From an uncultured bacterium (GTDB lineage: Bacteria > Patescibacteriota > Minisyncoccia > Phycocordibacterales > DATDWN01): a DNA stretch of 64,000 nt. Positions 1-64,000 of this stretch are shown in pieces. The position numbers were made by a program, and so were the translations under genes. The notes below the pieces were generated by a model. That model saw only the letters and a list, made by a program, of their open reading frames with translations. It made no database searches and had not been told where the DNA came from. Numbering within the stretch: the stretch's first letter is position 1; each line of letters starts with the position of its first letter. Location of the stretch: NCBI GenBank assembly GCA_903861205.1, contig CAIOTC010000022.1, positions 25 to 64,024 of the forward strand. Reading direction: 5' to 3'.

Positions 1-671
1 ATTTCTTCTTCATCCGCGGGCGAAACCGTTTTTTTGAATCTTGCGCCGGAGACACCGTGAACGCGCGCTTTGCACTCCTCCCACGTTTTGTGAGTTTGGA
101 TCACTCCGCCGACTTCGCTGACGTATGAATAAGTTTTTCTGGTGCGGACTTTTGACCATTCCCTTTCCGCCGAACCAACTTCCTTTTTATCCGTGATAGA
201 AAGCGAAACACCATATCTTTCTTTGGCGCCACTATATAGTACGATTGATTTTTTGTCGGCAAAAGAAGTGGCGATGACATCGCAGCGTTCGTTTGGCGCA
301 TGACCGGCATGACCTTTGAGCAGTTTCCAGTCGATAATTCTGTGAAAGGTCAGCTTGTAAATTCTTTCCCACAAATCGCGATTAGCCACGTCTTCCTTTT
401 GCGAAGTCTTCCAATTATTCTTTTGCCAACCGACCACCCAGCGCGTTGAGCCGTTTAAAACATAGGCCGAATCCGTATATATAGTCATTTCGTGTTCGTG
501 CGGAATTGATTCAAGCGCTGAAATAACCGCCAAAAGTTCCATCCGGTTGTTGGTTGTGTAATCCTCGCGACCGCCGAGCTCCGTCACGGTCTCGTCACCA
601 GCCACAATCGCTCCCCAACCACCCGGCCCGGGATTACCGCGCGCCGCTCCGTCTGTGAAAATGGTAATCAT
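1..671 (-). CDS. rnhA: Ribonuclease HI. The N-terminus and catalytic domain are in the window; the 3' end runs past the window start. A C-terminal extension carries a hybrid-binding-domain-like motif.
   Basis: Reverse translation from ATG (669-671 rc) gives MITIFTDGAARGNPGPGGWGAIV...TTNNRMELLAVISALE...IYTDSAYV...LKGHAGHAPNERCDVIA, the canonical RNase HI core with its D-E-D-D residues. The extension ...YSYVSEVGGVIQTHKTWEECKARVHGVSGARFKK resembles the eukaryotic RNase H1 hybrid-binding domain (HBD). The ORF is missing from the supplied track because no stop codon lies inside the window. Confidence 0.8.
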   Translation of the reverse strand, partial: MITIFTDGAARGNPGPGGWGAIVAGDETVTELGGREDYTTNNRMELLAVISALESIPHEHEMTIYTDSAYVLNGSTRWVVGWQKNNWKTSQKEDVANRDLWERIYKLTFHRIIDWKLLKGHAGHAPNERCDVIATSFADKKSIVLYSGAKERYGVSLSITDKKEVGSAEREWSKVRTRKTYSYVSEVGGVIQTHKTWEECKARVHGVSGARFKKTVSPADEEE

Positions 672-683
672 ATATAGAGTATA

Positions 684-2441
684 TCAAAAAATATCAACTA
701 TTCGTAAACGCAGTTCGGGGAAGTTTCGAAAGTTTGATTTTTCTAAAGTTGCGACGAGATTTATTTTTTTTCCGATTTCAACTGGTACGGGAAATTTTTC
801 CGGTGCGGAAAAAAATGAGATGGCAGTTACTTCATTATTATTTTCACGAAGCTTCAATTCCAAATGATTTTTTTCTTTACCGAATTGTTTGACCGCGGAA
901 ACCAAAGCGTTTTCAAACAAAAACATCGGCTTTGGATTTTCAAAACCAAACGGCGCGAATTTTTCCACGTCGCCGTATGTATTCCAATTAACATCGCCAA
1001 GCGATAACTTTTTATCAACCAAAATTTCTGATTCAATATTTTCCGATTTCATTTCCAAAAATGCTTCATTGAGCTTTTCTTCCAGCGTGTGAATATTTTC
1101 TTGCGATACGGAAAATCCGCCGGCGCCGTGATGACCGCCGTACTCGACAAAAACATCTTTAGCTTTTTCCATAAGAGCGACGACTGAAATTCCATTTCCG
1201 GATCGGCATGAACCTTTTATTATCGCGCTGCCGTTGCAACCTTCTCTGCCCCACAAAAAAACCGGACGATTATGTTCATCAGAAAAACTGTTGGCCACCA
1301 AACCAAGAAGCGATGGCTTCCAATCCGGATTGCCGAGAACCAAAACATTTTTCATAACTTGATCGCGATCTTTTATTTTCTTTTTTATTTCCTTGACCAT
1401 GCCAGCCACCACGCCTTTGCGTTCATCGTTTTTATTATTCAAATGCTCGGCCAATGTCCCCGCTTCAACTTCGTCAGTGGTCGAAAGTAATTTAAAAGCG
1501 TCAAGCGGAATGCCCATGCGTGAAGCGGCGTTGATGCGCGGAGTAATCATGAAAGTCAGATCATCCTCGGTCACGTATCTCTGATCAATTTTGAGAAGAT
1601 TGAAAAGTTTTGAAAGGCCGGCTCGCGGACTTTTGTGCAAAACTTTCAGACCAAAATACGCGAACACTCTGTTCTCGCCAAGGAGTGGAACCATGTCGGA
1701 AAGTGTTGCCAGACCGATCATGTCGAGCAACCATTTCTCCCAACCTACTGGAGAAATGGTTGCAATTTTCAATTTACAATTTCCAATTTCCAATGAATTT
1801 TTCAATGAATCAATTTCCAAACACAACGCTTGAATGACTTTAAAAATCACGCCAGCGCCGCATAGCATTTTTTCCGGATATTCGCAGTCGTTTTGTTTTG
1901 GATTTATGATGGCAAATGCGTCCGGCAAATTTGTTTTGGGGATGTGATGATCAGTGATGATGATATCCAAATTGTGTTTCTTGGCTTCCTCCACTTGCGC
2001 GCCATCGGAAACACCGCAATCAATCGTGATCAAAAGTGTCACACCATCCGCAACGAGCGAATCAATCGCTTCGTGATTTAATCCGAATCCTTCCTCGTTT
2101 CGCATCGGAATATAATTGACGAAATTTTGAAAATTTATTTTTTTGAAAAAATCATGCAGTGCCACTGCGCCGGGAATGCCATCCGCATCGTAATCGCTGT
2201 AAATCGCCACACGCTCATTTTTTTCGATAGCAGAAATAATTCTGTCAACAACTTTTTTCATATCCTTGAGCAAAAAAGGATCGTGAACGCCATTCTCGTA
2301 ATCAGGATTCAAAAATTTTTCCGCGCATTCTTCCGTGATGATACCGCGCGAATGCAGCAATGTCCGCGTGAGCGGAGAGTAACTTTCAAAAATTTTGTTG
2401 ATCTCATCCGGTATTCCTCCTCGCAACGAATATTTTTTCAT
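684..2441 (-). CDS. recJ: Single-stranded-DNA-specific exonuclease RecJ (DHH/DHHA1)
   Basis: 585 aa. Motifs IYSDYDADG, ITDHH and GGHHGAGG are typical of RecJ. It sits immediately upstream of rnhA in the same orientation. Confidence 0.88.
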   Translation of the reverse strand: MKKYSLRGGIPDEINKIFESYSPLTRTLLHSRGIITEECAEKFLNPDYENGVHDPFLLKDMKKVVDRIISAIEKNERVAIYSDYDADGIPGAVALHDFFKKINFQNFVNYIPMRNEEGFGLNHEAIDSLVADGVTLLITIDCGVSDGAQVEEAKKHNLDIIITDHHIPKTNLPDAFAIINPKQNDCEYPEKMLCGAGVIFKVIQALCLEIDSLKNSLEIGNCKLKIATISPVGWEKWLLDMIGLATLSDMVPLLGENRVFAYFGLKVLHKSPRAGLSKLFNLLKIDQRYVTEDDLTFMITPRINAASRMGIPLDAFKLLSTTDEVEAGTLAEHLNNKNDERKGVVAGMVKEIKKKIKDRDQVMKNVLVLGNPDWKPSLLGLVANSFSDEHNRPVFLWGREGCNGSAIIKGSCRSGNGISVVALMEKAKDVFVEYGGHHGAGGFSVSQENIHTLEEKLNEAFLEMKSENIESEILVDKKLSLGDVNWNTYGDVEKFAPFGFENPKPMFLFENALVSAVKQFGKEKNHLELKLRENNNEVTAISFFSAPEKFPVPVEIGKKINLVATLEKSNFRNFPELRLRIVDIF

Positions 2442-2793
2442 TTGGTACAGTTTACCACAAGTCTAGTGAAACAAAGGATTTTCAATTCGTTCCAAAGAAA
2501 AGGCCCACCCTGCGGTGAGCACTCTGCTAACTTATTACAAATCTTGGACCAAATCAACTTTCTTACATGGTGACAACTTTAAACCATCTTCCACACTCTT
2601 TTTCAATTCAACCAGATTGTTAGCAACTGACCGACCGGCCCCGTGAAGAGAAAACCAAGGCCTTATTTCAATCGGGAAACCTAAATGTTTTGATTGTTTG
2701 ATAGCTTCTTCCAAAGATTCGATGGATATCCGTTGGGGCATTTTGCCACTCCTTCCATAGAAGATACTATCACACATGCTATAATATTTCCAT

Positions 2794-3153
2794 ATGAACA
2801 ATTGTATATTTTGTAAAATTATAAAAGGAGAAATTCTGGCGCATAAAGTTTTCGAGGATGAAAATTTTTTGGCCTTTCTAGACATTCATCCGACATCTCC
2901 GGGACATGTTCAAGTCATTCCAAAAGAACATGTGAGATGGGTTTGGGACGTGGAAAATATCGGAGAATATTTTGAAGTGGTACGCAAAATCGCCAAGGCG
3001 CAACAAAAAGCATTTGAAACAGATTGGATACTTTCCAAAATTGTCGGTGACGAAATAGAACACGCACACATTTGGGTTTATCCGAACAACAAAGTTACTG
3101 GCGACAAAATGGATTTTGAAAATAATGCAGGAAAAATAAGAAATAGTCTGTAA
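2794..3153 (+). CDS. HIT (histidine triad) family hydrolase
   Basis: 119 aa. Starts CIFCKII, has HPTSPGHVQVIPKEH and the histidine triad EHAHIWVYP. TATAAT (2780-2785) lies 8 nt before the ATG, suggesting a leaderless transcript. Confidence 0.8.
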   Translation: MNNCIFCKIIKGEILAHKVFEDENFLAFLDIHPTSPGHVQVIPKEHVRWVWDVENIGEYFEVVRKIAKAQQKAFETDWILSKIVGDEIEHAHIWVYPNNKVTGDKMDFENNAGKIRNSL

Positions 3154-3460
3154 AGTCCATAAAGTCAAAAGCCTATAAAGTCAGTTCTTTAGACTCTTAA
3201 TAAGTCCTGACAATATTTTTGATATCTCAAAAGTCAGATTGTATAAAAAAATAAAATTATCTTTATTGAGATAATTTAGTTCAAGGGCCAAATACAACAT
3301 TGATCTAACTTCGCCAGACGAACCTTTCGCAATAAACAAAAATTTTTATAAATTTCTTTTGTAAGAATTTTTGATTTTTGCCAAGCTATTATATCTTCAA
3401 ACTTTTGAATCTGCATTTTGTGTTTACTTTATGGACTTTACAGACTTTATAGACTTTCAA
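3148..3460. mobile_element. MITE-like (miniature inverted-repeat transposable element) AT-rich insertion between the convergent HIT and pgk genes, bounded by 17-19 bp terminal inverted repeats ctgtaaagtccataaagtc
   Basis: Left 3148-3166 ctgtaaagtccataaagtc. The right side 3427-3445 is its reverse complement. The TIRs overlap both stop codons. Confidence 0.45.
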
Positions 3461-4580
3461 CTTCCAAGGCTTTCAGCCCTGGAAGAGTTTCGTTGACCAG
3501 GAAATCGAGCATCGCGCCACCACCGGTGGAGATGAAAGAAAATTTTTCTTCCAGTCCGAGTTTTTTAATTGACGCGAGTGTATCTCCCCCACCGACAATC
3601 GACTCCGCGCCACTTGTCACGATAAGTTCAGCCAACTGTTCCGTTTTATCGGCAAAACCATTTTCGTAATTTCCAAGCGGTCCGTTCCAGACAACAGTTT
3701 TGCTGCCGTCCAAAATATTTTTTAACTGTGTAATTGTTTCCGTTCCGGCGTCGGCCACAGTTTCGTCCGGCGCGATTTCATTTTGTTTTTTGAAAGAAAC
3801 ACTACCGTCATCTTTTGTCACGGTAACATCAGCCGGAAAAATTAATTTCGGATTTTTCAACATTTCCGAAATTCCAAAGTCACCTTCAGAAATTAATGAC
3901 TTCCCCACTTCAAAACCTTTGGCCTTGTAAATATCGGTGGCCAACGCTCCGCCGACAAAAACCGCGTCTGCCTTTTCCAAATATTTTTTGATGAGCGGCA
4001 TTTTTGTTTCGAACTTTGCTCCGCCTAAAATAAAAACAAAAGGATGAACAGGACTGAAAACTTTTGAGAGGTTTTCGATTTCTTGTCGCATTAAAAGTCC
4101 ACCATAACTTGGCAAAAATTCCGGCACGCCGACAATCGAAGCATGTTTGCGATGGCAAACGGAAAAAGCATCGTTAACGAAAATGTCCGCCATCTGTGAA
4201 AGTTTTTTGGCAAAGTCCGGATCGTTTTCTTTTTCGCCCGGATTGATCCGCAAATTTTCAAACATTAAAACGCCTTTGTCTTCCAGTTTCAAAAGTTTTT
4301 CAATCGCTTCCGGCGTGAAAAAGTCGCCACAAAAATCAACCGGCAGAAAACCGTTCAGATAATCGTGCATCGGCAAAAGCGATGAGGATTCTTTTCCTTC
4401 GCAATGAGCGATAATAATTACTTTCGCTTCCTTGGCTCGTAAAAAATCAATCGTCTGGAGTGATCTCTCCATGCGATACGGATCGGCCACCTTGCCGTCC
4501 ACAATGGGAACATTTAAATCAAGACGAAGCAATACTCTAACTCCCTTTAAGCTTGGAACTTCATCGATGTAATAGATCAT
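3447..4580 (-). CDS. pgk: Phosphoglycerate kinase
   Basis: 377 aa with the PGK N-terminal motif RVLLRLDLNVP and C-terminal GGGDT...STGGGA. Confidence 0.9.
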   Translation of the reverse strand: MIYYIDEVPSLKGVRVLLRLDLNVPIVDGKVADPYRMERSLQTIDFLRAKEAKVIIIAHCEGKESSSLLPMHDYLNGFLPVDFCGDFFTPEAIEKLLKLEDKGVLMFENLRINPGEKENDPDFAKKLSQMADIFVNDAFSVCHRKHASIVGVPEFLPSYGGLLMRQEIENLSKVFSPVHPFVFILGGAKFETKMPLIKKYLEKADAVFVGGALATDIYKAKGFEVGKSLISEGDFGISEMLKNPKLIFPADVTVTKDDGSVSFKKQNEIAPDETVADAGTETITQLKNILDGSKTVVWNGPLGNYENGFADKTEQLAELIVTSGAESIVGGGDTLASIKKLGLEEKFSFISTGGGAMLDFLVNETLPGLKALEVESL

Positions 4581-4683
4581 GGAACAATTTTTAATTTAAA
4601 ATTTTTAATTTTTAATGAATTTTAAATAATTAAATTTTTAAATTTAGACATTCATTAAAAATTCTAAATTAAAAATTACAAAA
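4581..4683. repeat. AT-rich intergenic hairpin element, family A copy 1 (about 100 bp)
   Basis: Near identical to 7370-7471 and 8102-8213. It contains the inverted repeat taatttttaatgaatt...acattcattaaaaatt. Confidence 0.7.
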
Positions 4684-5442
4684 TTATTTGCTTTCCTCCA
4701 CTGCCTTTATTATTTCCCCAAATCTCTTCCCATCCAAACTGTCTCGCCCGACCAAAACCCCATCCACGCCATTTTTCATGATGTCGGAAATATTTTCAAC
4801 ATTGACAGAACCGCCGTACAAAATTTTCACTCCGTCCGCCGGAAGACCGTATATTTCGCGCAAAACTTTTTTTATGTAAATAGCCATTTCGTGAATATCG
4901 CGTCCGGCCATTGATTCGCTCGCGCCGATGGCCCAAACCGGCTCGTAGGCAATGACCAGATGGTCGAGAGATTTTTTGGAAACGTCGCGCAGATCGGCCA
5001 TGATTTGTCCGCGAACAAAAGAAAGATAATCGCCGTGAGCATCTCGTGTTTTTTCGCCGACACATAGCACGACCGTCATGCCATCACTAACAACAGCCGT
5101 CACTTTTTTGTTTATAATTTCATCACTCTCGCCTCTCGCTCGCCTCTCGCTATGCCCGACTAAACAGTGACTTACTTTGAACTGAGGCAACTGGCTGAAA
5201 CTGACTTCACCGGTGTGAGCGCCGAGCGGTTCATAAAAAGCGTCCTGAGCACCGACAAAAATTGATGTGCTGGCCGTGTTTGAAATAGCTGGAATGTAAA
5301 TAAATGGCGGACAGAGCACCACCTGCGTTTTTTTGATGTTTTTCATTCCGCGTTTGACGTCACTCGCGATTTTTTTGGCTTCCTCCAAACATTTCGGGTT
5401 CATTTTCCAATTCCCCACCACAAGTTTTTTTGGTTTCTTCAT
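4684..5442 (-). CDS. tpiA: Triosephosphate isomerase. The start is placed at the internal Met (MKKPKKLVVGNWKMN); the track ORF extends to 5478.
   Basis: GNWKMN, VGHSERR, AYEPVWAIG and YGGSV motifs. Confidence 0.9.
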   Translation of the reverse strand: MKKPKKLVVGNWKMNPKCLEEAKKIASDVKRGMKNIKKTQVVLCPPFIYIPAISNTASTSIFVGAQDAFYEPLGAHTGEVSFSQLPQFKVSHCLVGHSERRARGESDEIINKKVTAVVSDGMTVVLCVGEKTRDAHGDYLSFVRGQIMADLRDVSKKSLDHLVIAYEPVWAIGASESMAGRDIHEMAIYIKKVLREIYGLPADGVKILYGGSVNVENISDIMKNGVDGVLVGRDSLDGKRFGEIIKAVEESK

Positions 5443-5475
5443 GGTCATATTGTAGCAAAGTTTGAAGTCGGCGAC

Positions 5476-5632
5476 CACAAATCTCGCGAATGCCCGCTTT
5501 CCGGAGTAACCTCAAAAACTCCAGCGATTTTTGAGGCTGATCCTCGGCCTGAACTTGTCAAGATGGAATGCCTTGACAAGACCATGCTTCAGGCCTGCGG
5601 AGCCTCCGGAAAGCGGGCATTCGCGAGATTTG
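5476..5632. repeat. Nested-hairpin element, family B copy 1, with core cttgtcaagatggaatgccttgacaag
   Basis: Outer 30 bp stem cacaaatctcgcgaatgcccgctttccggag/ctccggaaagcgggcattcgcgagatttg encloses a conserved 67 nt core shared with 47562-47629. Confidence 0.7.
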
Positions 5633-5788
5633 TTCGGTGGTAATTTTTATAAATAAACTGGCAAACATGACTAGAAATAAGGGTTTAATTAATTTAAATA
5701 CTCCAAAGGTCTGGCCTTAAACAGCTAATTTCCCAAGGCCAGACCTTGGGTGCGGGTGCGAAACTAAAGTGAAAAATCACCACTAAGC

Positions 5789-5916
5789 AAATTTTGTCGA
5801 GACAAAGCAATTTTGGGGGCTCACGGACGCTGGCGAGCGGAGTGCGAGCGCAAAAAATAGCAATTTTTTGACGCGCACCCCAAAATTGTTTTGGCTCGTA
5901 AGAAATTTGCGTCGTC
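5789..5916 (-). repeat. Structured element family C copy 1 (inverted orientation)
   Basis: Shares the core cggacgctggcgagcggag and the flanking long IR with the copies at 18.6 and 49.5 kb. Confidence 0.65.
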
Positions 5917-7369
5917 ACTGCACCTCCTGCCAGGAAATAGTTTGGTATTGGTCAGTCGTCAGCGGGAATGACGGCGGAGGGGCGTATAGCAGGTTGGCGT
6001 CGTAAATAATATTTCTGGTTTGGTAGCCGGTGCCGTCCGTATAGGCAAAACCGTACCTCGAATAACTGCCGATCATCCCATACAAAGTGATCGTGTCGCG
6101 CACGTATTGCGCCGTACAATCGCTTTCGTAATAAAATCTTCCCACCCGCCCATTTTGCGAAATAAGCGCGGCATCGATGCGCAAGTCGTCAGCGCTGTAA
6201 AGACCGTTATTGATATTTTCCTGGGCGATAAGGCCGATGGAATCCTGCCCGTCGTAGTTGGTGTAAAGCAAATCGTCATTTATCGTTATACTCGTCCTCT
6301 GCGAGGGATTGTCTGGAAATTTCCCAGCCACAACGGTCACTCTGGCAGTGTTTATCTGCCCGTCAATCCAAACATTATCCTCCACAAAAATAATTCCGTT
6401 CCCCGGCATTGGGTAATTGGAAACGAAAGTTTGCGTTTTGACACTCCACGTTCCCCAATCGCTCTGGTTGCCGTTATTGCCGCAATGATCCGGCAGAGGT
6501 TGGAGCTGAGTTACTTTGTACAAATCAAAAGTGTCGTTCGTTTTTAAAACCAGATGATAGCCGAGCACGCCGGAACTGGAAATATATTTGCCACCGGCTT
6601 GAGCTTTGCTTTTCATATCAGCCATGTCTGTGGTGATGCCGGCAAAGTCGACAACCGGCACGGGAAACTGCCTGCCTGCCTCAAAAACATCCGGCCGATT
6701 TGGAACGGGATTTCCGGGAGATTCCAGTGGACGATAATCAGTGTTTACGCCACTGCCCGGAGGTGGATTGACGTGAGTGTGAACGCCAAATTCCTGTCCG
6801 CCGGTATGGTCAGGGTCGTCGAATTTGCTCACTCCGCTCGAGACAACATTGTGCGCAATACCGTCAAAGCGAATTCCGCCATTTGACATAATCGGACCAA
6901 AAACTTCCGTGCCTTCGCCAAAACGCATGTCGTCGTTGGCCACCACGGCAAATTTGGCCAGCGACGGCTTGGCCAGCTGAACGAGAATGGAGCGAGAAAC
7001 AGTCGCGTCAGCCAAAATTTTGCCGGTTGATTTGACTTTGACCATCGTCCAACCGGTTGGCGGCGCGGTAATATTGAGAGTGAAAGTACCGATCTTTGTG
7101 CCGTCTTTGTCGAAAAAATCGTGAACGTACGGACCGGCGTGTCCGGTACCGTCTTGGAAATCGGTCGAAGCGTGCGCCAGATGCCATCTATAATAATCAA
7201 CTCCGGCTTCGGCGATTTGCAAAGCTTGTTCACGCTCAACAGCCAACCGCGAAGCTTTGATGTTCACTCCGGCCCAGCTGACCAAAGCGCCGATGATAAC
7301 CACGGAAATGGTACCAAAGACGAGAGCTTGGACGAGAATGGAACCAGATTGTAATGATTTTTTGAACAT
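5915..7369 (-). CDS. PilX-N-like type IV pilus-associated protein (minor pilin / pilus tip-like)
   Basis: 484 aa. N-terminal hydrophobic anchor followed by REQALQIAEAGVDYYRW (PilX_N-like). It is co-directional with the pilin genes. Confidence 0.55.
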   Translation of the reverse strand: MFKKSLQSGSILVQALVFGTISVVIIGALVSWAGVNIKASRLAVEREQALQIAEAGVDYYRWHLAHASTDFQDGTGHAGPYVHDFFDKDGTKIGTFTLNITAPPTGWTMVKVKSTGKILADATVSRSILVQLAKPSLAKFAVVANDDMRFGEGTEVFGPIMSNGGIRFDGIAHNVVSSGVSKFDDPDHTGGQEFGVHTHVNPPPGSGVNTDYRPLESPGNPVPNRPDVFEAGRQFPVPVVDFAGITTDMADMKSKAQAGGKYISSSGVLGYHLVLKTNDTFDLYKVTQLQPLPDHCGNNGNQSDWGTWSVKTQTFVSNYPMPGNGIIFVEDNVWIDGQINTARVTVVAGKFPDNPSQRTSITINDDLLYTNYDGQDSIGLIAQENINNGLYSADDLRIDAALISQNGRVGRFYYESDCTAQYVRDTITLYGMIGSYSRYGFAYTDGTGYQTRNIIYDANLLYAPPPSFPLTTDQYQTISWQEVQ

Positions 7370-7471
7370 AACTGATTAAAAAATTTTTAATTTAAAATTT
7401 TTAATTTTTATTGAATTTTCAATGATTTAATTTTTAAATTTAAACATTCATTAAGAATTCTAAATTAAAAA
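7370..7471. repeat. Family A copy 2
   Basis: See copy 1. Confidence 0.7.
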
Positions 7472-8101
7472 TTATAAATTGTCTTTTAGATTCCGCAGAT
7501 TAACCTGCGACGTCACAATCATCGGCGTCGGCGCGCGGTTTTTGTCTCTGTCAATTATAACAGTAATTTTAACCAAGCGGACGGTTGACGCCGTTACCGG
7601 CTGTGACAAAGGAGAACCGGTGCCGGAATAATCGGCGGAATAATATTGAAACAGAGGAGCGGTCGAGCTGGAGATGACGCCGGAAAAAATGGTCGTCACT
7701 TTTTCATCATCATCGTCATAGGTGTACGGACTTCCGGTTGGCACCACCACGCCTCTTTTGATATCCGATCCGCTCAAAAAATATCTGACTTTGTCCTGCA
7801 AACCGTCGTTGTTAACATCACTGTAAAAAGTGACCGATGACACGCCGGCTGAAGCGATGGCGTAAGCGCCGTTCTCCGACGGACTGGCCTCTCGCATCTC
7901 GGCCACCATCACCTTGACCACGTGCCGGGCATCGAGCTGGGCGTTCATACTGCCGCTCAAATTGGAATTCAAGGAAAAAACATTAACCATAAAAGTGGCA
8001 ACAACAGTGGAAACAAGGCCGAGAATGGCGAGGGAGATTAGGATTTCGACGAGAGTGAAGCCTCGACTGAAATTATTTATTTTTAAATTTTTAACAAACA
8101 T
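7472..8101 (-). CDS. Type IV pilin / pseudopilin with a class III prepilin signal
   Basis: N-terminus ...NNFSRG|FTLVEILISLAILGLV shows the G/FTLVE prepilin cleavage and methylation motif. Confidence 0.75.
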   Translation of the reverse strand: MFVKNLKINNFSRGFTLVEILISLAILGLVSTVVATFMVNVFSLNSNLSGSMNAQLDARHVVKVMVAEMREASPSENGAYAIASAGVSSVTFYSDVNNDGLQDKVRYFLSGSDIKRGVVVPTGSPYTYDDDDEKVTTIFSGVISSSTAPLFQYYSADYSGTGSPLSQPVTASTVRLVKITVIIDRDKNRAPTPMIVTSQVNLRNLKDNL

Positions 8102-8213
8102 TATTTTATGAAATTTTTAATTTAAAATTTTTAATTTTTAATGAATTTTCAATGACTTAATTTTTAAATTTATACATTCATTAAAAATTTTAAATTAAAA
8201 ATTAAAAATTATT
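8102..8213. repeat. Family A copy 3
   Basis: See copy 1. Confidence 0.7.
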
Positions 8214-10046
8214 CTAGTTCGTCTGCATTGTCACGCTGGTTGACTGCCAATCCCCCGAAATCGTCACCGGAACATCCTGGTTCGCGTAGCCGGTTTTGGA
8301 GAGGTGCATGGTGTAAGAGCCGGAAGCAAGGGCCGAAAAAGAAACTTGGCCGGGCGGAGTGCAGGAAAGAGTGTAGGTGAAAGAAATGTTGGAAATGTTC
8401 GGTGCCGTGATAGTGGAAGTTGTATCCAAAAACAATTTGTACCGCAAAAATCTGTTGCCGTTGTTGGTCGAACTGATATTTTTGTTGGCGTTGGTGTAAT
8501 ACGTACCCGCCGTGCCATCCGGCCCGGTGAAATTCCAGGTGGCGCCGTCGTTGTTTGTGGCAATTTGCAAGCGCACGGTCGATCCGACCGGCTCGTCAGT
8601 CGGCGTCCAATCAATTCCCTGGAAATTGCTTTGCGCTCCGGTGTCAAATGACGACGAAATCAAACTGCCGCTTGAAACATAATCTCCGAAAACTTTTTTG
8701 AGAGTGACATCTCCGACCGGACTGGCCGTTTCCATGTTTCCATCGGATGAAAAATATTTCGTTTTGTCCGTCGATGTCGCCTGTCCCCCTCCGCCGGACC
8801 AATCCGTTTGTCCGAGAAATCCTTGACCGGTAATTTTAATGGAATCGTACCCGGCCTTGGTCAAATCGACGGAAACGCCGGAAAGCGGAAGCCCCGTCAC
8901 ACCATCTTTGACCGTCACCAGAAGAGTTTTTGGATTTTTGGGCGCGACAATGAGCGAAACGGCTTGGGTACTGTTCGGAGCCAGAGTTACCGGCGAGAGC
9001 GGATTAAGACCGATGAAATCATAGGCCGTATCGATGTTTGTAATAGTGTAAGTGTCCCATTCCATGCCGGAGAGAGTTAGCAAGCCACTTCCATTTGTCA
9101 CTTTGTTCTGATTATATTTCGGCACGACAGGATTAAGGCCGACATTTTTGCTGCTCAAAAGGGTAAAATCGATTGTTCCTACATTCGCGCAAGTGTCGGA
9201 AAGAGATGAAAAAGAAAAAGTGGCCAAGCGATCAATGGCGAAGCTGACCTGGGTAACCTGGCCTCGCAAAACTGTGGCATGCGGTTTGGTCGGATGAGGA
9301 TTGTTTTGAACGGCCTGATATGTTTTGTCCGTCGAGTAACCGGATTTGGTCACGGTGATTTCGTAAGCATTCCCACCGGGCGGAACGTCAACGATTTGGA
9401 GCATGCCGGCGGAATTGGTCACGTCGTCAACGACAATGTGCGGAGAAATCAGATTGTTCTCGATGTGCACGGCCGCGTCCGGCAGGACCACGCCGTTGGC
9501 GTCAAAAACTTTGACGAACAGCGCGCCATTCGACGAGGAATTTTCCAAACTTTTCGGAGCGACGCGGGTGGTCACAATCATCGGATTAAAATTTTTGCAG
9601 GTGGCACAGGAAATTTCGATTTCCACCGTTTTAAAATCGGCCGGCGCGGTATCGTTTGGCGTGCCACCGAGCGTGCCGTCGAACGGATCATCCACATTGC
9701 GCACAGTGGTCATGACAGAAAAAGTTTCCGCACCGCGATTCAAACTCTGAATGTGCGTCAATGTGCCGGAAGGAATACCGCCGGAAATACCGACGCTGGC
9801 ATACGGCATATTGCGAACAATTTCTAACTGCTCGTTGACCAAATCGATGGCGTCGATTTTAGCCCGACTAACAGAAACCACATTGAAAATGGAAGTGTAG
9901 GCGTTGTAAACCGCCACGACGATAACAGTAAAAACAGCAACACCGACGATAAGCTCCACCAGAGTAAAACCTAGGGAAAATTTTTTGTTGTGGTGATTGT
10001 TAAGTTTTCTTGACATAAAATTTTCAATTTCCAATAAATGAATCAA
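8214..10046 (-). CDS. Large prepilin-type N-terminal domain protein (pilin-like, 610 aa)
   Basis: Leader ...KKFSLG|FTLVELIVGVAVF (prepilin motif) followed by a long T/S/G-rich beta-type extracellular region. The real start may be the internal Met at about 10016. Confidence 0.7.
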   Translation of the reverse strand: MIHLLEIENFMSRKLNNHHNKKFSLGFTLVELIVGVAVFTVIVVAVYNAYTSIFNVVSVSRAKIDAIDLVNEQLEIVRNMPYASVGISGGIPSGTLTHIQSLNRGAETFSVMTTVRNVDDPFDGTLGGTPNDTAPADFKTVEIEISCATCKNFNPMIVTTRVAPKSLENSSSNGALFVKVFDANGVVLPDAAVHIENNLISPHIVVDDVTNSAGMLQIVDVPPGGNAYEITVTKSGYSTDKTYQAVQNNPHPTKPHATVLRGQVTQVSFAIDRLATFSFSSLSDTCANVGTIDFTLLSSKNVGLNPVVPKYNQNKVTNGSGLLTLSGMEWDTYTITNIDTAYDFIGLNPLSPVTLAPNSTQAVSLIVAPKNPKTLLVTVKDGVTGLPLSGVSVDLTKAGYDSIKITGQGFLGQTDWSGGGGQATSTDKTKYFSSDGNMETASPVGDVTLKKVFGDYVSSGSLISSSFDTGAQSNFQGIDWTPTDEPVGSTVRLQIATNNDGATWNFTGPDGTAGTYYTNANKNISSTNNGNRFLRYKLFLDTTSTITAPNISNISFTYTLSCTPPGQVSFSALASGSYTMHLSKTGYANQDVPVTISGDWQSTSVTMQTN

Positions 10047-10128
10047 TTATCCAATTGAACAATTGATTCATTGGGAAATTCATTGGAAATTGGAAATTGT
10101 TACTTGAAAATTATTTTGAGTTTGCATT
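10047..10128. repeat. Cargo-less copy of the IR pair that bounds the four-helix-bundle element (solo miniature element)
   Basis: aattttcaatttccaataaatgaatcaatt...aattgattcattgggaaattcattggaaattggaaattg matches the ends of the element at 61262-61705. Confidence 0.5.
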
Positions 10129-11346
10129 TTACAAGGCATCCGCCAATGAATACGTCGGTCCCAACATCGATATCGCAAACACCCCCACCGCCGCGCCGAT
10201 AATAATCATCAGGACCGGCTCGATAATCGACGACATATCTTTCGTTTTCTGATCAACTTCATCCTCGTAAAATGTAGCCACGCCCAGAAGCATTTCCCCT
10301 ATTTTACCCGTCTCCTCGCCAACGGAAACCATTTCGCCGACAAAAAGCGGATACAATTTTTCATGCTTTACGAATATTGCCGAAATTTGTTCGCCTTTCT
10401 GAATAGCCACTTCGATTTCGTTCAGCACGTCTTTGTAGTAGGAATTTTGAACGACGTCCTTTGTCACGCCGATGGCAATAACAATATCAACGCCGGACGA
10501 AAGAAGCGACGAGAGCGTCCGAGCGGTGCGAGCCGAGTTAATCTGCTGAGTTATTTCGCCGATGACAGGCGTGCGCAAAAGTATCGTGTCCCAAATTCTC
10601 TGGCCCAGCGTTGTGCGCAAACCCCAGATGACAAACATGACCAAAGCAACAACTCCGACAGCCACAAACAGAAAGTAATTTTTCAAAAAATCGCTCATGG
10701 CAATAATAATGCGTGTCGAGAGCGGCAAGGCCACCCCAAGTCCTTTGAAAGTGGATGTCAGTGTCGGCACCATGTAAATCATCATCAGCACGCCGATGAC
10801 CAGCATGAGCGAAAAAATAACCGCCGGATACATCATAGCACCGCGGATTTTTTTGGTCAGCTGGTACGACTTTTCCATCTGATTGCTGACGTTTCGCAAG
10901 GCCAGCACCAGATTGCCGGATTCCTCGCCAGCCCGAACCATCGAAACGAAAAGGGTGTTGAAAACGTTCGGATATTTTTTCATGGCGTCCGAAAGCGTCT
11001 CGCCTTTGGAAAGCGAATCATTCAAATCATGCAAAATATTTTTCAACTTCCCTTTCTTGGCCTGACGCTCCATGATAGAAAGTCCGCGAGTGATGGGAAG
11101 CCCGGCGTCAATCATCTGCCCGAGGTTTCTGGAAAAAGTGATTTTGTCGTGCGCTTTGACACCGCCGAGAAAAGGAAAAAGATTGTTCAAAGAAAAATTA
11201 TTCCCATCTTTGGCCTCTGTCGCCGAGACAACGGTACTGCCATCTTTTTTGAGCAAATGATACAGCTCGAATTTATCCTTGGCATCCATTACGCCTTCAA
11301 TATTTTTCCCCTCTTTATCTATGGCTTTGTAGTTGAAAATTGTCAT
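10129..11346 (-). CDS. pilC: Type IV pilus assembly platform protein PilC (GspF family)
   Basis: 405 aa with two GspF-type repeats and three transmembrane segments. It lies in the operon with pilB. Confidence 0.85.
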   Translation of the reverse strand: MTIFNYKAIDKEGKNIEGVMDAKDKFELYHLLKKDGSTVVSATEAKDGNNFSLNNLFPFLGGVKAHDKITFSRNLGQMIDAGLPITRGLSIMERQAKKGKLKNILHDLNDSLSKGETLSDAMKKYPNVFNTLFVSMVRAGEESGNLVLALRNVSNQMEKSYQLTKKIRGAMMYPAVIFSLMLVIGVLMMIYMVPTLTSTFKGLGVALPLSTRIIIAMSDFLKNYFLFVAVGVVALVMFVIWGLRTTLGQRIWDTILLRTPVIGEITQQINSARTARTLSSLLSSGVDIVIAIGVTKDVVQNSYYKDVLNEIEVAIQKGEQISAIFVKHEKLYPLFVGEMVSVGEETGKIGEMLLGVATFYEDEVDQKTKDMSSIIEPVLMIIIGAAVGVFAISMLGPTYSLADAL

Positions 11347-11350
11347 TTAT

Positions 11351-11926
11351 TTATTTTTTAACGACAAACCCAATCGGATTTTTTCGTGATTCCGACGGAA
11401 TTTTTCTAATTTTATTAATTTCGTCAACCAAAAATCCTATTATCGAGGAATGTTTTTTTTGAGCATTTTCAACTCTTTCCATTCTGTTTGCTAAATCCTT
11501 ATTACCAGCAATCATCTCTCGCAATTTAACAAAAGCTCTAATTATCAAAATGTTCATTTGCACAGCCTGTTTGCTTTTTAAAACAGAAGAAAGCATGGCG
11601 ACTCCGTGTTCGGTAAAAACATATGGTAAATAACGACGACCACCATAACTTGAGGTTGCAAATTGTAACCTCAAGTTTGAGGTCATAATTTGTGACTTCC
11701 AATTTTCAGATTCTTCCTTGGTAAGTTGAAACATAAAATCTTTTGGGAAACGGTCCTTATTGCGACGTACAGCCAAATTCAAGTTTTTTGTAAGCACCTG
11801 ATACAACTCTGCCAAATCAGAGTCAAACATCACTTTTTCTCCACGAATCAAATAAATCTGACGTTCAACACGTTCAAGCGGAATTAAATTTTTACTGTCA
11901 ACTTTTTTCTTTTGAGCAAGCTTCAT
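11351..11926 (-). CDS. ORF6N/ORF6C (KilA-N-related) domain protein. Start placed at internal Met MKLAQKK.
   Basis: IRGEKVMFDSDLAELYQVLTKNLNLAVRRNKDRFPKDFMFQL (ORF6N domain) and LPYVFTEHGVAMLSSVL (ORF6C domain). It is a paralog of 33551..34108. Confidence 0.7.
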   Translation of the reverse strand: MKLAQKKKVDSKNLIPLERVERQIYLIRGEKVMFDSDLAELYQVLTKNLNLAVRRNKDRFPKDFMFQLTKEESENWKSQIMTSNLRLQFATSSYGGRRYLPYVFTEHGVAMLSSVLKSKQAVQMNILIIRAFVKLREMIAGNKDLANRMERVENAQKKHSSIIGFLVDEINKIRKIPSESRKNPIGFVVKK

Positions 11927-12125
11927 ATTCACTATAATTGTATCAAAAAATATTTTATTTTTCACAAAATATGTGCACAAGAAATTTTTTTTGAAAACAA
12001 AAAAGCCCTCCGGTGAAGGATAGGCGTGTGTACATCTGTACACTGGTTCGTGGGTCTGCCACTTGGTTACTGCTGACTGGTTAAGAAGAAGTGCTACGCA
12101 ATCGTACTACGGAAGGGTTGGCAAG

Positions 12126-12332
12126 TTAGAGTAGATGGATCGGCAATTCCGATATGTTGTCGGAGTTGCAATCCGGGCATTCGACGGGAACTTTTCCGCC
12201 ACCACCGATATGCCGGCATTCATCACATCTTATTCCCAATTTCTTTTCCATCATTGTCGCGCAATCGAATTCATCACTGCACAATGGGCAAGGAACAAAA
12301 ATAAACTTTTTGTCATTGCACGTTTTACACAT
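12126..12332 (-). CDS. Small double zinc-ribbon protein (four CxxC pairs)
   Basis: 68 aa with CKTC..CPLC..CDEC..CPDC. It sits between the toxin-antitoxin pair and the ORF6N gene. No family assignment. Confidence 0.4.
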   Translation of the reverse strand: MCKTCNDKKFIFVPCPLCSDEFDCATMMEKKLGIRCDECRHIGGGGKVPVECPDCNSDNISELPIHLL

Positions 12333-12455
12333 ACTTTCTCCTCTTTTCAGTGAACTTTCCGGGAATCTGCCGGATCAGAATTCTGCTACTATTATACACC
12401 AAAAGATACCATCTTGTCAAGCAAAGTGGTTAAATATGGCTATAAATAAGGGTTT

Positions 12456-12716
12456 TTATCTGTATGAATCGTGGTCTCCCACCGATAATATGGCAACCTC
12501 GTCTTTTGACATGTATTGAAAAACAATTCTGATCTTGTAGTTCACGGAAAAACTGAAACAGCCGGAAAATTTTCCATGCAGTTTATGAACTTTCAAATAT
12601 TCGTGGTTTTTTTCATTTTCAAACAGATCGATCTTCTCCAAAATCTCCTCTTTCAAAGACGGCTCAATTTTCTTTAGCTGCTTTAGGAAGCTGGGCGCAT
12701 ATATGAACTTTATCAT
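12456..12716 (-). CDS. Type II toxin, RelE/ParE superfamily
   Basis: 86 aa. KFIYAPSFLKQLKKI...LHGKFSGCFSFSVNYKIRIVF...AILSVGDH is the RelE/ParE fold pattern. Its start overlaps the stop of the upstream antitoxin (ATGA). Confidence 0.7.
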   Translation of the reverse strand: MIKFIYAPSFLKQLKKIEPSLKEEILEKIDLFENEKNHEYLKVHKLHGKFSGCFSFSVNYKIRIVFQYMSKDEVAILSVGDHDSYR

Positions 12717-12934
12717 TTTATTTTTTTCAAGAGACTGCGGAGATCACCTTTCAAGCCTTTTCCGAGAGTGATTTCCCTCTGGGCACGCAAAACAGCCTCG
12801 ACAACTTCGTCTTCCTCGAGTCGCCTGATGGCTTTGCGCACAACGTCAGCTTTGTTGGCCGCTCGTCCTTCCTTCACCATTTTATTTATGAAATTTTCCA
12901 ATTCGCCTGAAATGGGCACTGATAATGTGGTCAT
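12713..12934 (-). CDS. Antitoxin, ribbon-helix-helix / ParD-like
   Basis: 73 aa. MTTLSVPISGELENFINKMVKEGRAANKADVVRKAIRRLEE is typical of ParD/CopG antitoxins. It overlaps the toxin gene by 4 nt. Confidence 0.6.
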   Translation of the reverse strand: MTTLSVPISGELENFINKMVKEGRAANKADVVRKAIRRLEEDEVVEAVLRAQREITLGKGLKGDLRSLLKKIK

Positions 12935-13093
12935 GGTTTTATTTAGGCGAACATTTTGTAGTCAAAATGTTTTAGCCGGTATTATATTATAATATGATAT
13001 TATCATACATTACCATGAAATCAAAGTGAAAAAATCCCTCGGCTTTCGGCCACTCCCTTTAAGAAAGGGAGATTCTAAATCAAATTTGGAAGT

Positions 13094-14848
13094 TTACTCT
13101 GACGCTACTCTCAAAACTTCTTCAATAGTTGTAGATCCCTGCACTGCCTGGAAAATGCCATCCTCGATCATGGTCAGCATACCTTCGGCTTCGGCTTGTT
13201 TTTGAATGGCGTCGGTTGTGCCGTCCTTTAAAATGACTTCCTTAATAGCCGGGGAAACTTTCATTATTTCGTGAATGCAAGCGCGACCGCTATACCCTTC
13301 CTCCGAGGCGGCACCTTTTTTCGGTCGCCAGAACGGCACCTTGTCCCAGGTGTCGGATTTGCCGACGATTTTTTCTTCCTGCAGAGCTTTCAAAATTTTG
13401 TCCATGTTGGCCGATTTGCCGAGAGTGGCCAGTTCAGGTTTTGTCAGGAAATATTTTTCCTTTTGGTCGGAAAGTTTTCGAACCAGTCGCTGGCCGATGA
13501 TGATATTTATGGTTGAAACGATGAGGAACGGTTCGACTTTCATATCCATCAGTCGCGGTACAGCGCCGGCGGCCGAGTTAGTGTGCAAAGTGGAGAGGAC
13601 GACGTGGCCGGTCAGCGAAGCGTTGATGGCGAGAGAGGCCGTTTCGTTGTCGCGAATTTCACCGACCATAATAATGTCCGGATCCTGGCGAACCAGCGTG
13701 CGCAATCCGTTGGCAAATGTCAAACCAATTTCCGAGCGAACTTGCGTTTGGTTGATGCGCTTCATTTGGTACTCGATCGGATCCTCGACGGTCGAAATGT
13801 TAACGTCCGGTGTATTGAGAATGTCGAGCACAGTATATAGTGTGGTCGTTTTTCCGGAACCAGTCGGGCCGGTGGTCAAAATCATGCCGGTCGTGGACTT
13901 GAGCGCGCGGTGAATTCGCTCGAGACCTTCGCCGTGAAAGCCAAGAACTTCCAGGGTGAAATTGGAAACATTCTCGCGAAGCAAACGCATGACAGTTTTT
14001 TCGCCGTAATACGTAGGCAATGTCGAAACGCGAAAGGAAACTTTTTCGCCGTTCATGTCGATTTTGAAACGGCCATCCTGTGGCAAGCGTTTTTCGTCGA
14101 GTTTGAGCGCGGAAAGAACTTTGATGCGCGCGGTAATCGAGGCGGCCGTGTTTTTCGGCAAAATCATGGCGTCGTGAAGCAAACCGTCGATGCGATAGCG
14201 CACCAAAAGCTCCTGCTCCTGCGGTTCGATGTGAATATCGGAAGCGTTTTGCAAAATGGCGTGTTTCAAAAGTGTGTCGACAATACGCACCACCGGCACG
14301 TCGTCGGCCAATTTTTTCAAATCATCTTCGGAAACATCCTCACCATCACCCGCGTCAGGAATGCTTTGAAGTTGGACAGCATCTTTGGCAATGAGATCAC
14401 CGAACTCGGCTTTGAGCGATTTTTGATACTGGAGCAGAACGCTTTTCATCGACTCGCCGTCGGTGAGCCTCGGCAAAATTTTCAAGCCGACTTTCTTTTT
14501 GATGAAATCGATGGCCGTCAAATCCTCGGTGTCGAGCATGGCTACCTCGAGCGCCGTGTCTGTTTTTTTGAAAGCAATGATGTTGTGGTTGCGGGCAATC
14601 GGTTCGGGCACAAGCGAGAGAACTTCGAACGGAATTTTTTCCGTTTTCAAATCGACAAAAGGAATGCCGAGAATGTAAGCTTGCATCCGGCGCAAATCGT
14701 CCTCGGTCAGTTTTCCACCATTGACCAAAATTTTGCCGATCCCCTCACCCGTTTTCTCGTGATCCTTTTCGGCCAGCGTCACATCCGCCCGAGAAACAAG
14801 ACCCGAGTCCAAAATAAAATCCCTAAGTTGTGATTCTTCAATGTGCAT
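13094..14848 (-). CDS. pilB: Type IV pilus assembly ATPase PilB (GspE family)
   Basis: 584 aa. Walker A GPTGSGKTTT, Asp box, His box, and an N-terminal GspII_E-type domain. Confidence 0.9.
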   Translation of the reverse strand: MHIEESQLRDFILDSGLVSRADVTLAEKDHEKTGEGIGKILVNGGKLTEDDLRRMQAYILGIPFVDLKTEKIPFEVLSLVPEPIARNHNIIAFKKTDTALEVAMLDTEDLTAIDFIKKKVGLKILPRLTDGESMKSVLLQYQKSLKAEFGDLIAKDAVQLQSIPDAGDGEDVSEDDLKKLADDVPVVRIVDTLLKHAILQNASDIHIEPQEQELLVRYRIDGLLHDAMILPKNTAASITARIKVLSALKLDEKRLPQDGRFKIDMNGEKVSFRVSTLPTYYGEKTVMRLLRENVSNFTLEVLGFHGEGLERIHRALKSTTGMILTTGPTGSGKTTTLYTVLDILNTPDVNISTVEDPIEYQMKRINQTQVRSEIGLTFANGLRTLVRQDPDIIMVGEIRDNETASLAINASLTGHVVLSTLHTNSAAGAVPRLMDMKVEPFLIVSTINIIIGQRLVRKLSDQKEKYFLTKPELATLGKSANMDKILKALQEEKIVGKSDTWDKVPFWRPKKGAASEEGYSGRACIHEIMKVSPAIKEVILKDGTTDAIQKQAEAEGMLTMIEDGIFQAVQGSTTIEEVLRVASE

Positions 14849-14892
14849 ACGATACGAAAATTATGCGAATGATACGAATGGCTACGAATAAA
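14849..14892. promoter_or_regulatory. Array of 9-11 bp spaced TACGAAT motifs in the pilB / Clp-ATPase divergent intergenic region
   Basis: gatacgaaaattatgcgaatgatacgaatggctacgaat. The same words recur at 16276-16386 and (inverted) at 40329-40368. Confidence 0.45.
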
Positions 14893-15017
14893 TACAATAT
14901 AAGTATAACAAAAAAATTTTTATATCACATGAAAAATTGTGCACAAGAAATATAAGATTGACAATCTGACAGAAGGTGTATGATGAATACAGAAATAGTA
15001 CCTTGAAAGGAGAAACG

Positions 15018-16148
15018 ATGCCAAAGAAAAAACTTCGGCTTCTGGACCCGACACTTACGGGCGACAGAGCCAGAGGACTCGGGATTAATTTGCGCAAAAA
15101 GATCATTGGTCAAGACACGGCCATTGACCAAGTCGTGAACGTTTACCAAACTTTTCTGTCGAACATGTCACAACCGGGGAAACCTATTGGAAGTCTTCTT
15201 TTCCTTGGACCGACCGGCACGGGAAAAACGAGAATGGTTGAGGCCGTTGCAGAGAGTTTGTTTGGAGATCCGCGCGCTGTCATAAAAGTTGACTGCGCCG
15301 AATTTCAGCACAGCCACGAAATTGCCAGACTGATTGGCGCTCCCCCGGGATATTTGGGACACAGGGAGACTAAACCATTTTTGAGCCAGGAAGTTATCAA
15401 CCAGTGGCAAACTGATGAAATCAAACTGAGCTTCGTTTTGTTCGACGAGATCGAGAAAGCAAGTGACACTTTGTGGAATTTGCTTTTGGGAATCTTGGAC
15501 AAAGCCACGCTAACCCTCGGCGACAATCGTAATGTGGATTTTTCCCGATGCATGATTTTCATGACAAGCAACTTGGGTTCAAGGGAAATTGATTCTTTTC
15601 TCAGACCGGGATTTGGGTTCGTAAATCAGACGGGCGGAAGCAAACTCGGCGAAAAAATAAAAAGAGCCGGTGAAGAAGCGGCGCGCAAACGGTTTAGTCC
15701 GGAATTCATCAACCGAATCGACAAAACAATCGTTTTCAACTCTCTCGGAAAACCGGAGTTGGAAAAAATTCTTGATTTGGAAATTAGAAATGTCCAAGGC
15801 AGAATACTGACCTCGACGGCGGGTTCAGCTTTTGTCATCAATGTGACCAGAGAAGCCCGAGGTTACTTGCTAGCGGAGGGCACCGATCCCAGATACGGAG
15901 CGCGCAATCTGAAACGGACCATCGAACGAGGAATCGTGCACCCATTGTCAAATCTGATCGCCACAAGCCAAGTCGGTTGCGGAGATTTAGTCCAAATAAG
16001 CTTTGACCCCAAAACATCCGAGATTCTTTTTTCCAAATTGAGCGAGGAAATGTCACCTCGCGAAATAATCCAAGCCGTCGACTATGAAGTGACCGACGAA
16101 GAATATCGCGCGGTTACCGCCTCAATGAGCAAGGCAGTATCGAGATGA
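15018..16148 (+). CDS. Stand-alone Clp-type AAA+ ATPase corresponding to the ClpA/ClpB D2 module (AAA_2 plus ClpB D2-small). Start placed at MPKKKLRLL.
   Basis: GQDTAIDQV...LFLGPTGTGKTRMVEA...IKVDCAEFQHSHEIARLIGAPPGYLG...VLFDEIEKA...GARNLKRTIE. No D1 domain or N-domain is present. Confidence 0.7.
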   Translation: MPKKKLRLLDPTLTGDRARGLGINLRKKIIGQDTAIDQVVNVYQTFLSNMSQPGKPIGSLLFLGPTGTGKTRMVEAVAESLFGDPRAVIKVDCAEFQHSHEIARLIGAPPGYLGHRETKPFLSQEVINQWQTDEIKLSFVLFDEIEKASDTLWNLLLGILDKATLTLGDNRNVDFSRCMIFMTSNLGSREIDSFLRPGFGFVNQTGGSKLGEKIKRAGEEAARKRFSPEFINRIDKTIVFNSLGKPELEKILDLEIRNVQGRILTSTAGSAFVINVTREARGYLLAEGTDPRYGARNLKRTIERGIVHPLSNLIATSQVGCGDLVQISFDPKTSEILFSKLSEEMSPREIIQAVDYEVTDEEYRAVTASMSKAVSR

Positions 16149-16198
16149 AATTAGTTTGAATCGTTACCGGTCCGCCGATAACGATTTTTTTTGCATGC

Positions 16199-16228
16199 TT
16201 GACAAGAATTGGACAGAGATGATAATAT
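16199..16228 (+). promoter_or_regulatory. Sigma70-like promoter upstream of nusA (TTGACA-16nt-GATAAT)
   Basis: ttgacaagaattggacagagatgataat. Confidence 0.5.
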
Positions 16229-16275
16229 AGTGTTATTGAAGTTCGCCCCACGGCGGACTCATTTTTTAAGATAAA

Positions 16276-16386
16276 CATACGAATCTACGAATTATGCGAA
16301 TGATACGAATAACAACGAATATTAAAAATCAAACGCATTTAATTCGTTGCCATTCGTAGATTGGTATTTATTCGTTAATTCGTAAC
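16276..16386. promoter_or_regulatory. TACGAAT x4 followed by ATTCGTA x4 (large dyad) immediately upstream of nusA
   Basis: catacgaatctacgaattatgcgaatgatacgaataacaacgaat...ttcgttgccattcgtagattggtatttattcgttaattcgtaac. Confidence 0.45.
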
Positions 16387-16390
16387 TATT

Positions 16391-17542
16391 ATGTTAGATC
16401 TCAAAGTTATCAACTCCGTGTTGACTCAGCTCGAGGAGGAGCGCGGAATACCGCAGGAGAAAATTCTCGAAGCGATCGAGCTGGCTTTGGCCACTGCTTA
16501 CAAAAAAGAGTACGGCAAAAAAGGCCAGATTATTCGCGCTAAATTCGATTTGAACTCCGGCAAAACGGAAATGTTCCAGGTCAAAGTTGTTGTCGACGAA
16601 ACAACCGTCATCATGGATCCCGAGGAAATCGACAAACTTCCCGAGACAGATGAACGCGAAGTTTACAATCCCGAACATCACATGCTCATCGCTGACGCCA
16701 AACGCATCAAAAAAGATGTCGTGCTCGGCGACGAAATGATCTTCCCTATCGAATCATCCGGCGACTACGGACGCATTGCCGCTCAAACCGCCAAACAAGT
16801 TATCATGCAGAAAATTCGCGAAGCCGAAAAAGTTTCGGTCATGAGCGAATACGGCAAGCGCGAAGGCGAAATTGTCTCGGGCACAGTCCAGAGAATCGAG
16901 CGCGGCAACATTTTCGTCGACATGGGACGAGCCACCGGCTTTCTGCCATACGAAGAGCAAATTCCCGGCGAACGTTTTGCCCAAGGCGAGCGCGTCAGAG
17001 CCTACCTTTTCCGCGTGGAGGAAGGTGGCAAAGGTGTTTTTGTGAGACTCAGTCGATCACATCCGAAATTCCTCGAAAAACTTTTTGAAACAGAAGCACC
17101 GGAAATCGCCAACGGCACCGTCGTGGTCAAATCAATTGCCCGCGAAGCCGGCTCGAGAAGCAAAATCGCTGTCGCCTCTAGTGACTCGCACATCGACCCC
17201 GTCGGCTCAATGGTCGGCCAGCGCGGCGTGCGCGTTTCAACCGTCATGTCCGAACTTGGCGGCGAAAAAATCGATATCATCGAATGGAACGAGGATCCGA
17301 AAAAATTCATTGAGGACGCCTTGTCCCCGGCCAAAGTCCTGTCCGTCAAAATCGACGAGAAGGAAAAACAAGCCGTGGTGGAAGTTTCCGAGGATCAGCA
17401 ATCCCTGGCTATCGGCAAAGGCGGCCAGAACGTTCGCCTGGCGGCCAAACTAACCGGCTGGAAAATCGACATCAAATCGGCCCAGCGGGAAGAAAGAGAG
17501 GTTTCGGTTACGGCAGAAGATGAATACCGAGACGAAGAATAA
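16391..17542 (+). CDS. nusA: Transcription termination/antitermination factor NusA
   Basis: 383 aa with an N-terminal NusA domain, S1 and tandem KH domains (GQRGVRV...GGEKIDII, IGKGGQNVRLA). Confidence 0.9.
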   Translation: MLDLKVINSVLTQLEEERGIPQEKILEAIELALATAYKKEYGKKGQIIRAKFDLNSGKTEMFQVKVVVDETTVIMDPEEIDKLPETDEREVYNPEHHMLIADAKRIKKDVVLGDEMIFPIESSGDYGRIAAQTAKQVIMQKIREAEKVSVMSEYGKREGEIVSGTVQRIERGNIFVDMGRATGFLPYEEQIPGERFAQGERVRAYLFRVEEGGKGVFVRLSRSHPKFLEKLFETEAPEIANGTVVVKSIAREAGSRSKIAVASSDSHIDPVGSMVGQRGVRVSTVMSELGGEKIDIIEWNEDPKKFIEDALSPAKVLSVKIDEKEKQAVVEVSEDQQSLAIGKGGQNVRLAAKLTGWKIDIKSAQREEREVSVTAEDEYRDEE

Positions 17543-17652
17543 AAGCAAAAACTCCTTCGCCACGGATTACCGCGGCATAAGTGTTCGCAAAGATAACATC
17601 TTTGCTCCCTTATCCACTACTGGCTAGGAGTTTTTTGTTATATACTGGGGGT

Positions 17653-18252
17653 ATGAAAAACAACACATACATATTGTCAGCGATTTTCCTCATTACATCA
17701 GCCTCGCCAGCTTTGGCCCAAGCGGCAAATACGTCTGTAAAAACTATTCGGGCGGATTTGGCCAGCACGACAAAAAAAGAAAAAGACGCGGCAAATGACG
17801 CCATAAAAAGTCAGATGGAAGCGGCCCAGAGAGAAATGCAACAGCAGCGAGACAACGCGGTTAGAACTGTTTTGAAAAACCAAGCAACCAGAGTTGGAAT
17901 AAGAGTCGGCGCGACCATCGACCGATTACAAAACATCATGGATCGAGTCAATTCGCGTATCGAGAAAATTAAAAATGCCGGCGCGGGAAATACAGCCGGC
18001 GCGCAAAAATACGTTGCGGACGCAAAAACCAGCCTGGACAAAGCCAAGGCCTCGTTCGAATCAATGAAAAACGCCGTTAATTCCATGACCAGTGGCGCAA
18101 ATGCCACGGCCAGCAGCACGTCGGAAGTGGTAAAAAGTCTGAAGAGCATGGAAAAAGATGTGGAAAAAAATCTCCAGTCAACCAGAACTTCGCTTTCCAA
18201 AGCAATCGGCAGTCTGAAAGGTCTTGCAACAACTACAAACCAAACAAATTAA
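17653..18252 (+). CDS. Secreted coiled-coil protein of unknown function (signal peptide MKNNTYILSAIFLITSASPALAQA)
   Basis: RBS gggggt before the ATG at 17653, then a cleavable signal peptide and an A/K/Q-rich helical protein. Confidence 0.5.
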   Translation: MKNNTYILSAIFLITSASPALAQAANTSVKTIRADLASTTKKEKDAANDAIKSQMEAAQREMQQQRDNAVRTVLKNQATRVGIRVGATIDRLQNIMDRVNSRIEKIKNAGAGNTAGAQKYVADAKTSLDKAKASFESMKNAVNSMTSGANATASSTSEVVKSLKSMEKDVEKNLQSTRTSLSKAIGSLKGLATTTNQTN

Positions 18253-18272
18253 CCATTAACTAACCAATTCAT

Positions 18273-18308
18273 CCTGTGATATGGGTGCCCTACGGGCAAT
18301 ATCACAAG
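18273..18308 (+). promoter_or_regulatory. Conserved hairpin family D copy 1: cctgtgatat-gggtgccctacgggca-atatcacaag, 10 nt upstream of the start codon of 18319
   Basis: 10 bp inverted arms with a conserved 16 nt loop. A second copy lies upstream of xth. Confidence 0.55.
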
Positions 18309-18318
18309 ATAAAATACC

Positions 18319-18618
18319 ATGAATGACGAAAACAAATCATCAGTCGGTTCAATAATAGGCACAATCATCATCATTGCTCTCATCGTCCTGGGCGGTTTGT
18401 ATTTCTGGGGCAAGCGCGTTGAGGAAGCGCAGAACGCCAAGAAAATGGCCAGCGAAGCGACTCTTCCAACAGTCTCGGCCGAGGATCAGGCGGCGGCCAA
18501 CGAAGCCGCGTCGATAAAAAGCACCAGTTCATTGGACGATTTGGATTCCATTGAGTCTGATTTGAATAACACAAACACCACAAACTTGAGCCCGGAGTTG
18601 GATGTGCAAGCACAGTAA
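18319..18618 (+). CDS. Small single-pass membrane protein, unknown function
   Basis: 99 aa with a TM helix SIIGTIIIIALIVLGGLYFW. It is immediately preceded by conserved hairpin element D1. Confidence 0.45.
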   Translation: MNDENKSSVGSIIGTIIIIALIVLGGLYFWGKRVEEAQNAKKMASEATLPTVSAEDQAAANEAASIKSTSSLDDLDSIESDLNNTNTTNLSPELDVQAQ

Positions 18619-18626
18619 AAGTGGAC

Positions 18627-18745
18627 AAAAATTCGCTGAATAATATTTTTTTGGAGCACGGATATTTTTCTGCTGAAAAATTCCTCAAGCCTCCGCTCGC
18701 CAGCGTCCGGAGTCTCCCAAAAAACATTATCCAGCGAATTTTTTA
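18627..18745 (+). repeat. Family C copy 2 (a 70 nt core identical to copy 3) bounded by the 17 bp IR aaaattcgctgaataat / attatccagcgaatttt
   Basis: ttggagcacggatatttttctgctgaaaaattcctcaagcctccgctcgccagcgtccggagtctcc. Confidence 0.75.
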
Positions 18746-18791
18746 GTGGTGATGTCGGGGTTTGCAAAAAGATGGCTTGTAATATAAAGTA

Positions 18792-19889
18792 ATGAATATG
18801 TCAAAAAATTACGAAAACATTGTTCTTAATTCATTGCCGGAGAGAGAAATGGAAATTGTCGGACAAATTACGGCCGAGAAAATGGCGCTCTTGCGCGAGA
18901 AAGCTTTGGCCAAGGTCAAGGAAAATTTGGAAGTGGATGGGTTCCGCAAAGGCAACGCGCCGGATTCGGTCGTCGCCCAAAAAGTTGGCGAGATGCGCCT
19001 TCTGGAGGAAGCGGCTGAAATCGCTCTAGGTGAAGAATATCCGAACATTTTGGAAGAGCACAATATCGATGCCATCGGCCGTCCGGAAATCACCATCACC
19101 AAAATCGGTGTCGGCGCACCATTGGAATTCAAAGTCAAAACCGCTCTGATGCCAGAAATTAAGCTTGGAGATTATAAAAAAATTGCTTCTTCTGTGGCGC
19201 CAGCCAATGAAAAAAATAAGGCGCCAGCTACGACAGTGCCGGAAGTTACGGACAAAGAAGTTGACGATGTTGTGTTAAATATTCGCAAAAACATGGCTCA
19301 TCAATTGGCCCATGAAAAAGCTGGGCTGGATGAGCATGATCATAATCACGGAGAAATAAAAGATGAAGACTTGCCCGCTATCGACGAAAACTTTTTGAAA
19401 TTGCTCGGTGATTTCAAAAGCGAAACAGATTTGCGAGAAAAAATAAAAGAGAATATTGGAAAAGATAAGGCGCGAGCTACGACAGACAAACGACGAACAG
19501 ATATCTTGGAAAAAATAATCGCCGAATCAAAAATAGAAATGCCAAAAATCATTGTTGAAGGCGAGCTGGAAAAAATGCTGGCCCAATTCAAAGATGACTT
19601 GGCTCGAAGCGGAGTTCCCTACGATGAATATTTGAAACATATCAAAAAATCTGAGGAAGATTTGAAAAAGGAATGGCACGACACCGCCGTCAAACGCGCC
19701 AAATCGCAGATTATTCTAAACACCATCGCCAAGGAAGAAAATATCTCGCCTGCCGAGGAAAATATTAAAAAAGAAATGGAAAACATCCTGGCCAATTTCA
19801 AAGAAGCCGATAGGTTCCGCGTCCGGATGTATGTGGAAACATTTTTGACCAATGATTTAGTCTTTAAGTTTTTAGAGGAGCAAAAATAA
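18792..19889 (+). CDS. tig: Trigger factor, short form lacking the FKBP/PPIase domain
   Basis: 365 aa. N-terminal ribosome-binding domain with GFRKGNAP, plus the C-terminal chaperone domain. No FKBP segment is present. It lies upstream of clpP, as is usual for tig. Confidence 0.8.
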   Translation: MNMSKNYENIVLNSLPEREMEIVGQITAEKMALLREKALAKVKENLEVDGFRKGNAPDSVVAQKVGEMRLLEEAAEIALGEEYPNILEEHNIDAIGRPEITITKIGVGAPLEFKVKTALMPEIKLGDYKKIASSVAPANEKNKAPATTVPEVTDKEVDDVVLNIRKNMAHQLAHEKAGLDEHDHNHGEIKDEDLPAIDENFLKLLGDFKSETDLREKIKENIGKDKARATTDKRRTDILEKIIAESKIEMPKIIVEGELEKMLAQFKDDLARSGVPYDEYLKHIKKSEEDLKKEWHDTAVKRAKSQIILNTIAKEENISPAEENIKKEMENILANFKEADRFRVRMYVETFLTNDLVFKFLEEQK

Positions 19890-20612
19890 ACTTGCCACGG
19901 CAATGGCGGCGGTTTCGGCACGAAGGATTTGCGAACCGAGGGAGACGATCGGCAAGTTGTAAGATTTGAAAAGGGCGATTTCTTTGTCGGAAAATCCTCC
20001 TTCGGGGCCGATAAATGTGGCAAAAGAATTTTGATTCGTGCTACTTATATATTGTCTAAAACTTATGCAAGGACTGTCCTTGCTAAAATTGGTGTGAAAG
20101 GCAATTTTCTCTTGAGGTAAGATTCCGACAGTAAACACATCCTGGAGTGTCATCTCTGGATGAATGACCGGAATGTCTCCCCTGCCGGATTGCTCGCTCG
20201 CCTCGATGGCAATTTTTTTCATTCTTTCCAGATTCAATTTTCTTTTCTCGCTGTGTTCACAAATTATTGGCACAATGTTCGTAACGCCGAGCTCCGTCGC
20301 TTTCTGTACCACCAAATCGAAATTATCTTTCTTGAGGAGCGCCACACACAGCCAAACATTTTTCCTCTGGTTCACATCCGCCGTTTTGTGATTTTTTAAA
20401 ACCTGCACCGTCGCACCCAAATTGCGAATTGACGAAATCATGCACAGATAGTCCATTCCTGCGCCGTCAAAAAGGACGACTTGCGAGCCGACATTGTAAC
20501 GAAAAACATTTTTCCACTGATGAACCAGGTCTTTGTCAGCGATATCAAAACTTCCCTTCTGCTCAAAAAGTTCAGCAATATTTGCGTTTATAAAAAATCG
20601 ATGAAGTCTCAT
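19872..20612 (-). CDS. rsmE: 16S rRNA (uracil1498-N3)-methyltransferase RsmE. Start placed at MRLHRFFI.
   Basis: MRLHRFFI...C-terminal GPEGGFSDKEIALF...LGSQILRAETAAI. Confidence 0.75.
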   Translation of the reverse strand: MRLHRFFINANIAELFEQKGSFDIADKDLVHQWKNVFRYNVGSQVVLFDGAGMDYLCMISSIRNLGATVQVLKNHKTADVNQRKNVWLCVALLKKDNFDLVVQKATELGVTNIVPIICEHSEKRKLNLERMKKIAIEASEQSGRGDIPVIHPEMTLQDVFTVGILPQEKIAFHTNFSKDSPCISFRQYISSTNQNSFATFIGPEGGFSDKEIALFKSYNLPIVSLGSQILRAETAAIAVASLFLLL

Positions 20613-20654
20613 ATAAATAGAGTACAACGTTTTTAAGCAAAAGAAAAGACAAAA

Positions 20655-20682
20655 TTGCCAAAAGACGATTTTTTGGTATAAT
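20655..20682 (+). promoter_or_regulatory. Promoter of clpP (TTGCCA-16nt-TGgTATAAT, extended -10)
   Basis: ttgccaaaagacgattttttggtataat. Confidence 0.5.
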
Positions 20683-20734
20683 CTGCTTGTTCCCAACTTA
20701 TTAGACTTATTCAACTTATCTAACTTATAAAACT

Positions 20735-21307
20735 ATGTTGATTCCCACAGTTATCGAAAAATCACAATTCGGCGAGCGAGCATACGACATTTACTCGCGA
20801 CTTTTGCGCGAAAATATCATTTTCCTCGGCGGACCGATCGATGACGACACAGCCAACATTATCATCGCCCAGCTTCTTTTCTTGCAGTCCGAAGATCCGA
20901 AAAAAGACATTTCGCTTTATGTAAACTCACCAGGAGGATCGGTCACTTCCGGCTTGGCTATTATCGACACCATGGATCACATCAAAAATGACGTGTCGAC
21001 CGTTTGTGTCGGAGTGGCAGCTTCAATGGGAGCAATGATTTTGTCCGCTGGCAAAAAGGGCAAGCGCTTTGCCCTGCAAAACGCAGAAGTGATGATTCAT
21101 CAGCCCCTCTTGCATGGTCTAGAAGGACAAGCTTCAGATATCGAAATCGGCGCTAAAAATATCATCAAAATGCGCGAGAACCTTTACAAAATGCTGTCAA
21201 AAAACACCGGTCAACCAATGCCAAAAATCGAAAAAGACGCCGACCGAAATTTCTACATGTCCGCCGACGAAGCCAAAAAATACGGCATCATCGACAAAGT
21301 TTTGTAA
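20735..21307 (+). CDS. clpP: ATP-dependent Clp protease proteolytic subunit
   Basis: 190 aa. The Ser-His-Asp catalytic region [11 protein letters not shown]...MIHQPL. Confidence 0.9.
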
Positions 21308-21363
21308 TAAATTCCAAATTTTGAGCAAAAGAAAATGGCAAGGACCGTCCTTGCCATTTTTGA

Positions 21364-22164
21364 TTATGTCACTTTAAGTCTTTTTTCTTCTTGTTCGATG
21401 AGAGCTTTGAAATTCCCTTCGTCAATATCGGCACCGAATAGACCGGGTGCCCATTTGAACGGTGCTGGATTTTTGGCAAAAAGTTCTTCAATTTCACTCG
21501 TGCCGAAAATCTTAAGTGGCAGGCTTTGCTTCTTTTCAAAATCGCTCTCGAGTCGCATAGCATAGCCGACTGTGCCGGCTTCGTTGACCATGCACTCCAA
21601 AGCGATGAGTTTTGAATCTCGTGGTTTAAGTGATTTCCACACATGGAAAATCGAGTCTCTGTCACTGGTGATGAGCATAATTTTGGGCATTGCCTTCACT
21701 ATCGCTGGAAAGAATCCCATGAGGCCATGCTTCAACTCCAAGGCCCAGCACGGTTTGCTCACCCAACCAGCCCTGTCACCTTCGAGCAAATCTTTGAGAT
21801 TGTTCGGAAATGAAATGTCGATGGGCACGCCACGCTCTTCAAGCATGCGTTTGCTTTCCCGACCAGTTTCTTCAAAGTCGTACCGTTCTTTCATTTGAGC
21901 GTTGTAAACCTGTTTTGTTACGTGTTTTCCATCCAAACCGTGCTGGCAAGTTTGGCAAAGTGCCGCACCGCAGATTAAACTGCTACCAACATCGCAACTT
22001 CGCACGGCATGCTCTCCGCACGATACACACTTGACTTCTTCGTGCTTTGAACACCAGCCGTTTGTGCTCGGCTTTTTGCACGGTACCCAACCTTTCTCGT
22101 CAAATTTGCAAGGAACAGATTTTGGCATTTTTACATCCGACATTGTCTTTACCTCCGCTACCAC
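21364..22164 (-). CDS. Hypothetical protein with an N-terminal Cys-rich zinc-ribbon region and a C-terminal region weakly resembling a NYN/PIN-like nuclease
   Basis: CKFDEKGWVPC..CSKHEEVKCVSCGEHAVRSC..CGAALCQTC. The C-terminal PKIMLITSDRDSIFHVWKSLK..KLIALE looks like the vvLvSgDgDf..lv core of NYN domains. This is a weak call. Confidence 0.35.
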   Translation of the reverse strand: MVAEVKTMSDVKMPKSVPCKFDEKGWVPCKKPSTNGWCSKHEEVKCVSCGEHAVRSCDVGSSLICGAALCQTCQHGLDGKHVTKQVYNAQMKERYDFEETGRESKRMLEERGVPIDISFPNNLKDLLEGDRAGWVSKPCWALELKHGLMGFFPAIVKAMPKIMLITSDRDSIFHVWKSLKPRDSKLIALECMVNEAGTVGYAMRLESDFEKKQSLPLKIFGTSEIEELFAKNPAPFKWAPGLFGADIDEGNFKALIEQEEKRLKVT

Positions 22165-22346
22165 TCTACCTAAATTTGGAAAAAAGTAAAGGATTTGCCT
22201 CTTTCCCTTATTTCATATATAGTATGTTCATTATTGATTTTAATTTTACCGTACCGGCTTTCTTTAAATTTATGAACTTTTTCCACCTCGACTTACCAAA
22301 TAGATTCAACAAATTTCTCGAATAGAAAACGGACGGTTTACATAAC

Positions 22347-23876
22347 ATGTCATTAAAAATAGTTTTCGCTCTGCTCTCTGTAGCAACAGCGGCCGGGATC
22401 GCCCTCGGTTATTATTTGCGCTTCATCATTTCGCTAGGTCGCAAAGGCTCTCTCGAACTTCGCCTTCAGCAGATGGAGATTTTGGCCAAGGATAAGGAAA
22501 AAGAAATCATCACTGAAGCCGAAAAGAAAGCGGAAGAAATTTTGAAGGAAGCTCGCCACGAAATAAAAGAAAAAGAAGTTGAAAGTAAAAAAACGGAGGA
22601 TCGCTTGATCAAAAAGGAGGAGCTTTTGGATCACCGCCAGACTGATATCGACCGCGAAGTGGAGGAAATCAAAAAGCGAATCGAGGAAATAAAAACCATC
22701 CGCGAAAACACCGAAAAGCTCGAGTCGGAAAAACGTGAGGAATTGCACAAAGTGGCCAAACTTTCCGAGGAAGACGCCAAAGCGGAAATTTTCAAAGTGG
22801 TTGAAAAAAATTCCGAGGAGGACATTTTGGCCCACATGCAAAAACTGGAGATGATGGGCACAGAAAAGTTCGAGGATAAAGCCAAGACAATCGTGGCCAC
22901 GGCTATTCAGCGACTGTCCAACTCCGTCTCATCCGACATGCTCACCACGCACGTCGTCATTCCAAACGACGAAATCAAAGGCAAAATCATCGGCAAGGAA
23001 GGCCGAAATATCAAAGCTTTTGAGCGCGTCACCGGTGTTGAAGTCATAGTCGACGACACGCCCGGTTCGATTACCATTTCATCGTTTGATCCTGTTCGCC
23101 GCCAAATCGCCAAACTGGCTCTGGAGAAACTCATCGCCGACGGACGCATTCAGCCGGCCAAAATCGAGGAATTCACCCAGAAAGCCGAGTCGGAAATCAA
23201 CAAAATAATCAAAGAAAAAGGTGAGGAAGCCGTTTACGAAACTGGCGTGCTCGGACTCGATCCGCGCGTCGTTTCCATTTTGGGCCGTCTCCATTTCCGC
23301 ACTAGCTATGGCCAGAATATTTTGGCGCACTCGATCGAAATGTCGCACATCGCCGGAATGCTGGCCGAGGAGCTCGGCGCTGACGTCTCGGTGGCCAAAG
23401 CCGGCGCGCTGGTTCACGACATCGGCAAAGCCCTCGACCATGAGGTGGTCGGCACGCACGTTGACATCGGACGACGTATTTTGCAGAAATTCGGAACGAA
23501 CGAAGCCATCATCAAGGCCATGCAAGCCCACCACGAGGAATACCCTTACGAAACAGTCGAATCAATCATCGTCCAATCAGCCGACGCCATTTCCGGCAGC
23601 CGTCCTGGCGCCCGCCGTGACAGCGTCGAGAATTACTTGAAGCGCCTGGCTGACCTGGAAGGTTTGGCCAAATCGTTCACCGGCGTGGAAAAAGCTTATG
23701 CCCTGCAAGCCGGCCGCGAAATCCGCATTTTTGTCACCCCGACCGACGTTTCCGACCTTGATGCCAAGAAAATGGCGCGCGATATAGCCATTAAAATCGA
23801 ACAAGACCTCAAATATCCAGGTGAAATCAAGGTGGTCGTCATCCGCGAAGCTCGTATTATCGAATTCGCAAGATAA
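22347..23876 (+). CDS. rny: Ribonuclease Y
   Basis: 509 aa with an N-terminal TM helix, coiled coil, KH domain (GKIIGKEGRNI) and HD domain (HSIEMSHIAGMLAEELG...LVHDIGKA). Confidence 0.9.
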   Translation: MSLKIVFALLSVATAAGIALGYYLRFIISLGRKGSLELRLQQMEILAKDKEKEIITEAEKKAEEILKEARHEIKEKEVESKKTEDRLIKKEELLDHRQTDIDREVEEIKKRIEEIKTIRENTEKLESEKREELHKVAKLSEEDAKAEIFKVVEKNSEEDILAHMQKLEMMGTEKFEDKAKTIVATAIQRLSNSVSSDMLTTHVVIPNDEIKGKIIGKEGRNIKAFERVTGVEVIVDDTPGSITISSFDPVRRQIAKLALEKLIADGRIQPAKIEEFTQKAESEINKIIKEKGEEAVYETGVLGLDPRVVSILGRLHFRTSYGQNILAHSIEMSHIAGMLAEELGADVSVAKAGALVHDIGKALDHEVVGTHVDIGRRILQKFGTNEAIIKAMQAHHEEYPYETVESIIVQSADAISGSRPGARRDSVENYLKRLADLEGLAKSFTGVEKAYALQAGREIRIFVTPTDVSDLDAKKMARDIAIKIEQDLKYPGEIKVVVIREARIIEFAR

Positions 23877-24052
23877 TTTGGAAGGATTTTTAAAATTTCT
23901 TACGAACAGAGGCTTTTCCGTCGCCAGAATATTTTCCTGCTGGAAAATTTCTTCCTCCTCGTCTCTTCACGGACTCCGGAACGCGCCGGAAAAGCCTCTG
24001 TTCGACTAAATTTTGAAAAATCCAACTATATTTTTTGTCCACAGTCAATATG

Positions 24053-24080
24053 TTGCCTAAAAAAACCGTTGGTATATAAT
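24053..24080 (+). promoter_or_regulatory. Promoter of hup (TTGCCT-16nt-TGgTATATAAT)
   Basis: ttgcctaaaaaaaccgttggtatataat. Confidence 0.45.
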
Positions 24081-24132
24081 GTCCATATAGTAGATAGTCA
24101 AAATTTATTAGCCATAACTAAAATTAACAATC

Positions 24133-24405
24133 ATGAACAAAGCATCAATCGCAGACAAAGTTCACGAAAAACTTGGCGGAACAAAAGTTCAAGCCGAAGA
24201 AATCGTGGATTTGATGATCAGCTCGATCGTCGACACATTAAAACAAGGTGGTGAAGTTTCGATCGCCGGCCTCGGCATCTTCTCGACCAAGACCCGCGCC
24301 GCTCGCCAAGCTCGCAACCCGCGCACAGGCGAATCGATTTCCGTTCCGTCAATGAAAGTGCCAAAATTCCGCGCAGCAAAAGCGCTCAAGGAAGCTGTAA
24401 AGTAA
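24133..24405 (+). CDS. hup: DNA-binding protein HU
   Basis: 90 aa. GFGTF-like arm ...ARNPRTGESISVP... Confidence 0.9.
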   Translation: MNKASIADKVHEKLGGTKVQAEEIVDLMISSIVDTLKQGGEVSIAGLGIFSTKTRAARQARNPRTGESISVPSMKVPKFRAAKALKEAVK

Positions 24406-24428
24406 TTTAATTTTAAATTGCGCAAATC

Positions 24429-24455
24429 AAAAAACACCGTGAACGGTGTTTTTTG
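24429..24455 (+). terminator. Rho-independent terminator of hup
   Basis: aaaaaacaccgtgaacggtgtttttt, a perfect stem followed by a T-run. Confidence 0.7.
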
Positions 24456-24462
24456 ATTTCTG

Positions 24463-24533
24463 TGCGGGACGGGGGAATCGAACTCCCGCCAAAAGATTGG
24501 AAATCTTTTGTTCTACCACTAAACTAGTCCCGC
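24463..24533 (-). tRNA. tRNA-Gly (anticodon UCC)
   Basis: The reverse complement GCGGGAC..GTTTAGTGGTAGAAC..AAAGA-TTTCCAA-TCTTT..GGGAG-TTCGATT-CCCCC-GTCCCGC-A folds as a cloverleaf with a 7 bp acceptor stem and anticodon loop ttTCCaa. Confidence 0.8.
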
Positions 24534-24583
24534 AATAAAAACATATTACCAAAAAATTACCTTGTGGGCAATTTTTTGTTTAG

Positions 24584-24811
24584 CTATTCAATACCGATAA
24601 AATCTTTCAAATTTTCCACCGTCTCGCCGGTGTCTCGCAAAATTTTCCGGAGCACACCGCGACTTACCGGATTATGCGCTGGCACGGTCACGGAAACTCT
24701 GCCCAAACATTCAAATCTGATGTGACTTCCTTTTTGTCTGACTTTCACATAACCTAAACTGGAAAGAAATTTAGCAACTTCAGTGTATTTTAGAGAAGGA
24801 ATTGGAGACAT
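24584..24811 (-). CDS. hicA: HicA toxin (mRNA interferase, YcfA-like)
   Basis: 75 aa. KGSHIRFECLGRVSVTVPAH. Confidence 0.8.
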   Translation of the reverse strand: MSPIPSLKYTEVAKFLSSLGYVKVRQKGSHIRFECLGRVSVTVPAHNPVSRGVLRKILRDTGETVENLKDFIGIE

Positions 24812-24814
24812 AAT

Positions 24815-25069
24815 TTAAATAGAAACTGCGTGTAAACTTATATCCGAAAAAGAATAATTTTTTATAAAAGTTTTGTTTTCTTTTTCTTCCAAGCACAGAG
24901 AAATAACCTCCTTGATATTTTTCAAAGCTTCGTCGAGAGTTTTTCCAGATGTATAACAGCCATTAAAAAGCGGACATTCAACGACATAAACATTGTCCTC
25001 GTCTTTTTCCACCACAACTGGAAATGTATTTTTATTGGGTATTTTTTTCATTTTTTTCTTCTTTTTCAT
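24815..25069 (-). CDS. hicB: HicB antitoxin (UPF0150 family). Start ambiguous: Met at 25069 or 25051.
   Basis: FPVVVEKDEDNVYVVECPLFNGCYTSGKTLDEALKNIKEVISLCLEE. It is followed 3 nt later by hicA. Confidence 0.7.
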   Translation of the reverse strand: MKKKKKMKKIPNKNTFPVVVEKDEDNVYVVECPLFNGCYTSGKTLDEALKNIKEVISLCLEEKENKTFIKNYSFSDISLHAVSI

Positions 25070-25101
25070 ACTATAGCATAATAATTTGCTATAATGAAGC
25101 C

Positions 25102-26235
25102 ATGCTAAAAACAATCGGGGTAACAATTTTGCTTTTGATATCGGTTGCTTTAGGTGTAGCATCCTACGCCATTTTGTCCATGCCACTTGTTGTTTCCACG
25201 CAAAATGTGGCCGTTAATTCGACAAATACGACCGATTCGACCTATCCGTCCAATTCAACTGTTGCCACAACAACGAAACAAAAAACTCCGGAAAAATCAG
25301 TGGTAGCTAAAAAAATCGCAGCGCCCGTAAAAACCGAGCAAACACCGGCGACACAGGCAACTCCCGTCCCCGCCGTGCCGCAAATTCCGTTTGAACAGCT
25401 GAACGTCACAGCCAGAAAAGCGCTGGTCAACATTCTCTGCTCAACGCAATCCGGCGGACCGCTTTCCCCCATCTCCGGCAGCGGAGTCATCATAAGCGAC
25501 AACGGTGTCATTTTGACCAACGCCCACATCGCCCAATATTTTTTGCTCCGCGATTTTAACGGCCAAAAAGACGCGGTCGAGTGCCTCATCCGCACCGGCT
25601 CGCCCGCCTACAATACCTACAGCGCCGAACTTGTTTACATTTCGCCGACATGGATTGCCGACAACAAAACCGTTCTGACTGATCAGAATCCAAAAGGTAC
25701 CGGCGAACACGATTACGCCTTTCTGCGCATTACGGGAAAAGTTGACGGCTCGCCAGTGACAGACCGGGTTCCGTATTTACCAGTGAGTCTCTCGGAAAAT
25801 AATATCGTGGGCACTTACGAACTCCTGGCCTCATATCCGGCCGGCTTTCTCGGCGGACAATCCATTTTGCAAAATTTGTTTCAATCGAGCGCCATCACCA
25901 CCATACAAGAAGTTTACACATTTGGCTCTGACACCATCGACCTCGTTTCCGTCCCAAGTACCGTCGTCTCGCAAAAAGGCTCGTCCGGTGGCGCGGTGGT
26001 CAACGGATTTGGCACACTAACGGGCATCATTTCCACCGAAACGGAAGGCGCCACCACCGGCGACCGCGACCTGCGTGCCATCACCGCTAGTTACATAAAT
26101 CGTGATCTCAAAGCCGAATCCGGTTCGTCCATCGCCGACATCCTCGCCTTCCCCGCCCAGTACACCCAAAATTTCAACACCACCATAGCGCCGAAACTCT
26201 CCGAAATCTTAACCAACGCCATTTTGAAAAAATAA
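25102..26235 (+). CDS. Secreted/membrane-anchored trypsin-like serine protease (S1 family)
   Basis: Signal/anchor MLKTIGVTILLLISVALGVASYAIL. His motif GSGVIISDNGVILTNAHI and Ser motif QKGSSGGAVVNGFGTLTGI. tgctataat lies 8 nt before the ATG. Confidence 0.75.
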   Translation: MLKTIGVTILLLISVALGVASYAILSMPLVVSTQNVAVNSTNTTDSTYPSNSTVATTTKQKTPEKSVVAKKIAAPVKTEQTPATQATPVPAVPQIPFEQLNVTARKALVNILCSTQSGGPLSPISGSGVIISDNGVILTNAHIAQYFLLRDFNGQKDAVECLIRTGSPAYNTYSAELVYISPTWIADNKTVLTDQNPKGTGEHDYAFLRITGKVDGSPVTDRVPYLPVSLSENNIVGTYELLASYPAGFLGGQSILQNLFQSSAITTIQEVYTFGSDTIDLVSVPSTVVSQKGSSGGAVVNGFGTLTGIISTETEGATTGDRDLRAITASYINRDLKAESGSSIADILAFPAQYTQNFNTTIAPKLSEILTNAILKK

Positions 26236-26260
26236 AAATAAATTACTAAACCCTGTATTT

Positions 26261-26330
26261 GTCATTCCCGCGCAGGCGGGAATCCAGAAATATGTATGGA
26301 AATATGGATTCCCGCCTGCGCGGGAATGAC
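26261..26330. repeat. 70 nt near-perfect palindrome (24 bp arms) between convergent genes; likely a bidirectional terminator
   Basis: gtcattcccgcgcaggcgggaatcc-N20-ggattcccgcctgcgcgggaatgac. Confidence 0.7.
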
Positions 26331-26366
26331 ACGGTGGTGAGTTTTGTTAATTTAAGAAGTTTGAAA

Positions 26367-26672
26367 CTATTTTGAATTATTGGCGCTGATCTGTATGATC
26401 ATCTGGAAATTGTCCTCTTTAACCGCTTTGTTCGGCTTTTCGGTGCCGCACTTTTGGCATTTGTGGATAATAGTGTACTCCTTGTTTTTCACTTCCACAC
26501 GCACCGGTTCCATCATCCCGCCGCAATCCCCCGCTCTGTCGCCCGGAAAAACGTCCACGTGCTTGGACCACAAACATTCCGGACAATGATTCGTGTAGCC
26601 GTTCCCCACTACATCCGCTCCGCACTTCTGGCACACAAAATCCTCCTTATTTTTTATGAATTTAGATGACAT
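26367..26672 (-). CDS. RNHCP domain-containing protein (Cys-rich). Start placed at MSSKFIKN.
   Basis: FVCQKCGADVVGNGYTNHCPECLWSKHVD...IIHKCQKCG. Confidence 0.6.
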   Translation of the reverse strand: MSSKFIKNKEDFVCQKCGADVVGNGYTNHCPECLWSKHVDVFPGDRAGDCGGMMEPVRVEVKNKEYTIIHKCQKCGTEKPNKAVKEDNFQMIIQISANNSK

Positions 26673-26676
26673 CAGA

Positions 26677-27111
26677 TTAGTTTGAATTTCCTGTCGTGGC
26701 CCGAATGACTTGCATAATTCCGTCTTTTTCAGCACCCTCAACTTTCGTCAGAGCGCTACTTGGAAGCAAAACATCTGGACACTTCCCTGTTTGATTGTTG
26801 AATTTACACACACTTTTTTCGTCAAACAAAAGTTCCACAGTCAAAGCCGGAGTCCCCGGTTTTTCATACACCAAATACCACACACCAACTTTCAGACCGG
26901 GGTTATCTTTCACTAAATGTCCCATTTCAACAAAATTTATATTTTTGTCCGTCTCTTGTCCGCATCCCGAAACAGGTTTCTCTGCGCTTGGGTTACCGTG
27001 CTTGACCCACTCCCCTTTAACGCAAATCCAAGTATCTTCAGGGCTCAATAACCTTGCACCAATAATAAAAACAACGACTAGGATTAAAATATATAAAATT
27101 GTCTTTTTCAT
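26677..27111 (-). CDS. Hypothetical exported protein with an N-terminal TM/signal anchor
   Basis: 144 aa. N-terminus MKKTILYILILVVVFIIGA. Confidence 0.45.
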   Translation of the reverse strand: MKKTILYILILVVVFIIGARLLSPEDTWICVKGEWVKHGNPSAEKPVSGCGQETDKNINFVEMGHLVKDNPGLKVGVWYLVYEKPGTPALTVELLFDEKSVCKFNNQTGKCPDVLLPSSALTKVEGAEKDGIMQVIRATTGNSN

Positions 27112-27115
27112 ACTG

Positions 27116-27187
27116 TCGGGGCACTGGGATTTGAACCCAGAGTCTTACGAACCCGAATCGTAAATGTTACCGTTACACCATGCCCCG
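27116..27187 (-). tRNA. tRNA-Pro (anticodon CGG)
   Basis: Reverse complement CGGGGCA..ACGGTAAC..TACGA-TTCGGGT-TCGTA..CTGGGTTCAAATCCCAG..TGCCCCG-A forms a cloverleaf. Confidence 0.8.
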
Positions 27188-27214
27188 AAAACTATTTAAT
27201 TTTTGAAAACTCTG

Positions 27215-27286
27215 TCGGGGTGCCGAGATTCGAACTCGAAACGCTTGCTCCCAAAGCAAGAATGATAGCCGTTTCACTACACCCCG
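27215..27286 (-). tRNA. tRNA-Pro (anticodon UGG)
   Basis: Reverse complement CGGGGTG..CTTGC-TTTGGGA-GCAAG..CGAGTTCGAATCTCG..CACCCCG-A forms a cloverleaf. Confidence 0.8.
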
Positions 27287-27353
27287 AAAAATCAAATTAA
27301 CATTATGCAGTCTAACATAAAAACAAAAATTCACAAACAAAAAGGAAGAGTTT

Positions 27354-27830
27354 TTAGGCTACTTCCTTTAAAGGTTCATACTCAAAACAAACTTGTTTCT
27401 TCATGCCCGTATCATAGTGCGACTTGGCGCGGATCTTTTGACCGGAAAAAACGAGTGGTATCCATGTTTTGTCCGCGTGCCACATTCTGTCAAATGGCAT
27501 GTTGCTCATACTATGCAATTCCGGAAAACCCATCTCCTCGGTTTCGCGCAAATCCCCCGCCCACCTGCGACAAAAATAAATATGACACTCGTAAAGATGG
27601 ACTTCCCCTTCAAAAAAGTCTATGACGGCCACTTTTTCCAAATCCCGCTTTGAGGCAACCGCACCCGCTTCCTCCTCCAACTCGCGAATGGCCGTATCAT
27701 CAATTGTTGTGTCAATTGGTTTTTGTTTGCCTCCATATCCATTCAAAAAACCAACACCAAACCCGTCTTTTTTGTTGGCAAGAAAAACATTTTGACCCTG
27801 AATTGGAAAAACAATAGTGGTTATTCTCAT
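27354..27830 (-). CDS. NUDIX hydrolase
   Basis: Nudix box GGKQKPIDTTIDDTAIRELEEEAG. Confidence 0.75.
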   Translation of the reverse strand: MRITTIVFPIQGQNVFLANKKDGFGVGFLNGYGGKQKPIDTTIDDTAIRELEEEAGAVASKRDLEKVAVIDFFEGEVHLYECHIYFCRRWAGDLRETEEMGFPELHSMSNMPFDRMWHADKTWIPLVFSGQKIRAKSHYDTGMKKQVCFEYEPLKEVA

Positions 27831-27875
27831 ATTTGCTCCATTTTCATAATATTCCCCTTTTAAATTTTAAGCAAA

Positions 27876-28262
27876 CTATAGGACAAGATCATCGATCACT
27901 TCAATTTTTACGAGTCTTTTATCATTATCCAAATAGACAGTAACGACATCAAACTGCCACTCTGTTTCGTCTGAAACATCCTTGTCCATTAAATATGTTT
28001 CAAACACCCTGCCCAGCCTTTGCAGTTTCCACGCATGAACATTGTCTTCCGGCCGATAATCGCTCGATGTTCCACGTGTAACACTCTTTACCTCCACAAA
28101 ATGGATTTTACTCCCCTTCTTGGCTACAATATCAATCTCGCCCCACTTTCGCAGATAGTTACGATCTATTATCTTATAGCCGTTTTTTTTCAGATAATCA
28201 CAAGCAAAATCCTCGCCAATTCTACCTATTATTTGCTTATCTGTTGGTTTACCGTGGAACAT
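27876..28262 (-). CDS. yraN: YraN family (UPF0102) endonuclease
   Basis: GRIGEDFACDYLKKNGYKIIDRNYLRKWGEIDIVAKKGSKIHFVEVK. Confidence 0.75.
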   Translation of the reverse strand: MFHGKPTDKQIIGRIGEDFACDYLKKNGYKIIDRNYLRKWGEIDIVAKKGSKIHFVEVKSVTRGTSSDYRPEDNVHAWKLQRLGRVFETYLMDKDVSDETEWQFDVVTVYLDNDKRLVKIEVIDDLVL

Positions 28263-28518
28263 GGAAATATTGTATCATGTGTAACAAAATAAATGTTTTC
28301 ACGTGAAACATTGGTAAAAAATCTATAAAACAGACGTCTGATAGGTTAGTTGTTCTTGAGAAACCCGTATTTTAAGCCATTTTTTGATTCATAGGGACAA
28401 AATTCATCAAATCTTCATAATAGTCAAAGACCTGTCCTTAATCCCCATGTCCACACAGTTATCCACAGTTTTTGACAATGGCAGAGATATAATTTTTGAA
28501 GTGCTGTATAATATATTA

Positions 28519-29190
28519 ATGATATCACAGGAGTTAAAAGATAAAGCATTGCAACTTAGAAAAAACGGCAAAAGCTACGGGTTTATCTCCGCAGAAACAG
28601 GCATATCTTCAGGTATGTTATCTTATTGGTTTTCAAAGAAAGAGTGGTCAAAGAAAATTGCTATAGAAAATAATGATAAGAATATAAAAAACTCAACAAA
28701 AAGAATTATTGCTATGGATAGGCAAAGATTATTCAATTTATCAGAGAAATACAGACTTGCTAGGGAAGAGGCTACTGAGCAATTCCAAAATTGGAAGTAT
28801 GAGCCATTATTTGTTGGTTCACTCATGCTATATCAGGGCGAAGGTGATAAATCAGCGACTGGTGGCAGTATCAGAATTGGAAACATTGATTATTCAGTTT
28901 TAAAGATATTTATCAGATTCATATTAAAATATTCTGATATTTCGCCTAATAATATACATTTCTGGCTATTAGCATACCCAGATCTTGATGTTAAAAATTG
29001 TGAAAAGTGGTGGTTAGAAAAGTTAGAATTATCAATGAATAATTTATATAGAACTCAGATAATTCAGGGTAGACACAAAACAAAAAGGTTGCGTTTTGGA
29101 GTAGGAAATATTATAATTCCAAACAAGAGATTGAAAGTGAAAATATTGAAATGGATTGAACTCGCTTCAGAGGAATTAATGCGGGCGTAG
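28519..29190 (+). CDS. Hypothetical protein with an N-terminal helix-turn-helix region; distant LAGLIDADG-like endonuclease resemblance is possible. The start is uncertain (track ORF begins 28384).
   Basis: The region is AT-rich relative to its surroundings. LRKNGKSYGFISAETGISSGMLSYWF is HTH-like. ...LMLYQGEGDKSATGGSIRIGNIDYSVLKIF... is the weak LAGLIDADG-like stretch. The stop codon TAG is embedded in the 5' end of tRNA-Gly. tgtataat lies immediately before the ATG at 28519. Confidence 0.4.
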   Translation: MISQELKDKALQLRKNGKSYGFISAETGISSGMLSYWFSKKEWSKKIAIENNDKNIKNSTKRIIAMDRQRLFNLSEKYRLAREEATEQFQNWKYEPLFVGSLMLYQGEGDKSATGGSIRIGNIDYSVLKIFIRFILKYSDISPNNIHFWLLAYPDLDVKNCEKWWLEKLELSMNNLYRTQIIQGRHKTKRLRFGVGNIIIPNKRLKVKILKWIELASEELMRA

Positions 29191-29254
29191 TTTAGCGGTA
29201 GAACATTTGGTTGCCAATCAAATAGTGTGAGTCCGACTCTCACCTCCCGCACCA
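29181..29254 (+). tRNA. tRNA-Gly (anticodon GCC), with CCA encoded
   Basis: GCGGGCG..AGCGGTAGAAC..TTTGG-TTGCCAA-TCAAA..GTGAG-TCCGACT-CTCAC..CTCCCGC-ACCA. There is one acceptor-stem mismatch. Confidence 0.7.
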
Positions 29255-29292
29255 TAGAAAAAAGACCTAATTTTAGGTCTTTTTTCTATGGT
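29250..29292 (+). terminator. Perfect 20 bp hairpin that incorporates the tRNA-Gly 3' end (caccatagaaaaaagaccta / taggtcttttttctatggtg)
   Basis: Stem-loop followed by a T-run; it overlaps the tRNA CCA end. Confidence 0.6.
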
Positions 29293-29428
29293 GCCCCGTA
29301 TCGAGACGTACCTCGAACCTGGAATGCACTGCTGCCGAAACTCGTTGAGTGGATTACAACGAGTGATGACGATTCACATGAGGTAGTAAAGACATTGCTG
29401 GAACAACACAAAGGGGCCAGCCCGACTC

Positions 29429-29662
29429 CTACGCTAAATTAAGCTCGCGTCGCACCTCGTCCATCTGATGCTCCAGCTCCGTTATCTTGTTACCAACATC
29501 TAGTCGTGAAGTGACATCATCAAAACCGCGCTTGGTCATCCGGGCCAACTGTTCCTGAGACTCGTCGATACGAGTGACCAGCTTAACTTCAAGATCTTGC
29601 AGATCTGCTTTTGTCGCTAAGCCCTGAATTGTTTTATCAAAATGTTCTTTAGTGAGCTCCAT
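29429..29662 (-). CDS. Small coiled-coil hypothetical protein, inside a GC-rich insert
   Basis: 77 aa. The local GC content is clearly higher than in neighbouring genes. Confidence 0.3.
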   Translation of the reverse strand: MELTKEHFDKTIQGLATKADLQDLEVKLVTRIDESQEQLARMTKRGFDDVTSRLDVGNKITELEHQMDEVRRELNLA

Positions 29663-29773
29663 GGTAATGAGAGGTTAATAATTGATGTCAATTTTATACC
29701 CCGATATCTTTTTGGTCAAGCCGTGGCAATGTACAGTTTCCAAAAGGTCGGCAGCCATAATTACACATGACCT

Positions 29774-30043
29774 ATGGAAAGACATACACACCCATTGGCA
29801 GAATTGTACCCGACGTTCTCGCGCGAGCAGTTGGACGAAGCTGAGGAGAATCTTAAGCAATACGCTGCCCTGGCGGCTCGAATGTTTGAGAGGATATGGG
29901 GCGACCCTGAGGCCCACGCCAGGCTTACTCGTATCATTGATCGGGAGAGGGCAATTGGCACGGCACAGAACATTGACGCCGGCGACAAGAAGTTCGATTC
30001 CTCTCCAGAAATATCACTGAGTAAAAATGCAAAGATACTGTAG
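29774..30043 (+). CDS. Hypothetical protein inside the same GC-rich insert
   Basis: 89 aa. Followed by a strong terminator. Confidence 0.3.
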   Translation: MERHTHPLAELYPTFSREQLDEAEENLKQYAALAARMFERIWGDPEAHARLTRIIDRERAIGTAQNIDAGDKKFDSSPEISLSKNAKIL

Positions 30044-30062
30044 CCTGCGGGGGCAGATCAGC

Positions 30063-30091
30063 AAAAAACACTGATGACATCAGTGTTTTTT
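30063..30091 (+). terminator. Rho-independent terminator
   Basis: aaaaaacactgatgacatcagtgtttttt. Confidence 0.7.
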
Positions 30092-30140
30092 GACAATTCA
30101 CAATTTGTCGATGGCGACAACTTTCACCGCCTTGACAATG

Positions 30141-30212
30141 TGCTCCCGGCAGGACTCGAACCTACAATGACTGATTCGAAGTCAGTTATGATATCCATTT
30201 CACCACGGGAGC
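30141..30212 (-). tRNA. tRNA-Arg (anticodon UCG)
   Basis: Reverse complement GCTCCCG..ACTGA-CTTCGAA-TCAGT..TAGGTTCGAGTCCTG..CGGGAGC-A. Confidence 0.8.
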
Positions 30213-30260
30213 AATGAGATAAATATACAACAAAAGAGCAATTAATGCTATTATTGAGAC

Positions 30261-31733
30261 ATGAAAATCGAATTTCCGGTACCACAGGAAGTTACACGTG
30301 TAACAGAAACACTCAAAAAGGCAGGTTTTGAGGCTTTTTTGGTGGGTGGATGCGTGCGAGATCTGTTTTTGAATAGAAAACCGAAGGACTGGGATGTGAC
30401 CACGAACGCCACACCGGAGCAGATAATTCCTTTATTTCCACACACATTTTACGAAAACACGTTCGGAACTGTCGGGATTGTAAATGATGAGACCGAGGAT
30501 TCGAGCTTAAAAACCGTGGAAGCCACTCCATATCGTATAGAATCCGACTATTCTGATAATCGTCATCCGGATAAAGTGACATTCAGCCAGAAAATCGAGG
30601 ACGATTTGAAAAGACGAGATTTTACCATGAACGCTTTAGCCTACGATACAACGACAGGGAAGATAATAGACCTGTTTGATGGGATAAAAGACATAAAGGA
30701 CAAAACCATTAGAACAGTAGGGAAGCCGGAGGATAGATTCAAGGAAGACGGCTTGCGAATACTTCGAGCTGTACGCTTTTTCGCTGAACTCGGCTTTGTT
30801 GTTTCACCTGAAACAGAGAAAGCTATTCTTGAAAACGCAGATTTGTTGAAAAACATTTCAAAAGAGAGGATTCGCGATGAGTTTACCAAGATAATCATGT
30901 CAGAAAAGCCAATGGATGGACTTTTGTTGCTGCGAAAACTCGGTTTGATGAAGTATGTCATTCCACAAATGGAAGAAGCGTATGATATAGAACAAAATCA
31001 TGCACATAAATACGATGTCTGGGAGCATTTAATCCGAAGTGTTCAAACTGCAGCCGATAAGAACTTTCCCCTGGAAATCCGTTTAACGGCTATGGTACAC
31101 GATATTTCCAAGCCGGCCGCTCGCCGATGGGACGCCGAACACGAACAATGGACTTTTTACGGCCATGAAGTTTTGGGTTCACGTGAAACGAAGAAAATTC
31201 TTTCCGACTTACGTTTCCCGGCAAAGGTTGTTGAAAAAGTAACGACACTTGCCCGTTGGCATATGTTTTTTTCCGATACCGAGCAAATTACGCTCTCTGC
31301 GGTCCGTAGAATGATTGCCAATGTTGGACGAGAAAACATCTGGGATTTGATGAATGTGCGCATATGCGACCGTATAGGGACCGGCAGGCCCAAGGAAGAT
31401 CCATATCGTCTACGAAAATATCACGCCATGATCGAAGAAGCACTTCGCGATCCGGTTTCCGTAGCAATGCTTAAGATTGACGGCAAAAAAATAATGGATG
31501 TTACACGGGAAACACCTGGACCGAAAATCGGTTGGACTTTGCACGCTCTGCTCGAGGAAGTTTTGGATGATCCAAAGAAAAATACCGAGGAATATCTGGA
31601 AAATCGCGCAAAAGAGCTATTTTCATTGCCTGAAAATGAATTGGAAGCTCTGGGCGAGAAAGGAAAACAAACAAAAGAGGAAGCAGATGAGGAGGAAATA
31701 AAGAAAATACGTGGAAAACATTGGGTTAAATAG
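30261..31733 (+). CDS. cca: CCA-adding tRNA nucleotidyltransferase with a C-terminal HD domain
   Basis: LVGGCVRD...DWD polymerase-beta head domain, and the HD motif in ...MVHDISKP. Confidence 0.85.
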   Translation: MKIEFPVPQEVTRVTETLKKAGFEAFLVGGCVRDLFLNRKPKDWDVTTNATPEQIIPLFPHTFYENTFGTVGIVNDETEDSSLKTVEATPYRIESDYSDNRHPDKVTFSQKIEDDLKRRDFTMNALAYDTTTGKIIDLFDGIKDIKDKTIRTVGKPEDRFKEDGLRILRAVRFFAELGFVVSPETEKAILENADLLKNISKERIRDEFTKIIMSEKPMDGLLLLRKLGLMKYVIPQMEEAYDIEQNHAHKYDVWEHLIRSVQTAADKNFPLEIRLTAMVHDISKPAARRWDAEHEQWTFYGHEVLGSRETKKILSDLRFPAKVVEKVTTLARWHMFFSDTEQITLSAVRRMIANVGRENIWDLMNVRICDRIGTGRPKEDPYRLRKYHAMIEEALRDPVSVAMLKIDGKKIMDVTRETPGPKIGWTLHALLEEVLDDPKKNTEEYLENRAKELFSLPENELEALGEKGKQTKEEADEEEIKKIRGKHWVK

Positions 31734-32157
31734 AGGTTAGGGATTAGAGAGAAGAGGTTAGGGTTAACAAAAAACCGCCCATACACGAGCGAGATGTGCT
31801 AGTGAATAGAGCGGTTGGGTAAAGGAACCACTCAGTCAGACCATAAAGTCAGATACTATATCTCGAAAAAATAAAAAATAGTAGATAGTTTGAAGATATT
31901 TAGATCGTTGACTAAAAGTATAACCAAGTTGCCCTTAAATAGAGGACTGGCCAAGTCCCAAAAAAGAACGACACTATGTGTAAAGAACAATGCAGATTTT
32001 TTGCCCGGGTTTTATCGGACATATTAACTGCGGTCTGAAATTATTATACTACCAGTAAAAGACATGTAAAGGACATAACAATAAAACTGTGGATAAGTCA
32101 TGTCTTTTAGATTAGATACACTGTATAATTATTTCATTAACAATTAATTTTTATTTT

Positions 32158-32388
32158 ATGAAAACACTTCACGTCGTCGCCTTCATACTTCTTGTTGTGG
32201 GAGGTTTGAATTGGGGATTGGAGGTTTTTGGTTGGGGAATCGGCAGTTGGGGATTCTTGCCGACAGTGGTCGTGCAAGCAATATATTTGTTGGTGGCCGT
32301 TTCCGCATTAGTGGAAATTTTCACCCACAAAAGCAACTGTGCACATTGCGCTTCAAAGGAAGCAGCACCTATGAGTACTACGATATAA
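32158..32388 (+). CDS. DUF378-like small membrane protein
   Basis: VGGLNWGL...VYLLVAVSAL. Confidence 0.6.
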   Translation: MKTLHVVAFILLVVGGLNWGLEVFGWGIGSWGFLPTVVVQAIYLLVAVSALVEIFTHKSNCAHCASKEAAPMSTTI

Positions 32389-32420
32389 ACAGAGGTTAGA
32401 GATAAGAGATTTGAGATAAC

Positions 32421-32448
32421 AAAAAACTCGGCAAGGCCGAGTTTTTTG
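32421..32448. terminator. Bidirectional rho-independent terminator between DUF378 and xth
   Basis: aaaaaactcggcaaggccgagtttttt. Confidence 0.75.
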
Positions 32449-33243
32449 TTACTTGATTTCCAGTTCGATAGGGCAGTGGTCGGAGCCGAGAACATCGGAA
32501 AGAATTTTTGAACTTTTGACCTTTGGCAAAAATTCTTTGTTGACGAAAAAATAATCAATGCGCCAGCCGATATTTCTTTCTCGAGCATTTCGCCAGGGCG
32601 TCCACCATGTATAGTGACCATTGCCTTTTGTAAAATGGCGAAAGGTATCAACAAATCCACCTTTGACCAACATGTCGATTCCTTCACGCTCTTGTTTTGT
32701 AAAACCATGATTACCCTCATTTTCCTTTGGATTGGCCAAGTCATCCTCGGTATGCGCCACATTCAGATCACCACAGAAAATGACCGGTTTTGTCTTTTTT
32801 AGATCTTTTATATATTCCAAAAATGCAGGATCCCAGCCTTTGTGTCGCAGATCCAAACGACTCAAATCTTGCTTGGCGTTCGGAGTGTAAACATTAACCA
32901 CATAAAAATTAGCAAATTCAGCTGTCATAACTCGGCCTTCTTTGTTTGGATCACCGTAACCGTCTTCGGAAAGTTTGTACTTGGCGCAAATTTCCTCTGA
33001 GAAACCGAAAGAAACGCTTACAGGTTTTTCACGGCAAAAAATAGCTGTTCCACTGTAACCGGCTTTCACAGCTGAATTCCAATATTCTTCGTACTCGGGC
33101 AAATCCACTTCGCTTTGGTGTTGCTGGGCTTTCGTTTCCTGCAAACAAATGATATCCGGTTTGTATTTCTCAACAAAAGGCACAAAAAGTCCTTTTTTAT
33201 GCACCGCCCGCAAACCGTTGACGTTCCAAGAGATTATTTTCAT
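32449..33243 (-). CDS. xth: Exodeoxyribonuclease III
   Basis: MKIISWNVNGLRA...C-terminal GSDHCPIELEI. Confidence 0.9.
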   Translation of the reverse strand: MKIISWNVNGLRAVHKKGLFVPFVEKYKPDIICLQETKAQQHQSEVDLPEYEEYWNSAVKAGYSGTAIFCREKPVSVSFGFSEEICAKYKLSEDGYGDPNKEGRVMTAEFANFYVVNVYTPNAKQDLSRLDLRHKGWDPAFLEYIKDLKKTKPVIFCGDLNVAHTEDDLANPKENEGNHGFTKQEREGIDMLVKGGFVDTFRHFTKGNGHYTWWTPWRNARERNIGWRIDYFFVNKEFLPKVKSSKILSDVLGSDHCPIELEIK

Positions 33244-33283
33244 CCCTCCATTTTAGCAAATTACAAACAAATCTGCATTTTGA

Positions 33284-33322
33284 CCCTGTGATATTGCCCA
33301 GAGGGCACCTATATCACAGGGT
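33284..33322 (-). promoter_or_regulatory. Family D copy 2, in the 5' region of xth (same orientation relative to its downstream gene)
   Basis: The reverse complement reads ccctgtgatataggtgccctctgggcaatatcacaggg. Confidence 0.55.
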
Positions 33323-33550
33323 GGACTTTTAACATAATTCAGCGTAGTGTAATTATCGGAGGCGACACAATGGTACCAACACTCAATCTTCTGCATGCAA
33401 ATAACGTGAAATTTATTGGAGAAATTCACTTGGAAATTGACAGATTTCTCAAAAAATTAGTCGTTTTATGCTTCGTTGTGGCAGTTCTTTGTTTTTCCAT
33501 GACAACATACATATTCTTGAAGTAGGGAACCGTCCGTCGGTTCTCTTTTT

Positions 33551-34108
33551 TTATTTCGTATTAAAACCAATTTTTGATTTTGGTTTTACTTTTTCAACAA
33601 TTAGTTGGCGAATTGCATCAAAAATAGAAGCAAACTGACCATCATATTTTTGCTCCAAATCATCAAGTCTTTTAGCAATATCTTTATGCGATAACATCAA
33701 TTCGCGAATTCGCACAAATACTCTCATAATTGCAATGTTCATTTCAATAGCTCTGTTACTATTTAAAACACTGGATAACATAGCAACACCTTGTTCAGTG
33801 AATACATAAGGTAAATTACCAATGTTGCGTTTTGATGCGGTCACACTTTGTGACCGCATATTGACATTTGGTATCACAAATTGTGATACCAAATGAAGCG
33901 AATTTGTCTCTTTGATATTAAGTTGAAACATAAAATCTTTCGGAAACCTTTTTATGTTCCTTTTTACCGCTTGATTGAGAACTTTTGTCGGCACACCATA
34001 CAATTCTGCTAAATCACTATCCATCATCACTTTTTGACCACGAATAAAATATATTTTTCTCTCTATAAACTCTGCCGGAACCAAAACTTTTAAACTTATT
34101 TTACTCAT
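33551..34108 (-). CDS. ORF6N/ORF6C domain protein (second paralog)
   Basis: IRGQKVMMDSDLAELYGVPTKVLNQAVKRNIKRFPKDFMFQL and LPYVFTEQGVAMLSSVL. Confidence 0.7.
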   Translation of the reverse strand: MSKISLKVLVPAEFIERKIYFIRGQKVMMDSDLAELYGVPTKVLNQAVKRNIKRFPKDFMFQLNIKETNSLHLVSQFVIPNVNMRSQSVTASKRNIGNLPYVFTEQGVAMLSSVLNSNRAIEMNIAIMRVFVRIRELMLSHKDIAKRLDDLEQKYDGQFASIFDAIRQLIVEKVKPKSKIGFNTK

Positions 34109-34114
34109 GAAAAA

Positions 34115-34654
34115 TTAAAAAGAATATTTATTTGTAACATATTTTTCTAACTCCTTTGTCAATTCGTAAACCAAATCTTTTTCGGGTGATTCAGGACAAC
34201 TTTCCAAAAACTTGCGAATCAAAACTATATATTGGTCGTGATAAGGTTTCTCCGGTTCTGACTGACGGATTTTGGTTATCCCTCTCAGATTAGCGGTGAA
34301 ATCAGCCAATTTTATTATTTTTGCTTTTGGTGATGTGTGATTCAGGTGTTCATAATATTCAACTTGCTGAATTTTGTTATAATTTTTTGGATGAGAAACT
34401 TCTTGGACCAAATCGGCCACCTCTTTTGAAAAAGTCTGTTCCAACTCCTCGTATGTTGTTTCAGTGTCTTCCAAAGTGTCGTGGAGAATAGCTGAAACCA
34501 AAATGTCCGGATCTTCAACATAAAATTCGTTTTGCAAAACTGCCAAAACATCAGGCCAATGATTGTCCGCGCCGGCTTCTTTGAATTTCCGTATGGCAAA
34601 TTCTTTTGCATGTTCAATTTTTTCAGCAGATTCCATATTTTTTATTTCTTCCAT
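34115..34654 (-). CDS. Small HD-domain hydrolase of the RelA/SpoT type, a small alarmone hydrolase (SAH) that is Mesh1-like
   Basis: VSAILHDTLEDTETTYEELEQTFSKEVADLVQEVSH closely matches the RelA/SpoT HD consensus AALLHDVVEDT...EVA.LV.GVTK. There is no synthetase domain. Confidence 0.7.
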   Translation of the reverse strand: MEEIKNMESAEKIEHAKEFAIRKFKEAGADNHWPDVLAVLQNEFYVEDPDILVSAILHDTLEDTETTYEELEQTFSKEVADLVQEVSHPKNYNKIQQVEYYEHLNHTSPKAKIIKLADFTANLRGITKIRQSEPEKPYHDQYIVLIRKFLESCPESPEKDLVYELTKELEKYVTNKYSF

Positions 34655-34659
34655 AAATT

Positions 34660-35157
34660 TTATTTGTTATTATATTTCTCTTTCATTTCCATCGCACGTT
34701 CCATAATTCTGTCAGCAGCGTCGCTCCACTTTATATATTGTTTGAAATCCTGAGGATTAATTAATTTGATTTCTGTAATATCTCCGTCCGGATCAGAAAC
34801 AAAATCGCCATATGGTTCAACTATGCAAAAAGAATTTGCATGAAATATTGTTTTACCACTTTCAAACGTTAGAATCTGATATCCGATGTATTCTTGATGC
34901 AAAACTTTCATATTCGATTCTTCTTTTACCTCCCGTGTGGTAGCTTCTTCGAGTGTCTCGCCTTTTTCAATAGCGCCACCCGGAAATCCCCACGTATCGT
35001 TTTTATCACGAACAATAACCAACTTGTCCCCATAAAAACAATGGCCACTGACACCATTTAAAACAATCCCTTTAAGTTCAATCTCAGGATTACCTTCTTT
35101 ATACATAATATCAACTTTTTTTCCTTCCTTTGTGACAGTTTGAGATTTTATTTCCAT
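34660..35157 (-). CDS. NUDIX hydrolase
   Basis: Nudix box GFPGGAIEKGETLEEATTREVKEESN. The gap to the SAH gene is 5 nt. Confidence 0.75.
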   Translation of the reverse strand: MEIKSQTVTKEGKKVDIMYKEGNPEIELKGIVLNGVSGHCFYGDKLVIVRDKNDTWGFPGGAIEKGETLEEATTREVKEESNMKVLHQEYIGYQILTFESGKTIFHANSFCIVEPYGDFVSDPDGDITEIKLINPQDFKQYIKWSDAADRIMERAMEMKEKYNNK

Positions 35158-35703
35158 GGTTTTAGTATAACAAATTTATGTAAACAAAAAGGGCTACCTC
35201 CGATATCATCGAAAGTAGCCCGTAACATAAAGCGCGGACAGAACGCCGGCGCTATACGCTATGATCTCGCGTCGATATCGACGCCAGGCCCAGCGACAGA
35301 AACGAACGAACTGTCGCCAGAGGGAAGTCGCGGTCCTTCTCAACACGCGTCCCGTCCAGCCCATGTATGCATGGTGCTGGCGAACGATCATCGAGAAGCC
35401 GAACCCCATGACCCAAATTACAAGGGCCATGAAAAAGAGCGTATTGAAAGCCTGCATTTCCGTTCTCCTTTTTTTTTCCCACTTGCCTCGGCGAATGGAA
35501 ATTTTGCCATTTTGCCGGGAAGTCCGTTTGGTGTCCTTGTGGACACCACCAGTTTGAACGGGAAGGGGAAGGCGGATGCCTTTCCGTACCTCCCTCATGG
35601 AAATTACGGTCTTTGCTTTTTTCATAAAGAACTCCTGCCAAAGAAAATTTTTTAAACTTGCTTTGGTAGAAGCCCGATCCGGTGTTTTGGATCGGGCAAA
35701 GGA

Positions 35704-36366
35704 TTACTTCTGATGATTGCGACGGGTTTTGAAAGCCATCGCATAGCGGATCTGGAGTTGAGGCGCGCCTTGTGGCATGCGCTGAAGCCAAAATTCCAAA
35801 TCGCCGTACCGTCCGCCTTTGAGGGTAACCGAGGCAAAGGGTTTGTGTTCCCATTTGGCTTCGCCGAACTGGTATGCGCCGTAGCCACCACCGAGCTTCC
35901 ATCGCCTGAACTCGTACTCCACCTTGGACCTCTCCAGAACATGCTGGATGCGTCCGGATTTGTTGAGTGGCAAGTAGGGGAAGTAGCAGGTCTCGCTCGC
36001 AATCTTGGGCGTCACTTTCCAGATAACCAGTGTCCAAGGAATAAAGTATGTTGCATTCCCTGAAGCTGTGCCGATTGCCTGTTCGATGTAGCCTTCCTCG
36101 ATAACGACGAACCGCTTAGAAGCGTGCAGGATTGCACCGCCGCCGATGCCAATCTCCCGGTAGTTGTTCTTACCGAAGTCGATGTAAAGCACATCGGGGT
36201 AGATCCAGCGGCCGCGGGTCTGATAGACCTCGGCATAGTGGTAGGTCGCTGTGTTCCTTGTGCCCATGCGAGCCATCACCGAAGTTTCGATCTCCTGCGC
36301 GTTGAGCGAAGAAAGACCGGCGAATAAGGCAAACATCACTATAATCGTTCTCATAATTCCTCTCAA
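35704..36366 (-). CDS. Exported beta-rich protein with a Gram-negative-style signal peptide, inside a GC-rich island
   Basis: MRTIIVMFALFAGLSSLNAQE signal peptide, then an aromatic-rich alternating pattern. GC is far above the window average. Confidence 0.4.
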   Translation of the reverse strand: MRGIMRTIIVMFALFAGLSSLNAQEIETSVMARMGTRNTATYHYAEVYQTRGRWIYPDVLYIDFGKNNYREIGIGGGAILHASKRFVVIEEGYIEQAIGTASGNATYFIPWTLVIWKVTPKIASETCYFPYLPLNKSGRIQHVLERSKVEYEFRRWKLGGGYGAYQFGEAKWEHKPFASVTLKGGRYGDLEFWLQRMPQGAPQLQIRYAMAFKTRRNHQK

Positions 36367-37001
36367 AGAACTTGAATTTTACTCCTGTGTAACGTTGTTT
36401 CTGTACTTTTCCAGTTCTCTATTATACACCCATTACAATCACTTGTCAAGTATTTTCGGGGAGAATTTTTAGCTTATTTTGAGCCCAAATTAGCCTTTTG
36501 TGATTGCCCCCACCGCAGAAAACTTTTGCAAAATTTTCTCTGGTAGAAGTCCCTGCTTAGCAGGGACTGGCTCGTCGCCTCGGCGGATTTTTCTCGGATT
36601 CTTCCAGCTTAATTCGATCTTGTGCCGCCAGAGTCGCTCCGACTGACACCGACAAACTAAAGCCGTGTTTTTTGAGAAACTCGACACAGCCGTCGTAGTT
36701 GCCATTTGAAGCTATCAAGTATGCTTTGGCAACCATGAGCGGCACACGGCCGGGATTTCTTTGAACTCTCAATGCTAAAGAAAGTTTCTGATGAGACATT
36801 GGATCTCCTTTCGCCGTTTTCCGCCCGGCAGGCGTATTTTAAAGAACTTTGGGATTTCTCCCTTCAAAACATTCTCACTGAAAATGTTTTGAAGGGAGCT
36901 CAATCGAAGACCGATTGAGCGACTCGTTTTTAGCAACTGGTGAGCATCATCCAGTATCAACACGAATTTAAAGTCCTCATGTCTCCCGGACCGACCTCCT
37001 T

Positions 37002-37289
37002 TCAGCTGGTCAGGCTGTCACGCCTCTTCCGTCGAGGAATGAAGAATTCAACCACCATGAATGCCGCAAAAACTGCGCAGCACCCGCCGAGCATCCAAGC
37101 TGACTTGGCAATCGGCGCCGGCAAATGGTTGAATCTGGCCGCGTGGAAGAAAATCCCCGCCGTGGCCGCCTGAAGCACGAACATGAAAAAGCAGAGAATC
37201 TTCTTGAACACGTTCGTCTCCATCACCCCGATGACCGCCAAGATAAATTCAACGATGTAATACAACACCCACTCAAAGAACGATCCCAT
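37002..37289 (-). CDS. Small polytopic membrane protein (95 aa) preceded by a long structured leader
   Basis: Two or three TM helices. RBS gggagga lies 5 nt upstream and sits inside a hairpin. Confidence 0.45.
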   Translation of the reverse strand: MGSFFEWVLYYIVEFILAVIGVMETNVFKKILCFFMFVLQAATAGIFFHAARFNHLPAPIAKSAWMLGGCCAVFAAFMVVEFFIPRRKRRDSLTS

Positions 37290-37880
37290 AAATTCCTCCC
37301 GTTTGGGAAATGAAGGTGGGATTTTTCATTTCTCAAACGGAAGCCCGAGAAAATTCTCGGGCGGTTGTGCGTCTTTCCGACGCGGTGAATTGCAAAAGAA
37401 CTGTGTGCAGTGGGAGTCTTGGTTTGGCAACCTTGACTCCCTGGGTGCCAACCCACTCTCGCTCTTGTTGGTCCGCATTCTCCCGCCCGAATCACTCGGT
37501 ACCAGGTGCGGTATCTTCCTATCTGAACTACTCTTATAACCTCGGCGAAAGCCGGGCGAGCAGACAGAATTGCTAGGTTGATAGCTGAGCGATCAAGCCC
37601 CTGCCGTAATGTATCTCTGCACAGATACACGACTAATTTCAAAATTTTGGGAGCGAAACTGGCCCGCCGGCCTCGTGTGGGGTGGCACGGGGCATACGCC
37701 CGCACCACGAAAATCCCACGGCGGTGGGTGGTCTTGGTAGACCGCCACACGATGTTTCGCTCCCACTTAGGGGTCCCTCGCAACTCAAATTCGTGCGAAC
37801 CGGACCGCCTGAGCGGAAGCAAAACTGTCAGACGTTTAAAACATTTCAATATTTGATTCTGGGATAAGCATACACCCATC
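37290..37880 (-). ncRNA. Candidate structured 5' leader or non-coding RNA. It is ORF-poor and GC-rich. It contains a pseudoknot-capable segment and a hairpin that sequesters the RBS. The class is not identified.
   Basis: On the minus strand just 5' of the start codon: ccgtttgagaaatgaa-aaatcccacc-ttcatttcccaaacgg, whose 3' arm continues into GGGAGGA-attt-ATG. At plus 37405-37460, GGGAGTC..TTGGCA..GACTCCC..TGCCAA are interleaved complementary pairs. There is long-range pairing GGGAGCGAAAC...GUUUCGCUCCC around 37640-37760. Confidence 0.35.
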
Positions 37881-38149
37881 CATATTTTTTGTCAAGAACT
37901 TTTGACACTTTATACAAAATACTTTTTCTGACACAAAAAATATGGCCTAATATATGGCCATTTTTGAACGCAAAACAAAATGAGATTAATTTTGATCACT
38001 GACAGAACATGTTTTTCAAGAAAAGTTTTTGTGAAAAATTTTCTAAATTTTATCAAAAAATAGTGTTTTTGCGAAAAAACACTATTTTTTACTACAATAT
38101 GGCTAGAAATATGATTTTATTGTAAATTTGATACGAAAATGACAAAAAC

Positions 38150-38520
38150 ACTTGACATTTTAATTCGAGTTTGCTAAGCTTGTTCGCGGAGGTGATCAAT
38201 GGAGGACTAGAGAAGCGGAGTGCTGCTTCCTAGTGAAATCCATTGTCACTAGGAAGCAGCATTTTGCGGATCAAAATCCGTCACCTCTGTAGTTAACAAT
38301 TAAAGACAGTCGGCCCACCTCGTTCGCCTTAACTTCGTTTCGATTTAGGTGGTGCCCGAAAAAAGGTGCGAAATGCAAGATTGACGCTGGAGAAACAGCC
38401 GGCCGGAATCCCGGTCGACCAGTGACTCCTAATTTGTTCGCAAGCTGGGTCGTAGGGCGTTCAACGTTCCACGTATTCAGCAAAAAAGGCCCCGCTCATC
38501 GGGGCCTTTCTCAATTTCAA
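38150..38520 (+). ncRNA. Candidate small RNA locus: a promoter-like TTGACA-17-TAAGCT, a 16 bp perfect hairpin, a 3-codon uORF with a perfect Shine-Dalgarno sequence, and a terminal hairpin
   Basis: cacttgacattttaattcgagtttgctaagctt; ggaggtgatcaATGgaggacTAG; tgctgcttcctagtga-N13-tcactaggaagcagca. It ends at the hairpin ggccccgctcatcggggcc. Confidence 0.25.
38482..38510 (-). terminator. Rho-independent terminator of the TrmB-like gene (reads on the minus strand as ggccccgatgagcggggcc + ttttttg)
   Basis: GC-rich stem followed by a T-run on the minus strand. Confidence 0.65.
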
Positions 38521-38523
38521 AAA

Positions 38524-39273
38524 TTATTTCTTATAATTGTCAAAAATGACCTTAAACAAACTTTTCATTGTTTCTGCCACATCTTCACTTTGAATTGAAA
38601 TACTTGAAAATCTTTTGTTAAGCACACTTATGCGCACTTTATCTTTATAAATAGCGATATCACAGGTAAGTGGGTATTTCTTGCCATCAATTTTATATCT
38701 CTCACTCATATCATCCGACGGAATTTCTCCATTTTCAAACGTATATAAAGCTTTAGATTTAACTTTTTTATTCAATCTCCTTTGTTTGAATTGACTCCTT
38801 TCATCAAGAGGAAATAATTTGTCTAGCAAATCCCTTGGATAGATAAGGTATATTGGCTCTTCTGTATTGGTATCGTTTTCGAAAATACCGTTGACCGCAC
38901 TGACAATTCCTTCCTTGCCGTCATAATATTTGACCACCGGTCGCTCACCGGAACCACGTTCGATGCCTTTGATTTGGGGAATAATATCTTTCAAACGCTT
39001 GCTATTTTCATCCAAAACAAGCTTTTGACGTTCAACAAAAGTCTCCAGTCTCTCCGGTGGTTCGGCTTGGTAGTGAGTTTTCTTGCCGACAGTCGTTTCT
39101 GACACCAGACCTTTTTTGGAGAGAGATTCCAAAACCACGTAGACGGTTGGCCGTTTCAGCTTTGTTTTCTTGGCTAAATCAAGAACCGAGGCGTTATCCA
39201 CCTGAACCAGAGCCAAATATACTGTAGATTCCTTGTCAGTTAAACCTATGTTTTGCAAATATTTTTCAAGCAT
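38524..39273 (-). CDS. TrmB family transcriptional regulator
   Basis: N-terminal winged HTH: IGLTDKESTVYLALVQVDNASVLDLAKKTKLKRPTVYVVLESLSKKGLV. Confidence 0.7.
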   Translation of the reverse strand: MLEKYLQNIGLTDKESTVYLALVQVDNASVLDLAKKTKLKRPTVYVVLESLSKKGLVSETTVGKKTHYQAEPPERLETFVERQKLVLDENSKRLKDIIPQIKGIERGSGERPVVKYYDGKEGIVSAVNGIFENDTNTEEPIYLIYPRDLLDKLFPLDERSQFKQRRLNKKVKSKALYTFENGEIPSDDMSERYKIDGKKYPLTCDIAIYKDKVRISVLNKRFSSISIQSEDVAETMKSLFKVIFDNYKK

Positions 39274-39353
39274 AGTAATTAATGGTTATTTTTGACTATT
39301 ATACCACATAAACCTTGAACTTGCGTAAAATATGCTTTTGTGATAACATATTG

Positions 39354-39623
39354 CCAATGCTTACAAAAACCAAAAAATTGAAAATAGTCAAAGATGTCCA
39401 GGTTCACGAGACAGATACCGGCTCTCCGGAGGTGCAAATCGCCATTATTTCTCGCCGAATTGACGAGTTGGCTTCACATTTGAAGAAAAACCCAAAGGAT
39501 AACCACTCCCGACGCGGACTCCTGCAAATGGTGGCTGATCGCAAGACTCACATGAAATATTTGGAAAAGAAATCTCCAAAGCGTTTCAACGCGCTGAACA
39601 AAAAGCTCGGATTGAAGAAATAA
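39354..39623 (+). CDS. rpsO: 30S ribosomal protein S15. Start placed at MLTKTKK.
   Basis: TGSPEVQIAIISRRIDELASHLKKNPKDNHSRRGLLQMV. Confidence 0.85.
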   Translation, partial: PMLTKTKKLKIVKDVQVHETDTGSPEVQIAIISRRIDELASHLKKNPKDNHSRRGLLQMVADRKTHMKYLEKKSPKRFNALNKKLGLKK

Positions 39624-39630
39624 TCCAGAA

Positions 39631-39654
39631 GTCACCCGCTCGGGTGATTTTGTT
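39631..39654 (+). terminator. Rho-independent terminator after rpsO
   Basis: gtcacccgctcgggtgattttgtt. Confidence 0.65.
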
Positions 39655-39739
39655 AATGTGAAAGCTTTTTTATTTATTTTTGGTATACTTAATATTAGAA
39701 GTATTTTTTAATAATTGAAGAAATAATTTTTTTAATACA

Positions 39740-40312
39740 ATGAGTGTAATCAAACACAAGAATCAAAGGGTTGGAATTTTTATTGATACGCAGAATCTGT
39801 ATCACACGGCCAAAAATATTTATGGGGCAAAGGTAAACTTTGACCAGGTAGTCAAAGATGGTTTGGCCGGACGGTCGCTGACGCGCGCAGTGGCTTATGT
39901 CATCACCACCGAGAGCGGCGAGGAAAAAGGCTTTTTCGAAGCGCTTGAGAAAATGGGCATTGAAACCAAAACTAAAAATTTGCAGATTTTTTCCGGCGGG
40001 GCCAAGAAAGGTGACTGGGATGTCGGCATGGCTGTCGACACCATCAAACTAATGCCGAAGCTGGACACGGTTATTTTGGTCACCGGCGACGGAGATTTTG
40101 TGCCGCTGGTGGAATATTTGAAAAACGGCGGATGCCAAGTGGAAGTGATGTCTTTTGGACGATCAAGTTCGGCCAAGTTGGTGGAAATTGCCGACGATTT
40201 TGTTGATCTCGATGAAAATCCGCGCAAATATCTGATCGGCTATCGAGGCGGAAGCAATCGTTACATCAGAAAACCACGAACGGAACCGGATCAGGAAAAA
40301 CCGGCGTACTAG
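39740..40312 (+). CDS. NYN domain (LabA-like) putative ribonuclease
   Basis: RVGIFIDTQNLYH...VILVTGDGDFVPLVEYLKNGGCQVEVMSFG. Confidence 0.75.
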   Translation: MSVIKHKNQRVGIFIDTQNLYHTAKNIYGAKVNFDQVVKDGLAGRSLTRAVAYVITTESGEEKGFFEALEKMGIETKTKNLQIFSGGAKKGDWDVGMAVDTIKLMPKLDTVILVTGDGDFVPLVEYLKNGGCQVEVMSFGRSSSAKLVEIADDFVDLDENPRKYLIGYRGGSNRYIRKPRTEPDQEKPAY

Positions 40313-40328
40313 AATTTTGTCTTTGCAT

Positions 40329-40368
40329 TATTCGTAGCCATTCGTAGACCTATTCGTTATTTCGTATA
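40329..40368. promoter_or_regulatory. ATTCGTA motif array upstream of the membrane protein gene at 40379
   Basis: attcgtagccattcgtagacctattcgttatttcgtat. Confidence 0.4.
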
Positions 40369-40378
40369 TTTGTAATTT

Positions 40379-41455
40379 ATGGAAGAAAACTTGCAACAAA
40401 ATGTGGAAAATATGTTGAAAGCCGAGGCGAAAAAATCGGAACAAGTTCCGTATGATTCTCCGCTTAAACCGCTTCGCACATACCAGGGCGACGTGGACCA
40501 AATCATCGGCAAAAATAAAGTGTCGATGGTTACCGTAGCGGTAGCGGAACAAAAAAAGAAATATGACGAGCCGGCCAAAGCCGAGCCAATTCCGGTTGCG
40601 CCAAAAATGACAAAAACAGTACCGGAAAAAGAAGTTAAAACCGAGACACCGGCAACAGCGCCTGCGCCGACACCAGTTCCGAAGCCCACACCAACCCCAA
40701 CAGAAACAGCCACTTCTTCATTTTACAAGGAACTTGCCAGAGAGGAAGCTTCGGCCGACGACATGCAAATAAAAAGTAAGTTTTCCAAAGTAATCGGTAT
40801 TATTCTGGTTGTTTTCGGTATCGTGGTTGTCGGTTTGGTTTATTACATGATCAGCTCCCAAAATACCGCGCAGGTAGCCGAGCAGAAAAGCACTTTGATC
40901 AGCTACACCCAGGAATTTGATACGCCGATTGCCGGAACAAACAGAAGCGCTCTGGTCAAAACAATTGTCGCCCAAAAAAACGGGTTTAGTTTACCGGCCA
41001 ATTCGATACTATATATAAACATGGCAAATGCCAGCACGACGGCGAGCGCGGCCGACGCTTTCAAACTGCTTGCTCCGAACATGCCGGCGCCAATTTCGCG
41101 AAATTTGAAAAAAGACTACATGGTTGGCGTTTATTCATTCGACACGAACGAGCCATTCATCATATTTACGACCGATGACTACGGCGTCAGCTACTCCGGA
41201 ATGCTGGAATGGGAAGGAAAAATGACCTCCGATATCGGGCCGGTTTTTGGCATGGCTCAAGCCAGCACGACCATGGCCTACACATGGAAGGACGAGGCCA
41301 TTCGCAACAAAGATTTGCGCATCGTTCAGGACGGAGCCGGAAAAACTATTTTGCTGTATTCATTTTTGGACAAAAACACCATTTTGATTACAACCAGCGA
41401 AAAAATATTCAACGCCATTTTGGGCAAGTATATGACGAGTAAAATGGTGAGGTAG
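40379..41455 (+). CDS. Bitopic membrane protein: cytoplasmic N-domain, Pro/Thr-rich linker, one TM helix, extracytoplasmic C-domain
   Basis: 358 aa. TM IGIILVVFGIVVVGLVYYMI. No family assigned. Confidence 0.5.
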   Translation: MEENLQQNVENMLKAEAKKSEQVPYDSPLKPLRTYQGDVDQIIGKNKVSMVTVAVAEQKKKYDEPAKAEPIPVAPKMTKTVPEKEVKTETPATAPAPTPVPKPTPTPTETATSSFYKELAREEASADDMQIKSKFSKVIGIILVVFGIVVVGLVYYMISSQNTAQVAEQKSTLISYTQEFDTPIAGTNRSALVKTIVAQKNGFSLPANSILYINMANASTTASAADAFKLLAPNMPAPISRNLKKDYMVGVYSFDTNEPFIIFTTDDYGVSYSGMLEWEGKMTSDIGPVFGMAQASTTMAYTWKDEAIRNKDLRIVQDGAGKTILLYSFLDKNTILITTSEKIFNAILGKYMTSKMVR

Positions 41456-41492
41456 TTGCTTAGGCGATTATTTATGATACTATAATTGAACT

Positions 41493-41843
41493 ATGAAAAA
41501 TCTGGAACACTACAAAGAAATGCTCGAGGCGGAGGCCAAAAACCTCGAAAAAGAGCTTTTGACCGTTGGGCGAAAAAATCCTGACGCCAAGGGCGATTGG
41601 GAGGCGACTGAAAAAATGGATATTGATCCGGCTGACGAGGACGAAGTGGCCGACAGCATCGAGGAATTCGAGAACAACAAGGGCATTTTGAACCAGCTAG
41701 AAATCAGATTGAAGGAAGTGAATGAAGCGCTGGAAAAAATAAAAAACGGAACATACGGAGTATGCGAAATTTCCGGCGAACCAATAGAGGAGGATAGACT
41801 GGAAGCCAACCCAGCGGCCAAAACTTGTAAACTACATATGTAA
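41493..41843 (+). CDS. DksA/TraR family C4-type zinc-finger protein
   Basis: Coiled-coil N-terminus, then GTYGVCEISGEPIEEDRLEANPAAKTC. Confidence 0.7.
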   Translation: MKNLEHYKEMLEAEAKNLEKELLTVGRKNPDAKGDWEATEKMDIDPADEDEVADSIEEFENNKGILNQLEIRLKEVNEALEKIKNGTYGVCEISGEPIEEDRLEANPAAKTCKLHM

Positions 41844-41866
41844 TTAAAAAATAATTTACACACAGG

Positions 41867-43972
41867 ATGACTAAAAAAGAATTTGCGGTGGATTTCGGAG
41901 GGAGAGAATTGAAGGTGGGGTTCAATGATATGGTGGACCAGGCGCATGGATCGTGCTTGGTTCATTATGGCGACACTGTTGTGCTAGCGACAGCAGTCAT
42001 GTCCAAGGAGGCAAAAGATAACGCCGATTTTTTTCCGCTGACGGTTGATTTTGAGGAAAAATTTTACGCGACCGGCAAAATTCTCGGCTCGCGTTTCCAA
42101 AAAAGGGAAGGCAGGCCGACTGACGAGGCGATACTGTCCGGCCGAATCGTCGACCGCACCATTCGTCCGCTTTTTGATCAGTGGATTCGTCACGACATCC
42201 AGGTGGTAGTGACCGTGCTTTCCATTGGCGAGGACGACCCGGATATTTTGGCCGTGCTTGGCGCTTCTATCGCCATCGGCACGTCGCAAATTCCGTGGAA
42301 CGGGCCGGTTTCGGCCGTGCGAATTGGTAAAAACGGCGAATTCAGCACGAACCCGACATACACCCAGAGGAACACCGACAATTACGAAATGGATTTGCTC
42401 GTTTGCGGAAAGGACGACAAAATAAACATGATAGAAATCGGTTCGAACGAAATTTCCGAGGAAGAAATTTTGACCGGTATGGAAATGGCCAAAAATGAGC
42501 TGGCCAAGCTGCAAAAATTCCAGGAAAAAATAATTTCGGAAATCGGAAAAGAAAAAGTCAAAATTGCCAAGCCGGAAATTTCCGACGCCACCAAAAAATT
42601 GTTTGAAGAAAAAATCGCTCCTATTTTCATGCAAAAAGTTTTTTCGGGGAATGTCGGAAAAGAAGATTTGTCAGAGCTTGTCGTCGGCTGGAATAAAGAG
42701 ATCGAAGCAATTGAGGACGACAAAGAAAGAAATTTGGCCAAAGATTATATCCAGGAAAAAATCGATGAGATTATTCACGAGGAAGCCATCAAAAACAAGA
42801 AACGACCGGACAACAGAAAAGTGGACGAGTTGCGACCGCTGTTTGCCAAAGTTGGCGGTCTGTCAAAAATTCTGCACGGCACCGGATTGTTTTATCGCGG
42901 AGGAACGCACGTTTTGTCGGTACTGACACTCGGCGCGCCCGGCGATGCACAGCTGATCGACACCATGGAAACGCAGGAGGGAAGCAAGCGATTTATGCTC
43001 CACTATAATTTTCCGCCATATTCTGTCGGCGAAGTCGGCCGAATGGGTGGAACGAACCGCCGAATGGTTGGCCACGGCGCTTTGGCCGAAAAAGCCCTGG
43101 TCCCAGTTTTGCCAAAGAAAGAAGTTTTTCCTTACACAATCCGACTGGTGGCCGAATCAATGGCGTCCAACGGCTCGACATCGATGGCTTCGGTCTGCGC
43201 CGGAACGCTGGCGCTGATGGATGGAGGTGTGCCGATCACTCGGCCGGTTGCCGGAATAGCTAGCGGTCTCATGATGAAAGATGACAAAAATTTCGTGGTA
43301 CTGACGGACATTCAAGGACCGGAGGACCATCATGGCGACATGGATTTCAAAGTGGCAGGAACGACGGTTGGTGTGACCGCGGTACAAATGGACGTCAAGG
43401 TGGCCGGTATTCCGCTGCACATTTTGAAGGAAGCGTTTGAAAAAGCTAAAGCCGCCCGATTGCAAATTTTGAAAGTGATGACGGACGAAATTGCTGCTCC
43501 GCGAGAAAACATTTCCGAATTCGCTCCGCATATTGTTTCCATGAAAATAAAACCAGACCAAATCGGCATGGTTATCGGCACCGGCGGAAAAACAATCAAA
43601 GAAATCAAAGAAAAAACCGGCGCAGAAATTGACATTGACGATGACGGCACGGTTTACATCACCGGCAAAAAAGAAGCTTGCGAGGAAACGCAGAGAATCA
43701 TCGGCATCATCACCTGGGAGGCAAATGTAGGAGACCGATTCCGCGGGGAAGTGGTCAAAATCACCGAGTTCGGGGCCTTTGTTAAAATCAACGGCGGATC
43801 AGAAGGTTTGTTGCACATTTCCGAAATTTGTCCGCAACGACTCAAAACCGTTGACGAGAAACTGCATGTTGGCGACATCGTCCCGGTGGTAGTCAAAGAA
43901 GTTGACGACCGCGGAAGATTAAAACTATCTATCAAAGAAATCGACCCAGAGTGGTTTGATAAAGTGAAGTAA
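41867..43972 (+). CDS. pnp: Polyribonucleotide nucleotidyltransferase (PNPase)
   Basis: 701 aa with two RNase PH domains, KH (IGMVIGTGGKTIKEI) and S1 domains. Confidence 0.9.
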   Translation: MTKKEFAVDFGGRELKVGFNDMVDQAHGSCLVHYGDTVVLATAVMSKEAKDNADFFPLTVDFEEKFYATGKILGSRFQKREGRPTDEAILSGRIVDRTIRPLFDQWIRHDIQVVVTVLSIGEDDPDILAVLGASIAIGTSQIPWNGPVSAVRIGKNGEFSTNPTYTQRNTDNYEMDLLVCGKDDKINMIEIGSNEISEEEILTGMEMAKNELAKLQKFQEKIISEIGKEKVKIAKPEISDATKKLFEEKIAPIFMQKVFSGNVGKEDLSELVVGWNKEIEAIEDDKERNLAKDYIQEKIDEIIHEEAIKNKKRPDNRKVDELRPLFAKVGGLSKILHGTGLFYRGGTHVLSVLTLGAPGDAQLIDTMETQEGSKRFMLHYNFPPYSVGEVGRMGGTNRRMVGHGALAEKALVPVLPKKEVFPYTIRLVAESMASNGSTSMASVCAGTLALMDGGVPITRPVAGIASGLMMKDDKNFVVLTDIQGPEDHHGDMDFKVAGTTVGVTAVQMDVKVAGIPLHILKEAFEKAKAARLQILKVMTDEIAAPRENISEFAPHIVSMKIKPDQIGMVIGTGGKTIKEIKEKTGAEIDIDDDGTVYITGKKEACEETQRIIGIITWEANVGDRFRGEVVKITEFGAFVKINGGSEGLLHISEICPQRLKTVDEKLHVGDIVPVVVKEVDDRGRLKLSIKEIDPEWFDKVK

Positions 43973-43987
43973 AACTTCTATAAAAAG

Positions 43988-44011
43988 AACGCGCCCACTC
44001 GGCGCGTTTTT
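43988..44011. terminator. Hairpin terminator between pnp and the convergent phosphatase gene
   Basis: aacgcgcccactcggcgcgttttt. Confidence 0.55.
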
Positions 44012-44571
44012 CATACCAACGGAACAATCTGGCAATTCTGGTAATGACCTTCTTGCAAAACTTCCAAAAAATGAACTTTTCGGTGAACCGCTTCAAGGGC
44101 CTTCATCACATCACCATGACTAACAACAAGAATTCTCTTGCATGTCGGATAACAGGCCAGTTTTACAAGTTCATAATAAACCGGACTAACCCGGTCAACG
44201 AGTTCATAAAATGTTTCCACCCCATCACCAGACAAAAAATAAACAGAATTCTCGTTCACACGCAAAATTTTTCCTGGAAATTCCGGAATTTTGCTTTCCG
44301 GCTGGTGGGTCATTTTTCCAAAGTTTCTTTCATTCAATTCTCTCATGGCAACAACCCTGTTGACATCAAGAATTCTGGCTACTATTTGGGCGGTAACAAA
44401 CGATCGAATCAGCTGGGAAGAATATATAATTCCTATACCCAAACCGAAACATTTTTTCGCTAAAATCTCAGCCTGTTCTTTGCCGAGTTCACTCAAAGGA
44501 TCGTCGTGTTGCCCGTTGAGCAATTTTTTCGCGTTGTATTCCGTCTGCCCGTGCCTTGCCAAATAAATCAT
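44011..44571 (-). CDS. Histidine phosphatase family protein (phosphoglycerate mutase-like)
   Basis: MIYLARHGQTEYN...LVVSHGDVM. Confidence 0.75.
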   Translation of the reverse strand: MIYLARHGQTEYNAKKLLNGQHDDPLSELGKEQAEILAKKCFGLGIGIIYSSQLIRSFVTAQIVARILDVNRVVAMRELNERNFGKMTHQPESKIPEFPGKILRVNENSVYFLSGDGVETFYELVDRVSPVYYELVKLACYPTCKRILVVSHGDVMKALEAVHRKVHFLEVLQEGHYQNCQIVPLV

Positions 44572-44647
44572 CTTTCACTCCTTCCGTTCATTACATTACA
44601 TTTTTTCAAATAAAAAGCAATATTTTTACAAAAAAACGGCCACCTTT

Positions 44648-45106
44648 TCAGGCGACCTGTGAAATTCTTTCTATTACTTTCTTTGTGGCTTTGTGCGATT
44701 TGAGCCAGCGAAACGTTCCTGCTGGACATTTTGCAAGCTTCATTTGGGAAGCATACGTTTCCATCTTTGGGCAAATCTCGTTGTTTGCCGAGTCAATGCG
44801 CCATGGCAATTTGTCACCCTCTCTTATTTGTCTGAGGTGAATAAAAACAGAACTACCAACCATATCAAATCCCGTTATCAGATACGGTTTGCTTTCAAAG
44901 ACAACAATCCAAGAGAAAGATTCCTCGTAATGAAAGAACGGTAGGATTGGAAAATCCCTAAAATACACAGCACCCTTTTCCAATAATTTACTGTCCACAG
45001 CACTTACTTCCGGCAAAGAATCAATGTCAATATGTCCAGTAAAACCGCTGTTTTCTATTAAATACTCGACAAACTTTCGGATTGAGTTCATACCAAACCT
45101 CCGCAA
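44648..45106 (-). CDS. Hypothetical protein
   Basis: 152 aa ORF with no recognisable motifs. Confidence 0.35.
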   Translation of the reverse strand: MRRFGMNSIRKFVEYLIENSGFTGHIDIDSLPEVSAVDSKLLEKGAVYFRDFPILPFFHYEESFSWIVVFESKPYLITGFDMVGSSVFIHLRQIREGDKLPWRIDSANNEICPKMETYASQMKLAKCPAGTFRWLKSHKATKKVIERISQVA

Positions 45107-45243
45107 TTCAAACTACTCTTTTGACCAAAATTGTCAATGTCTTCATTGAATTCACATAAAAATTGTGATAAATTATTGTTATGCTTGTGGGCACAAGCCC
45201 CTTATCGGCCAAATGATATCATTGAGTTGAAAACAAACATTAC

Positions 45244-45272
45244 AAAAAAACCGCTAAGTAGCGGTTTTTTGT
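45244..45272. terminator. Bidirectional rho-independent terminator
   Basis: aaaaaaaccgctaagtagcggtttttt. Confidence 0.65.
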
Positions 45273-45315
45273 TACCTTAAAATGACATTGTGGTTTCATC
45301 TTTATATTTTTTAAC

Positions 45316-45351
45316 ATTCCATATCTTACGATATATCGTAAGATATGGAAT
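45316..45351. promoter_or_regulatory. 36 bp perfect palindrome attccatatcttacgatatatcgtaagatatggaat, downstream copy of the putative operator
   Basis: It shares the 20 bp core tcttacgatatatcgtaaga with the palindrome at 45748-45771. Confidence 0.5.
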
Positions 45352-45355
45352 TAAA

Positions 45356-45742
45356 CTAAAATTGTAAAAATTTTTTGAAACGGTTTCTTCCGACCCGCGG
45401 AGGAATAATCTTTTCCATTTGTGACACAAAACTGTTTTGTTTTTTTATTTCTTTGATAAGATTAGCGAACTTTTCCTCTTCATAAGCAAGAGAAATCCTT
45501 GCAACAGTTGAAGGGCTTACTTTGAGCGCATTTTCAATAGCATAGATTGATTCACCCTGATCAAGTAGGAGAATGATGGCTAGTCTTTTAGCCAGCATTA
45601 GTTTTTCCGTTTTTGTAAAAAGCTCGTCAAAAACTAGCTTGGCATTGCCGGATATTGATAATTCTTTGATTATTTTGTAGAACTGTTTGTGAATTTCCAA
45701 ATATTGCTCTTTTTGGAGCAATCGTTTTGATACATGTGGCAT
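45356..45742 (-). CDS. TrpR-like / YerC-YecD family DNA-binding protein
   Basis: ...FTKTEKLMLAKRLAIILLLDQGESIYAIENALKVSPSTVARI... Confidence 0.65.
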   Translation of the reverse strand: MPHVSKRLLQKEQYLEIHKQFYKIIKELSISGNAKLVFDELFTKTEKLMLAKRLAIILLLDQGESIYAIENALKVSPSTVARISLAYEEEKFANLIKEIKKQNSFVSQMEKIIPPRVGRNRFKKFLQF

Positions 45743-45747
45743 ATTAT

Positions 45748-45771
45748 TATCTTACGATATATCGTAAGATA
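45748..45771. promoter_or_regulatory. 24 bp perfect palindrome tatcttacgatatatcgtaagata, 6 nt upstream of the TrpR-like start codon; putative autoregulatory operator
   Basis: Perfect dyad; same core as at 45316-45351. Confidence 0.5.
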
Positions 45772-45896
45772 ATACAAGTGATATCGCGATCACCTTACGC
45801 ACAACATTGGATACCAACCTGTATCTTGTATAACAAACTTCTGGTGTTATAATTATTTCATTACTCCTTACATATTACTCATTACTTTTTAATTCC

Positions 45897-47486
45897 ATGG
45901 CCGTTTCAAAAATTTATAGCGCGCAGACGACGTTGCTCAACGCTCAAATTATTGATATTGAAATCGATTTGTCGAAAGGACTGCATGCGTTTACTATTGT
46001 CGGTCTGGGGGACACATCAGTCGGTGAGGCCAAGGACAGAGTATCATCGGCCATCAAAAATTCCGGCTTCAAGTCGCCGAAAATGAAAAATCAAAAAGTG
46101 GTCGTATCACTCGCTCCGGCGGACATCAAAAAAGAGGGTCCGCTTTTTGATTTGCCGATCGCCATCGCATATCTCATGGCGGCCGAGGAAATCAGAGTTG
46201 ATACCAAAAATAGAATTTTTGTCGGCGAACTCTCGCTCGATGGAGAACTGCGACCGATCAAAGGCGCGCTACCGATTGCTCAAAAAGCCAAGAAGGAAGG
46301 CTTCACGGAAATATTTTTGCCAAGAGAAAACGCCGAGGAAGCGTCGGCCATCTCCGGCATCACAGTGTACGGCGCAAAAAATCTGATGGAGGTTTTGCAA
46401 CATATAAATGTGAAGAGGCAAAAAGAAAGTGATGAAATTGAAGAAGATGGAAAAAAAGTTATCAAACACTTGGAAATGGCGCCGTATGTCCGGCAAGAAA
46501 AAATTTGCAAAGCACGCGAAATTGATATTGATTTCGCCGACGTCAAAGGTCAAGAATCGGCCAAAAGAGGATTGGAAATCGCGGCAGCCGGCGGACACAA
46601 TATCATCATGTTCGGGCCTCCGGGCACTGGCAAAACGATGTTGGCCAAAGCTTTCACGCACATCTTGCCACCGCTTTCTTTCGACGAAGTGCTCGAGGTT
46701 ACTTCCATTTATTCCATTGGCGGAGAGCTCGAGGGAGGACTGATCGAAGAACCGCCTTTCCGCGCGCCGCACCACACCGCTTCGTATGTTTCGCTGGTCG
46801 GCGGAGGAAATAATTTGCGTCCGGGAGAAATTACCATGGCTCACAAAGGCGTGCTTTTCATGGACGAGTTTCCGGAGTTCGACAAAAAAGTTTTGGAAAC
46901 TTTGCGCCAACCGCTCGAAGACAGGGTGGTGACGGTTTCGCGGGCCAAAGGCACCGCGCGATTTCCGGCCAATTTTATTTTGATCGCCACTATGAATCCG
47001 TGCCCGTGCGGAAATTACGGTGTGAAAGGCAAGGAATGCATTTGCAAATCGCAGGATATTGATAAATATAAAAGAAAATTGTCAGGGCCGATCGCCGACC
47101 GCATCGACATCTGGGTGGAAGTTTCAAAAGTAGAGCACGAAAAACTGACCGACGCGCGCGACAAAAATCTGATGACAGAAATATTAAAGGAACGTGTGAG
47201 GAAAGCGCGGGAAATCCAAAACAAAAGATATGAAAGCTTGGGATTGAAAAATAAAACAAACGCCGAACTGTCGCCAAAACATTTGATTGAATTTGTGAAG
47301 CTCGACGACAAAATCAAAAAAATATTGAACGACAGCGCAAAAAGATTGGATCTGTCTGCTCGCATGTATCACCGCATCATCAAAATCGCCCGCACCATCG
47401 CGGACCTCGCCGGTCGGGAAAATATCGAACAGGATGACATAATGGAAGCGCTGACATACCGCCCGAAAAAATACCAGGTGATATAA
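45897..47486 (+). CDS. comM: Mg-chelatase-like AAA+ ATPase ComM/YifB
   Basis: 529 aa. Lon-like N-domain, Walker A FGPPGTGKTMLAK, Walker B LFMDEFPEF, and a C-terminal domain. Confidence 0.9.
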   Translation: MAVSKIYSAQTTLLNAQIIDIEIDLSKGLHAFTIVGLGDTSVGEAKDRVSSAIKNSGFKSPKMKNQKVVVSLAPADIKKEGPLFDLPIAIAYLMAAEEIRVDTKNRIFVGELSLDGELRPIKGALPIAQKAKKEGFTEIFLPRENAEEASAISGITVYGAKNLMEVLQHINVKRQKESDEIEEDGKKVIKHLEMAPYVRQEKICKAREIDIDFADVKGQESAKRGLEIAAAGGHNIIMFGPPGTGKTMLAKAFTHILPPLSFDEVLEVTSIYSIGGELEGGLIEEPPFRAPHHTASYVSLVGGGNNLRPGEITMAHKGVLFMDEFPEFDKKVLETLRQPLEDRVVTVSRAKGTARFPANFILIATMNPCPCGNYGVKGKECICKSQDIDKYKRKLSGPIADRIDIWVEVSKVEHEKLTDARDKNLMTEILKERVRKAREIQNKRYESLGLKNKTNAELSPKHLIEFVKLDDKIKKILNDSAKRLDLSARMYHRIIKIARTIADLAGRENIEQDDIMEALTYRPKKYQVI

Positions 47487-47514
47487 TATAAAATTTTTTC
47501 AATGTTCGTCCGTG

Positions 47515-47646
47515 CAGTATTTTTCCTCGACCGCCAGTCGTCTCCTGCGGACGACCGGCTCTGATCCTCGGCCGTGACTTGTCAAGATGGAATGCCTTGA
47601 CAAGTCCAAGCTCACGGCCTGCGGAGCCGAGGAAAAACACTGCACT
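47515..47646. repeat. Family B copy 2
   Basis: Same core ctgatcctcggcc..gacttgtcaagatggaatgccttgacaag..cca.gct.ca.ggcctgcggagcc. The outer stem has a different sequence but is still complementary. Confidence 0.7.
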
Positions 47647-47726
47647 ACCGAACCTTTCAAAATTTTATATTAAATTCTTGACTTTTTGCTTGAAAAGTAT
47701 AGTTTGATACATGGAGGAGACATCTT

Positions 47727-48131
47727 ATGTATAACACCAGTATAGTTGTACCCATTGAAAAACGACGACCAAACAAGGTTGATTTACTTCAAATAGAAAT
47801 CAGTTCTTTGCAAGGAGTGTGTGATCATTTATTTGTGCCATTTGAACCAGTGATTCTTCAGGAGTCTTTGGTTCCGGAAATTTTTCTGGCAAATGACAAG
47901 CACGGATACACAAACCCCCCGTGTATTAAAACCCAATGCACACGGTGCAGTTTCCGTAAAGAGTTTTCAGTCACTGACATATGTCCAAAGTGTATGCACG
48001 AAATGATTAAGGGAGAACTTGATCGACCTCGTGAAAAATATCACGGTGAGCAGAATGGATATAATTCTTCCCGGATATACACTTGCAATAAGTGCGGTTT
48101 CACTTTAGTCGCAGACGAATGGGATCAGTAA
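47727..48131 (+). CDS. Cys-rich hypothetical protein (multiple CxxC)
   Basis: 134 aa with CIKTQCTRC, CPKC and CNKC. A TTGACT/TATAGT promoter and a GGAGGA RBS lie upstream. Confidence 0.4.
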   Translation: MYNTSIVVPIEKRRPNKVDLLQIEISSLQGVCDHLFVPFEPVILQESLVPEIFLANDKHGYTNPPCIKTQCTRCSFRKEFSVTDICPKCMHEMIKGELDRPREKYHGEQNGYNSSRIYTCNKCGFTLVADEWDQ

Positions 48132-48213
48132 ATCCAGTCAAGGCGCTTGGTTAATAACCGGCGCTTTTTATTTGTATTTTTCTATTGACTAAAGACTATC
48201 AACTAATGACTGT

Positions 48214-49248
48214 TTAAAAAGGATTCTTGGCGCCACGAACTTCAAAGTGAACGTGATTGCCCGTTGAATTTCCGGTCGAGCCCATTCGGCCGATTGACTG
48301 GCCTTGACTGACACTGTCGCCGACAGAGACGTTGACTTGGGACATGTGACCGTAAACAGTTTGGGTGCCGTTTGCGTGACTGATAACCACATACTCGCCA
48401 TAACCGCCGTTCCAGCCGGAACTTTTGGCCACGATGACCGTACCATCGGCAGCCGCCATGATGTTGGTGCCATAAGCCGAGGCCAAGTCGACGGCGTTGT
48501 GGCCGTGAATGCCTTGCGTTTTGATGCCTCCAACAATCGGTCGCAAATAATAACCGCTATACGACGGAACCGAACCTGTCGAACCCGAACCACCGGATGG
48601 TTTTGATCCACTGCCTGGAGAAATTGGCGTTACTTCGCCGTCCGGAATGAAAATTGTGTCGCCGAGGGCCAGTTTGGAATTTTTGGTTAGGTTGTTGTAT
48701 TGCAAAATTTCGTTCAAGTCGCCGCGGTATTTATTGGCTATGCCTTGCAAAGTATCGCCCTTGACCACAGTGTGAGTAATTCCGGAAATCGGCATGATAA
48801 CAAGCGTTTGACCCTCCTTTATCGTTTTGCCGGAGAGGTCGTTTGCCCAAACGATGGTGTTAGTCGTCACGCCGAACATTTTGGCGATGGCCGGCAAAGT
48901 GTCACCCTTGCGGACAACATACAAACTGATCTGGTCGCTTTGGCTGGTATGGTCCTGGCCGTCAGTAAACGGTCCTTGAGCCTCGGGCAAAATGGATGTT
49001 CCACCTACAATCGAAAGGTCGTTTTTGGTCGTTGACGCGCCGAGGTCGGGGGAGATAGCGGCCTGCAGTAAAGCCATATTTTGCGAGTTCGGCAATTCTT
49101 CGCTTGCGTCCGCCTTGTTGCCGGAAATGAAATCTATGATGGACGAAAAAATACTGGCTTCGGCTCGAAGCGGTGTTAGAAGTGACACAAATAGAATGAA
49201 AACGGGCACCAGTGTCAATATGTTCACCCAGATTTTGCTTGATCCCAC
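48214..49248 (-). CDS. LysM-domain M23 family metallopeptidase
   Basis: Two LysM repeats (YVVRKGDTLPAIAKMFG; HTVVKGDTLQGIANKY) and the M23 core HNAVDLA...GHMS...GSTGNSTGNHVHFEV. Confidence 0.85.
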   Translation of the reverse strand: MGSSKIWVNILTLVPVFILFVSLLTPLRAEASIFSSIIDFISGNKADASEELPNSQNMALLQAAISPDLGASTTKNDLSIVGGTSILPEAQGPFTDGQDHTSQSDQISLYVVRKGDTLPAIAKMFGVTTNTIVWANDLSGKTIKEGQTLVIMPISGITHTVVKGDTLQGIANKYRGDLNEILQYNNLTKNSKLALGDTIFIPDGEVTPISPGSGSKPSGGSGSTGSVPSYSGYYLRPIVGGIKTQGIHGHNAVDLASAYGTNIMAAADGTVIVAKSSGWNGGYGEYVVISHANGTQTVYGHMSQVNVSVGDSVSQGQSIGRMGSTGNSTGNHVHFEVRGAKNPF

Positions 49249-49460
49249 CCTGCCTTGTGGGGTGATTTTAAGACCATTGCTAGATCGAGGATCCTGATTT
49301 TTGCTTATAATAAGCCAAAATTTAACGAAAAATTCTGGATTTCCTGAAAAAATGGCTCTGTTGAGCCAAATGACAATTCTGAAGCTTACATGAATATTAT
49401 ATAGTTTTCTCTGCCAGGGTCAACACAGTTTTGCACTTTCGTGTGTTATATTTTGGAGCA

Positions 49461-49580
49461 CAAATTTCTTACGAGCCAAAGCAATTTTGGAGCACGGATA
49501 TTTTTCTGCTGAAAAATTCCTCAAGCCTCCGCTCGCCAGCGTCCGGAGTCTCCAAAATTGCTTCGTCTCGACGAAATTTG
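49461..49580 (+). repeat. Family C copy 3, with the 32 bp imperfect IR caaatttcttacgagccaaagcaattttggag / ctccaaaattgcttcgtctcgacgaaatttg
   Basis: Identical 70 nt core to copy 2. Confidence 0.75.
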
Positions 49581-49634
49581 TTTAGTGGTTGAGTTGGTTT
49601 AGGAATGGTAAATATTTTATGATAAACTTTCGGG

Positions 49635-51662
49635 ATGGATTATTTGGAAACATTGAATGAGGAGCAGAAAAAGGCGGTTTTGGCGACGGAAGGGCCGGTG
49701 TTGATCGTGGCGGGAGCAGGAGCGGGCAAGACCAAAACCATTACACATAGGATTTTGCATTTAATACGAACAGGAGTCAGACCGGAAAACATTTTGGCCA
49801 TCACTTTCACCAACAAGGCAGCGCGGGAAATGCGCGAGAGGGTGATGCTGTTACTTGAATCCCCGAGGACTGACCTTAAAATTCAAATTTCCCAAGGTCA
49901 GACCTTCGGGATTCCGTTTGTAAGCACTTTTCATGCCCTTGGAGTCCAGATCATCAAAGAAAACGCTCCACTTTTAAAACTGCCGAGGCATTTTACCATT
50001 TTTGACAAATCCGATTCTAAGAAAGCTTTGAAGGACGCTTTTAATTACATTGGTGTCGATCCGAAAGAAGTTATCGAAAAAGTCCAAAATATTATTTCGT
50101 CCGAAAAAGGACGAGGAAACAGCCTGGCGGATTATTTGGAAAGGGGAGCTTATGACTACACATCCGAGCTGACGAAAAAAATTTGGCAGAGATATGAGGA
50201 GATTTTGTCGCGCGATAATGCGCTGGACTTTGACGATTTGCTTCTCAAAACGCTCAAACTGCTTAAAAATCCGGAAGTTTTGGAAAGATATCAAAACAGA
50301 TTTGTTTATATCCACGTGGACGAATACCAGGACACCAACCTGGTGCAGAATGAAATTGTGGCCATGCTGGCGCGGAAAAATAAAAATTTGTGTGTAGTTG
50401 GAGACACGGATCAAAATATTTATTCGTGGCGAGGGGCGGAAATAAAAAACATGTTGCATTTCGAGAGAACGTATCCGGACGTCCAAACTTTTTTCCTGGA
50501 AGAAAATTATCGCTCGACCAAAACCATTTTGGCGGCGGCTAACGATGTCATTCAGAAAAATAAATACAGAATTCCGAAAAAGCTTTTTACCAACAATGGT
50601 GATGGTGAAAAAATCGGCTTGTTTGAAGCGCGAAACGAAACGGATGAGGCGCATTTTATCGCATTGAAATGCAAAGATTTGATTGAAAGTAACGTGCCGG
50701 CCGATGAGATGGCGGTGCTTTTTCGGGCCAATTTCCAGTCACGCGCACTGGAAGAAGCTTTCCTGGCTTACGGTGTGCCGTATCAAATGCTCGGGACTAA
50801 ATTTTTTGAAAGAAAGGAAATCAAAGACGTCATGAGTTTTATCAAAGCTTCGCTTAGCCCGGAAAATTTGTCGGATTTTGCCCGCGTTATAAATGTGCCG
50901 GCGCGTGGCATAGGCAAAACAACGCTCCAAAAAATCGTGGCGGGGAAGGAAAATGAATTGCCGGCCGGTATGCAGTCAAAAATCCAGAATTTCCGAGAAA
51001 TGCTTGCCAGTTTCAAAATAATTTTGGAAAAAGAAAAACCTTCGGTGGCGGTCAAATATATTATCGAAAAATCTGGAATGGAAAAAATGTATTCGACCGG
51101 TCTGGAAGAGGATAGCGACCGGTTAGAAAATATTATGGAGCTCGTTTCATTAGCTACAAAGTATGACCCAGTAGTAGAAGTCGGCATTGTGCCAAAGCAC
51201 GGAGAAGAAGATGCCGACTTCACTACGGGGCAAAGTGCGGAAGAATCGAATGAATCAGCCATCGAAAAATTTCTGACTGATTGTTCACTGACATCGGATC
51301 AAGATTCACTCGACGGACAAAAAACTGGAGTGAAGCTCATGACCGTGCACAGCGCCAAAGGTTTGGAATTTGATTACGTTTTCATTTGCGGACTGGAAGC
51401 CGACCTTTTTCCGCACAAAGGGTTTGGCGAAAAGCGCAAATCCGGCGAGGAGTCGGAGGAGGAGCGCCGACTTTTTTACGTCGCTTTGACGCGAGCAAGA
51501 AAAAAACTTTTTCTGACTCACGCCGGAACACGAACCATTTTCGGTTCGCAGGAAGTGAACTCTCCGTCGGAATTTTTGGACGATGTGGCGGATAAATATG
51601 TGGAGAAAGAGTCGTATTTCGGCGTCGAAAAAAGTGAGCCGATTTTCAAAATTGAGTTTTAA
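49635..51662 (+). CDS. pcrA: ATP-dependent DNA helicase PcrA/UvrD
   Basis: AGAGAGKT Walker A, DEYQDTN, VGDTDQNIYSWRGA, and C-terminal VALTRARKKL. Confidence 0.9.
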   Translation: MDYLETLNEEQKKAVLATEGPVLIVAGAGAGKTKTITHRILHLIRTGVRPENILAITFTNKAAREMRERVMLLLESPRTDLKIQISQGQTFGIPFVSTFHALGVQIIKENAPLLKLPRHFTIFDKSDSKKALKDAFNYIGVDPKEVIEKVQNIISSEKGRGNSLADYLERGAYDYTSELTKKIWQRYEEILSRDNALDFDDLLLKTLKLLKNPEVLERYQNRFVYIHVDEYQDTNLVQNEIVAMLARKNKNLCVVGDTDQNIYSWRGAEIKNMLHFERTYPDVQTFFLEENYRSTKTILAAANDVIQKNKYRIPKKLFTNNGDGEKIGLFEARNETDEAHFIALKCKDLIESNVPADEMAVLFRANFQSRALEEAFLAYGVPYQMLGTKFFERKEIKDVMSFIKASLSPENLSDFARVINVPARGIGKTTLQKIVAGKENELPAGMQSKIQNFREMLASFKIILEKEKPSVAVKYIIEKSGMEKMYSTGLEEDSDRLENIMELVSLATKYDPVVEVGIVPKHGEEDADFTTGQSAEESNESAIEKFLTDCSLTSDQDSLDGQKTGVKLMTVHSAKGLEFDYVFICGLEADLFPHKGFGEKRKSGEESEEERRLFYVALTRARKKLFLTHAGTRTIFGSQEVNSPSEFLDDVADKYVEKESYFGVEKSEPIFKIEF

Positions 51663-51919
51663 CGTTTCTTTTTGTAGATATGACGCCGATGATCAACCAT
51701 TTGAATTACAATGGCTTCTCCAAGAACTTTGTATAAAACCCTATAATCTCCCACGCGCAGTTTGTATATTCCTTTCAAATCATAGTGCAAAAGTTCCGGT
51801 ATTATATTTTCGTAGTTCTCCGCCAACCACGACACCTTGGCAACAATTTTTTTAGCAATAGAAAAATCAATTGATTCTAGGTCATCAACAGCCCGCTTAT
51901 CCCATTTAACTGACACCAT
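51659..51919 (-). CDS. RelE/ParE family type II toxin
   Basis: ...LKGIYKLRVGDYRVLYKVLGEAIVIQMVDHRRHIY. Confidence 0.7.
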   Translation of the reverse strand: MVSVKWDKRAVDDLESIDFSIAKKIVAKVSWLAENYENIIPELLHYDLKGIYKLRVGDYRVLYKVLGEAIVIQMVDHRRHIYKKKR

Positions 51920-52100
51920 ATTTTTTCAAAACTTGATTGTGAGAAACAAGAAGCGACTTATTGTTCATACGTGTTTTCAATTTTTTGAGAAAAGATTTGT
52001 CCAGCGTTAAAAGACTGTCGGGATCTCCGAGTAATTCATTTAATTTCTTTTCAACAAGAAAATCTATTTTTTTATTGAGATATTCTAAGGTCATTTTCAT
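51906..52100 (-). CDS. Putative antitoxin partner (64 aa), overlapping the toxin start
   Basis: MKMTLEYLNKKIDFLVEKKLNELLGDPDSLL...; 14 nt overlap with the toxin ORF. No family assigned. Confidence 0.45.
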   Translation of the reverse strand: MKMTLEYLNKKIDFLVEKKLNELLGDPDSLLTLDKSFLKKLKTRMNNKSLLVSHNQVLKKYGVS

Positions 52101-52158
52101 ATTATAACATAAGCGACATTTTTTCACAAAAAGATGAAAAGAATGTATAATTCGCAAC

Positions 52159-53007
52159 ATGCAAGCAAAGAAATCACTGGGACAACATTTTTTGAAGTCA
52201 CAAAAAGCCATTGAAACGATGGTGAAAACTTCTGGCGCACAGACCGGTGATTTGGTGTTGGAAATTGGGCCGGGAATGGGGGTTTTGACGGAAGCGCTTT
52301 TGCAGGCTGGTGCAAGCGTGGTGGCAGTAGAAAAAGATGATTTGCTCATTCCTGTTTTGGAAGAGAAGTTTGAGAAAGAAATAAAATCTGGACAACTGAA
52401 ATTGATTCACGATGATATTTTAAATTTTGACGTGTCAAAGGTGCCCTTTGGCGGTTCCGAATTGCCAAGGGGCACCCTTGACACTTATAAACTTGTAGCA
52501 AATATTCCATATTACATTACCGGACAAATTATCAGAATATTTTTGGAAGCGGAAAATCAGCCGGAGTCGATGACTTTGCTCGTCCAAAAAGAAGTGGCCG
52601 AGAGAATCGTGGCTCGTGACGAAAAAGAAAGTTTGCTTTCGCTTTCGGTCAAAGCCTACGGCACGCCGAAATATGTTGAGAAAGTCCCACGCGGAGCTTT
52701 CGCTCCGGCACCGAACGTCGATTCGGCCATCATTCACATTTCAAACATTTCCAAAAATAATTTTCGCAAGAACGGTTCTTGCGAAAAATGTGAAAAAGAA
52801 TTTTTTGAGTTGATCCATGCCGGATTCGCTCACAAACGTAAAATGCTTTTGCCAAACCTCTCCTCGCTTTACGCAAAAGACGCGCTTTCGCGCGCCTTCG
52901 CAGAATGTAAACTTGATGTCAAATGCCGAGCAGAAGACGTTCCTCTCCAAAAATGGTTTGAACTTCTGCGAGAACTGTTCTCGCAAGAAGAAATTATTGA
53001 ACGGTAA
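52159..53007 (+). CDS. rsmA: 16S rRNA (adenine1518/1519-N6)-dimethyltransferase RsmA/KsgA
   Basis: LGQHFL..., VLEIGPGMGVLTEAL, NIPYYITGQI. It contains an in-frame 63 bp palindrome (52432-52494). Confidence 0.85.
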   Translation: MQAKKSLGQHFLKSQKAIETMVKTSGAQTGDLVLEIGPGMGVLTEALLQAGASVVAVEKDDLLIPVLEEKFEKEIKSGQLKLIHDDILNFDVSKVPFGGSELPRGTLDTYKLVANIPYYITGQIIRIFLEAENQPESMTLLVQKEVAERIVARDEKESLLSLSVKAYGTPKYVEKVPRGAFAPAPNVDSAIIHISNISKNNFRKNGSCEKCEKEFFELIHAGFAHKRKMLLPNLSSLYAKDALSRAFAECKLDVKCRAEDVPLQKWFELLRELFSQEEIIER

Positions 53008-54496
53008 TCGTTACTATACTGGTCATCCCGTTGTACGTCACGGCGATCGTTGCTGTGCCTTTTGAGACCGCCATAACTTGACCGCTGTGATCGGCGCTTG
53101 CGGCGTACGGATTGAATGTGACCATTTTGGCCACGGCCGGATTGCTTGAAATCCAGCTGGCTTGCGTTGTAATGGCCGACAAAGAACCTCCTGTCGTAGA
53201 ATTCTGCCAGGCTAAAAATTGGTAAGCGCTTCCGACCGACAGTGTGATGCTCGATGGCTGGACCAAAATATTTCCGTTGGTCGTCGCTCCTCCCGGCGAT
53301 GATGTATTACACGACGCTTTGCCGTTTATGAACGCTCTCGTGCTGGAACCAACATAACCCGTCCCGGCAGTCAAACCAAGTGGTGTCAAAATCTGGTCAG
53401 CATATTTTTCCTGGTAGGCAACAACAGCCTGATAAACAGCGTCATCGAATGTGCTTTGCGACTGAGGTAAAAGCCCTTCTCCGGCCAAAACGCCTGTTAA
53501 ATATGTTACGGCTGTTCCACTGTCACCTTTTTGGAGGTCGGATGTCAGAGGAATGCACGACGTTGAACCAGATGTTGAACTATTTGTAGTCGCAGGGGAT
53601 GGTGGCACATATTGGCTGAGCTGGCCCTGTAAATCGGCCAGTTGTTTTTTGTACGTGGCAATCATATTGCTCACATAATTCGTCGTGGCTTGTTGCGCAG
53701 TTGATGCGTTGGTCACGACAACAGGCGTCGTCTGGTTTCCGCCAGTCGTAATGCCCGAACCGCTTGGATTTATAGCTGCGCCGTTGGAAAAACTACCTTT
53801 GGCGCCTGTCATATCGGTCACCCAGTTGGTGTAAGCGTTTTGGGACAAATTACCTCCGTAGCCAAAATATCTGTCCAGGGCGTATCCGGCATTAACCATC
53901 TCTCCATTTGGCAATTTGATATAGGCCTGATCGGGATTATAAGTTCCGCCGAGCAAATTTTGAGGAACCATAACCACCGTACCGCCCGTACATGCTGCCA
54001 GTTTTTGCGCGGCATCAGTTGTAGCATACCAAAGAGGGTTTATCGGCACTTCAGGCTGAACTCCAGTTTGAGGATCAGGAAAACTCAAGCCTTTTACGTC
54101 ATTCTGGAGATAATTACTCGATGATCCACTGAAATTGCAGCTAACACCGTCAACCGGCGCAATAGTTATCGTGCCAGTCCCGCCATTTGAGCCGTTGTTT
54201 ACGGGCGGTAAAGTTGCGCAAGCATTGTAACAATTCGAAACGGTGTAAGCGCCCTGGCCAGTCGGATCAAGTTCGCATGAGTTGCCGGTGCATTTGTAGC
54301 GCACGGGAATCGGTGAACCGGCCACGCAGGAATTGTTGCAGGTGGCGGTGGAATACGGGCCATAGCCGGAAATAGCAGTGCATTGACCTCCAACGCAAGC
54401 ATAATCAGCATGAGTTAATGTTGGTAAAACAAATAAAAAGACTAAACTTAACGAAAATAAAATAAAATATTTTTTCATATGCACATATTGTATCAT
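52994..54496 (-). CDS. Secreted protein with a Cys-rich N-region, a peptidoglycan-binding (PG_binding_1-like) domain and a C-terminal Big_2 Ig-like domain
   Basis: Signal peptide MKKYFILFSLSLVFLFVLPTLTHA; LQKGDSGTAVTYLTGVLAGEGLL...AVYQAVVAYQEKY; the C-terminus ...AITTQASWISSNPAVAKMV...ATIAVTY.. is Big_2-like. Confidence 0.65.
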   Translation of the reverse strand: MIQYVHMKKYFILFSLSLVFLFVLPTLTHADYACVGGQCTAISGYGPYSTATCNNSCVAGSPIPVRYKCTGNSCELDPTGQGAYTVSNCYNACATLPPVNNGSNGGTGTITIAPVDGVSCNFSGSSSNYLQNDVKGLSFPDPQTGVQPEVPINPLWYATTDAAQKLAACTGGTVVMVPQNLLGGTYNPDQAYIKLPNGEMVNAGYALDRYFGYGGNLSQNAYTNWVTDMTGAKGSFSNGAAINPSGSGITTGGNQTTPVVVTNASTAQQATTNYVSNMIATYKKQLADLQGQLSQYVPPSPATTNSSTSGSTSCIPLTSDLQKGDSGTAVTYLTGVLAGEGLLPQSQSTFDDAVYQAVVAYQEKYADQILTPLGLTAGTGYVGSSTRAFINGKASCNTSSPGGATTNGNILVQPSSITLSVGSAYQFLAWQNSTTGGSLSAITTQASWISSNPAVAKMVTFNPYAASADHSGQVMAVSKGTATIAVTYNGMTSIVTITVQ

Positions 54497-54531
54497 TTTT
54501 TCTTGCTCCGCATGATATACTTATACACAAC

Positions 54532-55371
54532 ATGCCGGAAACAAACACCCGAAAAATTTTTGTTGTGCTTATCATTTGCCTGGCTATCGTGGCATCAGTG
54601 GCCATTTGGCAATGGCGAGCAAACTCGGCAACGTCGGAAACTCCAGCAAACACCGCCGACGTTGTTTCTGACAACTCAAACACAGACAACGCCAACTCCG
54701 CCGCGCAAAACTGGCAGGGAATTTTGTCGAATATAAAAAGCGACACCACGTCCGTTTTGGCGAACAATGACACGACAAATCCAACAGACGGAACATTGAC
54801 CGCCCAAATGGCCCAGGACTTTTTCTCCCAATATCTCGCTTTGAAACAAAACAACGGCACAGTCACGGCTGATGAAGCCAACCAAATCGCTCAAAGCACA
54901 CTGACTGGCGCAGCCTACACCAACGCCACCGGCGTCCAATATACGGCCAAGGATCTGCATATAAACGCGCAAACAAGCAGGGAGATCGTGCAGAAATATC
55001 ATGACGTTATAAACACAAGCCTTAAAAACAGAGCATTGAAAAATAAAGTTGACCCCCTTGCAATTCTCAACAGCGCGGTGAAAAACGGAAGCACTGCTGA
55101 CTTGGCAGAACTCAACCCTCTTATTGTAAATTTCAAAGGCGTTGTTTCAGATCTTGCCAGTATGTCAGTGCCAGCCGACGCCACCCAAGTCCATTTGGAT
55201 TTTCTAAACGCTTACAGCAATATTTTGGCCAATTTAGAATCAATGAAACTGACATTCTCCGACCCGGTTAAAAGTTTTGCCGCAGTCAGCCAATACAAAC
55301 AACACCTAGCAGATTTGCAAACTGCCGTGCAAAAAATTGACGCATATTTTTTGGCAAAATTAAAAAGTTAA
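54532..55371 (+). CDS. Membrane-anchored hypothetical protein (N-terminal TM helix, extracytoplasmic domain)
   Basis: 279 aa. N-terminus IFVVLIICLAIVASVAIW. Confidence 0.45.
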   Translation: MPETNTRKIFVVLIICLAIVASVAIWQWRANSATSETPANTADVVSDNSNTDNANSAAQNWQGILSNIKSDTTSVLANNDTTNPTDGTLTAQMAQDFFSQYLALKQNNGTVTADEANQIAQSTLTGAAYTNATGVQYTAKDLHINAQTSREIVQKYHDVINTSLKNRALKNKVDPLAILNSAVKNGSTADLAELNPLIVNFKGVVSDLASMSVPADATQVHLDFLNAYSNILANLESMKLTFSDPVKSFAAVSQYKQHLADLQTAVQKIDAYFLAKLKS

Positions 55372-55416
55372 AAAATTTTACTTTTCAACAGAGCACGCTG
55401 GGATTTTAAATGAGTA

Positions 55417-57066
55417 TTGATATATAATATAAGTGCGGTAATGTCTTTTTTAAAAATGACACACTATTTGAAATATAAAATAATTTTGGGCGCTGTTTGT
55501 TTATCTTTTTTATTTGTTTTTTTGCCTCAAAAAGCTAACGCGCAATTTGGTATACCTGTTGAAGATTACGATGTGGAAATAAACACCAGCTTCATGGCTG
55601 TTGACACATTTGATATCGCCGTTGCAACAGATATTACTGCAGGAGCTTCGGTTGATACGGCAGTAAACACGAGCGCAAACACATGGGCTAAAGAGTTTCT
55701 GGGTGACGGGGTGGCCAACTTCATTGCCAAAATGATTGTAAAACAATTAACCGCCCAAACGGTTAATTGGATCAATTCCGGTTTCAAAGGCAACCCGGCT
55801 TTCGTGACCAACCCCGAAGGCTTTTTCCTCAACGTCGGCGACCAAATGGCGGCCGATTTTCTGACCAACACTTCACTAAACGGCCTTTGCAGTCCTTTCC
55901 AAGCTAAAATCCGTTTGGCTCTGGTTAAAAATTACCTGGCCGAAACAAATAAAAATTATTCTTGTACCCTCGGCCGACTTGAACAAAATTTTGAAAACTT
56001 CGCCAACAATTTCGACCAGGGAGGCTGGGACGGCTGGTTTACCATGACTCAAACAACCCAAGGCAATCCGTATGGGGCGTATCTCGACACCAAGGATCAA
56101 CTGTCAATCAACCTTGGTAATCAGGCAATAAAATATCAAAACCAACTAAACTGGGGCAAGGGCATTTTGTCTTACGAAAAATGCAAGAAGGGGGCGACAA
56201 TAATAAATCCTGCCAGAACAGTTGACAACGCCATTGACCCGTCACAAGATCCAAATTCGCCAACAAACTTACAGAGACAAAATATTGTTAATTATCAGAA
56301 TGCCATAGATAAAGCCAAGAAAGCCTACCAGGCTCTAACATTGAAAACAACTCCAGTTGCCACTGCAGCAGAACTCAACGCGGCGCAAGCGGCTATAAAC
56401 CAAGCTCAAACAAATTTTGATAATTACAGAGCGGATCATGGAATAAGCGATGAGCAGTTAAATTCCACACTAACTAATATTGACAGTGGTTTGGGAGAAG
56501 GAGATTGTGCACCAAGCGATAAAGAAACGGTTACACCTGGAAGCGTCATCAGCAATCAGTTGGACAGCGCTCTTGGTCAAACATGGGGTGAGCTCGTTAG
56601 TGCAGACGAAATAAACGAAATCGTCAGTGCTCTCATGACCCAAATGATTAGCCATGTTGTTGGCGGAATAGGAGATGGTTTGAGAAGTTTAAGCCAAAGC
56701 GATTCGTCATCGAATTCAAATACGGGACGAACCCTAATGCAACAACTTGTTGATAGCACGGCTTCAACGTCACCGGAAACAACCAGCTTTAACAAAGGCG
56801 CAAACAGCTTAATACCGTCAAATTTGGGTGGAAGCGCAAATCCTACTCCGACAGCAGACACCCCTTCCAGGACAGATACCCAAAATAAATTACATTGCGA
56901 TTCATTATCAGATCCATCTTGTAATCAAAACAGTTCAGGAAGTGGTAGTGGTGCACCTTCAACTTACTGCCTCAATAATACCGGTGATTACTATTGCTCA
57001 ACATACAACGGTCATGCTAGTTGCAACGTAACACCACCAGGCATTGATCCAAATTGCATACCATAG
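55417..57066 (+). CDS. Exported hypothetical protein (549 aa) with signal peptide ...LSFLFVFLPQKANAQ
   Basis: Signal peptide plus an S/T/N/Q-rich surface-type protein ending with a Cys-rich tail. Confidence 0.45.
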   Translation: MIYNISAVMSFLKMTHYLKYKIILGAVCLSFLFVFLPQKANAQFGIPVEDYDVEINTSFMAVDTFDIAVATDITAGASVDTAVNTSANTWAKEFLGDGVANFIAKMIVKQLTAQTVNWINSGFKGNPAFVTNPEGFFLNVGDQMAADFLTNTSLNGLCSPFQAKIRLALVKNYLAETNKNYSCTLGRLEQNFENFANNFDQGGWDGWFTMTQTTQGNPYGAYLDTKDQLSINLGNQAIKYQNQLNWGKGILSYEKCKKGATIINPARTVDNAIDPSQDPNSPTNLQRQNIVNYQNAIDKAKKAYQALTLKTTPVATAAELNAAQAAINQAQTNFDNYRADHGISDEQLNSTLTNIDSGLGEGDCAPSDKETVTPGSVISNQLDSALGQTWGELVSADEINEIVSALMTQMISHVVGGIGDGLRSLSQSDSSSNSNTGRTLMQQLVDSTASTSPETTSFNKGANSLIPSNLGGSANPTPTADTPSRTDTQNKLHCDSLSDPSCNQNSSGSGSGAPSTYCLNNTGDYYCSTYNGHASCNVTPPGIDPNCIP

Positions 57067-57072
57067 AAATAA

Positions 57073-59430
57073 ATGAAAAAGTTTTTAATTTTCAGTTTAA
57101 TATTGATTCTCCTTGTCGGTGTTTTTGCACCGAGTGGGGTTGCATTTAGCGCGCCAGTTCCAGGCGGGGGCTCAGGCGGATACACCACAAACACGAATGG
57201 AACTGTTAATCAAAATGCCCAAAGCAATACCACTTCAAATCTATCCGCGATAATTATGGGTGCCCTCAGCGGTATATCTTATTTTATTCTTACCGCTATG
57301 GGCTGGCTTCTTTGGCTTTCAGGTATGCTTCTCAACCTAGTCCTTGACCAAACCATAATAAAATTCACAGCAAATATCGGAACCATGACGGGTATAAATA
57401 CTGCATGGAAAGTTATCCGCGATGTCATGAACATGTTCTTTATTTTTATACTCCTCTACAACGCCATCATGATTATTATCAGCCAGAAAAACAGAGGCGA
57501 CATCCAAAAAATTGTCGGTGGTATTGTCATCACGGCGCTTCTCATAAATTTCAGTATGTTCTTCACCAAAGTAATTATCGATGCTTCAAACATTGCCACA
57601 ATCGGATTTTATAATTCAATAATTAATGCCGGACAATCAACAGTCATAACTACTGGTACTGATTCTTCAGGGAATCCATTAACATCAAATTTGAGAATGG
57701 GGATTTCCGGCGCTTTCGCAAATGCTCTGCATATAACCAGTTTTTATTCTTCAAACGGCATAGCGAATCAACCCGCGCCGTCTTCAATGGTTATAATTTA
57801 TCTTGGAGGTGCTATTCTTTTTCTCATTGTGGCATTTGTTCTATTCGCAATAGCAGCAATGTTTGTTATTAGGTATGTCGCATTCATACTTCTACTAATG
57901 TTTTCACCTCTCGGTTTTATTGGATTTGGTTTGCCACAATTAAAAGGAGCTCAAGACGATTGGTGGAAAATACTTAAAGGTCAAGCGATTTTTGCGCCAC
58001 TATATATGTTTCTGACATGGGTAATTCTGACGCTCATGGGCAGTGATGGATTTATTCCAAAATCTGGCGCACTGGCAGACATTAATAATGCCGCTGATCC
58101 GACTGCGCAAATGGGAGCCATTGCACTCATAATAAACTTCGCGGTTATTATCATATTGATTATTTTCTCACTGACAAAATCGAAGGAGTACGCCGAGCAG
58201 GGTTCAAAATATCTCAGCCAAGCCACTGGCAAACTGACCGCCTTCGCTGGCGGGGTAGCAATGGGGGGCAGCGCGGCAATTATGAGAAATACAGCCGGGA
58301 GATATGCGAACAACAAAGCCAACGACCAGGATTTGAAAGATCGTGCTGCTAAGGGTGACAAACTTGCTCAGTTGCAGTTGAAAACTTACAGGGCGGCTGC
58401 AGCAGGAAGTTTTGACTTGAGAAGAAGCTCTGCAGGTGAACAAATAGCGAAAAGTACTGGCGTAAACTTCGGAAAAGGAATTCCATTTAATGAAAAATCT
58501 GGACAAGGTGGATTCAAGAAAGCAAAAGAAGAAAAAGCAAAGAAAGAACAAGAATATGCAAAATCCCTAAAACCTTCTGACGAAGAATACGAAATCGCAA
58601 AAGAAAAAGATGCTGAAATAAAAGCCGCACAGGCAAAACTAAAAGACGCAGGATTTATTGCTGAAGAAAAAAGAAGAAAAGATGGTGAGTTAAATTCTGA
58701 AAAATACAAAAATTCAGAAATGTATTTGAATGCAGAAAAAGAAAAAACAGAAAACGAAGCAAATGAAGCTAAGGTGATTACGGAAAAAGAAAAACAAGCA
58801 AAACTTGACGCAGAATTGAAAGAGATTGAGAAGTTAAAACAAAGTGCATCATATCTTCTCGACCAACAGAAACGAAAAGAAATTGATGATAATATTTCAG
58901 CAAAAAAACGAGAGATTGAGGACCAAAATGAAATAATATCAAAATTAAAAGAGAGTATAGAAAAAAATAGTGTAGCGACCAAAGAGCGTCAAAAATATGA
59001 GAATGAATGGAAGAGCAAGGATAAAAGTGATTTGGAAGAATTGGCAAAACAAGAAGCTAATAATGAAAAAGAGTTAGAAAATATTTGGAAAGAACGCAAG
59101 AATAATTATGCCGACAGCGTTGAAAATGCGTGGATGAAACGATATTCTATGACTATTCTTGGTGGTTTGGCGGGTGCCGCGTTGGGGGGGCCTATCGGTG
59201 CTGGGGTTGGCGCCGCAGTAGGCAAATCATTCGGTGGAACAAAAGCTGAGCAGGAACATATAGCCAGAAAAATAAGGAATGAAACGGGAAAGAAAAAAGA
59301 AATGACAAAAAAGGAAAAGGCTGAATTAAGAAAAAAATTGGATAAACTTGAAGACAAAGACAGTGATGAGGCGAAAGAGATAAAGAAAAAACTTGGTTGG
59401 GATGAAGAAGATAAAGAACTAGAAGAATAA
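57073..59430 (+). CDS. Polytopic membrane protein, VirB6/TrbL-like by topology, with a roughly 330 aa K/E-rich coiled-coil C-terminal tail
   Basis: Signal peptide, then at least 6 TM helices over about 400 aa, then a charged helical tail (KAKEEKAKKEQEYAKS...). Placement is within the T4SS-like gene neighbourhood. Confidence 0.45.
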   Translation: MKKFLIFSLILILLVGVFAPSGVAFSAPVPGGGSGGYTTNTNGTVNQNAQSNTTSNLSAIIMGALSGISYFILTAMGWLLWLSGMLLNLVLDQTIIKFTANIGTMTGINTAWKVIRDVMNMFFIFILLYNAIMIIISQKNRGDIQKIVGGIVITALLINFSMFFTKVIIDASNIATIGFYNSIINAGQSTVITTGTDSSGNPLTSNLRMGISGAFANALHITSFYSSNGIANQPAPSSMVIIYLGGAILFLIVAFVLFAIAAMFVIRYVAFILLLMFSPLGFIGFGLPQLKGAQDDWWKILKGQAIFAPLYMFLTWVILTLMGSDGFIPKSGALADINNAADPTAQMGAIALIINFAVIIILIIFSLTKSKEYAEQGSKYLSQATGKLTAFAGGVAMGGSAAIMRNTAGRYANNKANDQDLKDRAAKGDKLAQLQLKTYRAAAAGSFDLRRSSAGEQIAKSTGVNFGKGIPFNEKSGQGGFKKAKEEKAKKEQEYAKSLKPSDEEYEIAKEKDAEIKAAQAKLKDAGFIAEEKRRKDGELNSEKYKNSEMYLNAEKEKTENEANEAKVITEKEKQAKLDAELKEIEKLKQSASYLLDQQKRKEIDDNISAKKREIEDQNEIISKLKESIEKNSVATKERQKYENEWKSKDKSDLEELAKQEANNEKELENIWKERKNNYADSVENAWMKRYSMTILGGLAGAALGGPIGAGVGAAVGKSFGGTKAEQEHIARKIRNETGKKKEMTKKEKAELRKKLDKLEDKDSDEAKEIKKKLGWDEEDKELEE

Positions 59431-59433
59431 AAG

Positions 59434-60222
59434 ATGGACGAACAAACATTAAAACAAATGCCAGAATATGTGCAAAAACTCCCGAAAGAAGTGCGAGATT
59501 TTGTCTTTGACGGAGTTTGGGAAAGCAGAACAACAGAAATCGCAACAAAATATTCTTTGAACGAAAGCCAGACTGACACATTCATTAACAAAGTTTTATA
59601 CATTTTGATTGGGCTGGAAAATCCGGATGATTTTCTCAATTCAACAATTTCAGAGTTGAATATTTCGCGACTTTTAGCGACACAGATGATGGAAGAGATT
59701 GAAAAAAGAGTTTTTGAGTATGCAATAAATGAAATAGAAAAAAATAAAGTGCCGGAAGCGTCAAAGAAAACCTTCGACGCCAATGCTGACACCGAACCGG
59801 AAATTCCAGAGGTGCGACCGGAAATAACGCCCATGGTAGAGGGAGGCGAGAGTGTTCACACCAATCCGCCACCAGTTGAAACTCCAAAACCAGAAGTGGC
59901 AAGGACGGCCCTTGCCACTCCAGCTCCGAAACCAATTCCACAAGCGCCGGATAATTTACCGGGAGTTGAGCTTCCCAGTGCCGAGCGTCCCGGTGCCGAT
60001 GTTGCCGCTGCGCCTGCGGCACCGTCCCCCAATCCCGCTTCCGAGGTCGAACCCGAAAAAACTTTCATTGGTTCGGATTTCTTGCAGAAACCAGTTTCGC
60101 CCGAGGAGTTACCTCCGGTGTCCGACCCGAAGTCAGCACCCGAGGAAACTCCTCCGGCCATACCTACACCTCCTACTCCGCCTAAACACACTGTAGATCC
60201 ATACCGCGAACCAATTGAATAA
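59434..60222 (+). CDS. Hypothetical protein with a Pro-rich low-complexity C-terminal half
   Basis: 262 aa. Its start lies 4 nt after the stop of the upstream gene. Confidence 0.4.
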   Translation: MDEQTLKQMPEYVQKLPKEVRDFVFDGVWESRTTEIATKYSLNESQTDTFINKVLYILIGLENPDDFLNSTISELNISRLLATQMMEEIEKRVFEYAINEIEKNKVPEASKKTFDANADTEPEIPEVRPEITPMVEGGESVHTNPPPVETPKPEVARTALATPAPKPIPQAPDNLPGVELPSAERPGADVAAAPAAPSPNPASEVEPEKTFIGSDFLQKPVSPEELPPVSDPKSAPEETPPAIPTPPTPPKHTVDPYREPIE

Positions 60223-60263
60223 TAAAACAAAAAGACGCAAAAGCGTCTTTTTGTTTTATTATT
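60222..60263 (+). terminator. Strong rho-independent terminator (18 bp stem)
   Basis: aataaaacaaaaagacgcaaaagcgtctttttgttttatt. Confidence 0.7.
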
Positions 60264-60488
60264 CCCCCACCCTCGCAGAATAGTCCAAACATCTTCCACA
60301 GGGTTTGTGACGTGGTCTACGGCGCAAAGCCGTGTCGGTCAAACGGGTTTAGTCACTTTAGTGAAAATAAATTCACAACCACTTGACCCAAGTCGTATTA
60401 CCAGTTTGGCTGACGATACGACACTGTAATGATTTTATATTATCAAATTGTAGAATTTGTGCAAATATTCTGTTAAAATTAAAGTGAT

Positions 60489-60707
60489 ATGAGAGAAGTC
60501 AAAACTATAACAAAAAATTTTTTAGATTGGATAAAAATAAAGGAATTCTTACACTTCAAAAAAAATCCTGCTGGTTTTGAGACGAGCGCACCTTTGTCAC
60601 AAGCCAGAACAATTTCTTCCAAAAGACTTGTTAGGCTGATTGATAAGATGAGTAGTGATTCTTTCAAAGAATTAAAAACAGCCCTAAATAAGGCTATTTT
60701 TAAGTGA
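60489..60707 (+). CDS. Small hypothetical protein (72 aa)
   Basis: ORF only. Confidence 0.25.
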   Translation: MREVKTITKNFLDWIKIKEFLHFKKNPAGFETSAPLSQARTISSKRLVRLIDKMSSDSFKELKTALNKAIFK

Positions 60708-60793
60708 TTGCACTCTCACTTTCGTGAGAGCGATTGCCCCCGAAGGGATTTATGAATAAAGTATATCAACTCAAAGTGAAAAGTCAATGAGGT

Positions 60794-61264
60794 GTGGATA
60801 AGAAAAATGAGCTAAAATACAACTATATGAAATATCAAGTTCCACAATTCATCGAAATAGAAGACAAAATTATCGGGCCTTTGACGATCAAGCAGTTCGT
60901 TTACCTGGCCGGGGGAGCGGGAATGTGCTTTATCGCTTACCGATTTTTACCATTCCTCATTGCTATCGTTCTGATGGCAGTTATTATCGCTTTGTCACTG
61001 GCGCTGGCTTTTTACAAAGTCAACAATCGAAATTTCATCGAACTTTTGGAATCAATGTTTAATTTTTACACCAAAAGCCGGCTGTATATTTGGAAAAAGG
61101 AAGTTAAACAAATATCAAGAAATAAGGCGCCAGCTACGACAGCACTGGAACAAATATTCGTTCCAAAACTTTCCGAAAGCAAATTGAAAGAATTGTCGTG
61201 GAGTTTGGACATTAATGAGAACCTGAATCCATTAACGGGAGAGGAGGGAAAGAATACCAAATAA
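60794..61264 (+). CDS. Small two-TM membrane protein, a possible VirB3/PrgI-like T4SS component. It contains the 22 nt coding repeat.
   Basis: LTIKQFVYLAGGAGMCFIAYRFLPFLIAIVLMAVIIALSLALAF. It is positioned upstream of the VirB4-like gene. Confidence 0.4.
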   Translation: MDKKNELKYNYMKYQVPQFIEIEDKIIGPLTIKQFVYLAGGAGMCFIAYRFLPFLIAIVLMAVIIALSLALAFYKVNNRNFIELLESMFNFYTKSRLYIWKKEVKQISRNKAPATTALEQIFVPKLSESKLKELSWSLDINENLNPLTGEEGKNTK

Positions 61265-61705
61265 TTTTCAATTTCCAATTCTCAATTTTCAAACAATGAA
61301 TAAATTTTCAATGTATGAATTACGATTTAGAAAATAGGACAAGAGTTTTTTCAAAAAATATTCTTTGTTTTTGCAAGAAAATAAAAATTAATTATTTAAA
61401 CTCAAACATAATTTCTCAATTACTTAGATCGTCTACCAGTGTTGGAGCAAATTATTGCGAAGCAAACAACGCTAGTTCCAAAAATGATTTTAGAAATAAA
61501 ATTTATCTTTCAAGGAAGGAAATCCAAGAAACTGAGTACTGGCTAGATTTACTGGCAGAAATTTGTGAGATAAACGACGAATTACAAAAATTGCAGAAGG
61601 AAACGAGGGAACTTATACTGATTTTTAATAAGATTACTTTTTCATTGAAAAATTGAATCATTGGAAATTTTTTGAAAATTGAGAATTGGAAATTGAAAAT
61701 TTTTT
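61262..61705 (+). mobile_element. Inverted-repeat-bounded element carrying a four-helix-bundle (23S rRNA IVS-type) protein gene. The inverted repeats (IRs) are about 40 bp each.
   Basis: Left aattttcaatttccaattctcaattttcaaacaatgaat; right attgaatcattggaaattttttgaaaattgagaattggaaattgaaaa, which is its reverse complement. A cargo-less copy of the IR pair is at 10047-10128. Confidence 0.55.
61315..61656 (+). CDS. Four-helix-bundle protein (TIGR02436 / 23S rRNA intervening-sequence protein family)
   Basis: ...ISQLLRSSTSVGANYCEANNASSKNDFRNKIYLSRKEIQETEYWLDL... Confidence 0.7.
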   Translation: MNYDLENRTRVFSKNILCFCKKIKINYLNSNIISQLLRSSTSVGANYCEANNASSKNDFRNKIYLSRKEIQETEYWLDLLAEICEINDELQKLQKETRELILIFNKITFSLKN

Positions 61706-61722
61706 TGTGCTATAATATTCAC

Positions 61723-62358
61723 ATGGCAGTTTCTTCAAAAGCAACACAGGAATTTGTGCCGATCAAAGAAGTGCGCGATGGAGTGGTTATTCTGAAAACC
61801 GGCTCGATGCGCGCGGTTGTTTTGGCCTCATCGCTGAATTTTTCTCTCAAATCGGACGACGAGCGCGAGGCTATCGTCAGCCAGTTCCAAGATTTTTTGA
61901 ACTCGCTCGATTTCGAAGTGGAAATTTCCATTCAGTCCCGTCGGCTGGATATACGGCCGTACATAGCCCTGCTGGAGGAACAGTACAAAAAACAACTTAA
62001 CGACTTGATGAAAATCCAGACGCGCGAATACATCGAGTTCATCAAAAAATTCACAGAGTCAACTAACATCATGACCAAAAGTTTCTTTGTCGTCGTGCCA
62101 TATGATCCGGCCATCATCGGCGGAGGAGCGGGCGGCGGAATTTTCCAAAAACAATCGGCCGAAGAAAAAGTTCAAGCCAAGCAAGCAACATTCGAAGAAA
62201 ACCGAACACAACTCGAGCAGAGAGTTTCTGTGGTGGAGCAAGGTTTGGTTCGCTCCGGAATCCGCGTCATCAGACTGGGAACCGAAGAAGTGATAGAGTT
62301 GTTCTATAAGATTTTCAATCCGGGGGATACGGAGAAACCAATCAAGGTTAGCAGTTAG
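61723..62358 (+). CDS. Hypothetical protein (211 aa), probably leaderless (tgcTATAAT ends 6 nt before the ATG), just upstream of the VirB4-like gene
   Basis: MAVSSKATQEFVPIKEVRDGVVILKTGSMRAVVLASS...GGGAGGG. No family assigned. Confidence 0.45.
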   Translation: MAVSSKATQEFVPIKEVRDGVVILKTGSMRAVVLASSLNFSLKSDDEREAIVSQFQDFLNSLDFEVEISIQSRRLDIRPYIALLEEQYKKQLNDLMKIQTREYIEFIKKFTESTNIMTKSFFVVVPYDPAIIGGGAGGGIFQKQSAEEKVQAKQATFEENRTQLEQRVSVVEQGLVRSGIRVIRLGTEEVIELFYKIFNPGDTEKPIKVSS

Positions 62359-62430
62359 AATATAGTAGTTAGCATTTAGGAAAAATGCCGATGCATTCAC
62401 CTAAATTCTACCTACTAACTACTAAATACT

Positions 62431-64000
62431 ATGTCATTTCTAGATTTTTTCAAAACAAAAAAGGAACCCGAGATTGGCTCGATTTTGCCTTCCGAAATTT
62501 ACGAGGCTGGCACTTTGGAACTGAAAGACATCATCGCTCCTAGCGCTTTGAAAATTTCACCGAAAGAAATCAATCTCGGAGAGAAAATCACCCGCAGTTT
62601 TTTCGTCATTTCATATCCGCGCTACCTCTCCGAAAGCTGGTTTGCACCCATTATCAACCTCGATAAAATTTTTGATGTTTCCATTTTCATTTCACCCATC
62701 GAAACGGCTCAAGTCCTGCGCACCTTCCAGAAAAAAGTGGCTGAGGTACAGAGCCAAATCAGCGTTCGAGAAAGCAAGGGCCTGGTTCGTGATCCGAAAC
62801 TCGATACCGCTTACCAAGATCTCGAAAACTTGCGCGATCAACTCCAACAAGCCCAGGAAAAACTTTTTGACGTCGGTCTGTACATGACTATATATGGCGA
62901 GAGTGAAGGTGAGTTGGACAAAACGGAATCCGAAATAAAATCCATTCTCGAGTCCAAAATGGTTTACGTCAAACCAGCCCTTTTCCAACAGGAGCAAGGC
63001 TTTCGAACCACTCTGCCCATCGGCACCGACGAACTGAAAGTTTACAGCAAAATGAATTCCTCGCCACTTTCGTCTCTTTTTCCATTCATTTCGTTTGACT
63101 TGACCTCCGACAAAGGCATTCTCTACGGCATCAACCGCCACAACTCGTCCTTGGTTCTTTTTGATCGATTTTCTTTGGAAAACTACAACTCGATCACCTT
63201 CGCTAAGTCCGGCGCCGGGAAGAGCGTAAAGGGGTCCGAGCCGGTGCTGATTAGAAAAAATGGTAGTATTTCGCTAGAAAAAATCGGACCGTTGGTAGAA
63301 AAAACGATTCGAAAACAAGGTAAAACAAAACTCGACGGTGAAATGGAGGGGGTGGTTGACCCAGGATTTGAAGTTTGGAGTTTTGATAAAGAATTGAAAG
63401 GTTCGTGGAGCAAAGTTTCTGTGGCAGCCCGCAAAGACGCTCCGAATATTTATTATAGTTTCAAAACTAAAAGCGGGCGAGAAATAACCACCACGGAAGA
63501 TCACAACATGCTTGTTTTACGTGATGGGCGAGTAAATGTCGCAAAAAGTACAGAAATAAAAGAAGGGGAATTCGTACCATTACCTCGCGCCGTTTCTTTT
63601 TCCGAAAACTCGCCGATAAAATTAAATCTTTTGGATTTTTTCAAAAACGAACCGCGAATGTATGTGACTGGCGTAGCTGATATTATTGCCAGAATTCACA
63701 AAGCATACTCGCGAGAAGCTATTGACGTAAAATATGACGCTTATTTACCAATGTATAAAAAAGGCAGACGTGTTCCTTTGGAATTCTTTAATAAACTTCT
63801 CAAAAAATCAGAAATTATACTAACAGACGAGAAAATATCATCGCTTAATATCACATCTAGAAATGGCAAGAGCAAATTGCCTGCACTTTTTACAGTTACA
63901 AAAGACCTTGGAACACTTCTGGGTTACATCAGCGCCGAAGGAACCATAAACCGTGACGCCATACATATTAGTAATATAGATGTGGATGTTTTGGTTATAA
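62431..64000 (+). CDS. VirB4/TrbE/TraC-like T4SS ATPase (partial, runs off the window end). The Walker A P-loop is interrupted by an intein with a LAGLIDADG-like homing-endonuclease motif.
   Basis: N-terminus ...LKDIIAPSALKISPKEINLGEKITRSFFVISYPRYLSESWFAPII is a VirB4-family N-domain pattern. Walker A FAKSGAGK at 63199-63222 is followed directly by an intein-like SVKGSEPVLIRKNGSISLEKIG (block A-like). Further intein-like motifs are TTTEDHNMLVL (block B TxxH) and LLGYISAEGTI. The frame is open to the window end. Confidence 0.6.
   Translation, partial: MSFLDFFKTKKEPEIGSILPSEIYEAGTLELKDIIAPSALKISPKEINLGEKITRSFFVISYPRYLSESWFAPIINLDKIFDVSIFISPIETAQVLRTFQKKVAEVQSQISVRESKGLVRDPKLDTAYQDLENLRDQLQQAQEKLFDVGLYMTIYGESEGELDKTESEIKSILESKMVYVKPALFQQEQGFRTTLPIGTDELKVYSKMNSSPLSSLFPFISFDLTSDKGILYGINRHNSSLVLFDRFSLENYNSITFAKSGAGKSVKGSEPVLIRKNGSISLEKIGPLVEKTIRKQGKTKLDGEMEGVVDPGFEVWSFDKELKGSWSKVSVAARKDAPNIYYSFKTKSGREITTTEDHNMLVLRDGRVNVAKSTEIKEGEFVPLPRAVSFSENSPIKLNLLDFFKNEPRMYVTGVADIIARIHKAYSREAIDVKYDAYLPMYKKGRRVPLEFFNKLLKKSEIILTDEKISSLNITSRNGKSKLPALFTVTKDLGTLLGYISAEGTINRDAIHISNIDVDVLVI

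Follow-up and report, generated by a model that had tools for sequence, protein, structure and literature searches.

The joint between the pilB and pilC genes in the type IV pilus operon of an ultra-small bacterium, an uncultivated member of the Paceibacteria, is, judged from this joint alone, a real but ordinary accretion hotspot of known kinds of genes. The genes that occupy it were probably acquired stepwise, an ORF6N gene being the old resident and a toxin-antitoxin module and a zinc-ribbon gene the younger ones. Within the window (the whole stretch of DNA that was analysed, 64,000 nucleotides), pilB and pilC are separated by 1,747 nt (11347-13093, minus strand). This gap contains a ribbon-helix-helix (RHH) antitoxin gene, an overlapping toxin gene, a 68-aa open reading frame with four CxxC pairs and an ORF6N gene, all of them contiguous and co-oriented with pilB and pilC on the minus strand. 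The open reading frames listed in an earlier note on this DNA were all found at the coordinates it gave, on the minus strand. The features of the locus are as follows; promoters and terminators are consensus matches only.

13094-14848, minus strand: pilB, type IV pilus extension ATPase, upstream border (Pfam T2SSE, E 6.6e-123; MshEN, E 6.5e-12)
13029-13071, minus strand: hairpin (13053-13071), small hairpin and U-run 3' of the pilB stop, weak terminator-like element (sequence reading, fold)
13030-13025, minus strand: -35 box TTCACT of the predicted toxin-antitoxin promoter (promoter scan, consensus match only)
13007-13002, minus strand: -10 box TATGAT of the same promoter (promoter scan, consensus match only)
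12978-13014, minus strand: putative operator palindrome of the toxin-antitoxin module, overlapping the -10 box (inverted-repeat scan)
12950-12972, minus strand: second palindrome, 9 bp, in the toxin-antitoxin promoter region (12950-13030; inverted-repeat scan)
12713-12934, minus strand: antitoxin, ParD-type RHH, 73 aa (Pfam ParD_antitoxin, PF03693, 24.4 bits, cut-off 21)
12456-12716, minus strand: toxin, RelE/StbE-family mRNA interferase type, 86 aa (NCBIfam TIGR02385, 34.2 bits, cut-off 27.9)
12391-12420, minus strand: sigma-70-type promoter of the zinc-ribbon gene, TTGACA, 18 nt, TATAAT (promoter scan, 12/12)
12126-12332, minus strand: small zinc-ribbon protein, 68 aa, four CxxC pairs (ORF and homologues)
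11998-12020, minus strand: intrinsic-terminator-like hairpin and U-run between the zinc-ribbon gene and ORF6N (terminator scan)
11937-11965, minus strand: candidate ORF6N-pilC promoter, GTGAAA, 17 nt, TACAAT, extended TG (promoter scan, 9/12, weak, consensus match only)
11351-11926, minus strand: ORF6N-domain protein, 191 aa (Pfam ORF6N, PF10543, E 2.6e-34; PADLOC PDC-S05)
10129-11346, minus strand: pilC, pilus platform protein, downstream border (Pfam T2SSF, E 2.5e-54, two repeats)
5915-10046, minus strand: downstream operon genes as a block (Pfam), comprising the next three
8214-10046, minus strand: large pilin-like protein (Pfam N_methyl and CarboxypepD_reg)
7472-8101, minus strand: pseudopilin (Pfam N_methyl)
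5915-7369, minus strand: 484-aa protein (ORF)

The T2SSE, T2SSF and N_methyl proteins (the latter at 8214-10046 and 7472-8101) are co-oriented in one cluster, which identifies a type IVa-like pilus operon, and the PilB protein of the window is 68-86% identical to those of 80 Paceibacteria/Parcubacteria genomes. We compared the joint in 72 species-level relatives having both pilB and pilC. The gap measures at most 160 nt in 64 of them (up to 30 nt in 42, 31-160 nt in 22), with a median of 18 nt. This spacing check bears out the premise of the earlier note that the two genes are normally adjacent, as well as that part of its proposal in which genes were inserted into a contiguous pair; the other part, a single mobile cassette, is not supported: ORF6N occurs alone at the joint in two related lineages, L090 and L094. 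Other accessory genes are found at the same joint in further related species, and we therefore regard it as a small insertion hotspot. The cargo consists of HicB and HicA in L052, an RHH antitoxin and a degraded RelE-like gene in L029, a RelB antitoxin and DUF6176 in L075, a Nudix gene in L011, a diversity-generating retroelement and HicB in L024, and high-GC unknown ORFs in L006 and L007; its size across lineages is only 0.3-2.8 kb.

The arrangement in the window is reproduced independently of the window's own assembly. Metagenome contigs from other samples cover window positions 13509-11723 (L085) and 12625-11132 (L089), a 7,932-nt ENA contig has a gene order identical to that of the window, and every join is spanned by these three at 99.9-100% identity. 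An artefact of assembly or binning, which might be suspected from breaks at window positions 12803 and ~12102-12110 in two assemblies of one sample and from a contig (L086) with 31 nt of differing sequence left of 13012, thus has a probability close to negligible.

The closest parallels to the window are found in L090 and L094. The trees of PilB and of PilC agree on the grouping (window,(L090,L094)), and L003 and L008, which are without ORF6N, stand as its sister; these trees are built from the flanking genes themselves, and bootstrap support is only 78%. In L090, the pilB stop is followed by 4 nt, ORF6N, 17 nt and pilC, while in L094 the corresponding spacers are 31 and 11 nt. The joint of both lineages has ORF6N without toxin-antitoxin or zinc-ribbon genes, and the order of genes 3' of pilC is the same as in the window. 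In a fourth lineage, L150, 16 nt separate ORF6N from pilC downstream; in the window, the ORF6N stop lies 4 nt before the pilC ATG. The top matches of the window protein among 5.8 billion proteins (P0003, 80%; P0007, 69%) are both encoded between pilB and pilC in sister Paceibacteria; the genes of the nearest homologues (80%, 69% and 71%) are all followed directly by pilC, and those in L090 and L094 are also preceded directly by pilB. Because ORF6N is present alone and tightly packed at the same joint in these two lineages, it appears to be older than the other gap genes, and the tight packing also points to its co-transcription with pilB and pilC there.

The start of the ORF6N gene is the ATG at 11926 and not the GTG at 12043, which heads the longest open reading frame; the gene calls of public contigs concur. 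The match to PF10543 scores 117.8 bits (gathering threshold 27.8) and covers profile positions 2-86 of 86. The earlier note described an ORF6N/ORF6C gene, of which the first domain is confirmed; no ORF6C domain was found in a Pfam search at E up to 0.01, and Virulence_RhuM was likewise absent from the Pfam matches at that threshold. The structure model (pLDDT 71) has an N-terminal ORF6N/KilA-N-like domain followed by a predicted single long helix (119-173). Three PADLOC models of PDC-S05 are matched at E 3.7e-57, 8.2e-54 and 1e-37, the second of these near full length (4-166 of 177 profile positions), and the PHROG match is to an anti-repressor (E 1.3e-25). From its sequence, the gene is a predicted phage-defence candidate of the PDC-S05 type. 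In E. coli carrying one PDC-S05 representative, which bears a RhuM domain, T7 and T5 plated ~1000-fold less efficiently (bioRxiv 10.1101/2024.09.26.614923).

The dN/dS ratio of ORF6N (0.06-0.11) is similar to those of PilB and PilC, which indicates purifying selection, and its dN is similar to that of the flanking genes. Its pairwise identities (80% between the window and L090, 76% between L090 and L094) are at odds with the PilB/PilC tree, where the closest pair is L090 and L094. GC3 is ~0.30 against 0.40-0.59 in the flanks in all three lineages (window, L090 and L094), and the copies between pilB and pilC share a C-terminal PIGFVxKK. Close members of the family number more than 8,000, come from different phyla and range in GC from 0.27 to 0.64; its members in Patescibacteria and Bryobacteraceae are 60-68% identical, a clear sign of horizontal exchange. 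Neither pilB nor pilC was found next to the ORF6N gene in any of 46 metagenome loci carrying one. A paralogue of ORF6N is present elsewhere in the window, within an unrelated low-GC islet.

The first two genes of the gap have the composition of a type II toxin-antitoxin module: the toxin scores above the TIGR02385 cut-off, and a small RHH antitoxin is encoded upstream, the overlap of reading frames pointed out earlier being 4 nt (ATGA). The pair had been called ParDE-like, which is right for the ParD-type antitoxin; the toxin, however, is of the RelE/StbE type. It reaches 19.8 bits against Pfam ParE_toxin, below the cut-off of 23, its best matches being RelE/StbE, HigB and YoeB, and it also matches the PHROG family 'RelE-like toxin' (E 6.5e-11). 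The antitoxin matches NCBIfam TIGR02606 at E 2.4e-10 (40.3 bits, below the cut-off of 46.2) and shares 75-87% identity with the antitoxins that accompany homologous toxins in L145 and L147. We found 401 toxin homologues, and those with a source name come from Patescibacteria. The toxin conforms to its family at all 23 invariant positions, R63, H82 and Y85 among them; these residues are the sole ground for predicting that it stops growth through ribosome-dependent mRNA cleavage and that the antitoxin neutralises it.

The genomic context was looked up for three relatives of the toxin (78%, 67% and 65% identical), all of which lie just upstream of fusA with no zinc-ribbon or ORF6N gene nearby. 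In L147 and L155 the module is located between rpsG and fusA, and the operator/-10 block TATGATAWTATCATATTA is kept upstream of it. Conservation of the family extends from approximately the -35 box upstream (operator/-10 included) to the toxin stop codon downstream. The module had no match in PLSDB, INPHARED or IMG/VR. A weak 13/17 repeat that brackets the module is the only repeat candidate; the remnant repeats that the earlier note suggested looking for at the cassette borders did not appear in our repeat search of the outer borders of the gap, and no integrase, transposase, recombinase or clear target duplication was found in or near the region.

The double zinc-ribbon open reading frame was likewise correctly described, and its 8 Cys are all kept in the only three homologues, small and 47-55% identical, among 1.84 billion representatives searched. 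The protein has no Pfam, PHROG or PADLOC match, and its single-sequence structure model is poor (pLDDT 49). Its promoter is the sole 12/12 match of the promoter scan within 9900-15200, and a ribosome-binding site, AAGAGGAG, lies between this promoter and the ATG. The terminator-like hairpin at 11998-12020 folds with -16.1 kcal/mol (z = -2.67; 2/200 shuffles as good). The hairpin after pilB has an 8-bp stem with z = -0.09 against shuffles and a U-run apart from the stem, and was not detected by the terminator scan; its standing as a terminator-like element is doubtful. GC dips over 11200-13000, and since GC3 is ~0.49 in the toxin-antitoxin and zinc-ribbon genes and 0.31 in ORF6N, the dip comes from ORF6N and the spacers.

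We propose that at least two, and probably three, insertion steps produced the 1.75 kb in one Paceibacteria clade. An ORF6N gene of ~190 aa would have entered the joint in the ancestor of the window organism, L090 and L094, and would since have been passed on together with the operon, subject to purifying selection. In this lineage only, a self-contained toxin-antitoxin module of ~0.6 kb (-35 box, palindromic operator over the -10 box, ParD-type RHH antitoxin and RelE/StbE-type toxin) would then have arrived between pilB and ORF6N, and a separate unit of ~0.4 kb (consensus promoter, 68-aa zinc-ribbon gene and terminator) would have arrived at the same place. The module and the zinc-ribbon gene, each with its own predicted promoter and absent from L090 and L094, would be separate, lineage-specific and younger additions. 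Homologous recombination through the conserved flanking genes is the likeliest route of insertion, as a matter of speculation. The antitoxin presumably shuts down its own promoter via the palindrome, and the toxin, once freed, would cut ribosome-bound mRNA, which would make loss of the module difficult and might make it abortive for phage. ORF6N may bind DNA as a dimer and serve in defence or regulation. With the predicted terminator at 11998-12020 in place, transcription of pilC and the pilin genes would rely on read-through or on the weak promoter before ORF6N, in which case ORF6N and pilC would form one transcription unit uncoupled from pilB.

We consider it highly improbable that a single mobile cassette brought in all four genes at once. 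They are contiguous and co-oriented, the GC dip extends over them, and metagenome assemblies from the same population break inside the region, all of which would suit such an event; but ORF6N is alone at the joint in L090, L094 and L150, relatives of the toxin-antitoxin module reside at rpsG-fusA unaccompanied by zinc-ribbon or ORF6N genes, the scans predict three separate promoters and a terminator inside the region, GC3 differs between the units, and there is neither a recombinase nor a border repeat. Another reading is that ORF6N, and possibly other gap genes, contributes to the working of the pilus system, either as a pil regulator or as a defence gene co-expressed with the pilus, the rationale for the latter being that pili are phage receptors. 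The spacers in L090 and L094 (4-31 nt after pilB, 11-17 nt before pilC) leave no space for a promoter or terminator, and the tight junction with pilC recurs in the window. Selection on ORF6N at the level of PilB and PilC, its retention in at least three species-level lineages, a DNA-binding domain with a long helix suited to dimerisation and the PDC-S05 match all agree with such a role. It is unlikely, though conceivable: ORF6N is missing from most relatives with the same operon, it belongs to a large family, none of whose members at 46 metagenome loci adjoins pilB or pilC, its paralogue in the window resides in an unrelated islet, and co-transcription attests neighbourhood, not function. The suggestion in the earlier note that the gap genes are co-regulated with piliation is plausible, on sequence grounds, for ORF6N only, and any functional link of the gap genes to the pilus is hypothetical.

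It also seems quite unlikely that ORF6N was repeatedly inserted or replaced at the hotspot from a mobile pool, and not inherited vertically. The pilB-pilC copies are mutual nearest relatives among the 5.8 billion proteins and have a common C-terminal end, and their dN is like that of the flanking genes, against which stand the disagreement of ORF6N identities with PilB/PilC relationships and the horizontal exchange within the family; the absence of drift of GC3 towards the neighbours in three lineages also leaves room for repeated replacement from the large ORF6N pool. Stepwise build-up around an old ORF6N gene is the reading that we prefer. An extension of it, which we regard as rather improbable, is that one Paceibacteria clade recruited ORF6N/PDC-S05 into its pilus operon as a genuine member and that the joint is a 'guard' hotspot, collecting cargo of the defence type (toxin-antitoxin modules, a retroelement-diversified protein, PDC-S05) through co-expression with the receptor. 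If so, expression of a defence or regulatory protein would be tied to the pilus, with which these epibionts take up DNA and which is their likely phage receptor.

The locus consists of known kinds of genes and is no new kind of system. A series of small, co-oriented, unrelated genes is also typical of integron gene cassettes, which are usually promoterless, whereas each unit in the window has its own predicted promoter; an integron was rejected, since neither an integrase ORF in the region or its vicinity nor attC-like imperfect palindromes at the 3' gene ends were found. The joint resembles known defence and accessory integration hotspots between core genes in its conserved flanks and differing cargo per lineage, but its cargo is small and comes without an integrase, tRNA or attachment site, and it lies inside an operon, between the motor ATPase and the platform protein, in very small genomes. 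The strong, near full-length match of ORF6N is to a single-gene PADLOC candidate (ORF6N/KilA-N-like, anti-repressor-like); unlike the RhuM-bearing representative that protects E. coli, the window protein is of the short ORF6N type without a RhuM match, and its gene is embedded in a pilus operon and not in a defence island. The toxin-antitoxin module shares with type II RelE/StbE and ParD/RHH modules (hybrid pairings within the RelE/ParE superfamily) the antitoxin-toxin order, the 4-nt overlap, the sizes of 73 and 86 aa and the palindrome over the -10 box. It differs in that its subfamily, whose activity is predicted, is mostly Patescibacterial and lies within core operons (pilB-pilC in the window, rpsG-fusA in relatives), not on plasmids or phages as judged by the searches of PLSDB, INPHARED and IMG/VR.

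The type IV pilus cluster lies on the minus strand, with recJ, pgk, tpiA, nusA, tig, clpP and rny around it. A spacer of 1,747 nt between pilB and pilC carries four ORFs, all co-oriented.

Features of the pilus cluster and the pilB-pilC joint
13094-14848, minus strand: pilB (T2SSE, E 6.6e-123)
12713-12934, minus strand: ParD/RHH antitoxin, 73 aa
12456-12716, minus strand: toxin, 86 aa, sharing an ATGA overlap with the antitoxin
12126-12332, minus strand: 68-aa ORF (zinc-ribbon gene) with four CxxC pairs
11351-11926, minus strand: ORF6N-domain gene, 191 aa, starting at the ATG at 11926
10129-11346, minus strand: pilC (T2SSF, E 2.5e-54)
8214-10046, minus strand: large pilin-like protein with an N_methyl motif
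7472-8101, minus strand: pseudopilin with an N_methyl motif
5915-7369, minus strand: 484-aa ORF without a family match

Public gene calls start ORF6N at ATG 11926 and not at the upstream GTG that heads the longest ORF, and the pilC ATG lies 4 nt past the ORF6N stop. Every join is covered by independent contigs from other samples at 99.9-100% identity; the arrangement is therefore real, which confirms the earlier note in that a four-ORF stretch splits pilB from pilC. Because the PilB relatives are metagenome-assembled Paceibacteria/Parcubacteria genomes, the host is an uncultivated patescibacterium. Two assemblies of one sample break exactly at 12803 and at about 12102-12110, with all pieces 100% identical to the window, and a contig from another sample (L086) matches 13012-12075 and then continues to the left with 31 unrelated bases, a flank that is without counterpart in the window and too short for interpretation. 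Variation within the population in the toxin-antitoxin and zinc-ribbon segments may underlie these breaks and the L086 flank, as may assembly noise.

In order to compare pilB-pilC spacing, we took PilB loci from 80 species-representative genomes (PilB identity 68-86%) and computed gap statistics for the 72 loci in which the end of pilB and the start of pilC are both visible. Of the 72 gaps, 42 do not exceed 30 nt and another 22 measure 31-160 nt; the median is 18 nt, and the closest representative (L003, PilB 86%) has 59 nt. The 1.75-kb gap is therefore derived rather than ancestral, and the proposal that it arose by insertion gains support. The remnant repeats to be looked for at the borders did not materialize: a search for outer-border repeats and target duplications returned just short, chance-level matches. 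Divergence from six relatives aligned over the pilB 3' flank is too great to fix the insertion point, and neither the 1.17-kb insert nor the toxin matched anything in searches of plasmids, phages and viral contigs. An integron was rejected, given that neither integrase nor attC is present, and scanning the window and three loci against Rfam gave tRNAs only, with no known RNA family in the joint or in the leader hairpins of relatives. The pilB-pilC linkage itself is broken in some lineages; in two more distant loci (L034 and L054) convergent unrelated genes follow pilB, and pilC is absent within 8 kb.

The joint is occupied by different genes in several relatives, and large insertions cluster in the clade nearest the window (PilB identity of at least 80%). 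We call it a hotspot in a descriptive, not a statistical, sense.

Cargo at the pilB-pilC joint of relatives
L052: HicB and HicA
L029: RHH antitoxin and a decayed RelE-like gene
L075: RelB antitoxin and DUF6176
L011: Nudix gene and small ORFs
L006, L007: high-GC ORFs, family not recognized
L024: diversity-generating retroelement with a bAvd-like gene (below the Pfam cut-off)

All 14 of the 14 mismatches between template and variable repeats in L024 fall at template adenines. This retroelement (L024:1700-3550, JBEBJM010000061.1) directly follows a pilB whose product is 85% identical to that of the window, and has a target ORF (2143-2838), a variable repeat (2685-2794) and a template repeat (3181-3290). 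On the minus strand of the same stretch lie the bAvd-like ORF (3309-3548) and, at 1703-1957, a HicB-like ORF; the Nitrospira label of the contig is probably a binning error. Each of the high-GC ORFs at these joints has a TATAAT, a conserved GTTCTTTAAcA and a hairpin in front of it (L006:8790-8960; L007:9996-10130 and 11427-11560; L024:2120-2230), the hairpin having the base GCCAYAG...CTRTGGC and an inner stem that varies between copies with pairing kept. The hairpins have no Rfam match and are absent from the window; they may be part of a conserved 5' leader or an element end.

Among 5.8 billion proteins, the best two matches to the ORF6N protein (P0003, 80% identical, and P0007, 69%) both come from other Paceibacteria, where the gene likewise lies between pilB and pilC. 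In the sister lineage L090 the order is pilB stop, 4 nt, ORF6N, 17 nt, pilC, and in the sister lineage L094 the spacers are 31 nt on the pilB side and 11 nt on the pilC side. A fourth lineage (L150) encodes a 71% identical ORF6N 16 nt upstream of pilC, preceded by a non-PilB ORF. By tblastn, ORF6N is missing from the pilB-pilC gap of every GTDB representative among L003-L082, and a metagenome scan found just distant homologs (at most 60% identity), none adjoining pilB or pilC. Neighbor-joining trees of PilB and of PilC both group the window with L090 and L094, as sister to L003 and L008, which are both without ORF6N; for concatenated PilB and PilC the bootstrap is 78% for this grouping and 20% for the window with L003 and L008. 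The dN/dS of ORF6N is 0.06-0.11, with synonymous sites saturated, and dN between the window and L090 is 0.125 for ORF6N, 0.121 for PilB and 0.229 for PilC. The position of ORF6N in the sister lineages, the tree grouping and the low dN/dS argue for one ancient entry into the joint, after which purifying selection has retained the gene in the operon.

Alternatively, though less probably, ORF6N may have been replaced repeatedly from a mobile pool. Its GC3 stays at about 0.30 (window 11351-11926; L090:5001-5582; L094:5001-5579) beside flanking pilB and pilC at 0.40-0.59, a difference that persists in three lineages despite saturated synonymous sites, and its pairwise identities are out of step with the order given by PilB and PilC.

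L090 and L094 lack the toxin-antitoxin module. The toxin passes TIGR02385 (RelE/StbE) with 34.2 bits against a cut-off of 27.9 and fails Pfam ParE with 19.8 against 23; the pair therefore consists of a ParD-type antitoxin and a RelE-type toxin, so that the description of it as ParDE-like holds for the antitoxin but not for the toxin. We found 401 members of the toxin family, those with a source name being Patescibacteria, and every invariant family position is kept in the window toxin. We examined the setting of the module in three relatives, whose toxins are 78%, 67% and 65% identical. It lies between rpsG and fusA, in their orientation, in L147 and L155, and immediately upstream of fusA in L145. 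None of the three contexts has a zinc-ribbon or ORF6N gene beside the module. The operator/-10 block TATGATAWTATCATATTA is conserved across the relatives' modules, and the conserved stretch runs from near the -35 box to the toxin stop, delimiting a unit of some 0.6 kb. L147 has a 27-nt direct repeat (25/27), which contains the -35 box, on either side of the module, and the window shares 13 of 17 positions at the equivalent sites; we treat direct repeats around the module as a lead rather than a finding. The module relatives examined (L145; L147:4685-5286; L155-L162) are all located in the str operon, where they follow rpsG and/or directly precede fusA; some are accompanied by extra genes (an NYN-domain gene, a 210-aa ORF, an 84-aa ORF). 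Low GC does not mark the module as foreign: GC3 of the toxin-antitoxin and zinc-ribbon genes is about 0.49, close to the genome, and the GC dip at the joint stems from ORF6N and the spacers.

The zinc-ribbon gene has its own predicted promoter (12420-12391; 12/12, the only perfect sigma-70-type match in the region), a good ribosome-binding site and, downstream, a terminator-like hairpin (11998-12020, z = -2.67). Only three small homologs of its product were found among 1.84 billion representative proteins, with the eight cysteines kept in all. The single-sequence structure model was unusable (pLDDT 49), and the PDB sequence matches, to tau, were spurious.

Judged from sequence comparison, the module is younger than ORF6N and independent of the other units, and the zinc-ribbon gene is a third, separate unit. 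ORF6N stands alone at the joint in L090 and L094, and the module occurs elsewhere without zinc-ribbon or ORF6N genes; the single accessory cassette envisaged earlier thus gives way to stepwise accretion at a variable site. The components are of known kinds (a RelE/ParD-type toxin-antitoxin pair, a PDC-S05/ORF6N gene and an orphan zinc ribbon) and represent no new type of system.

In L090 and L094 the spacers are too short for signals, and we infer that pilB, ORF6N and pilC must share one transcript. Between pilB and ORF6N the insertion in the window introduces at least two predicted promoters and one credible terminator, as a result of which pilC and the pilin genes would probably depend on read-through or on a weak promoter (11965-11937), and ORF6N and pilC would act as one unit uncoupled from pilB. 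A hairpin after pilB was rejected as a terminator, since it folds no better than shuffled sequence.

The ORF6N family is very large (about 8,000 matches at E <=1e-10) and spans phyla at 60-68% identity, for example Bryobacteraceae, in hosts with GC from 0.27 to 0.64 and sometimes in tandem copies. PHROGs labels the protein an anti-repressor, and PADLOC assigns it to the candidate defense system PDC-S05 (E 3.7e-57). A preprint (bioRxiv 10.1101/2024.09.26.614923) reports that in E. coli one PDC-S05 representative, which bears a RhuM domain, reduces the plating of T7 and T5 by a factor of about 1000. The structure model (pLDDT 71) has a small alpha/beta N-terminal domain and a single long helix (119-173); a Foldseek search of the PDB returned no match with E below 0.4 and showed at most a weak similarity to MerR and Dachshund-domain proteins, and a profile search of PDB sequences gave no match. 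A second ORF6N/PDC-S05 paralog in the window (33551-34108, minus strand, 49% identical) adjoins an HD-domain gene (34115-34654) and a Nudix gene (34660-35157) in a low-GC islet (33551-35157, minus strand, 0.33-0.35); a Nudix gene is also cargo at the joint of L011.

Type IV pili are believed to have a central part in the attachment of Patescibacteria to hosts and in their uptake of DNA. The most interesting point is whether ORF6N became fixed in the pilus operon through a functional link with the pilus; the literature searched contains no link between ORF6N and pilus operons. The locus gives a concrete example, open to testing, of a PADLOC candidate gene that is conserved in one defined setting. 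Patescibacteria have tiny genomes with few recognized mobile elements or defense systems reported (PMC12366544). Our results suggest that accessory and defense-type genes may settle in core operons at tight joints, such as pilB-pilC and, for the same toxin-antitoxin family, rpsG-fusA, and that an insertion at such a joint can be fixed and, by inference, rewire transcription of essential neighbors. The practical effect is chiefly better annotation of such loci.

The surroundings of the operon also vary. ComM-like Mg-chelatase and LysM/M23 peptidase genes are just upstream of pilB in L090 (1-2437) and L094 (1-2916); their window homologs (45897-49248) lie about 31 kb from pilB, which is preceded instead by a divergent ClpB-like AAA gene (14976-16148), pointing to a rearrangement beside the operon. 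A few kb upstream of pilB, L090 encodes an 85-aa ORF and a PemK-family toxin (134-713), and toxin-antitoxin modules appear to be common around the pilB locus.

Follow-up and report, generated by a model that had tools for sequence, protein, structure and literature searches.

The 64,000-nucleotide stretch of DNA analysed here (the window), from a Paceibacteria-type member of the ultra-small Patescibacteria (CPR), carries three adjacent minus-strand genes, which code for a Nudix hydrolase (34660..35157, 165 aa; Pfam NUDIX, 1.2e-11), a stand-alone RelA/SpoT-type HD hydrolase that resembles the small alarmone hydrolase (SAH) MESH1 (34115..34654, 179 aa; HD_4, 3.6e-10) and a KilA-N-like, predicted DNA-binding protein with an ORF6N domain (33551..34108, 185 aa; PF10543, 1.1e-32). 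The open reading frames are exactly those given in the first-pass annotation, and the small gaps reported there measure 5 nt between the Nudix and HD genes and 6 nt between the HD and ORF6N genes. Gaps of 10 nt or less separate 5 of the 33 same-strand gene pairs of the window, where the median gap is 82 nt, and these five include the pair formed by a second ORF6N gene and the PilC gene. The tight spacing of the triad is notable, but not unique. A terminator-like hairpin with a T-run (35191..35221, minus strand) is located between an upstream insertion (gene M139) and the start of the Nudix gene, and a GC-rich hairpin (33524..33546, minus strand), with a T-run on the plus strand only, directly follows the ORF6N stop codon. 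From the spacing and the bracketing hairpins, we infer that the three genes probably form one transcription unit here.

Downstream of the triad lie the genes of exodeoxyribonuclease III (xth, 32449..33243, minus strand; TIGR00633, 5.9e-91), a DUF378 protein (32158..32388, plus strand) and CCA tRNA nucleotidyltransferase (30261..31733, plus strand). This xth-DUF378-CCA block is a conserved anchor: in related genomes, it is found downstream of the HD gene (loci L006 and L011) or downstream of an ORF6N gene (L058-L060). On the other side of the triad, the gene of a TrmB-family regulator (38524..39273, minus strand; Pfam TrmB, 1e-15), a GC-rich spacer and the Nudix gene are syntenic with L055 and L056, from the species whose Nudix is the closest relative (84% identical) and whose Nudix gene is not followed by an HD gene. 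The window joins a TrmB-spacer-Nudix block, shared with L055, to a separate HD-...-xth-DUF378-CCA block, whose synteny is with L006 and L011. No credible Rfam family was matched by the GC-rich spacer, even at E ≤ 1, and in a metagenome pattern scan for further homologues, the second species was again the only one in which the spacer RNA turned up. The GC contrast described in the first-pass annotation was borne out, the GC content being 0.32-0.36 in the triad, 0.435 in the window and 0.49-0.53 in the adjacent 35.2-38.5 kb region. Low GC content as a mark of recent transfer of the triad was considered and rejected: since in other genomes, too, the HD and Nudix genes have a higher AT content than their flanks, low GC is a trait of these families and no sign of recent transfer.

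Besides HD_4, the HD protein matches Pfam HD (8.5e-06), and its best NCBIfam match is the hydrolase part of spoT_relA; with a length of only 179 aa, it has no synthetase domain. The motif ILHDTLEDT, quoted in the first-pass annotation, is present (H58 D59 ... E62 D63). In the PDB, the sequence is matched best by MESH1 of human and of fly (63 bits, about 1e-16, about 30% identity). In a Foldseek search of the PDB with the AF2 model (pLDDT 94), the top 38 matches were all MESH1, SAH or Rel/SpoT hydrolase domains, with MESH1 (TM up to 0.77, 3nr1), PaSAH and RelH at the top. When the active site was checked against the HD1-HD6 motif definitions of PMC9293644, all metal ligands (HD2 His, HD3 His-Asp and HD5 Asp) as well as the catalytic Glu-Asp of HD4 were found in place. 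In an alignment of 36 family members, H32, H58, D59, E62 and D118 are invariant and D63 is kept in at least 90%. Judged by its domain, catalytic residues and predicted fold, the protein is an SAH, as had been proposed. It shares with MESH1 and the Mesh1-L SAHs, among them the orphan SAH of Xanthomonas (XccSAH), a single HD_4 domain of about 180 aa, the all-helical fold, the His, His-Asp, Asp and Glu-Asp set of residues and an orphan arrangement, with neither a synthetase domain nor an adjacent toxSAS gene.

The HD protein also differs from MESH1, and the family to which it belongs is restricted to Patescibacteria. The HD1 arginine and its loop are deleted: residues R23-K25 of MESH1 fall in a gap, and HMMER, MAFFT and hhalign agree in placing Ala or a gap opposite R24. 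The extended HD1 loop of metazoan Mesh1 is shortened in the window protein. HD5 reads Asp-Phe (D118-F119) instead of Asp-Lys/Arg, and the base-contact position of HD6, an Asn in the window protein (N122), is His in many family members. Since the Arg of HD1 is the residue that stacks on guanine, its absence, together with the Asp-Phe of HD5, suggests that (p)ppGpp may not be the substrate. Variants at HD1 and HD5 occur among SAHs, however, and PaSAH is active with a Leu at HD1 (PMC9293644), so neither the HD1 Arg nor a basic partner in HD5 is strictly required. Stringent-response tuning, one of the roles suggested in the first-pass annotation, may still apply.

We also looked for a cognate toxSAS or other synthetase gene. 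A search with an approximate RelQ query gave no tblastn match to an RSH synthetase in the window or in L001-L054. The synthetase motif E[IVLM]Q[IVLM]R[TS] was absent from the six-frame translation of the window and from the ORFs of L001-L054, and no recurrent SAS-like cluster was seen among the neighbors of HD genes. These searches, which have limited sensitivity to very divergent SAS and are weak as tests of the whole genome, revealed no RSH-synthetase signature near any HD gene in the window or L001-L054. In the data surveyed, these Patescibacteria have no known (p)ppGpp synthetase, and nothing informative was found in the literature on this alarmone or a stringent response in CPR/Patescibacteria.

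The Nudix box, which had been called intact, retains all its catalytic residues (G61-x5-E67-x7-R75 E76 V x E79 E80), while the last Gly of the consensus is replaced by N82, an Asn that is invariant across the family. This Patescibacteria-wide family, with at least 956 homologues that are nearly all about 165 aa long, is marked by an N-terminal beta-hairpin extension and a C-terminal motif, DPDGDIxEIKLIDP..Y..W. The AF2 model (pLDDT 90) has the alpha/beta/alpha Nudix fold, and its best match, B. subtilis RppH (YtkD; 4jzu, TM 0.73-0.76), covers the entire protein, N-terminal strands included. The two proteins are, however, only 21% identical, and TIGR02705 (YtkD), the top NCBIfam match, scored 40.9 bits, far below its curated cut-off of 154.4 bits. 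The likeness to RppH/YtkD is therefore one of predicted structure and does not extend to membership in the RppH family by the curated criterion.

The third protein contains an ORF6N domain (residues 18-114; 112.6 bits against a cut-off of 27.8 bits) followed by a helical tail. It had been described as an ORF6N/ORF6C protein; the first part of this description holds, and no ORF6C domain was found in Pfam at E ≤ 0.01. Like the ORF6N/KilA-N-like proteins of phages and integrative elements, it has strong HMM matches, among them PHROG "anti-repressor" (1e-27) and, over the full length, PDC-S05 of PADLOC (5e-53), an entry that stands for a candidate system only. More than 8000 homologues, about 60% identical, are spread across phyla. 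In the closest relatives, the gene is followed by that of a Xer-like recombinase, then by xth and the gene of the CCA enzyme. A second copy in the window (11351..12043, minus strand; probable ATG at 11926), 49% identical to the first, sits in a pilus locus between pilB (13094..14848) and pilC (10129..11346), 4 nt from the latter. In contrast to the ORF6N proteins of phages and integrative elements, the protein of the triad lacks ORF6C, and here as in relatives such genes are chromosomal, with a Xer-like recombinase gene and xth beside them or within the pilus locus. The two copies share no flanks or mini-element, their similarity being restricted to the coding regions.

Conservation of the triad as a unit had been set beforehand as a test of the first-pass annotation. 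An ORF6N gene was next to the HD gene in 0 of 44 GTDB loci and in none of the other HD-centred contigs examined, contigs of the same species excepted. We therefore reject a functional Nudix-HD-ORF6N unit and assign the third gene to the ORF6N-Xer-like recombinase-xth-CCA neighborhood. It is an unrelated, horizontally promiscuous gene for a predicted DNA-binding protein and happens to lie in a fluid slot upstream of xth.

The first two genes behave differently. HD genes were surveyed in 44 species-level loci (GTDB species representatives) and five HD-centred metagenome look-ups, and a Nudix gene was counted as same-family when it matched at E < 1e-20 within 5 kb. Such a gene was present in 8 of the 44 loci, in several orientations: the HD gene precedes the Nudix gene with a 4 nt overlap in L016, the two are convergent in L053, a Nudix-Nudix fusion lies 570 bp upstream of the HD gene in L032, and three Nudix paralogues surround it in L039. 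In L043, L044 and L049, Nudix and HD domains form a single continuous protein of 340-343 aa, with the domain order of the window; at about 90% identity to one another, these proteins are taken as a single fusion event. Since the pairing recurs in different arrangements and as a single fused protein in three species, it looks functional, which supports this part of the first-pass annotation. It is nevertheless facultative. In the three closest HD orthologues (L011, L012 and L013; 72-75% identical) the partner Nudix gene is not adjacent, and the gene next to the closest Nudix orthologue (L055/56) is that of a PemK toxin, the partner HD gene not being adjacent there. When any Nudix gene was counted, the number rose to 18 of 44 loci, hardly above background, because Nudix genes are dense in these genomes (the 64 kb window has two). 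In seven loci, the HD gene is immediately followed by a thymidylate-kinase-like gene, and uridine-kinase/PRK-like genes are recurrent neighbors as well; a HAD phosphatase gene adjoins the HD gene in L007 and is fused to it in L013. Since HD domains are elsewhere fused to HAD, DUF3592 and an NTase-like domain, fusion to Nudix is not exclusive. SAHs have been described as generally single-domain proteins (PMC3153485), and the HD family of the window departs from this description in having fused or adjacent partners (Nudix, HAD).

We propose, with about even confidence, that the Nudix and HD proteins are functionally coupled nucleotide phosphohydrolases that act sequentially in a clean-up and salvage role. 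The Nudix protein, as a YtkD/RppH-like pyrophosphohydrolase, would cleave diphosphate linkages on the 5′ side, and the MESH1-like HD protein would take a pyrophosphate or phosphate off the 3′ (or 2′) position of a ribonucleotide by Mn2+/HD chemistry. By sequential action, a purine nucleotide hyper-phosphorylated in the manner of (pp)pGpp/(pp)pApp would be converted to an ordinary NMP; NADPH, CoA and pAp-type cofactors would be less likely substrates. Such a role would suit an organism whose nucleotide metabolism is minimal. The Nudix enzymes NahA of B. subtilis, Ndx8 of T. thermophilus and MutT/NudG of E. coli trim the 5′ side of (p)ppGpp, and RSH hydrolases remove its 3′-pyrophosphate, the two being complementary ways of breaking it down (PMC10112252). 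As in the window, a Nudix enzyme and an RSH-type hydrolase coexist in these systems, although the two are not reported to be adjacent or fused there. The window Nudix is set beside NahA and Ndx8 by their described role and not by sequence, its nearest solved fold being that of RppH/YtkD. The coupled action of the pair gains support from the other neighbors and fusion partners of the HD domain, since these too are nucleotide or phosphoester enzymes. It loses support because the pairing is facultative, Nudix genes are dense, the fusions amount to one event and the HD domain is fused to other domains as well. The missing HD1 Arg and the Asp-Phe of HD5, by which (p)ppGpp may not be the substrate, also count against it, as does the lack of a known (p)ppGpp synthetase in the data surveyed.

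A bolder version, which we consider improbable as a whole, would make the Nudix-HD pair or fusion a dedicated "alarmone eraser" working in two steps, in episymbiotic Patescibacteria that do not synthesise (p)ppGpp of their own. The pair would then destroy (pp)pGpp/(pp)pApp, or repair 3′-pyrophosphorylated tRNA, imposed on the cell by Tas1-like or toxSAS-like toxins of the host or of competitors or acquired by uptake from the host, and the products would be recycled as NMPs; the loss of the HD1 Arg would reflect broadened or adenine-directed specificity.

The alternative that survives best, though we think it rather unlikely, is that there is no functional unit at all and that three genes, for a housekeeping SAH, for a Nudix protein with many paralogues and for a mobile ORF6N protein, adjoin by chance in a compact, rearranging genome, their spacing being due to genome compaction. 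The other neighbors of the closest orthologues of each gene, the junction in the window of two separately syntenic blocks, the frequency of Nudix genes and the five short gaps among 33 same-strand pairs, ORF6N-2/PilC among them, all agree with it. On the other hand, chance would place a same-family Nudix gene at most 5 kb from HD in about 1-5% of loci (an estimate that takes roughly 1-4 copies of the family in a genome of up to 1 Mb), whereas it was found in 8 of 44, in at least four arrangements, and the Nudix-HD fusion has been kept in three species.

It is less probable still that the pair acts on RNA ends, with the Nudix protein removing a 5′-pyrophosphate or nucleotide cap and the SAH a 3′-pyrophosphate or phosphate from RNA or tRNA, in the way that SAHs treat tRNA whose CCA end has been pyrophosphorylated by toxSAS toxins. 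The full-length structural match of the Nudix protein to BsRppH points in this direction, but with the score for TIGR02705 so far under its cut-off, RppH membership is not established. The neighborhood is rich in RNA-metabolism genes (those of the CCA-adding enzyme, an NYN nuclease, PNPase and S15), which, however, belong to separate transcription units on the other strand. According to a preprint (bioRxiv 10.1101/2021.04.30.441581), toxSAS enzymes pyrophosphorylate the CCA end of tRNA, and SAHs including MESH1 neutralise toxSAS toxicity (PMC7229694); against this, the other recurrent neighbors of the HD gene, nucleotide kinases and HAD phosphatases, point to free nucleotides.

SAHs are commonly treated as antitoxins, as counter-defence genes of phages or as orphan tuners of metabolism. 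The locus reveals a Patescibacteria-specific, MESH1-like clade of SAHs that has lost the canonical base-stacking Arg, its repeated pairing with a single family of Nudix proteins, which goes as far as a naturally fused Nudix-SAH protein, and its neighborhood of nucleotide kinases and phosphatases. Together, these features give a testable handle on the role of SAH-type enzymes under minimal nucleotide metabolism, and the natural Nudix-HD fusion would lend itself well to a search for the true substrate.

The first-pass annotation had also considered a phage counter-defence cassette. Stand-alone SAHs of toxSAS-SAH type IV toxin-antitoxin systems and of phages (PbcSpo and PaSpo) are comparable to the HD protein, which could in principle neutralise toxic alarmones; it differs from them in having no adjacent SAS gene and no phage or prophage context and apparently in belonging to a different, MESH1-like SAH lineage. 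A tblastn search of 50,697 phage genomes and a pattern scan of IMG/VR found no relatives of the HD protein, and the Nudix protein gave only generic matches in the phage searches (31-42% identical). Both families are chromosomal and specific to Patescibacteria, and the position of the HD gene beside xth-DUF378-CCA is syntenic in a relative. That the triad is a phage or mobile-element cassette destroying alarmone or cyclic-nucleotide immune signals is therefore largely refuted and very improbable: phage-encoded SAHs do neutralise toxSAS toxins (PMC7229694), the HD protein matches phrog_990 (1.4e-22), the ORF6N protein matches "anti-repressor" PHROGs and PDC-S05, and the triad is AT-rich relative to the window, but both enzyme families keep to Patescibacteria chromosomes with housekeeping neighbors and lack phage relatives other than generic Nudix matches, the AT-richness of HD and Nudix is a family trait, ORF6N is unlinked to the enzymes elsewhere, and the triad has no integrase gene, no gene for a structural protein of phages and no known defence system beside it. 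The tempting annotation "anti-defence cassette" was unsupported and has been removed. In a PADLOC scan of 57 ORFs of the window, the two ORF6N copies (PDC-S05) were among the matches listed (25 of 63 matched families); the other listed matches were of the helicase type (GajB/UvrD-like and one RTasHel) and are assumed to be housekeeping helicases.

Three genes on the minus strand encode a Nudix protein (34660..35157; 165 aa; Pfam NUDIX, 1.2e-11), HD, a stand-alone RelA/SpoT-type hydrolase (34115..34654; 179 aa; Pfam HD_4, 3.6e-10), and an ORF6N protein (33551..34108; 185 aa; Pfam ORF6N, 1.1e-32). ORF coordinates and Pfam matches confirm the layout described in the first-pass annotation, with intergenic gaps of 5 and 6 nt; gaps of 10 nt or less are found in 5 of the 33 same-strand gene pairs of the window (median 82 nt). 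Since these short gaps are bracketed by a terminator-like hairpin with a T-run before the Nudix start (35221..35191) and a GC-rich hairpin after the ORF6N stop (33546..33524), the three genes are likely co-transcribed. NCBIfam matches the HD protein to the hydrolase part of spoT_relA. Close homologues of the genes all come from Patescibacteria (Paceibacterota, Nomurabacteria, Zambryskibacteria); tRNAs are present in the window, and no rRNA was found in it.

The first-pass annotation had interpreted the triad as a module that degrades nucleotide second messengers, for stringent-response tuning or counter-defence. Support was found for the enzyme pair, not for the triad as a unit or for the counter-defence reading. 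Same-family Nudix genes, defined by phmmer E<1e-20, were found at most 5 kb from HD at 8 of 44 loci. HD is followed by Nudix with a 4-nt overlap in L016, the two are convergent and abutting in L053, a Nudix-Nudix fusion lies 570 bp upstream of HD in L032, three Nudix paralogues surround HD in L039, and a Nudix gene is located 4.4 kb from HD in L037. In three GTDB species, Nudix and HD are fused in an uninterrupted protein of 340-343 aa (L043:4476-5507, L044:4479-5501 and L049:1166-2194); Pfam confirms the fusion, in which the domains follow each other end to end in the order of the window genes. The three fusion proteins are ~90% identical, pointing to one event retained across species. Because the arrangements differ, these loci imply that Nudix and HD were juxtaposed independently several times, and the two can, in part, be regarded as a pair. 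No description of a Nudix-HD fusion was found in the literature searched; the HD-Nudix coupling, up to natural fusion, occurs in a Patescibacteria-specific clade of small alarmone hydrolases (SAHs) without the HD1 motif.

Juxtaposition by chance would be consistent with the fact that the nearest HD orthologues have no adjacent Nudix gene of the same family, and with the genome carrying the closest Nudix orthologue (84%; L055/L056), where a PemK toxin gene follows Nudix and the HD gene is on another contig (L034). The recurrence and the fusion stand against a chance background of ~1-5% for the specific Nudix family, a value that was estimated and not measured, and we consider chance unlikely. 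The count of loci with any Nudix gene within 5 kb of HD (18/44) means little because Nudix genes are dense.

Other fusions of the HD domain were also detected: with a HAD phosphatase (L013:4350-5495; 381 aa), with DUF3592 (protein P0369; 348 aa) and, in protein P0003 (290 aa), with an N-terminal region of ~120 aa that weakly matches the nucleotidyltransferase DUF6036 (E 0.029). A thymidylate-kinase-like gene (PF02223, 5.7e-17; e.g., L032:5596-6168) lies within 4 kb of HD in seven species (L027, L029, L030, L032, L037, L045 and L048), directly downstream of HD where this was checked (L032), and uridine-kinase/PRK-like genes adjoin HD in L003, L012, L013 and L016. The overall theme of the HD neighbours is nucleotide metabolism. 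Short contigs with this Paceibacteria-type HD gene (L027, L030, L036 and several “Saccharibacteria” records) occur under GTDB titles that name Gammaproteobacteria, Methanosarcinales or Pseudomonadales; they probably reflect bin contamination or mislabelling rather than the true distribution of HD.

Among proteins of solved structure, the HD protein comes closest in sequence to human and Drosophila MESH1 (E ~1e-16); bacterial SAHs and the hydrolase domains of Rel/SpoT come next. A Foldseek search with its AlphaFold model (pLDDT 94; 36 homologues as input) likewise retrieved MESH1 (TM up to 0.77), P. aeruginosa SAH and C. glutamicum RelH as top matches. The active site was checked using the six-motif scheme for RSH hydrolases (PMC9293644). 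The catalytic His-Asp and the metal ligands are retained: H32 (HD2), H58-D59 (HD3), E62 (HD4 Glu) and D118 (HD5 Asp) are family-invariant, and D63 is present in at least 90% of family sequences. No counterpart of the HD1 Arg, which in RSH hydrolases stacks on guanine (PMC9293644), was found in alignments to MESH1 by HMMER, MAFFT and hhalign: Ala29 faces MESH1 R24 in the first two, and MESH1 R23-K25 fall in a deletion in the third. Phe119 takes the place of the Lys/Arg that partners the HD5 Asp. The HD6 position is Asn122, with His in many relatives. Since HD1/HD5 variants are known among SAHs and PaSAH retains activity despite a Leu at HD1 (PMC9293644), the HD protein is probably an active enzyme of uncertain base specificity.

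The Nudix box is intact in its catalytic residues (G61, E67, R75, E76, E79, E80), as had been annotated; its consensus-terminal Gly is replaced by Asn, which is invariant in the family. The family comprises at least 956 clusters, nearly all of ~165 aa, with an N-terminal beta-hairpin and a C-terminal DPDGDIxEIKLIDP motif as hallmarks. The nearest fold to the model (pLDDT 90) is B. subtilis RppH/YtkD over the full length (TM 0.73-0.76), with Ap4A/Ap6A hydrolases second. Because the YtkD NCBIfam score is far under the family cut-off, the modelled likeness to RppH/YtkD is resemblance, not membership. A second, unrelated Nudix gene (27354..27830, minus strand; PF00293, 9.5e-07) lies ~7 kb from the triad.

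(p)ppGpp is cleaved on its 5′ side by Nudix enzymes such as NahA, Ndx8, MutT and NudG and loses its 3′-pyrophosphate to RSH hydrolases (PMC10112252); MESH1 also dephosphorylates NADPH and CoA (PMC13221220), and a MESH1-PAPS complex is present in the PDB. From this biochemistry we propose, giving it an even chance of being right, that Nudix and HD form a coupled pair that would serve clean-up and salvage by breaking 3′/2′-(pyro)phosphorylated purine nucleotides down to NMPs. A role in RNA-end processing, with which the RppH-like fold would be compatible and the low YtkD score less so, appears improbable.

Counter-defence, a reading to which the low GC and the phage-type ORF6N might point, is very improbable and not supported. 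Searches of IMG/VR and of 50,697 phage genomes turned up no relative of the HD protein and, for Nudix, only generic matches. We looked for a cognate toxSAS or other synthetase; neither a synthetase motif nor RelQ similarity was found in the window, nor in the ORFs (motif) or sequences (RelQ) of loci L001-L054. Among the PADLOC matches listed for the 57 window ORFs (25 of 63 matched families) are the two ORF6N copies; the others listed are helicase-type (GajB/UvrD-like, RTasHel) and are assumed to be housekeeping helicases. The GC content of the triad is 0.32-0.36 vs 0.435 in the window, which is a family trait, because HD and Nudix have a higher AT content than the sequence around them in L016, L043 and L055 too.

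The triad as a conserved unit was ruled out: no ORF6N gene was found near HD at any of the 44 loci (GTDB species representatives), and the triad is repeated only in L001 and L002, contigs of other samples with an identical HD protein, from the same species. Neighbourhoods of distant HD orthologues include PRK-like - HD - unknown - Nudix, GIY-YIG - HD - HAD, a pentose-phosphate context, and HD - Xer-like recombinase - xth (exodeoxyribonuclease III) - DUF378 - CCA (CCA tRNA nucleotidyltransferase). Downstream of HD, the last of these is syntenic with the window. ORF6N has >8000 homologues (~60% identity) across Nitrospirota, Thermodesulfobacteriota and CPR. Its profile matches include phage “anti-repressor” PHROGs and, in PADLOC, the candidate PDC-S05. 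Its nearest relatives (74-76% identical) stand in the order ORF6N - Xer-like recombinase - xth - CCA, and the recombinases of those loci are mutual orthologues (67-69%). An orthologous Xer-like tyrosine recombinase lies directly upstream of xth in relatives L006, L011 and L058-L060; the same position in the window (33244..33550) is only a 307-nt gap, and no homologue of the recombinase was found in the 64 kb. A second ORF6N paralogue, 49% identical to the triad copy (11351..12043, minus strand, probable start 11926), is located between PilB (13094..14848) and PilC (10129..11346), 4 nt from PilC; it has a separate promoter-like region, and a terminator precedes it. Both copies sit in low-GC dips, and sequence comparison found no common flanks. 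It follows from its spread, its other neighbourhoods and the second copy that ORF6N is no partner of the two enzymes but a promiscuous gene in a fluid slot upstream of xth.

What had been annotated as a GC-anomalous island consists of two parts. The first (38161..37292) aligns colinearly with the spacer between TrmB and Nudix in L055/56/63/64, from the species with the closest Nudix; short spacer blocks are 80-97% identical vs only 67% nt and 57% aa for the flanking TrmB gene. The spacer carries a promoter-like TTGACA-17-TGTATGCT that is conserved, and a GCCCGAG/CTCGGGC hairpin resembling a terminator. These elements enclose 536 nt (37335..37870, minus strand, with flanking conserved blocks to 38161 and 37292) with an MFE of -224 kcal/mol (z = -7.1), and two conserved hairpins carry 4 and 2 compensatory pairs (six in total), none broken. 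Rfam gave no match for the spacer. The region looks like an undescribed structured RNA of ~530 nt, a candidate known from only two distinct sequences.

The second part (36920..35158) is an insertion relative to the L055 species; it is found in several independent assemblies and is hence no assembly artefact. It contains small GC3-rich ORFs (0.48-0.66) on the minus strand, at 36557..36799, 35704..36366 (from its ATG at 36354, a 216-aa protein bearing the signal peptide MRTIIVMFALFAGLSSLNAQE) and 35206..35625 (a 139-aa membrane protein), with no match in Pfam, NCBIfam, PHROG or PADLOC. A 71-nt block next to it (36921..36991, minus strand) is 89% identical to L055 sequence that precedes the Nudix start by ~50-120 nt; it is parted from the window Nudix gene by the 1.76-kb insertion and may be the former 5′ leader of that gene. 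Contig L067 (3117 bp; sample ERZ18625277) is identical to window positions 37728..35095, as far as Nudix codon 21, and continues into unrelated sequence with a TypA/BipA-like GTPase not in the window. The intact triad (L001) comes from that sample as well, and the switch reflects either rearrangement at the strain level or a chimeric assembly of the contig.

Follow-up and report, generated by a model that had tools for sequence, protein, structure and literature searches.

A covarying, heavily folded RNA leader and a repeated junction module in a small-ORF array of Patescibacteria

The majority of structured RNAs found adjacent to ribozymes, known as RAGATH candidates, did not themselves prove to be ribozymes. 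Ribozyme-rich bacterial loci, in which type III hammerhead, twister or RAGATH motifs lie between small open reading frames (ORFs), are one of several described systems that combine structured RNA with small genes; others are integron arrays, OLE RNA with its membrane protein, and riboswitch platforms. New ribozyme classes have formerly been discovered near known ribozymes (PMC6154101). A further relevant element is boxA, which has the gamma-proteobacterial consensus GYTCTTTAANA and which, when placed less than 50 nt from a start codon, controls translation and Rho termination at suhB (PMC5725501). How far such systems extend into the Patescibacteria (CPR) is of particular interest, as these bacteria are uncultivated, have very small genomes, and their RNA-based regulation is poorly charted.

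Here we analysed a window of 64,000 nucleotides from the genome of an ultra-small, uncultivated member of the Patescibacteria related to Zambryskibacteria, and compared it with related loci in public data (labelled L002, L022 and so on; W denotes the leader in the window). The related loci share the gene order rpsO, trmB, ~1-1.3 kb of non-coding DNA and then small ORFs, and the layout conserved in Patescibacteria consists of a trmB-like regulator, a palindrome-covered promoter, a 5' hairpin (P1), a variable array and xth. Read from its sequence, the array is a hypervariable, cassette-like set of small orphan ORFs between the trmB-like gene and xth. Its features in the window are the following:

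37890-37907, minus strand: candidate operator, a palindrome (TGTCA-N8-TGACA) read off the sequence and overlapping the -35 hexamer
37867-37895, minus strand: sigma-70-type promoter (TTGACA-17-TATGCT; 10/12 matches), conserved in all related loci
37754-37825, minus strand: 5' hairpin P1, the sole leader part common to every related locus, present in the minimum free energy (MFE) fold
37648-37765, minus strand: domain D2, with a long-range helix (37754-37765 with 37648-37659) as its closing stem
37606-37630, minus strand: hairpin GUAUCU-GUGCAG-AGAUAC, with an invariant GUGCAG loop and a covarying stem
37456-37605, minus strand: central variable domain, ~150 nt here and ~55 nt in L002 copy 2
37412-37454, minus strand: double hairpin (GGGU-UGGC-ACCC and GGGAGUC..GACUCCC) carrying the pseudoknot of the preliminary description
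37403-37411, minus strand: invariant tail ACUGCACAC, including CUGCAC, the complement of the GUGCAG loop found 200 nt upstream
37395-37401, minus strand: GUUCUUU core copy 1, boxA-like, the array junction core
37343-37362, minus strand: hairpin A, GCCCGAGAA-UU-UUCUCGGGC, terminator-like but without a U-tract
37294-37342, minus strand: hairpin B, whose 3' arm carries GGGAG(GA), here the Shine-Dalgarno (SD) sequence
37275-37289, minus strand: start-codon region, with the ATG at 37287-37289 and GUUCUUU core copy 2 at 37275-37281, inside codons 4-5
37002-37289, minus strand: 95-aa ORF with three hydrophobic segments, an orphan family
36841-36920, minus strand: next junction module, with hairpin A at 36898-36920 and hairpin B at 36858-36897
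36841-36862, minus strand: continuation of that module, with GGGA-GAAA-UCCC at 36851-36862 and GUUCUUU at 36841-36847, a perfect match to GYTCTTTAANA
35191-36840, minus strand: rest of the array (ORFs, internal promoter, terminator)
36557-36799, minus strand: 80-aa array ORF
36421-36449, minus strand: internal promoter (12/12 matches)
35704-36366, minus strand: 220-aa array ORF with a signal peptide
35206-35625, minus strand: 139-aa array ORF, the halves of which match 60-aa and 80-aa genes at the distal end of other arrays
35191-35221, minus strand: terminator, at the array end

Positions 37290-37880 are a genuine, heavily folded, untranslated RNA leader, which heads the fast-shuffling array. 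The predicted transcript starts at ~37860 on the minus strand, downstream of the sigma-70-type promoter, and the MFE of the 587-nt stretch was -249.7 kcal/mol compared to -189.2 +/- 7.2 kcal/mol in 100 dinucleotide shuffles (z = -8.44), none of which equalled it; the long structured leader of the preliminary description is thereby borne out. The covariation analysis with homologous leaders which it had proposed revealed compensatory base changes in most helices: among W and the L022 and L035 leaders, 29 out of 147 consensus pairs were compensatory, although some helices rest on two effective sequences, as no more than four further sequence types of this element were recovered from public data. 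An Rfam scan of 37290-37880 gave no match at the gathering score or at E<=10, including to known aptamers and housekeeping RNAs, in agreement with the earlier view that this is not a housekeeping RNA, and in a scan of nine related loci at E<=0.5 the leader was matched by no family. Specifically, its motifs (P1, the GUGCAG/kissing-hairpin element and the hairpin A/B module) had no Rfam match, RAGATH, pistol, hatchet, twister and twister-sister included. Matches to miRNA-type families lay in the AT-rich flanks and were regarded as noise, while a RAGATH-22 match in L042 was not meaningful (26.9 bits vs. a gathering score of 120). We also considered a 218-aa ORF running across the leader and rejected it as a gene: its start precedes the -10 box, Pfam gives no match, it is not preserved in L022 or L002, and it coincides with no gene call in related contigs.

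The leader is GC-rich within an AT-rich setting and its element has a very narrow distribution. We found no blastn match to it in phage and plasmid collections, and searching viral contigs and GTDB genomes with the pattern CCCAGGG-N-TCCCACTGCACAC returned chance matches alone, in GC-rich coding DNA; in a metagenome scan with the same pattern, 4 of the 18 matches were true loci. Leader length varies across relatives from ~480 to ~1150 nt, with differences corresponding to the gain of whole modules. L002 and L042 carry the core RNA element as two tandem copies, L037, L038, L043 and L046 lack it despite the common locus, and a 330-nt insert of the L002 leader recurs mid-array in L046-L049. The palindrome-over-promoter arrangement is also found 5' of the leader in L002, L022, L035, L037, L038, L040, L042, L043, L046 and L047. 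What follows the leader is a 95-aa or 63-aa membrane ORF in W, L002 and L022, and a 29-aa basic ORF in L042; no terminator separates the leader RNA from the 95-aa ORF.

At the 5' end of the leader two helices compete for the same strand. In a nine-locus alignment P1 comprises 22 pairs, of which 11 are compensatory, with 96.4% of cells paired; 0/500 shuffles were as good and slid controls reached 45-51%. Its apical part is divergent in the window. The long-range helix pairs TGGGAGCGAAAC (37754-37765) with GTTTCGCTCCCA (37648-37659) across 94 nt and is complementary at 12/12 bases, confirming the long-range pairing previously noted; as it occupies the 3' strand of P1, this closing helix of D2 excludes P1. 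RNAalifold, applied to W, L022 and L035, picks the D2 closing helix (3 compensatory pairs), and the D2 inner helix (37745-37752 with 37673-37680) and sub-hairpins also covary. Covariation is found for both P1 and the long-range helix even though these folds are mutually exclusive, and the two may alternate as a switch.

The next part of the leader is a lineage-restricted element. The stem of the GUGCAG hairpin varies (AUCU/AGAU, AUGC/GCAU, AUGU/ACAU) while its loop is unchanged, and this hairpin co-occurs 1:1 with the CCCACUGCAC tail, duplicated copies included; given that the GUGCAG loop and the CUGCAC tail are both invariant, their pairing shows conservation and co-occurrence and no covariation. 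Several helices of the central domain carry compensatory changes between W and L022. The preliminary description had also placed an H-type pseudoknot here. Its four segments do interleave, but in the order TTGGCA (37446-37451), GGGAGTC (37435-37441), TGCCAA (37424-37429) and GACTCCC (37412-37418), i.e., with the first two exchanged, so the interleaved topology is correct; the distance from this block to the downstream hairpin that covers the ribosome-binding site is ~70-110 nt. Structurally, these segments form a double hairpin with mutually complementary apical loops (UGGC:GCCA). As MAFFT misplaced the L002 hairpins and shifted the pseudoknot loop, we scored the pairings by explicit duplex calculations. 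The small hairpin GGGU-UGGC-ACCC is present in 6/6 copies (with U-A, C-G and U.G pairs). Loop-loop pairing was found in W, L022 and L042 copy 2, and in L002 copy 2 as UGACG:CGUCA (two compensatory changes; 8 bp), but is missing from L002 copy 1 and L042 copy 1, whereas all six copies are compatible with a nested alternative in which the small hairpin is combined with an extended one. By eye, HDV-like, pistol and twister folds were rejected for this region (no P3/P4 and no model match).

The hairpin preceding the start codon was found as described previously, with two 19-nt arms (37296-37314 and 37325-37343) that are 89% complementary and a 3' arm ending in GGGAG. The GGGAGGA sequence (37294-37300) is likewise where it was reported, although it is separated from the ATG by 4 nt and not by 5 nt. 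In addition, the hairpin B loop AUCCCA (37317-37322) is complementary to UGGGAU (37283-37288) in the start-codon region, and this pairing is retained in L002 via a C-to-U wobble. Judging by its recurrence, however, the SD-covering hairpin is one copy of a repeated punctuation module: two hairpins ending in GGGAG-N-AAUCCCAAA-GUUCUUU recur before most small ORFs of the window array and its sister arrays, and the GGGAG of the module is mostly not the SD but lies typically 20-60 nt from the real one. Across 19 distinct copies of hairpin B, 12/19 pairs were compensatory. We folded 31 matches to the junction-module pattern and concluded that the structure is on the sense strand because the sense fold was more stable (-28.1 vs. 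-22.1 kcal/mol for antisense; better in 25/31) and G.U pairs were in excess there (82 vs. 25). Hairpin A was rejected as an intrinsic terminator since it lacks a U-tract: its stem runs into UUCC and then the 5' arm of hairpin B.

The core that ends each module resembles boxA, with a likeness limited to the 7-nt core, as the 3' half of the consensus is merely A-rich. The core consensus reads CCCAAA|GUUCUUU|nAAA with A-rich positions 9-11, and 7 out of 60 cores match the gamma-proteobacterial consensus GYTCTTTAANA perfectly; the organism's own rrn boxA lies outside the window. Arrays contain 2-9 copies of GYTCTTT in sense and 0-2 in antisense orientation, located 0-60 nt upstream of start codons, and the density in the window array is 2.2 per kb compared to 0.2 per kb elsewhere (~11-fold).

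Sister arrays carry known ribozymes at these junctions. Type III hammerheads were detected at L022 5866-5919 (38.2 bits) and L035 292-346 (44.4 bits), with E-values for the two of 2e-6 and 1e-4 and bit scores just below the Rfam gathering score of 48.5, and further hammerhead cores (CUGAUGAG..CGAAAC) occur in L037 and L043-L045. In L022, L037 and L043-L045 they lie directly upstream of GUUCUUU cores, i.e., in the position held elsewhere by hairpins A/B or by the leader's kissing-hairpin element. The window contains no hammerhead (CUGAUGA and GAAA cores, three stems and an NUH triplet).

As for the array proteins, the 95-aa protein has no Pfam family, and a protein-guided search of 5.8 billion clusters found only four relatives (P0001-P0004). 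A prophage or inovirus origin of the array was rejected after a PHROGs search yielded just a sigma-like regulator. Due to the internal promoter at 36421-36449, part of the array is independent of the leader.

These observations can be explained in several ways. Two mutually exclusive helices that each covary, a sequestered SD and AUG, and invariant loop nucleotides would all suit a riboswitch in which ligand binding to a leader aptamer switches between P1 and the long-range helix, or acts on the SD hairpin, and so gates translation of the membrane protein. We consider this very unlikely: no known aptamer matched, the element is tandemly duplicated or missing in relatives at this locus, its length changes by whole-module gain (from ~480 to ~1150 nt), the downstream gene is not constant, and the SD hairpin is a generic module. 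Of the expression platform envisaged in the preliminary description, the burial of the SD in a stem stands, whereas a ligand-sensing riboswitch dedicated to a transporter-like protein finds no Rfam aptamer at E<=10; further points against it are the generic hairpin, the lack of a Pfam family and a 63-aa homolog that sits mid-array in L036 without this leader. The leader is non-coding, looks transcribed and is probably not a metabolite riboswitch. Alternatively, the leader could act in trans as a large, free-standing ncRNA, for example in an OLE-like ribonucleoprotein that includes the small membrane protein encoded next to it. An ornate, GC-rich RNA of ~500 nt in an AT-rich setting, with a small membrane protein downstream comparable to oapA after OLE RNA, speaks for this, but the OLE, GOLLD, ROOL and raiA models were unmatched, the RNA and the ORF have no terminator between them, the protein partner varies and the element is very narrowly distributed, making such an ncRNA highly improbable.

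Another explanation is that the GUGCAG-loop/kissing-hairpin/CUGCAC-tail element, and perhaps also the hairpin A/B module, is a new self-cleaving or nuclease-guiding RNA that, like the hammerheads at other junctions, would cut the polycistronic RNA immediately 5' of GUUCUUU. We regard this as unlikely, as no cleavage site is identifiable, the loop-tail pairing is invariant and hence only putative, the kissing interaction is missing in 2/6 copies, and most structured RNAs near ribozymes proved not to be ribozymes. Nevertheless, the element is placed relative to the core as hammerheads are, has invariant unpaired nucleotides beside covarying stems, keeps loop and tail 1:1 even in duplicated copies, tolerates a central insert of variable length that is apparently dispensable, and matches no known family, and past ribozyme classes turned up near known ones (PMC6154101). 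At the DNA level, the modules with their GTTCTTT core could instead serve a tyrosine recombinase as attC-like sites for cassette shuffling, the leader being made of non-coding cassettes. The arrays are indeed mosaic: blocks of homology shared by two arrays stop 6-17 nt past the core start in both partners (at least 9 cases), L035 and L036 have the same hairpin A/B after the 63-aa ORF and then different ORFs, the 330-nt insert of the L002 leader reappears mid-array in L046-L049, and an Xer-like tyrosine recombinase lies at the distal array end of L043, L044 and L047 (not L046). However, the window's own array has no recombinase; the sister-locus enzyme scores 130 bits against the integron-integrase model TIGR02249 (cut-off 265) and resembles XerC/D/A; the module arms read (C)CGTTTG...CAAACGG(G) in place of the attC consensus RYYYAAC..GTTRRRY; the fold advantage and G.U excess are on the sense (mRNA) strand; and homologous recombination at the ~22-nt conserved junctions would give equal mosaics. 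Cassette shuffling at attC-like sites is thus improbable, and equally doubtful is a combination of both ideas, in which the array is a Patescibacteria-specific, ribozyme-punctuated, integron-like system and the GUGCAG/kissing element and/or the hairpin A/B module are new self-cleaving or processing-guiding RNA classes acting like the hammerheads elsewhere.

We therefore favour, at roughly even chances, an interpretation in which the first transcription unit of the array has the 570-nt stretch as its untranslated 5' leader, a cis-acting RNA for maturation and expression control. The observations behind it are the folding with its conservation and covariation, the recurrence of the module with its sense-strand fold, the strand-specific core, the mosaic arrays with breakpoints at that core, the hammerheads at corresponding junctions of sister arrays, and the conserved gene order. 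Such a leader would have three parts: P1, right after the promoter in every related locus; the lineage-restricted element, made of D2, the GUGCAG hairpin, the variable centre, the kissing hairpins and the CUGCAC tail; and one copy of the junction module (hairpin A, hairpin B, GGGAG and the GUUCUUU core). The transcript would fold during synthesis into a compact RNA, and junction modules may act as punctuation in the polycistronic RNA, at which processing, stabilisation and restart take place. Through putative NusB-NusE binding, the boxA-like GUUCUUU cores could keep RNA polymerase elongating across a long untranslated, terminator-like stretch. In this copy both the SD and the AUG would be masked by hairpin B and its loop, and we propose that translation of the 95-aa ORF has to await refolding or processing.

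The locus unites an operator-like palindrome, a universal P1, unclassified RNAs, covarying boxA-like junctions and sister hammerheads with a repertoire of tiny proteins (membrane, secreted and basic) that is shuffled at the strain level. Should the junctions prove to be sites of processing or antitermination, they would offer a minimal-genome route to express and diversify a set of proteins that probably act at the surface or in host interaction; should any of the motifs be catalytic, it would represent a new ribozyme class in its natural context. For annotation, the locus also warns that an SD-sequestering hairpin after a big structure is insufficient for a riboswitch call.

Comparison with known systems places the locus between several of them. 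As in riboswitch and RNA-thermometer platforms, the SD lies in the 3' arm of a stem adjoining the start codon, but the stem in the window belongs to a repeated module, in most copies of which the GGGAG lies 20-60 nt from the real SD, and no aptamer was identified. Like OLE RNA with OapA, a large ornate RNA lies immediately 5' of a small multi-pass membrane protein; in contrast to that pair, no model matches, the protein partner is unrelated and variable, and the RNA is apparently a co-transcribed leader. Ribozyme-rich bacterial loci likewise have structured motifs in one orientation between small ORFs of unknown function, some with a tyrosine recombinase nearby, and type III hammerheads occur in the window's sister arrays, while the window itself has no hammerhead and its motifs no Rfam family; the literature searched contained no report of such loci in Patescibacteria. 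With integron arrays the locus shares co-oriented small ORFs downstream of a single main promoter, a hairpin of individual sequence after each ORF, and a common 7-nt core beginning with GTT at which exchange takes place; it differs in lacking an IntI with its specific extra domain, in its core-site consensus, in its internal promoter, and in hairpins that are more stable on the mRNA strand (attC folds on the bottom strand). Finally, boxA is not known to be repeated ahead of every cistron, and the array core has a GGGAG-N-AAUCCCAAA flank that belongs to no boxA. Although the window's element is repeated before nearly every cistron and conserved over the 7-nt core only, it has the same arrangement as rrn and lambda nut sites (boxB hairpin and boxA, bound by NusB-NusE), i.e., a hairpin followed by a single-stranded, G(U/C)UCUUU-A-rich element in both leader and intercistronic positions.

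The region upstream of the 95-aa membrane-protein ORF (37002..37289, minus strand) was confirmed as a genuine cis-located leader RNA with conserved structure. It falls in no known family, has no fixed link to the membrane protein and is put together on the same modular plan as the remaining parts of the cassette-like array, i.e., the run of small orphan ORFs between a trmB-like regulator gene and xth. GC content is ~0.50-0.55 over 37290-37866 (minus strand) and ~0.30 in the adjoining AT-rich control region, and the 587-nt stretch has a minimum free energy (MFE) of -249.7 kcal/mol, compared with -189.2 +/- 7.2 in shuffles (z = -8.44). All three features of the preliminary description, namely a hairpin over the Shine-Dalgarno sequence (SD), interleaved complementary segments (TTGGCA, GGGAGTC, TGCCAA and GACTCCC) and long-range pairing, were found in the sequence, with GGGAGGA lying 4 nt from the ATG.

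Features of the leader in the window
37895-37867, minus strand: sigma-70-type promoter TTGACA-17-TATGCT
37890-37907: TGTCA-N8-TGACA palindrome, overlapping the -35 hexamer
37754-37765 and 37648-37659, minus strand: perfect 12-bp inverted repeat
37296-37314 and 37325-37343, minus strand: arms of the hairpin over the SD

An Rfam scan, suggested earlier as a check, matched no family to the leader at either the gathering score or E<=10, and phage and plasmid collections held nothing similar. A 218-aa ORF across the leader was rejected as a gene, as its start lies upstream of the -10 box, no Pfam family matches it and relatives do not keep it.

Among 5.8 billion protein clusters the 95-aa ORF had only four relatives: two 95-aa proteins (99% and 81% identical) and two 63-aa proteins matching its C-terminal two-thirds. 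Leader homologs were drawn from contigs with these relatives and from one metagenome pattern scan.

Leader homologs in related loci
L001 and L003: same strain; one hairpin swapped for another at a broken contig end
L002 and L019: ~900 nt, with a 330-nt insertion
L022 and L026: Hainich groundwater; ~69% identical over 390 nt
L035: leader homolog present
L042: ~1150 nt

Scans of viral contigs and 185,579 GTDB genomes with the same pattern gave chance matches only, so the leader element is rare. The locus is also a strain-level hot spot, where assemblies break: L001, from a 99.96%-identical strain, is without most of the NUDIX gene (window 34660-35157) and runs on into a GTP-binding-protein gene (window 35095 / L001 2666), while its other end breaks within the leader, where hairpin GGUCU-ACCA-AGACC is replaced by GGGCC-GUAA-GGUCC.

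Orthologs of the upstream TrmB-family gene, labelled Zambryskibacteria or Patescibacteria by their sources, share the gene order rpsO, trmB, a non-coding stretch of 1-1.3 kb, small ORFs lacking a Pfam match, and xth; L035 carries two TrmB-family paralogs. Every related locus retains the promoter, the palindrome over its -35 hexamer and, just downstream, the P1 hairpin. The conserved palindrome is probably an operator, perhaps for the adjacent TrmB-family regulator; extra TGTCA/TGACA half-sites lie upstream (window 37930-38160). Aligned across nine loci, P1 shows 22 pairs, 11 with compensatory changes, and 96.4% of cells paired, a result equalled in 0 of 500 shuffles (slid controls, 45-51%). 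Past P1, the window leader bears no relation to its counterparts in L037, L038, L043 and L046.

The stretch that separates the trmB-like gene from the AT-rich promoter region contains a further conserved element (window 38150-38290; counterparts at L035 about 2810-2900, L037 about 6990-7070 and L038 about 6890-6960). It consists of a long covarying hairpin (38212-38270) beside a conserved 25-nt tail, which on the plus strand has a strong SD and a 3-codon mini-ORF, GGAGGUGAUCAAUGGAGGACUAG (M-E-D-stop; also M-E-D in L037 and L038, M-F-D in L035), followed by this hairpin and a U run. On the minus strand the tail resembles the 16S 3' end (GAUCACCUCC). Plus-strand promoter-like sites lie at 38069-38115. 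The element may give a divergent transcript of the leader-peptide or attenuator-like kind.

Covariation also extends through the window leader itself. RNAalifold on the window, L022 and L035, a covariation analysis of the kind proposed earlier as a check, gave 147 pairs, 29 with compensatory changes, and the long-range helix carries three compensatory pairs. Further compensatory changes fall in the inner helix of the domain it encloses, one sub-hairpin is kept although nearly wholly rewritten between two lineages, a hairpin with a GUGCAG loop has two compensatory pairs, and the GGGAGUC/GACUCCC hairpin covaries as well. One strand of the long-range helix is at the same time the 3' strand of P1, which makes the two mutually exclusive; both covary, with the MFE fold choosing P1 and the consensus fold the long-range helix, and they may constitute a co-transcriptional switch. 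The complementary segments once described as a pseudoknot are better seen as a pair of neighbouring hairpins whose loops, UGGC and GCCA, are complementary. In the second copy in L002 this loop pairing has become UGACG:CGUCA, grown to 8 bp, and cognate partners pair better than non-cognate ones; two of six copies lack it, and all six have the small hairpin. The double hairpin always closes with an invariant CCCACUGCACA and has an upstream hairpin whose invariant GUGCAG loop is complementary to CUGCAC. The loop and the CUGCAC tail go together 1:1, also in the duplicates in L002 and L042, and loci without the leader element have neither.

The SD hairpin had been proposed as a dedicated expression platform, a view that does not hold: it is one copy of a generic junction module (hairpin A, hairpin B, GGGAG and a GUUCUUU core) that recurs before most array ORFs, with a second copy at 36841-36920. 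L022 has six copies of AAUCC-N-AAAGUUCUUU on the array strand (chance expectation ~1), each ahead of an ORF and preceded by a GC-rich hairpin A abutting a long hairpin B, whose base pairs CUYCY with RGGAG. Across 19 distinct copies from nine arrays, 12 of the 19 consensus pairs of hairpin B show compensatory changes. Most copies have N-AAUCCC after GGGAG, with the potential for a GGGA-GNRA-UCCC mini-hairpin, and their actual SD and start codon come 20-60 nt later; the window and L002 have GGAAUUUAUG as linker instead, so that GGGAGGA serves as the SD. In addition, the loop of hairpin B, AUCCCA, could pair with UGGGAU around the start codon, a pairing that L002 retains via wobble. Translational masking of the 95-aa ORF is therefore plausible, as a by-product of the generic module rather than the work of a dedicated platform.

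Several observations show that the arrays are mosaics of units, with exchange that may be site-specific or homologous. In blastn comparisons between arrays, homology blocks stop 6-17 nt past the core start in both partners (at least nine comparisons), and others start at 0 or -14 relative to the core. The same pair of hairpins A/B follows the 63-aa ORF in L035 and L036 and is succeeded by different ORFs; conversely, the same ORF is preceded by different hairpin Bs in L022 and L035; and the 330-nt insertion of the L002 leader recurs mid-array in L046-L049. The array unit would thus read core, ORF or structured RNA, hairpin A, hairpin B, GGGAG..AAUCCCAAA, and the window leader would then consist of P1, a non-coding unit, a nearly empty one and the unit with the 95-aa ORF. 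The material inserted in the L002 leader is a second unclassified, hairpin-rich non-coding segment of ~230-330 nt without an Rfam match (L002 181-520; L042 1575-1860; L046 9127-9358); the L042 leader has it too, and its mid-array occurrences in L046-L049 are at 69% identity. One array cassette encodes a 217-aa fusion of sigma-70 region 4 and the RNA polymerase alpha C-terminal domain (Pfam 1.2e-9 and 1.3e-18; L022 3135-3788, minus; L036 1227-1520, plus), an unusual pairing of promoter- and UP-element-binding modules.

How these units act can be read in several ways. We give an even chance to cis-acting control of maturation and expression through boxA-like cores and junction modules. Mosaicism would also follow if the junctions were DNA-level, integron-like sites, and some loci have a Xer-like tyrosine recombinase with its own promoter between array and xth (L043 6484-7356, L044 6287-7147, L047 9587-10519). 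The score of that recombinase falls short of the integron-integrase cut-off, neither the window nor L046, whose TrmB protein is identical, carries it, and array junctions depart from the attC core consensus. Moreover, the modules fold better in sense than in antisense (-28.1 vs -22.1 kcal/mol; 25 of 31) and contain 82 versus 25 G.U pairs, with five of six leaders behaving alike, which points to function in the transcript; we consider DNA sites unlikely. A riboswitch, to which the alternative pairing of P1 would be suited, seems highly improbable for a leader whose SD hairpin is a generic module, and a trans-acting non-coding RNA is the faintest prospect for this cis-located element.

Equally doubtful as the DNA-level reading is a new self-cleaving or processing RNA; observations in the sister arrays bear on it and also on the maturation side of the cis-acting reading. 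When nine related loci were scanned against Rfam by E-value, type III hammerheads turned up in L022 (5866-5919, minus; 38.2 bits, E = 1e-4) and L035 (292-346, minus; 44.4 bits, E = 2e-6), both below the gathering score of 48.5. The window contains none. A regular expression found CUGAUGAG...CGAAAC cores also in L037 (about 9100-9175, plus) and L043-L045 (L043 about 3960-4035, plus). Those within arrays (L022, L037, L043-L045) lie on the array strand with a GUUCUUU core within ~8 nt downstream, in the slot held elsewhere by hairpins A/B or the leader's kissing-hairpin element; the exception, in L035, is found upstream of the trmB genes, on the other strand, and the GAUCUUUGAAAA after it is no more than core-like. 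The placement within arrays is the strongest hint that the junctions are RNA processing sites. New ribozyme classes have come from searching near known ones (PMC6154101), and no paper linking hammerheads to the Candidate Phyla Radiation was found in the literature searched.

Cis-acting control draws on the cores themselves. G(C/U)TCTTT occurs 2-9 times per array in sense and 0-2 times in antisense, and in the window at 2.2 per kb within the array versus 0.2 per kb elsewhere. The consensus of core and context is CCCAAA-GUUCUUU-nAAA. One core follows the array's internal promoter without a hairpin module, a location that fits a role in downstream gene expression. This promoter is a perfect consensus (TTGACA-17-TATAAT; window 36421-36449, minus) and drives a 220-aa protein (35704-36366, minus) with a signal peptide, a beta-rich porin-like sequence and no family match; the lineage is thought to lack an outer membrane, which makes such a protein odd here. 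Seven of 60 core copies fully fit GYTCTTTAANA, a published gamma-proteobacterial boxA consensus, and boxA within 50 nt of start codons affects translation and Rho-dependent termination (PMC5725501). Elsewhere in the window, UUGCUCUUUUGUUG (30213-30245, minus) lies ~20 nt upstream of a tRNA gene (30141-30212) and is a possible boxA-like element of a leader for stable RNA, which would bear on the boxA reading of the array cores. A literature search for the string GUUCUUUGAAAA led to mycoplasma-related papers, and GUUCUUUGAAAA is the form that boxA takes in the rRNA spacers of Firmicutes and Mollicutes.
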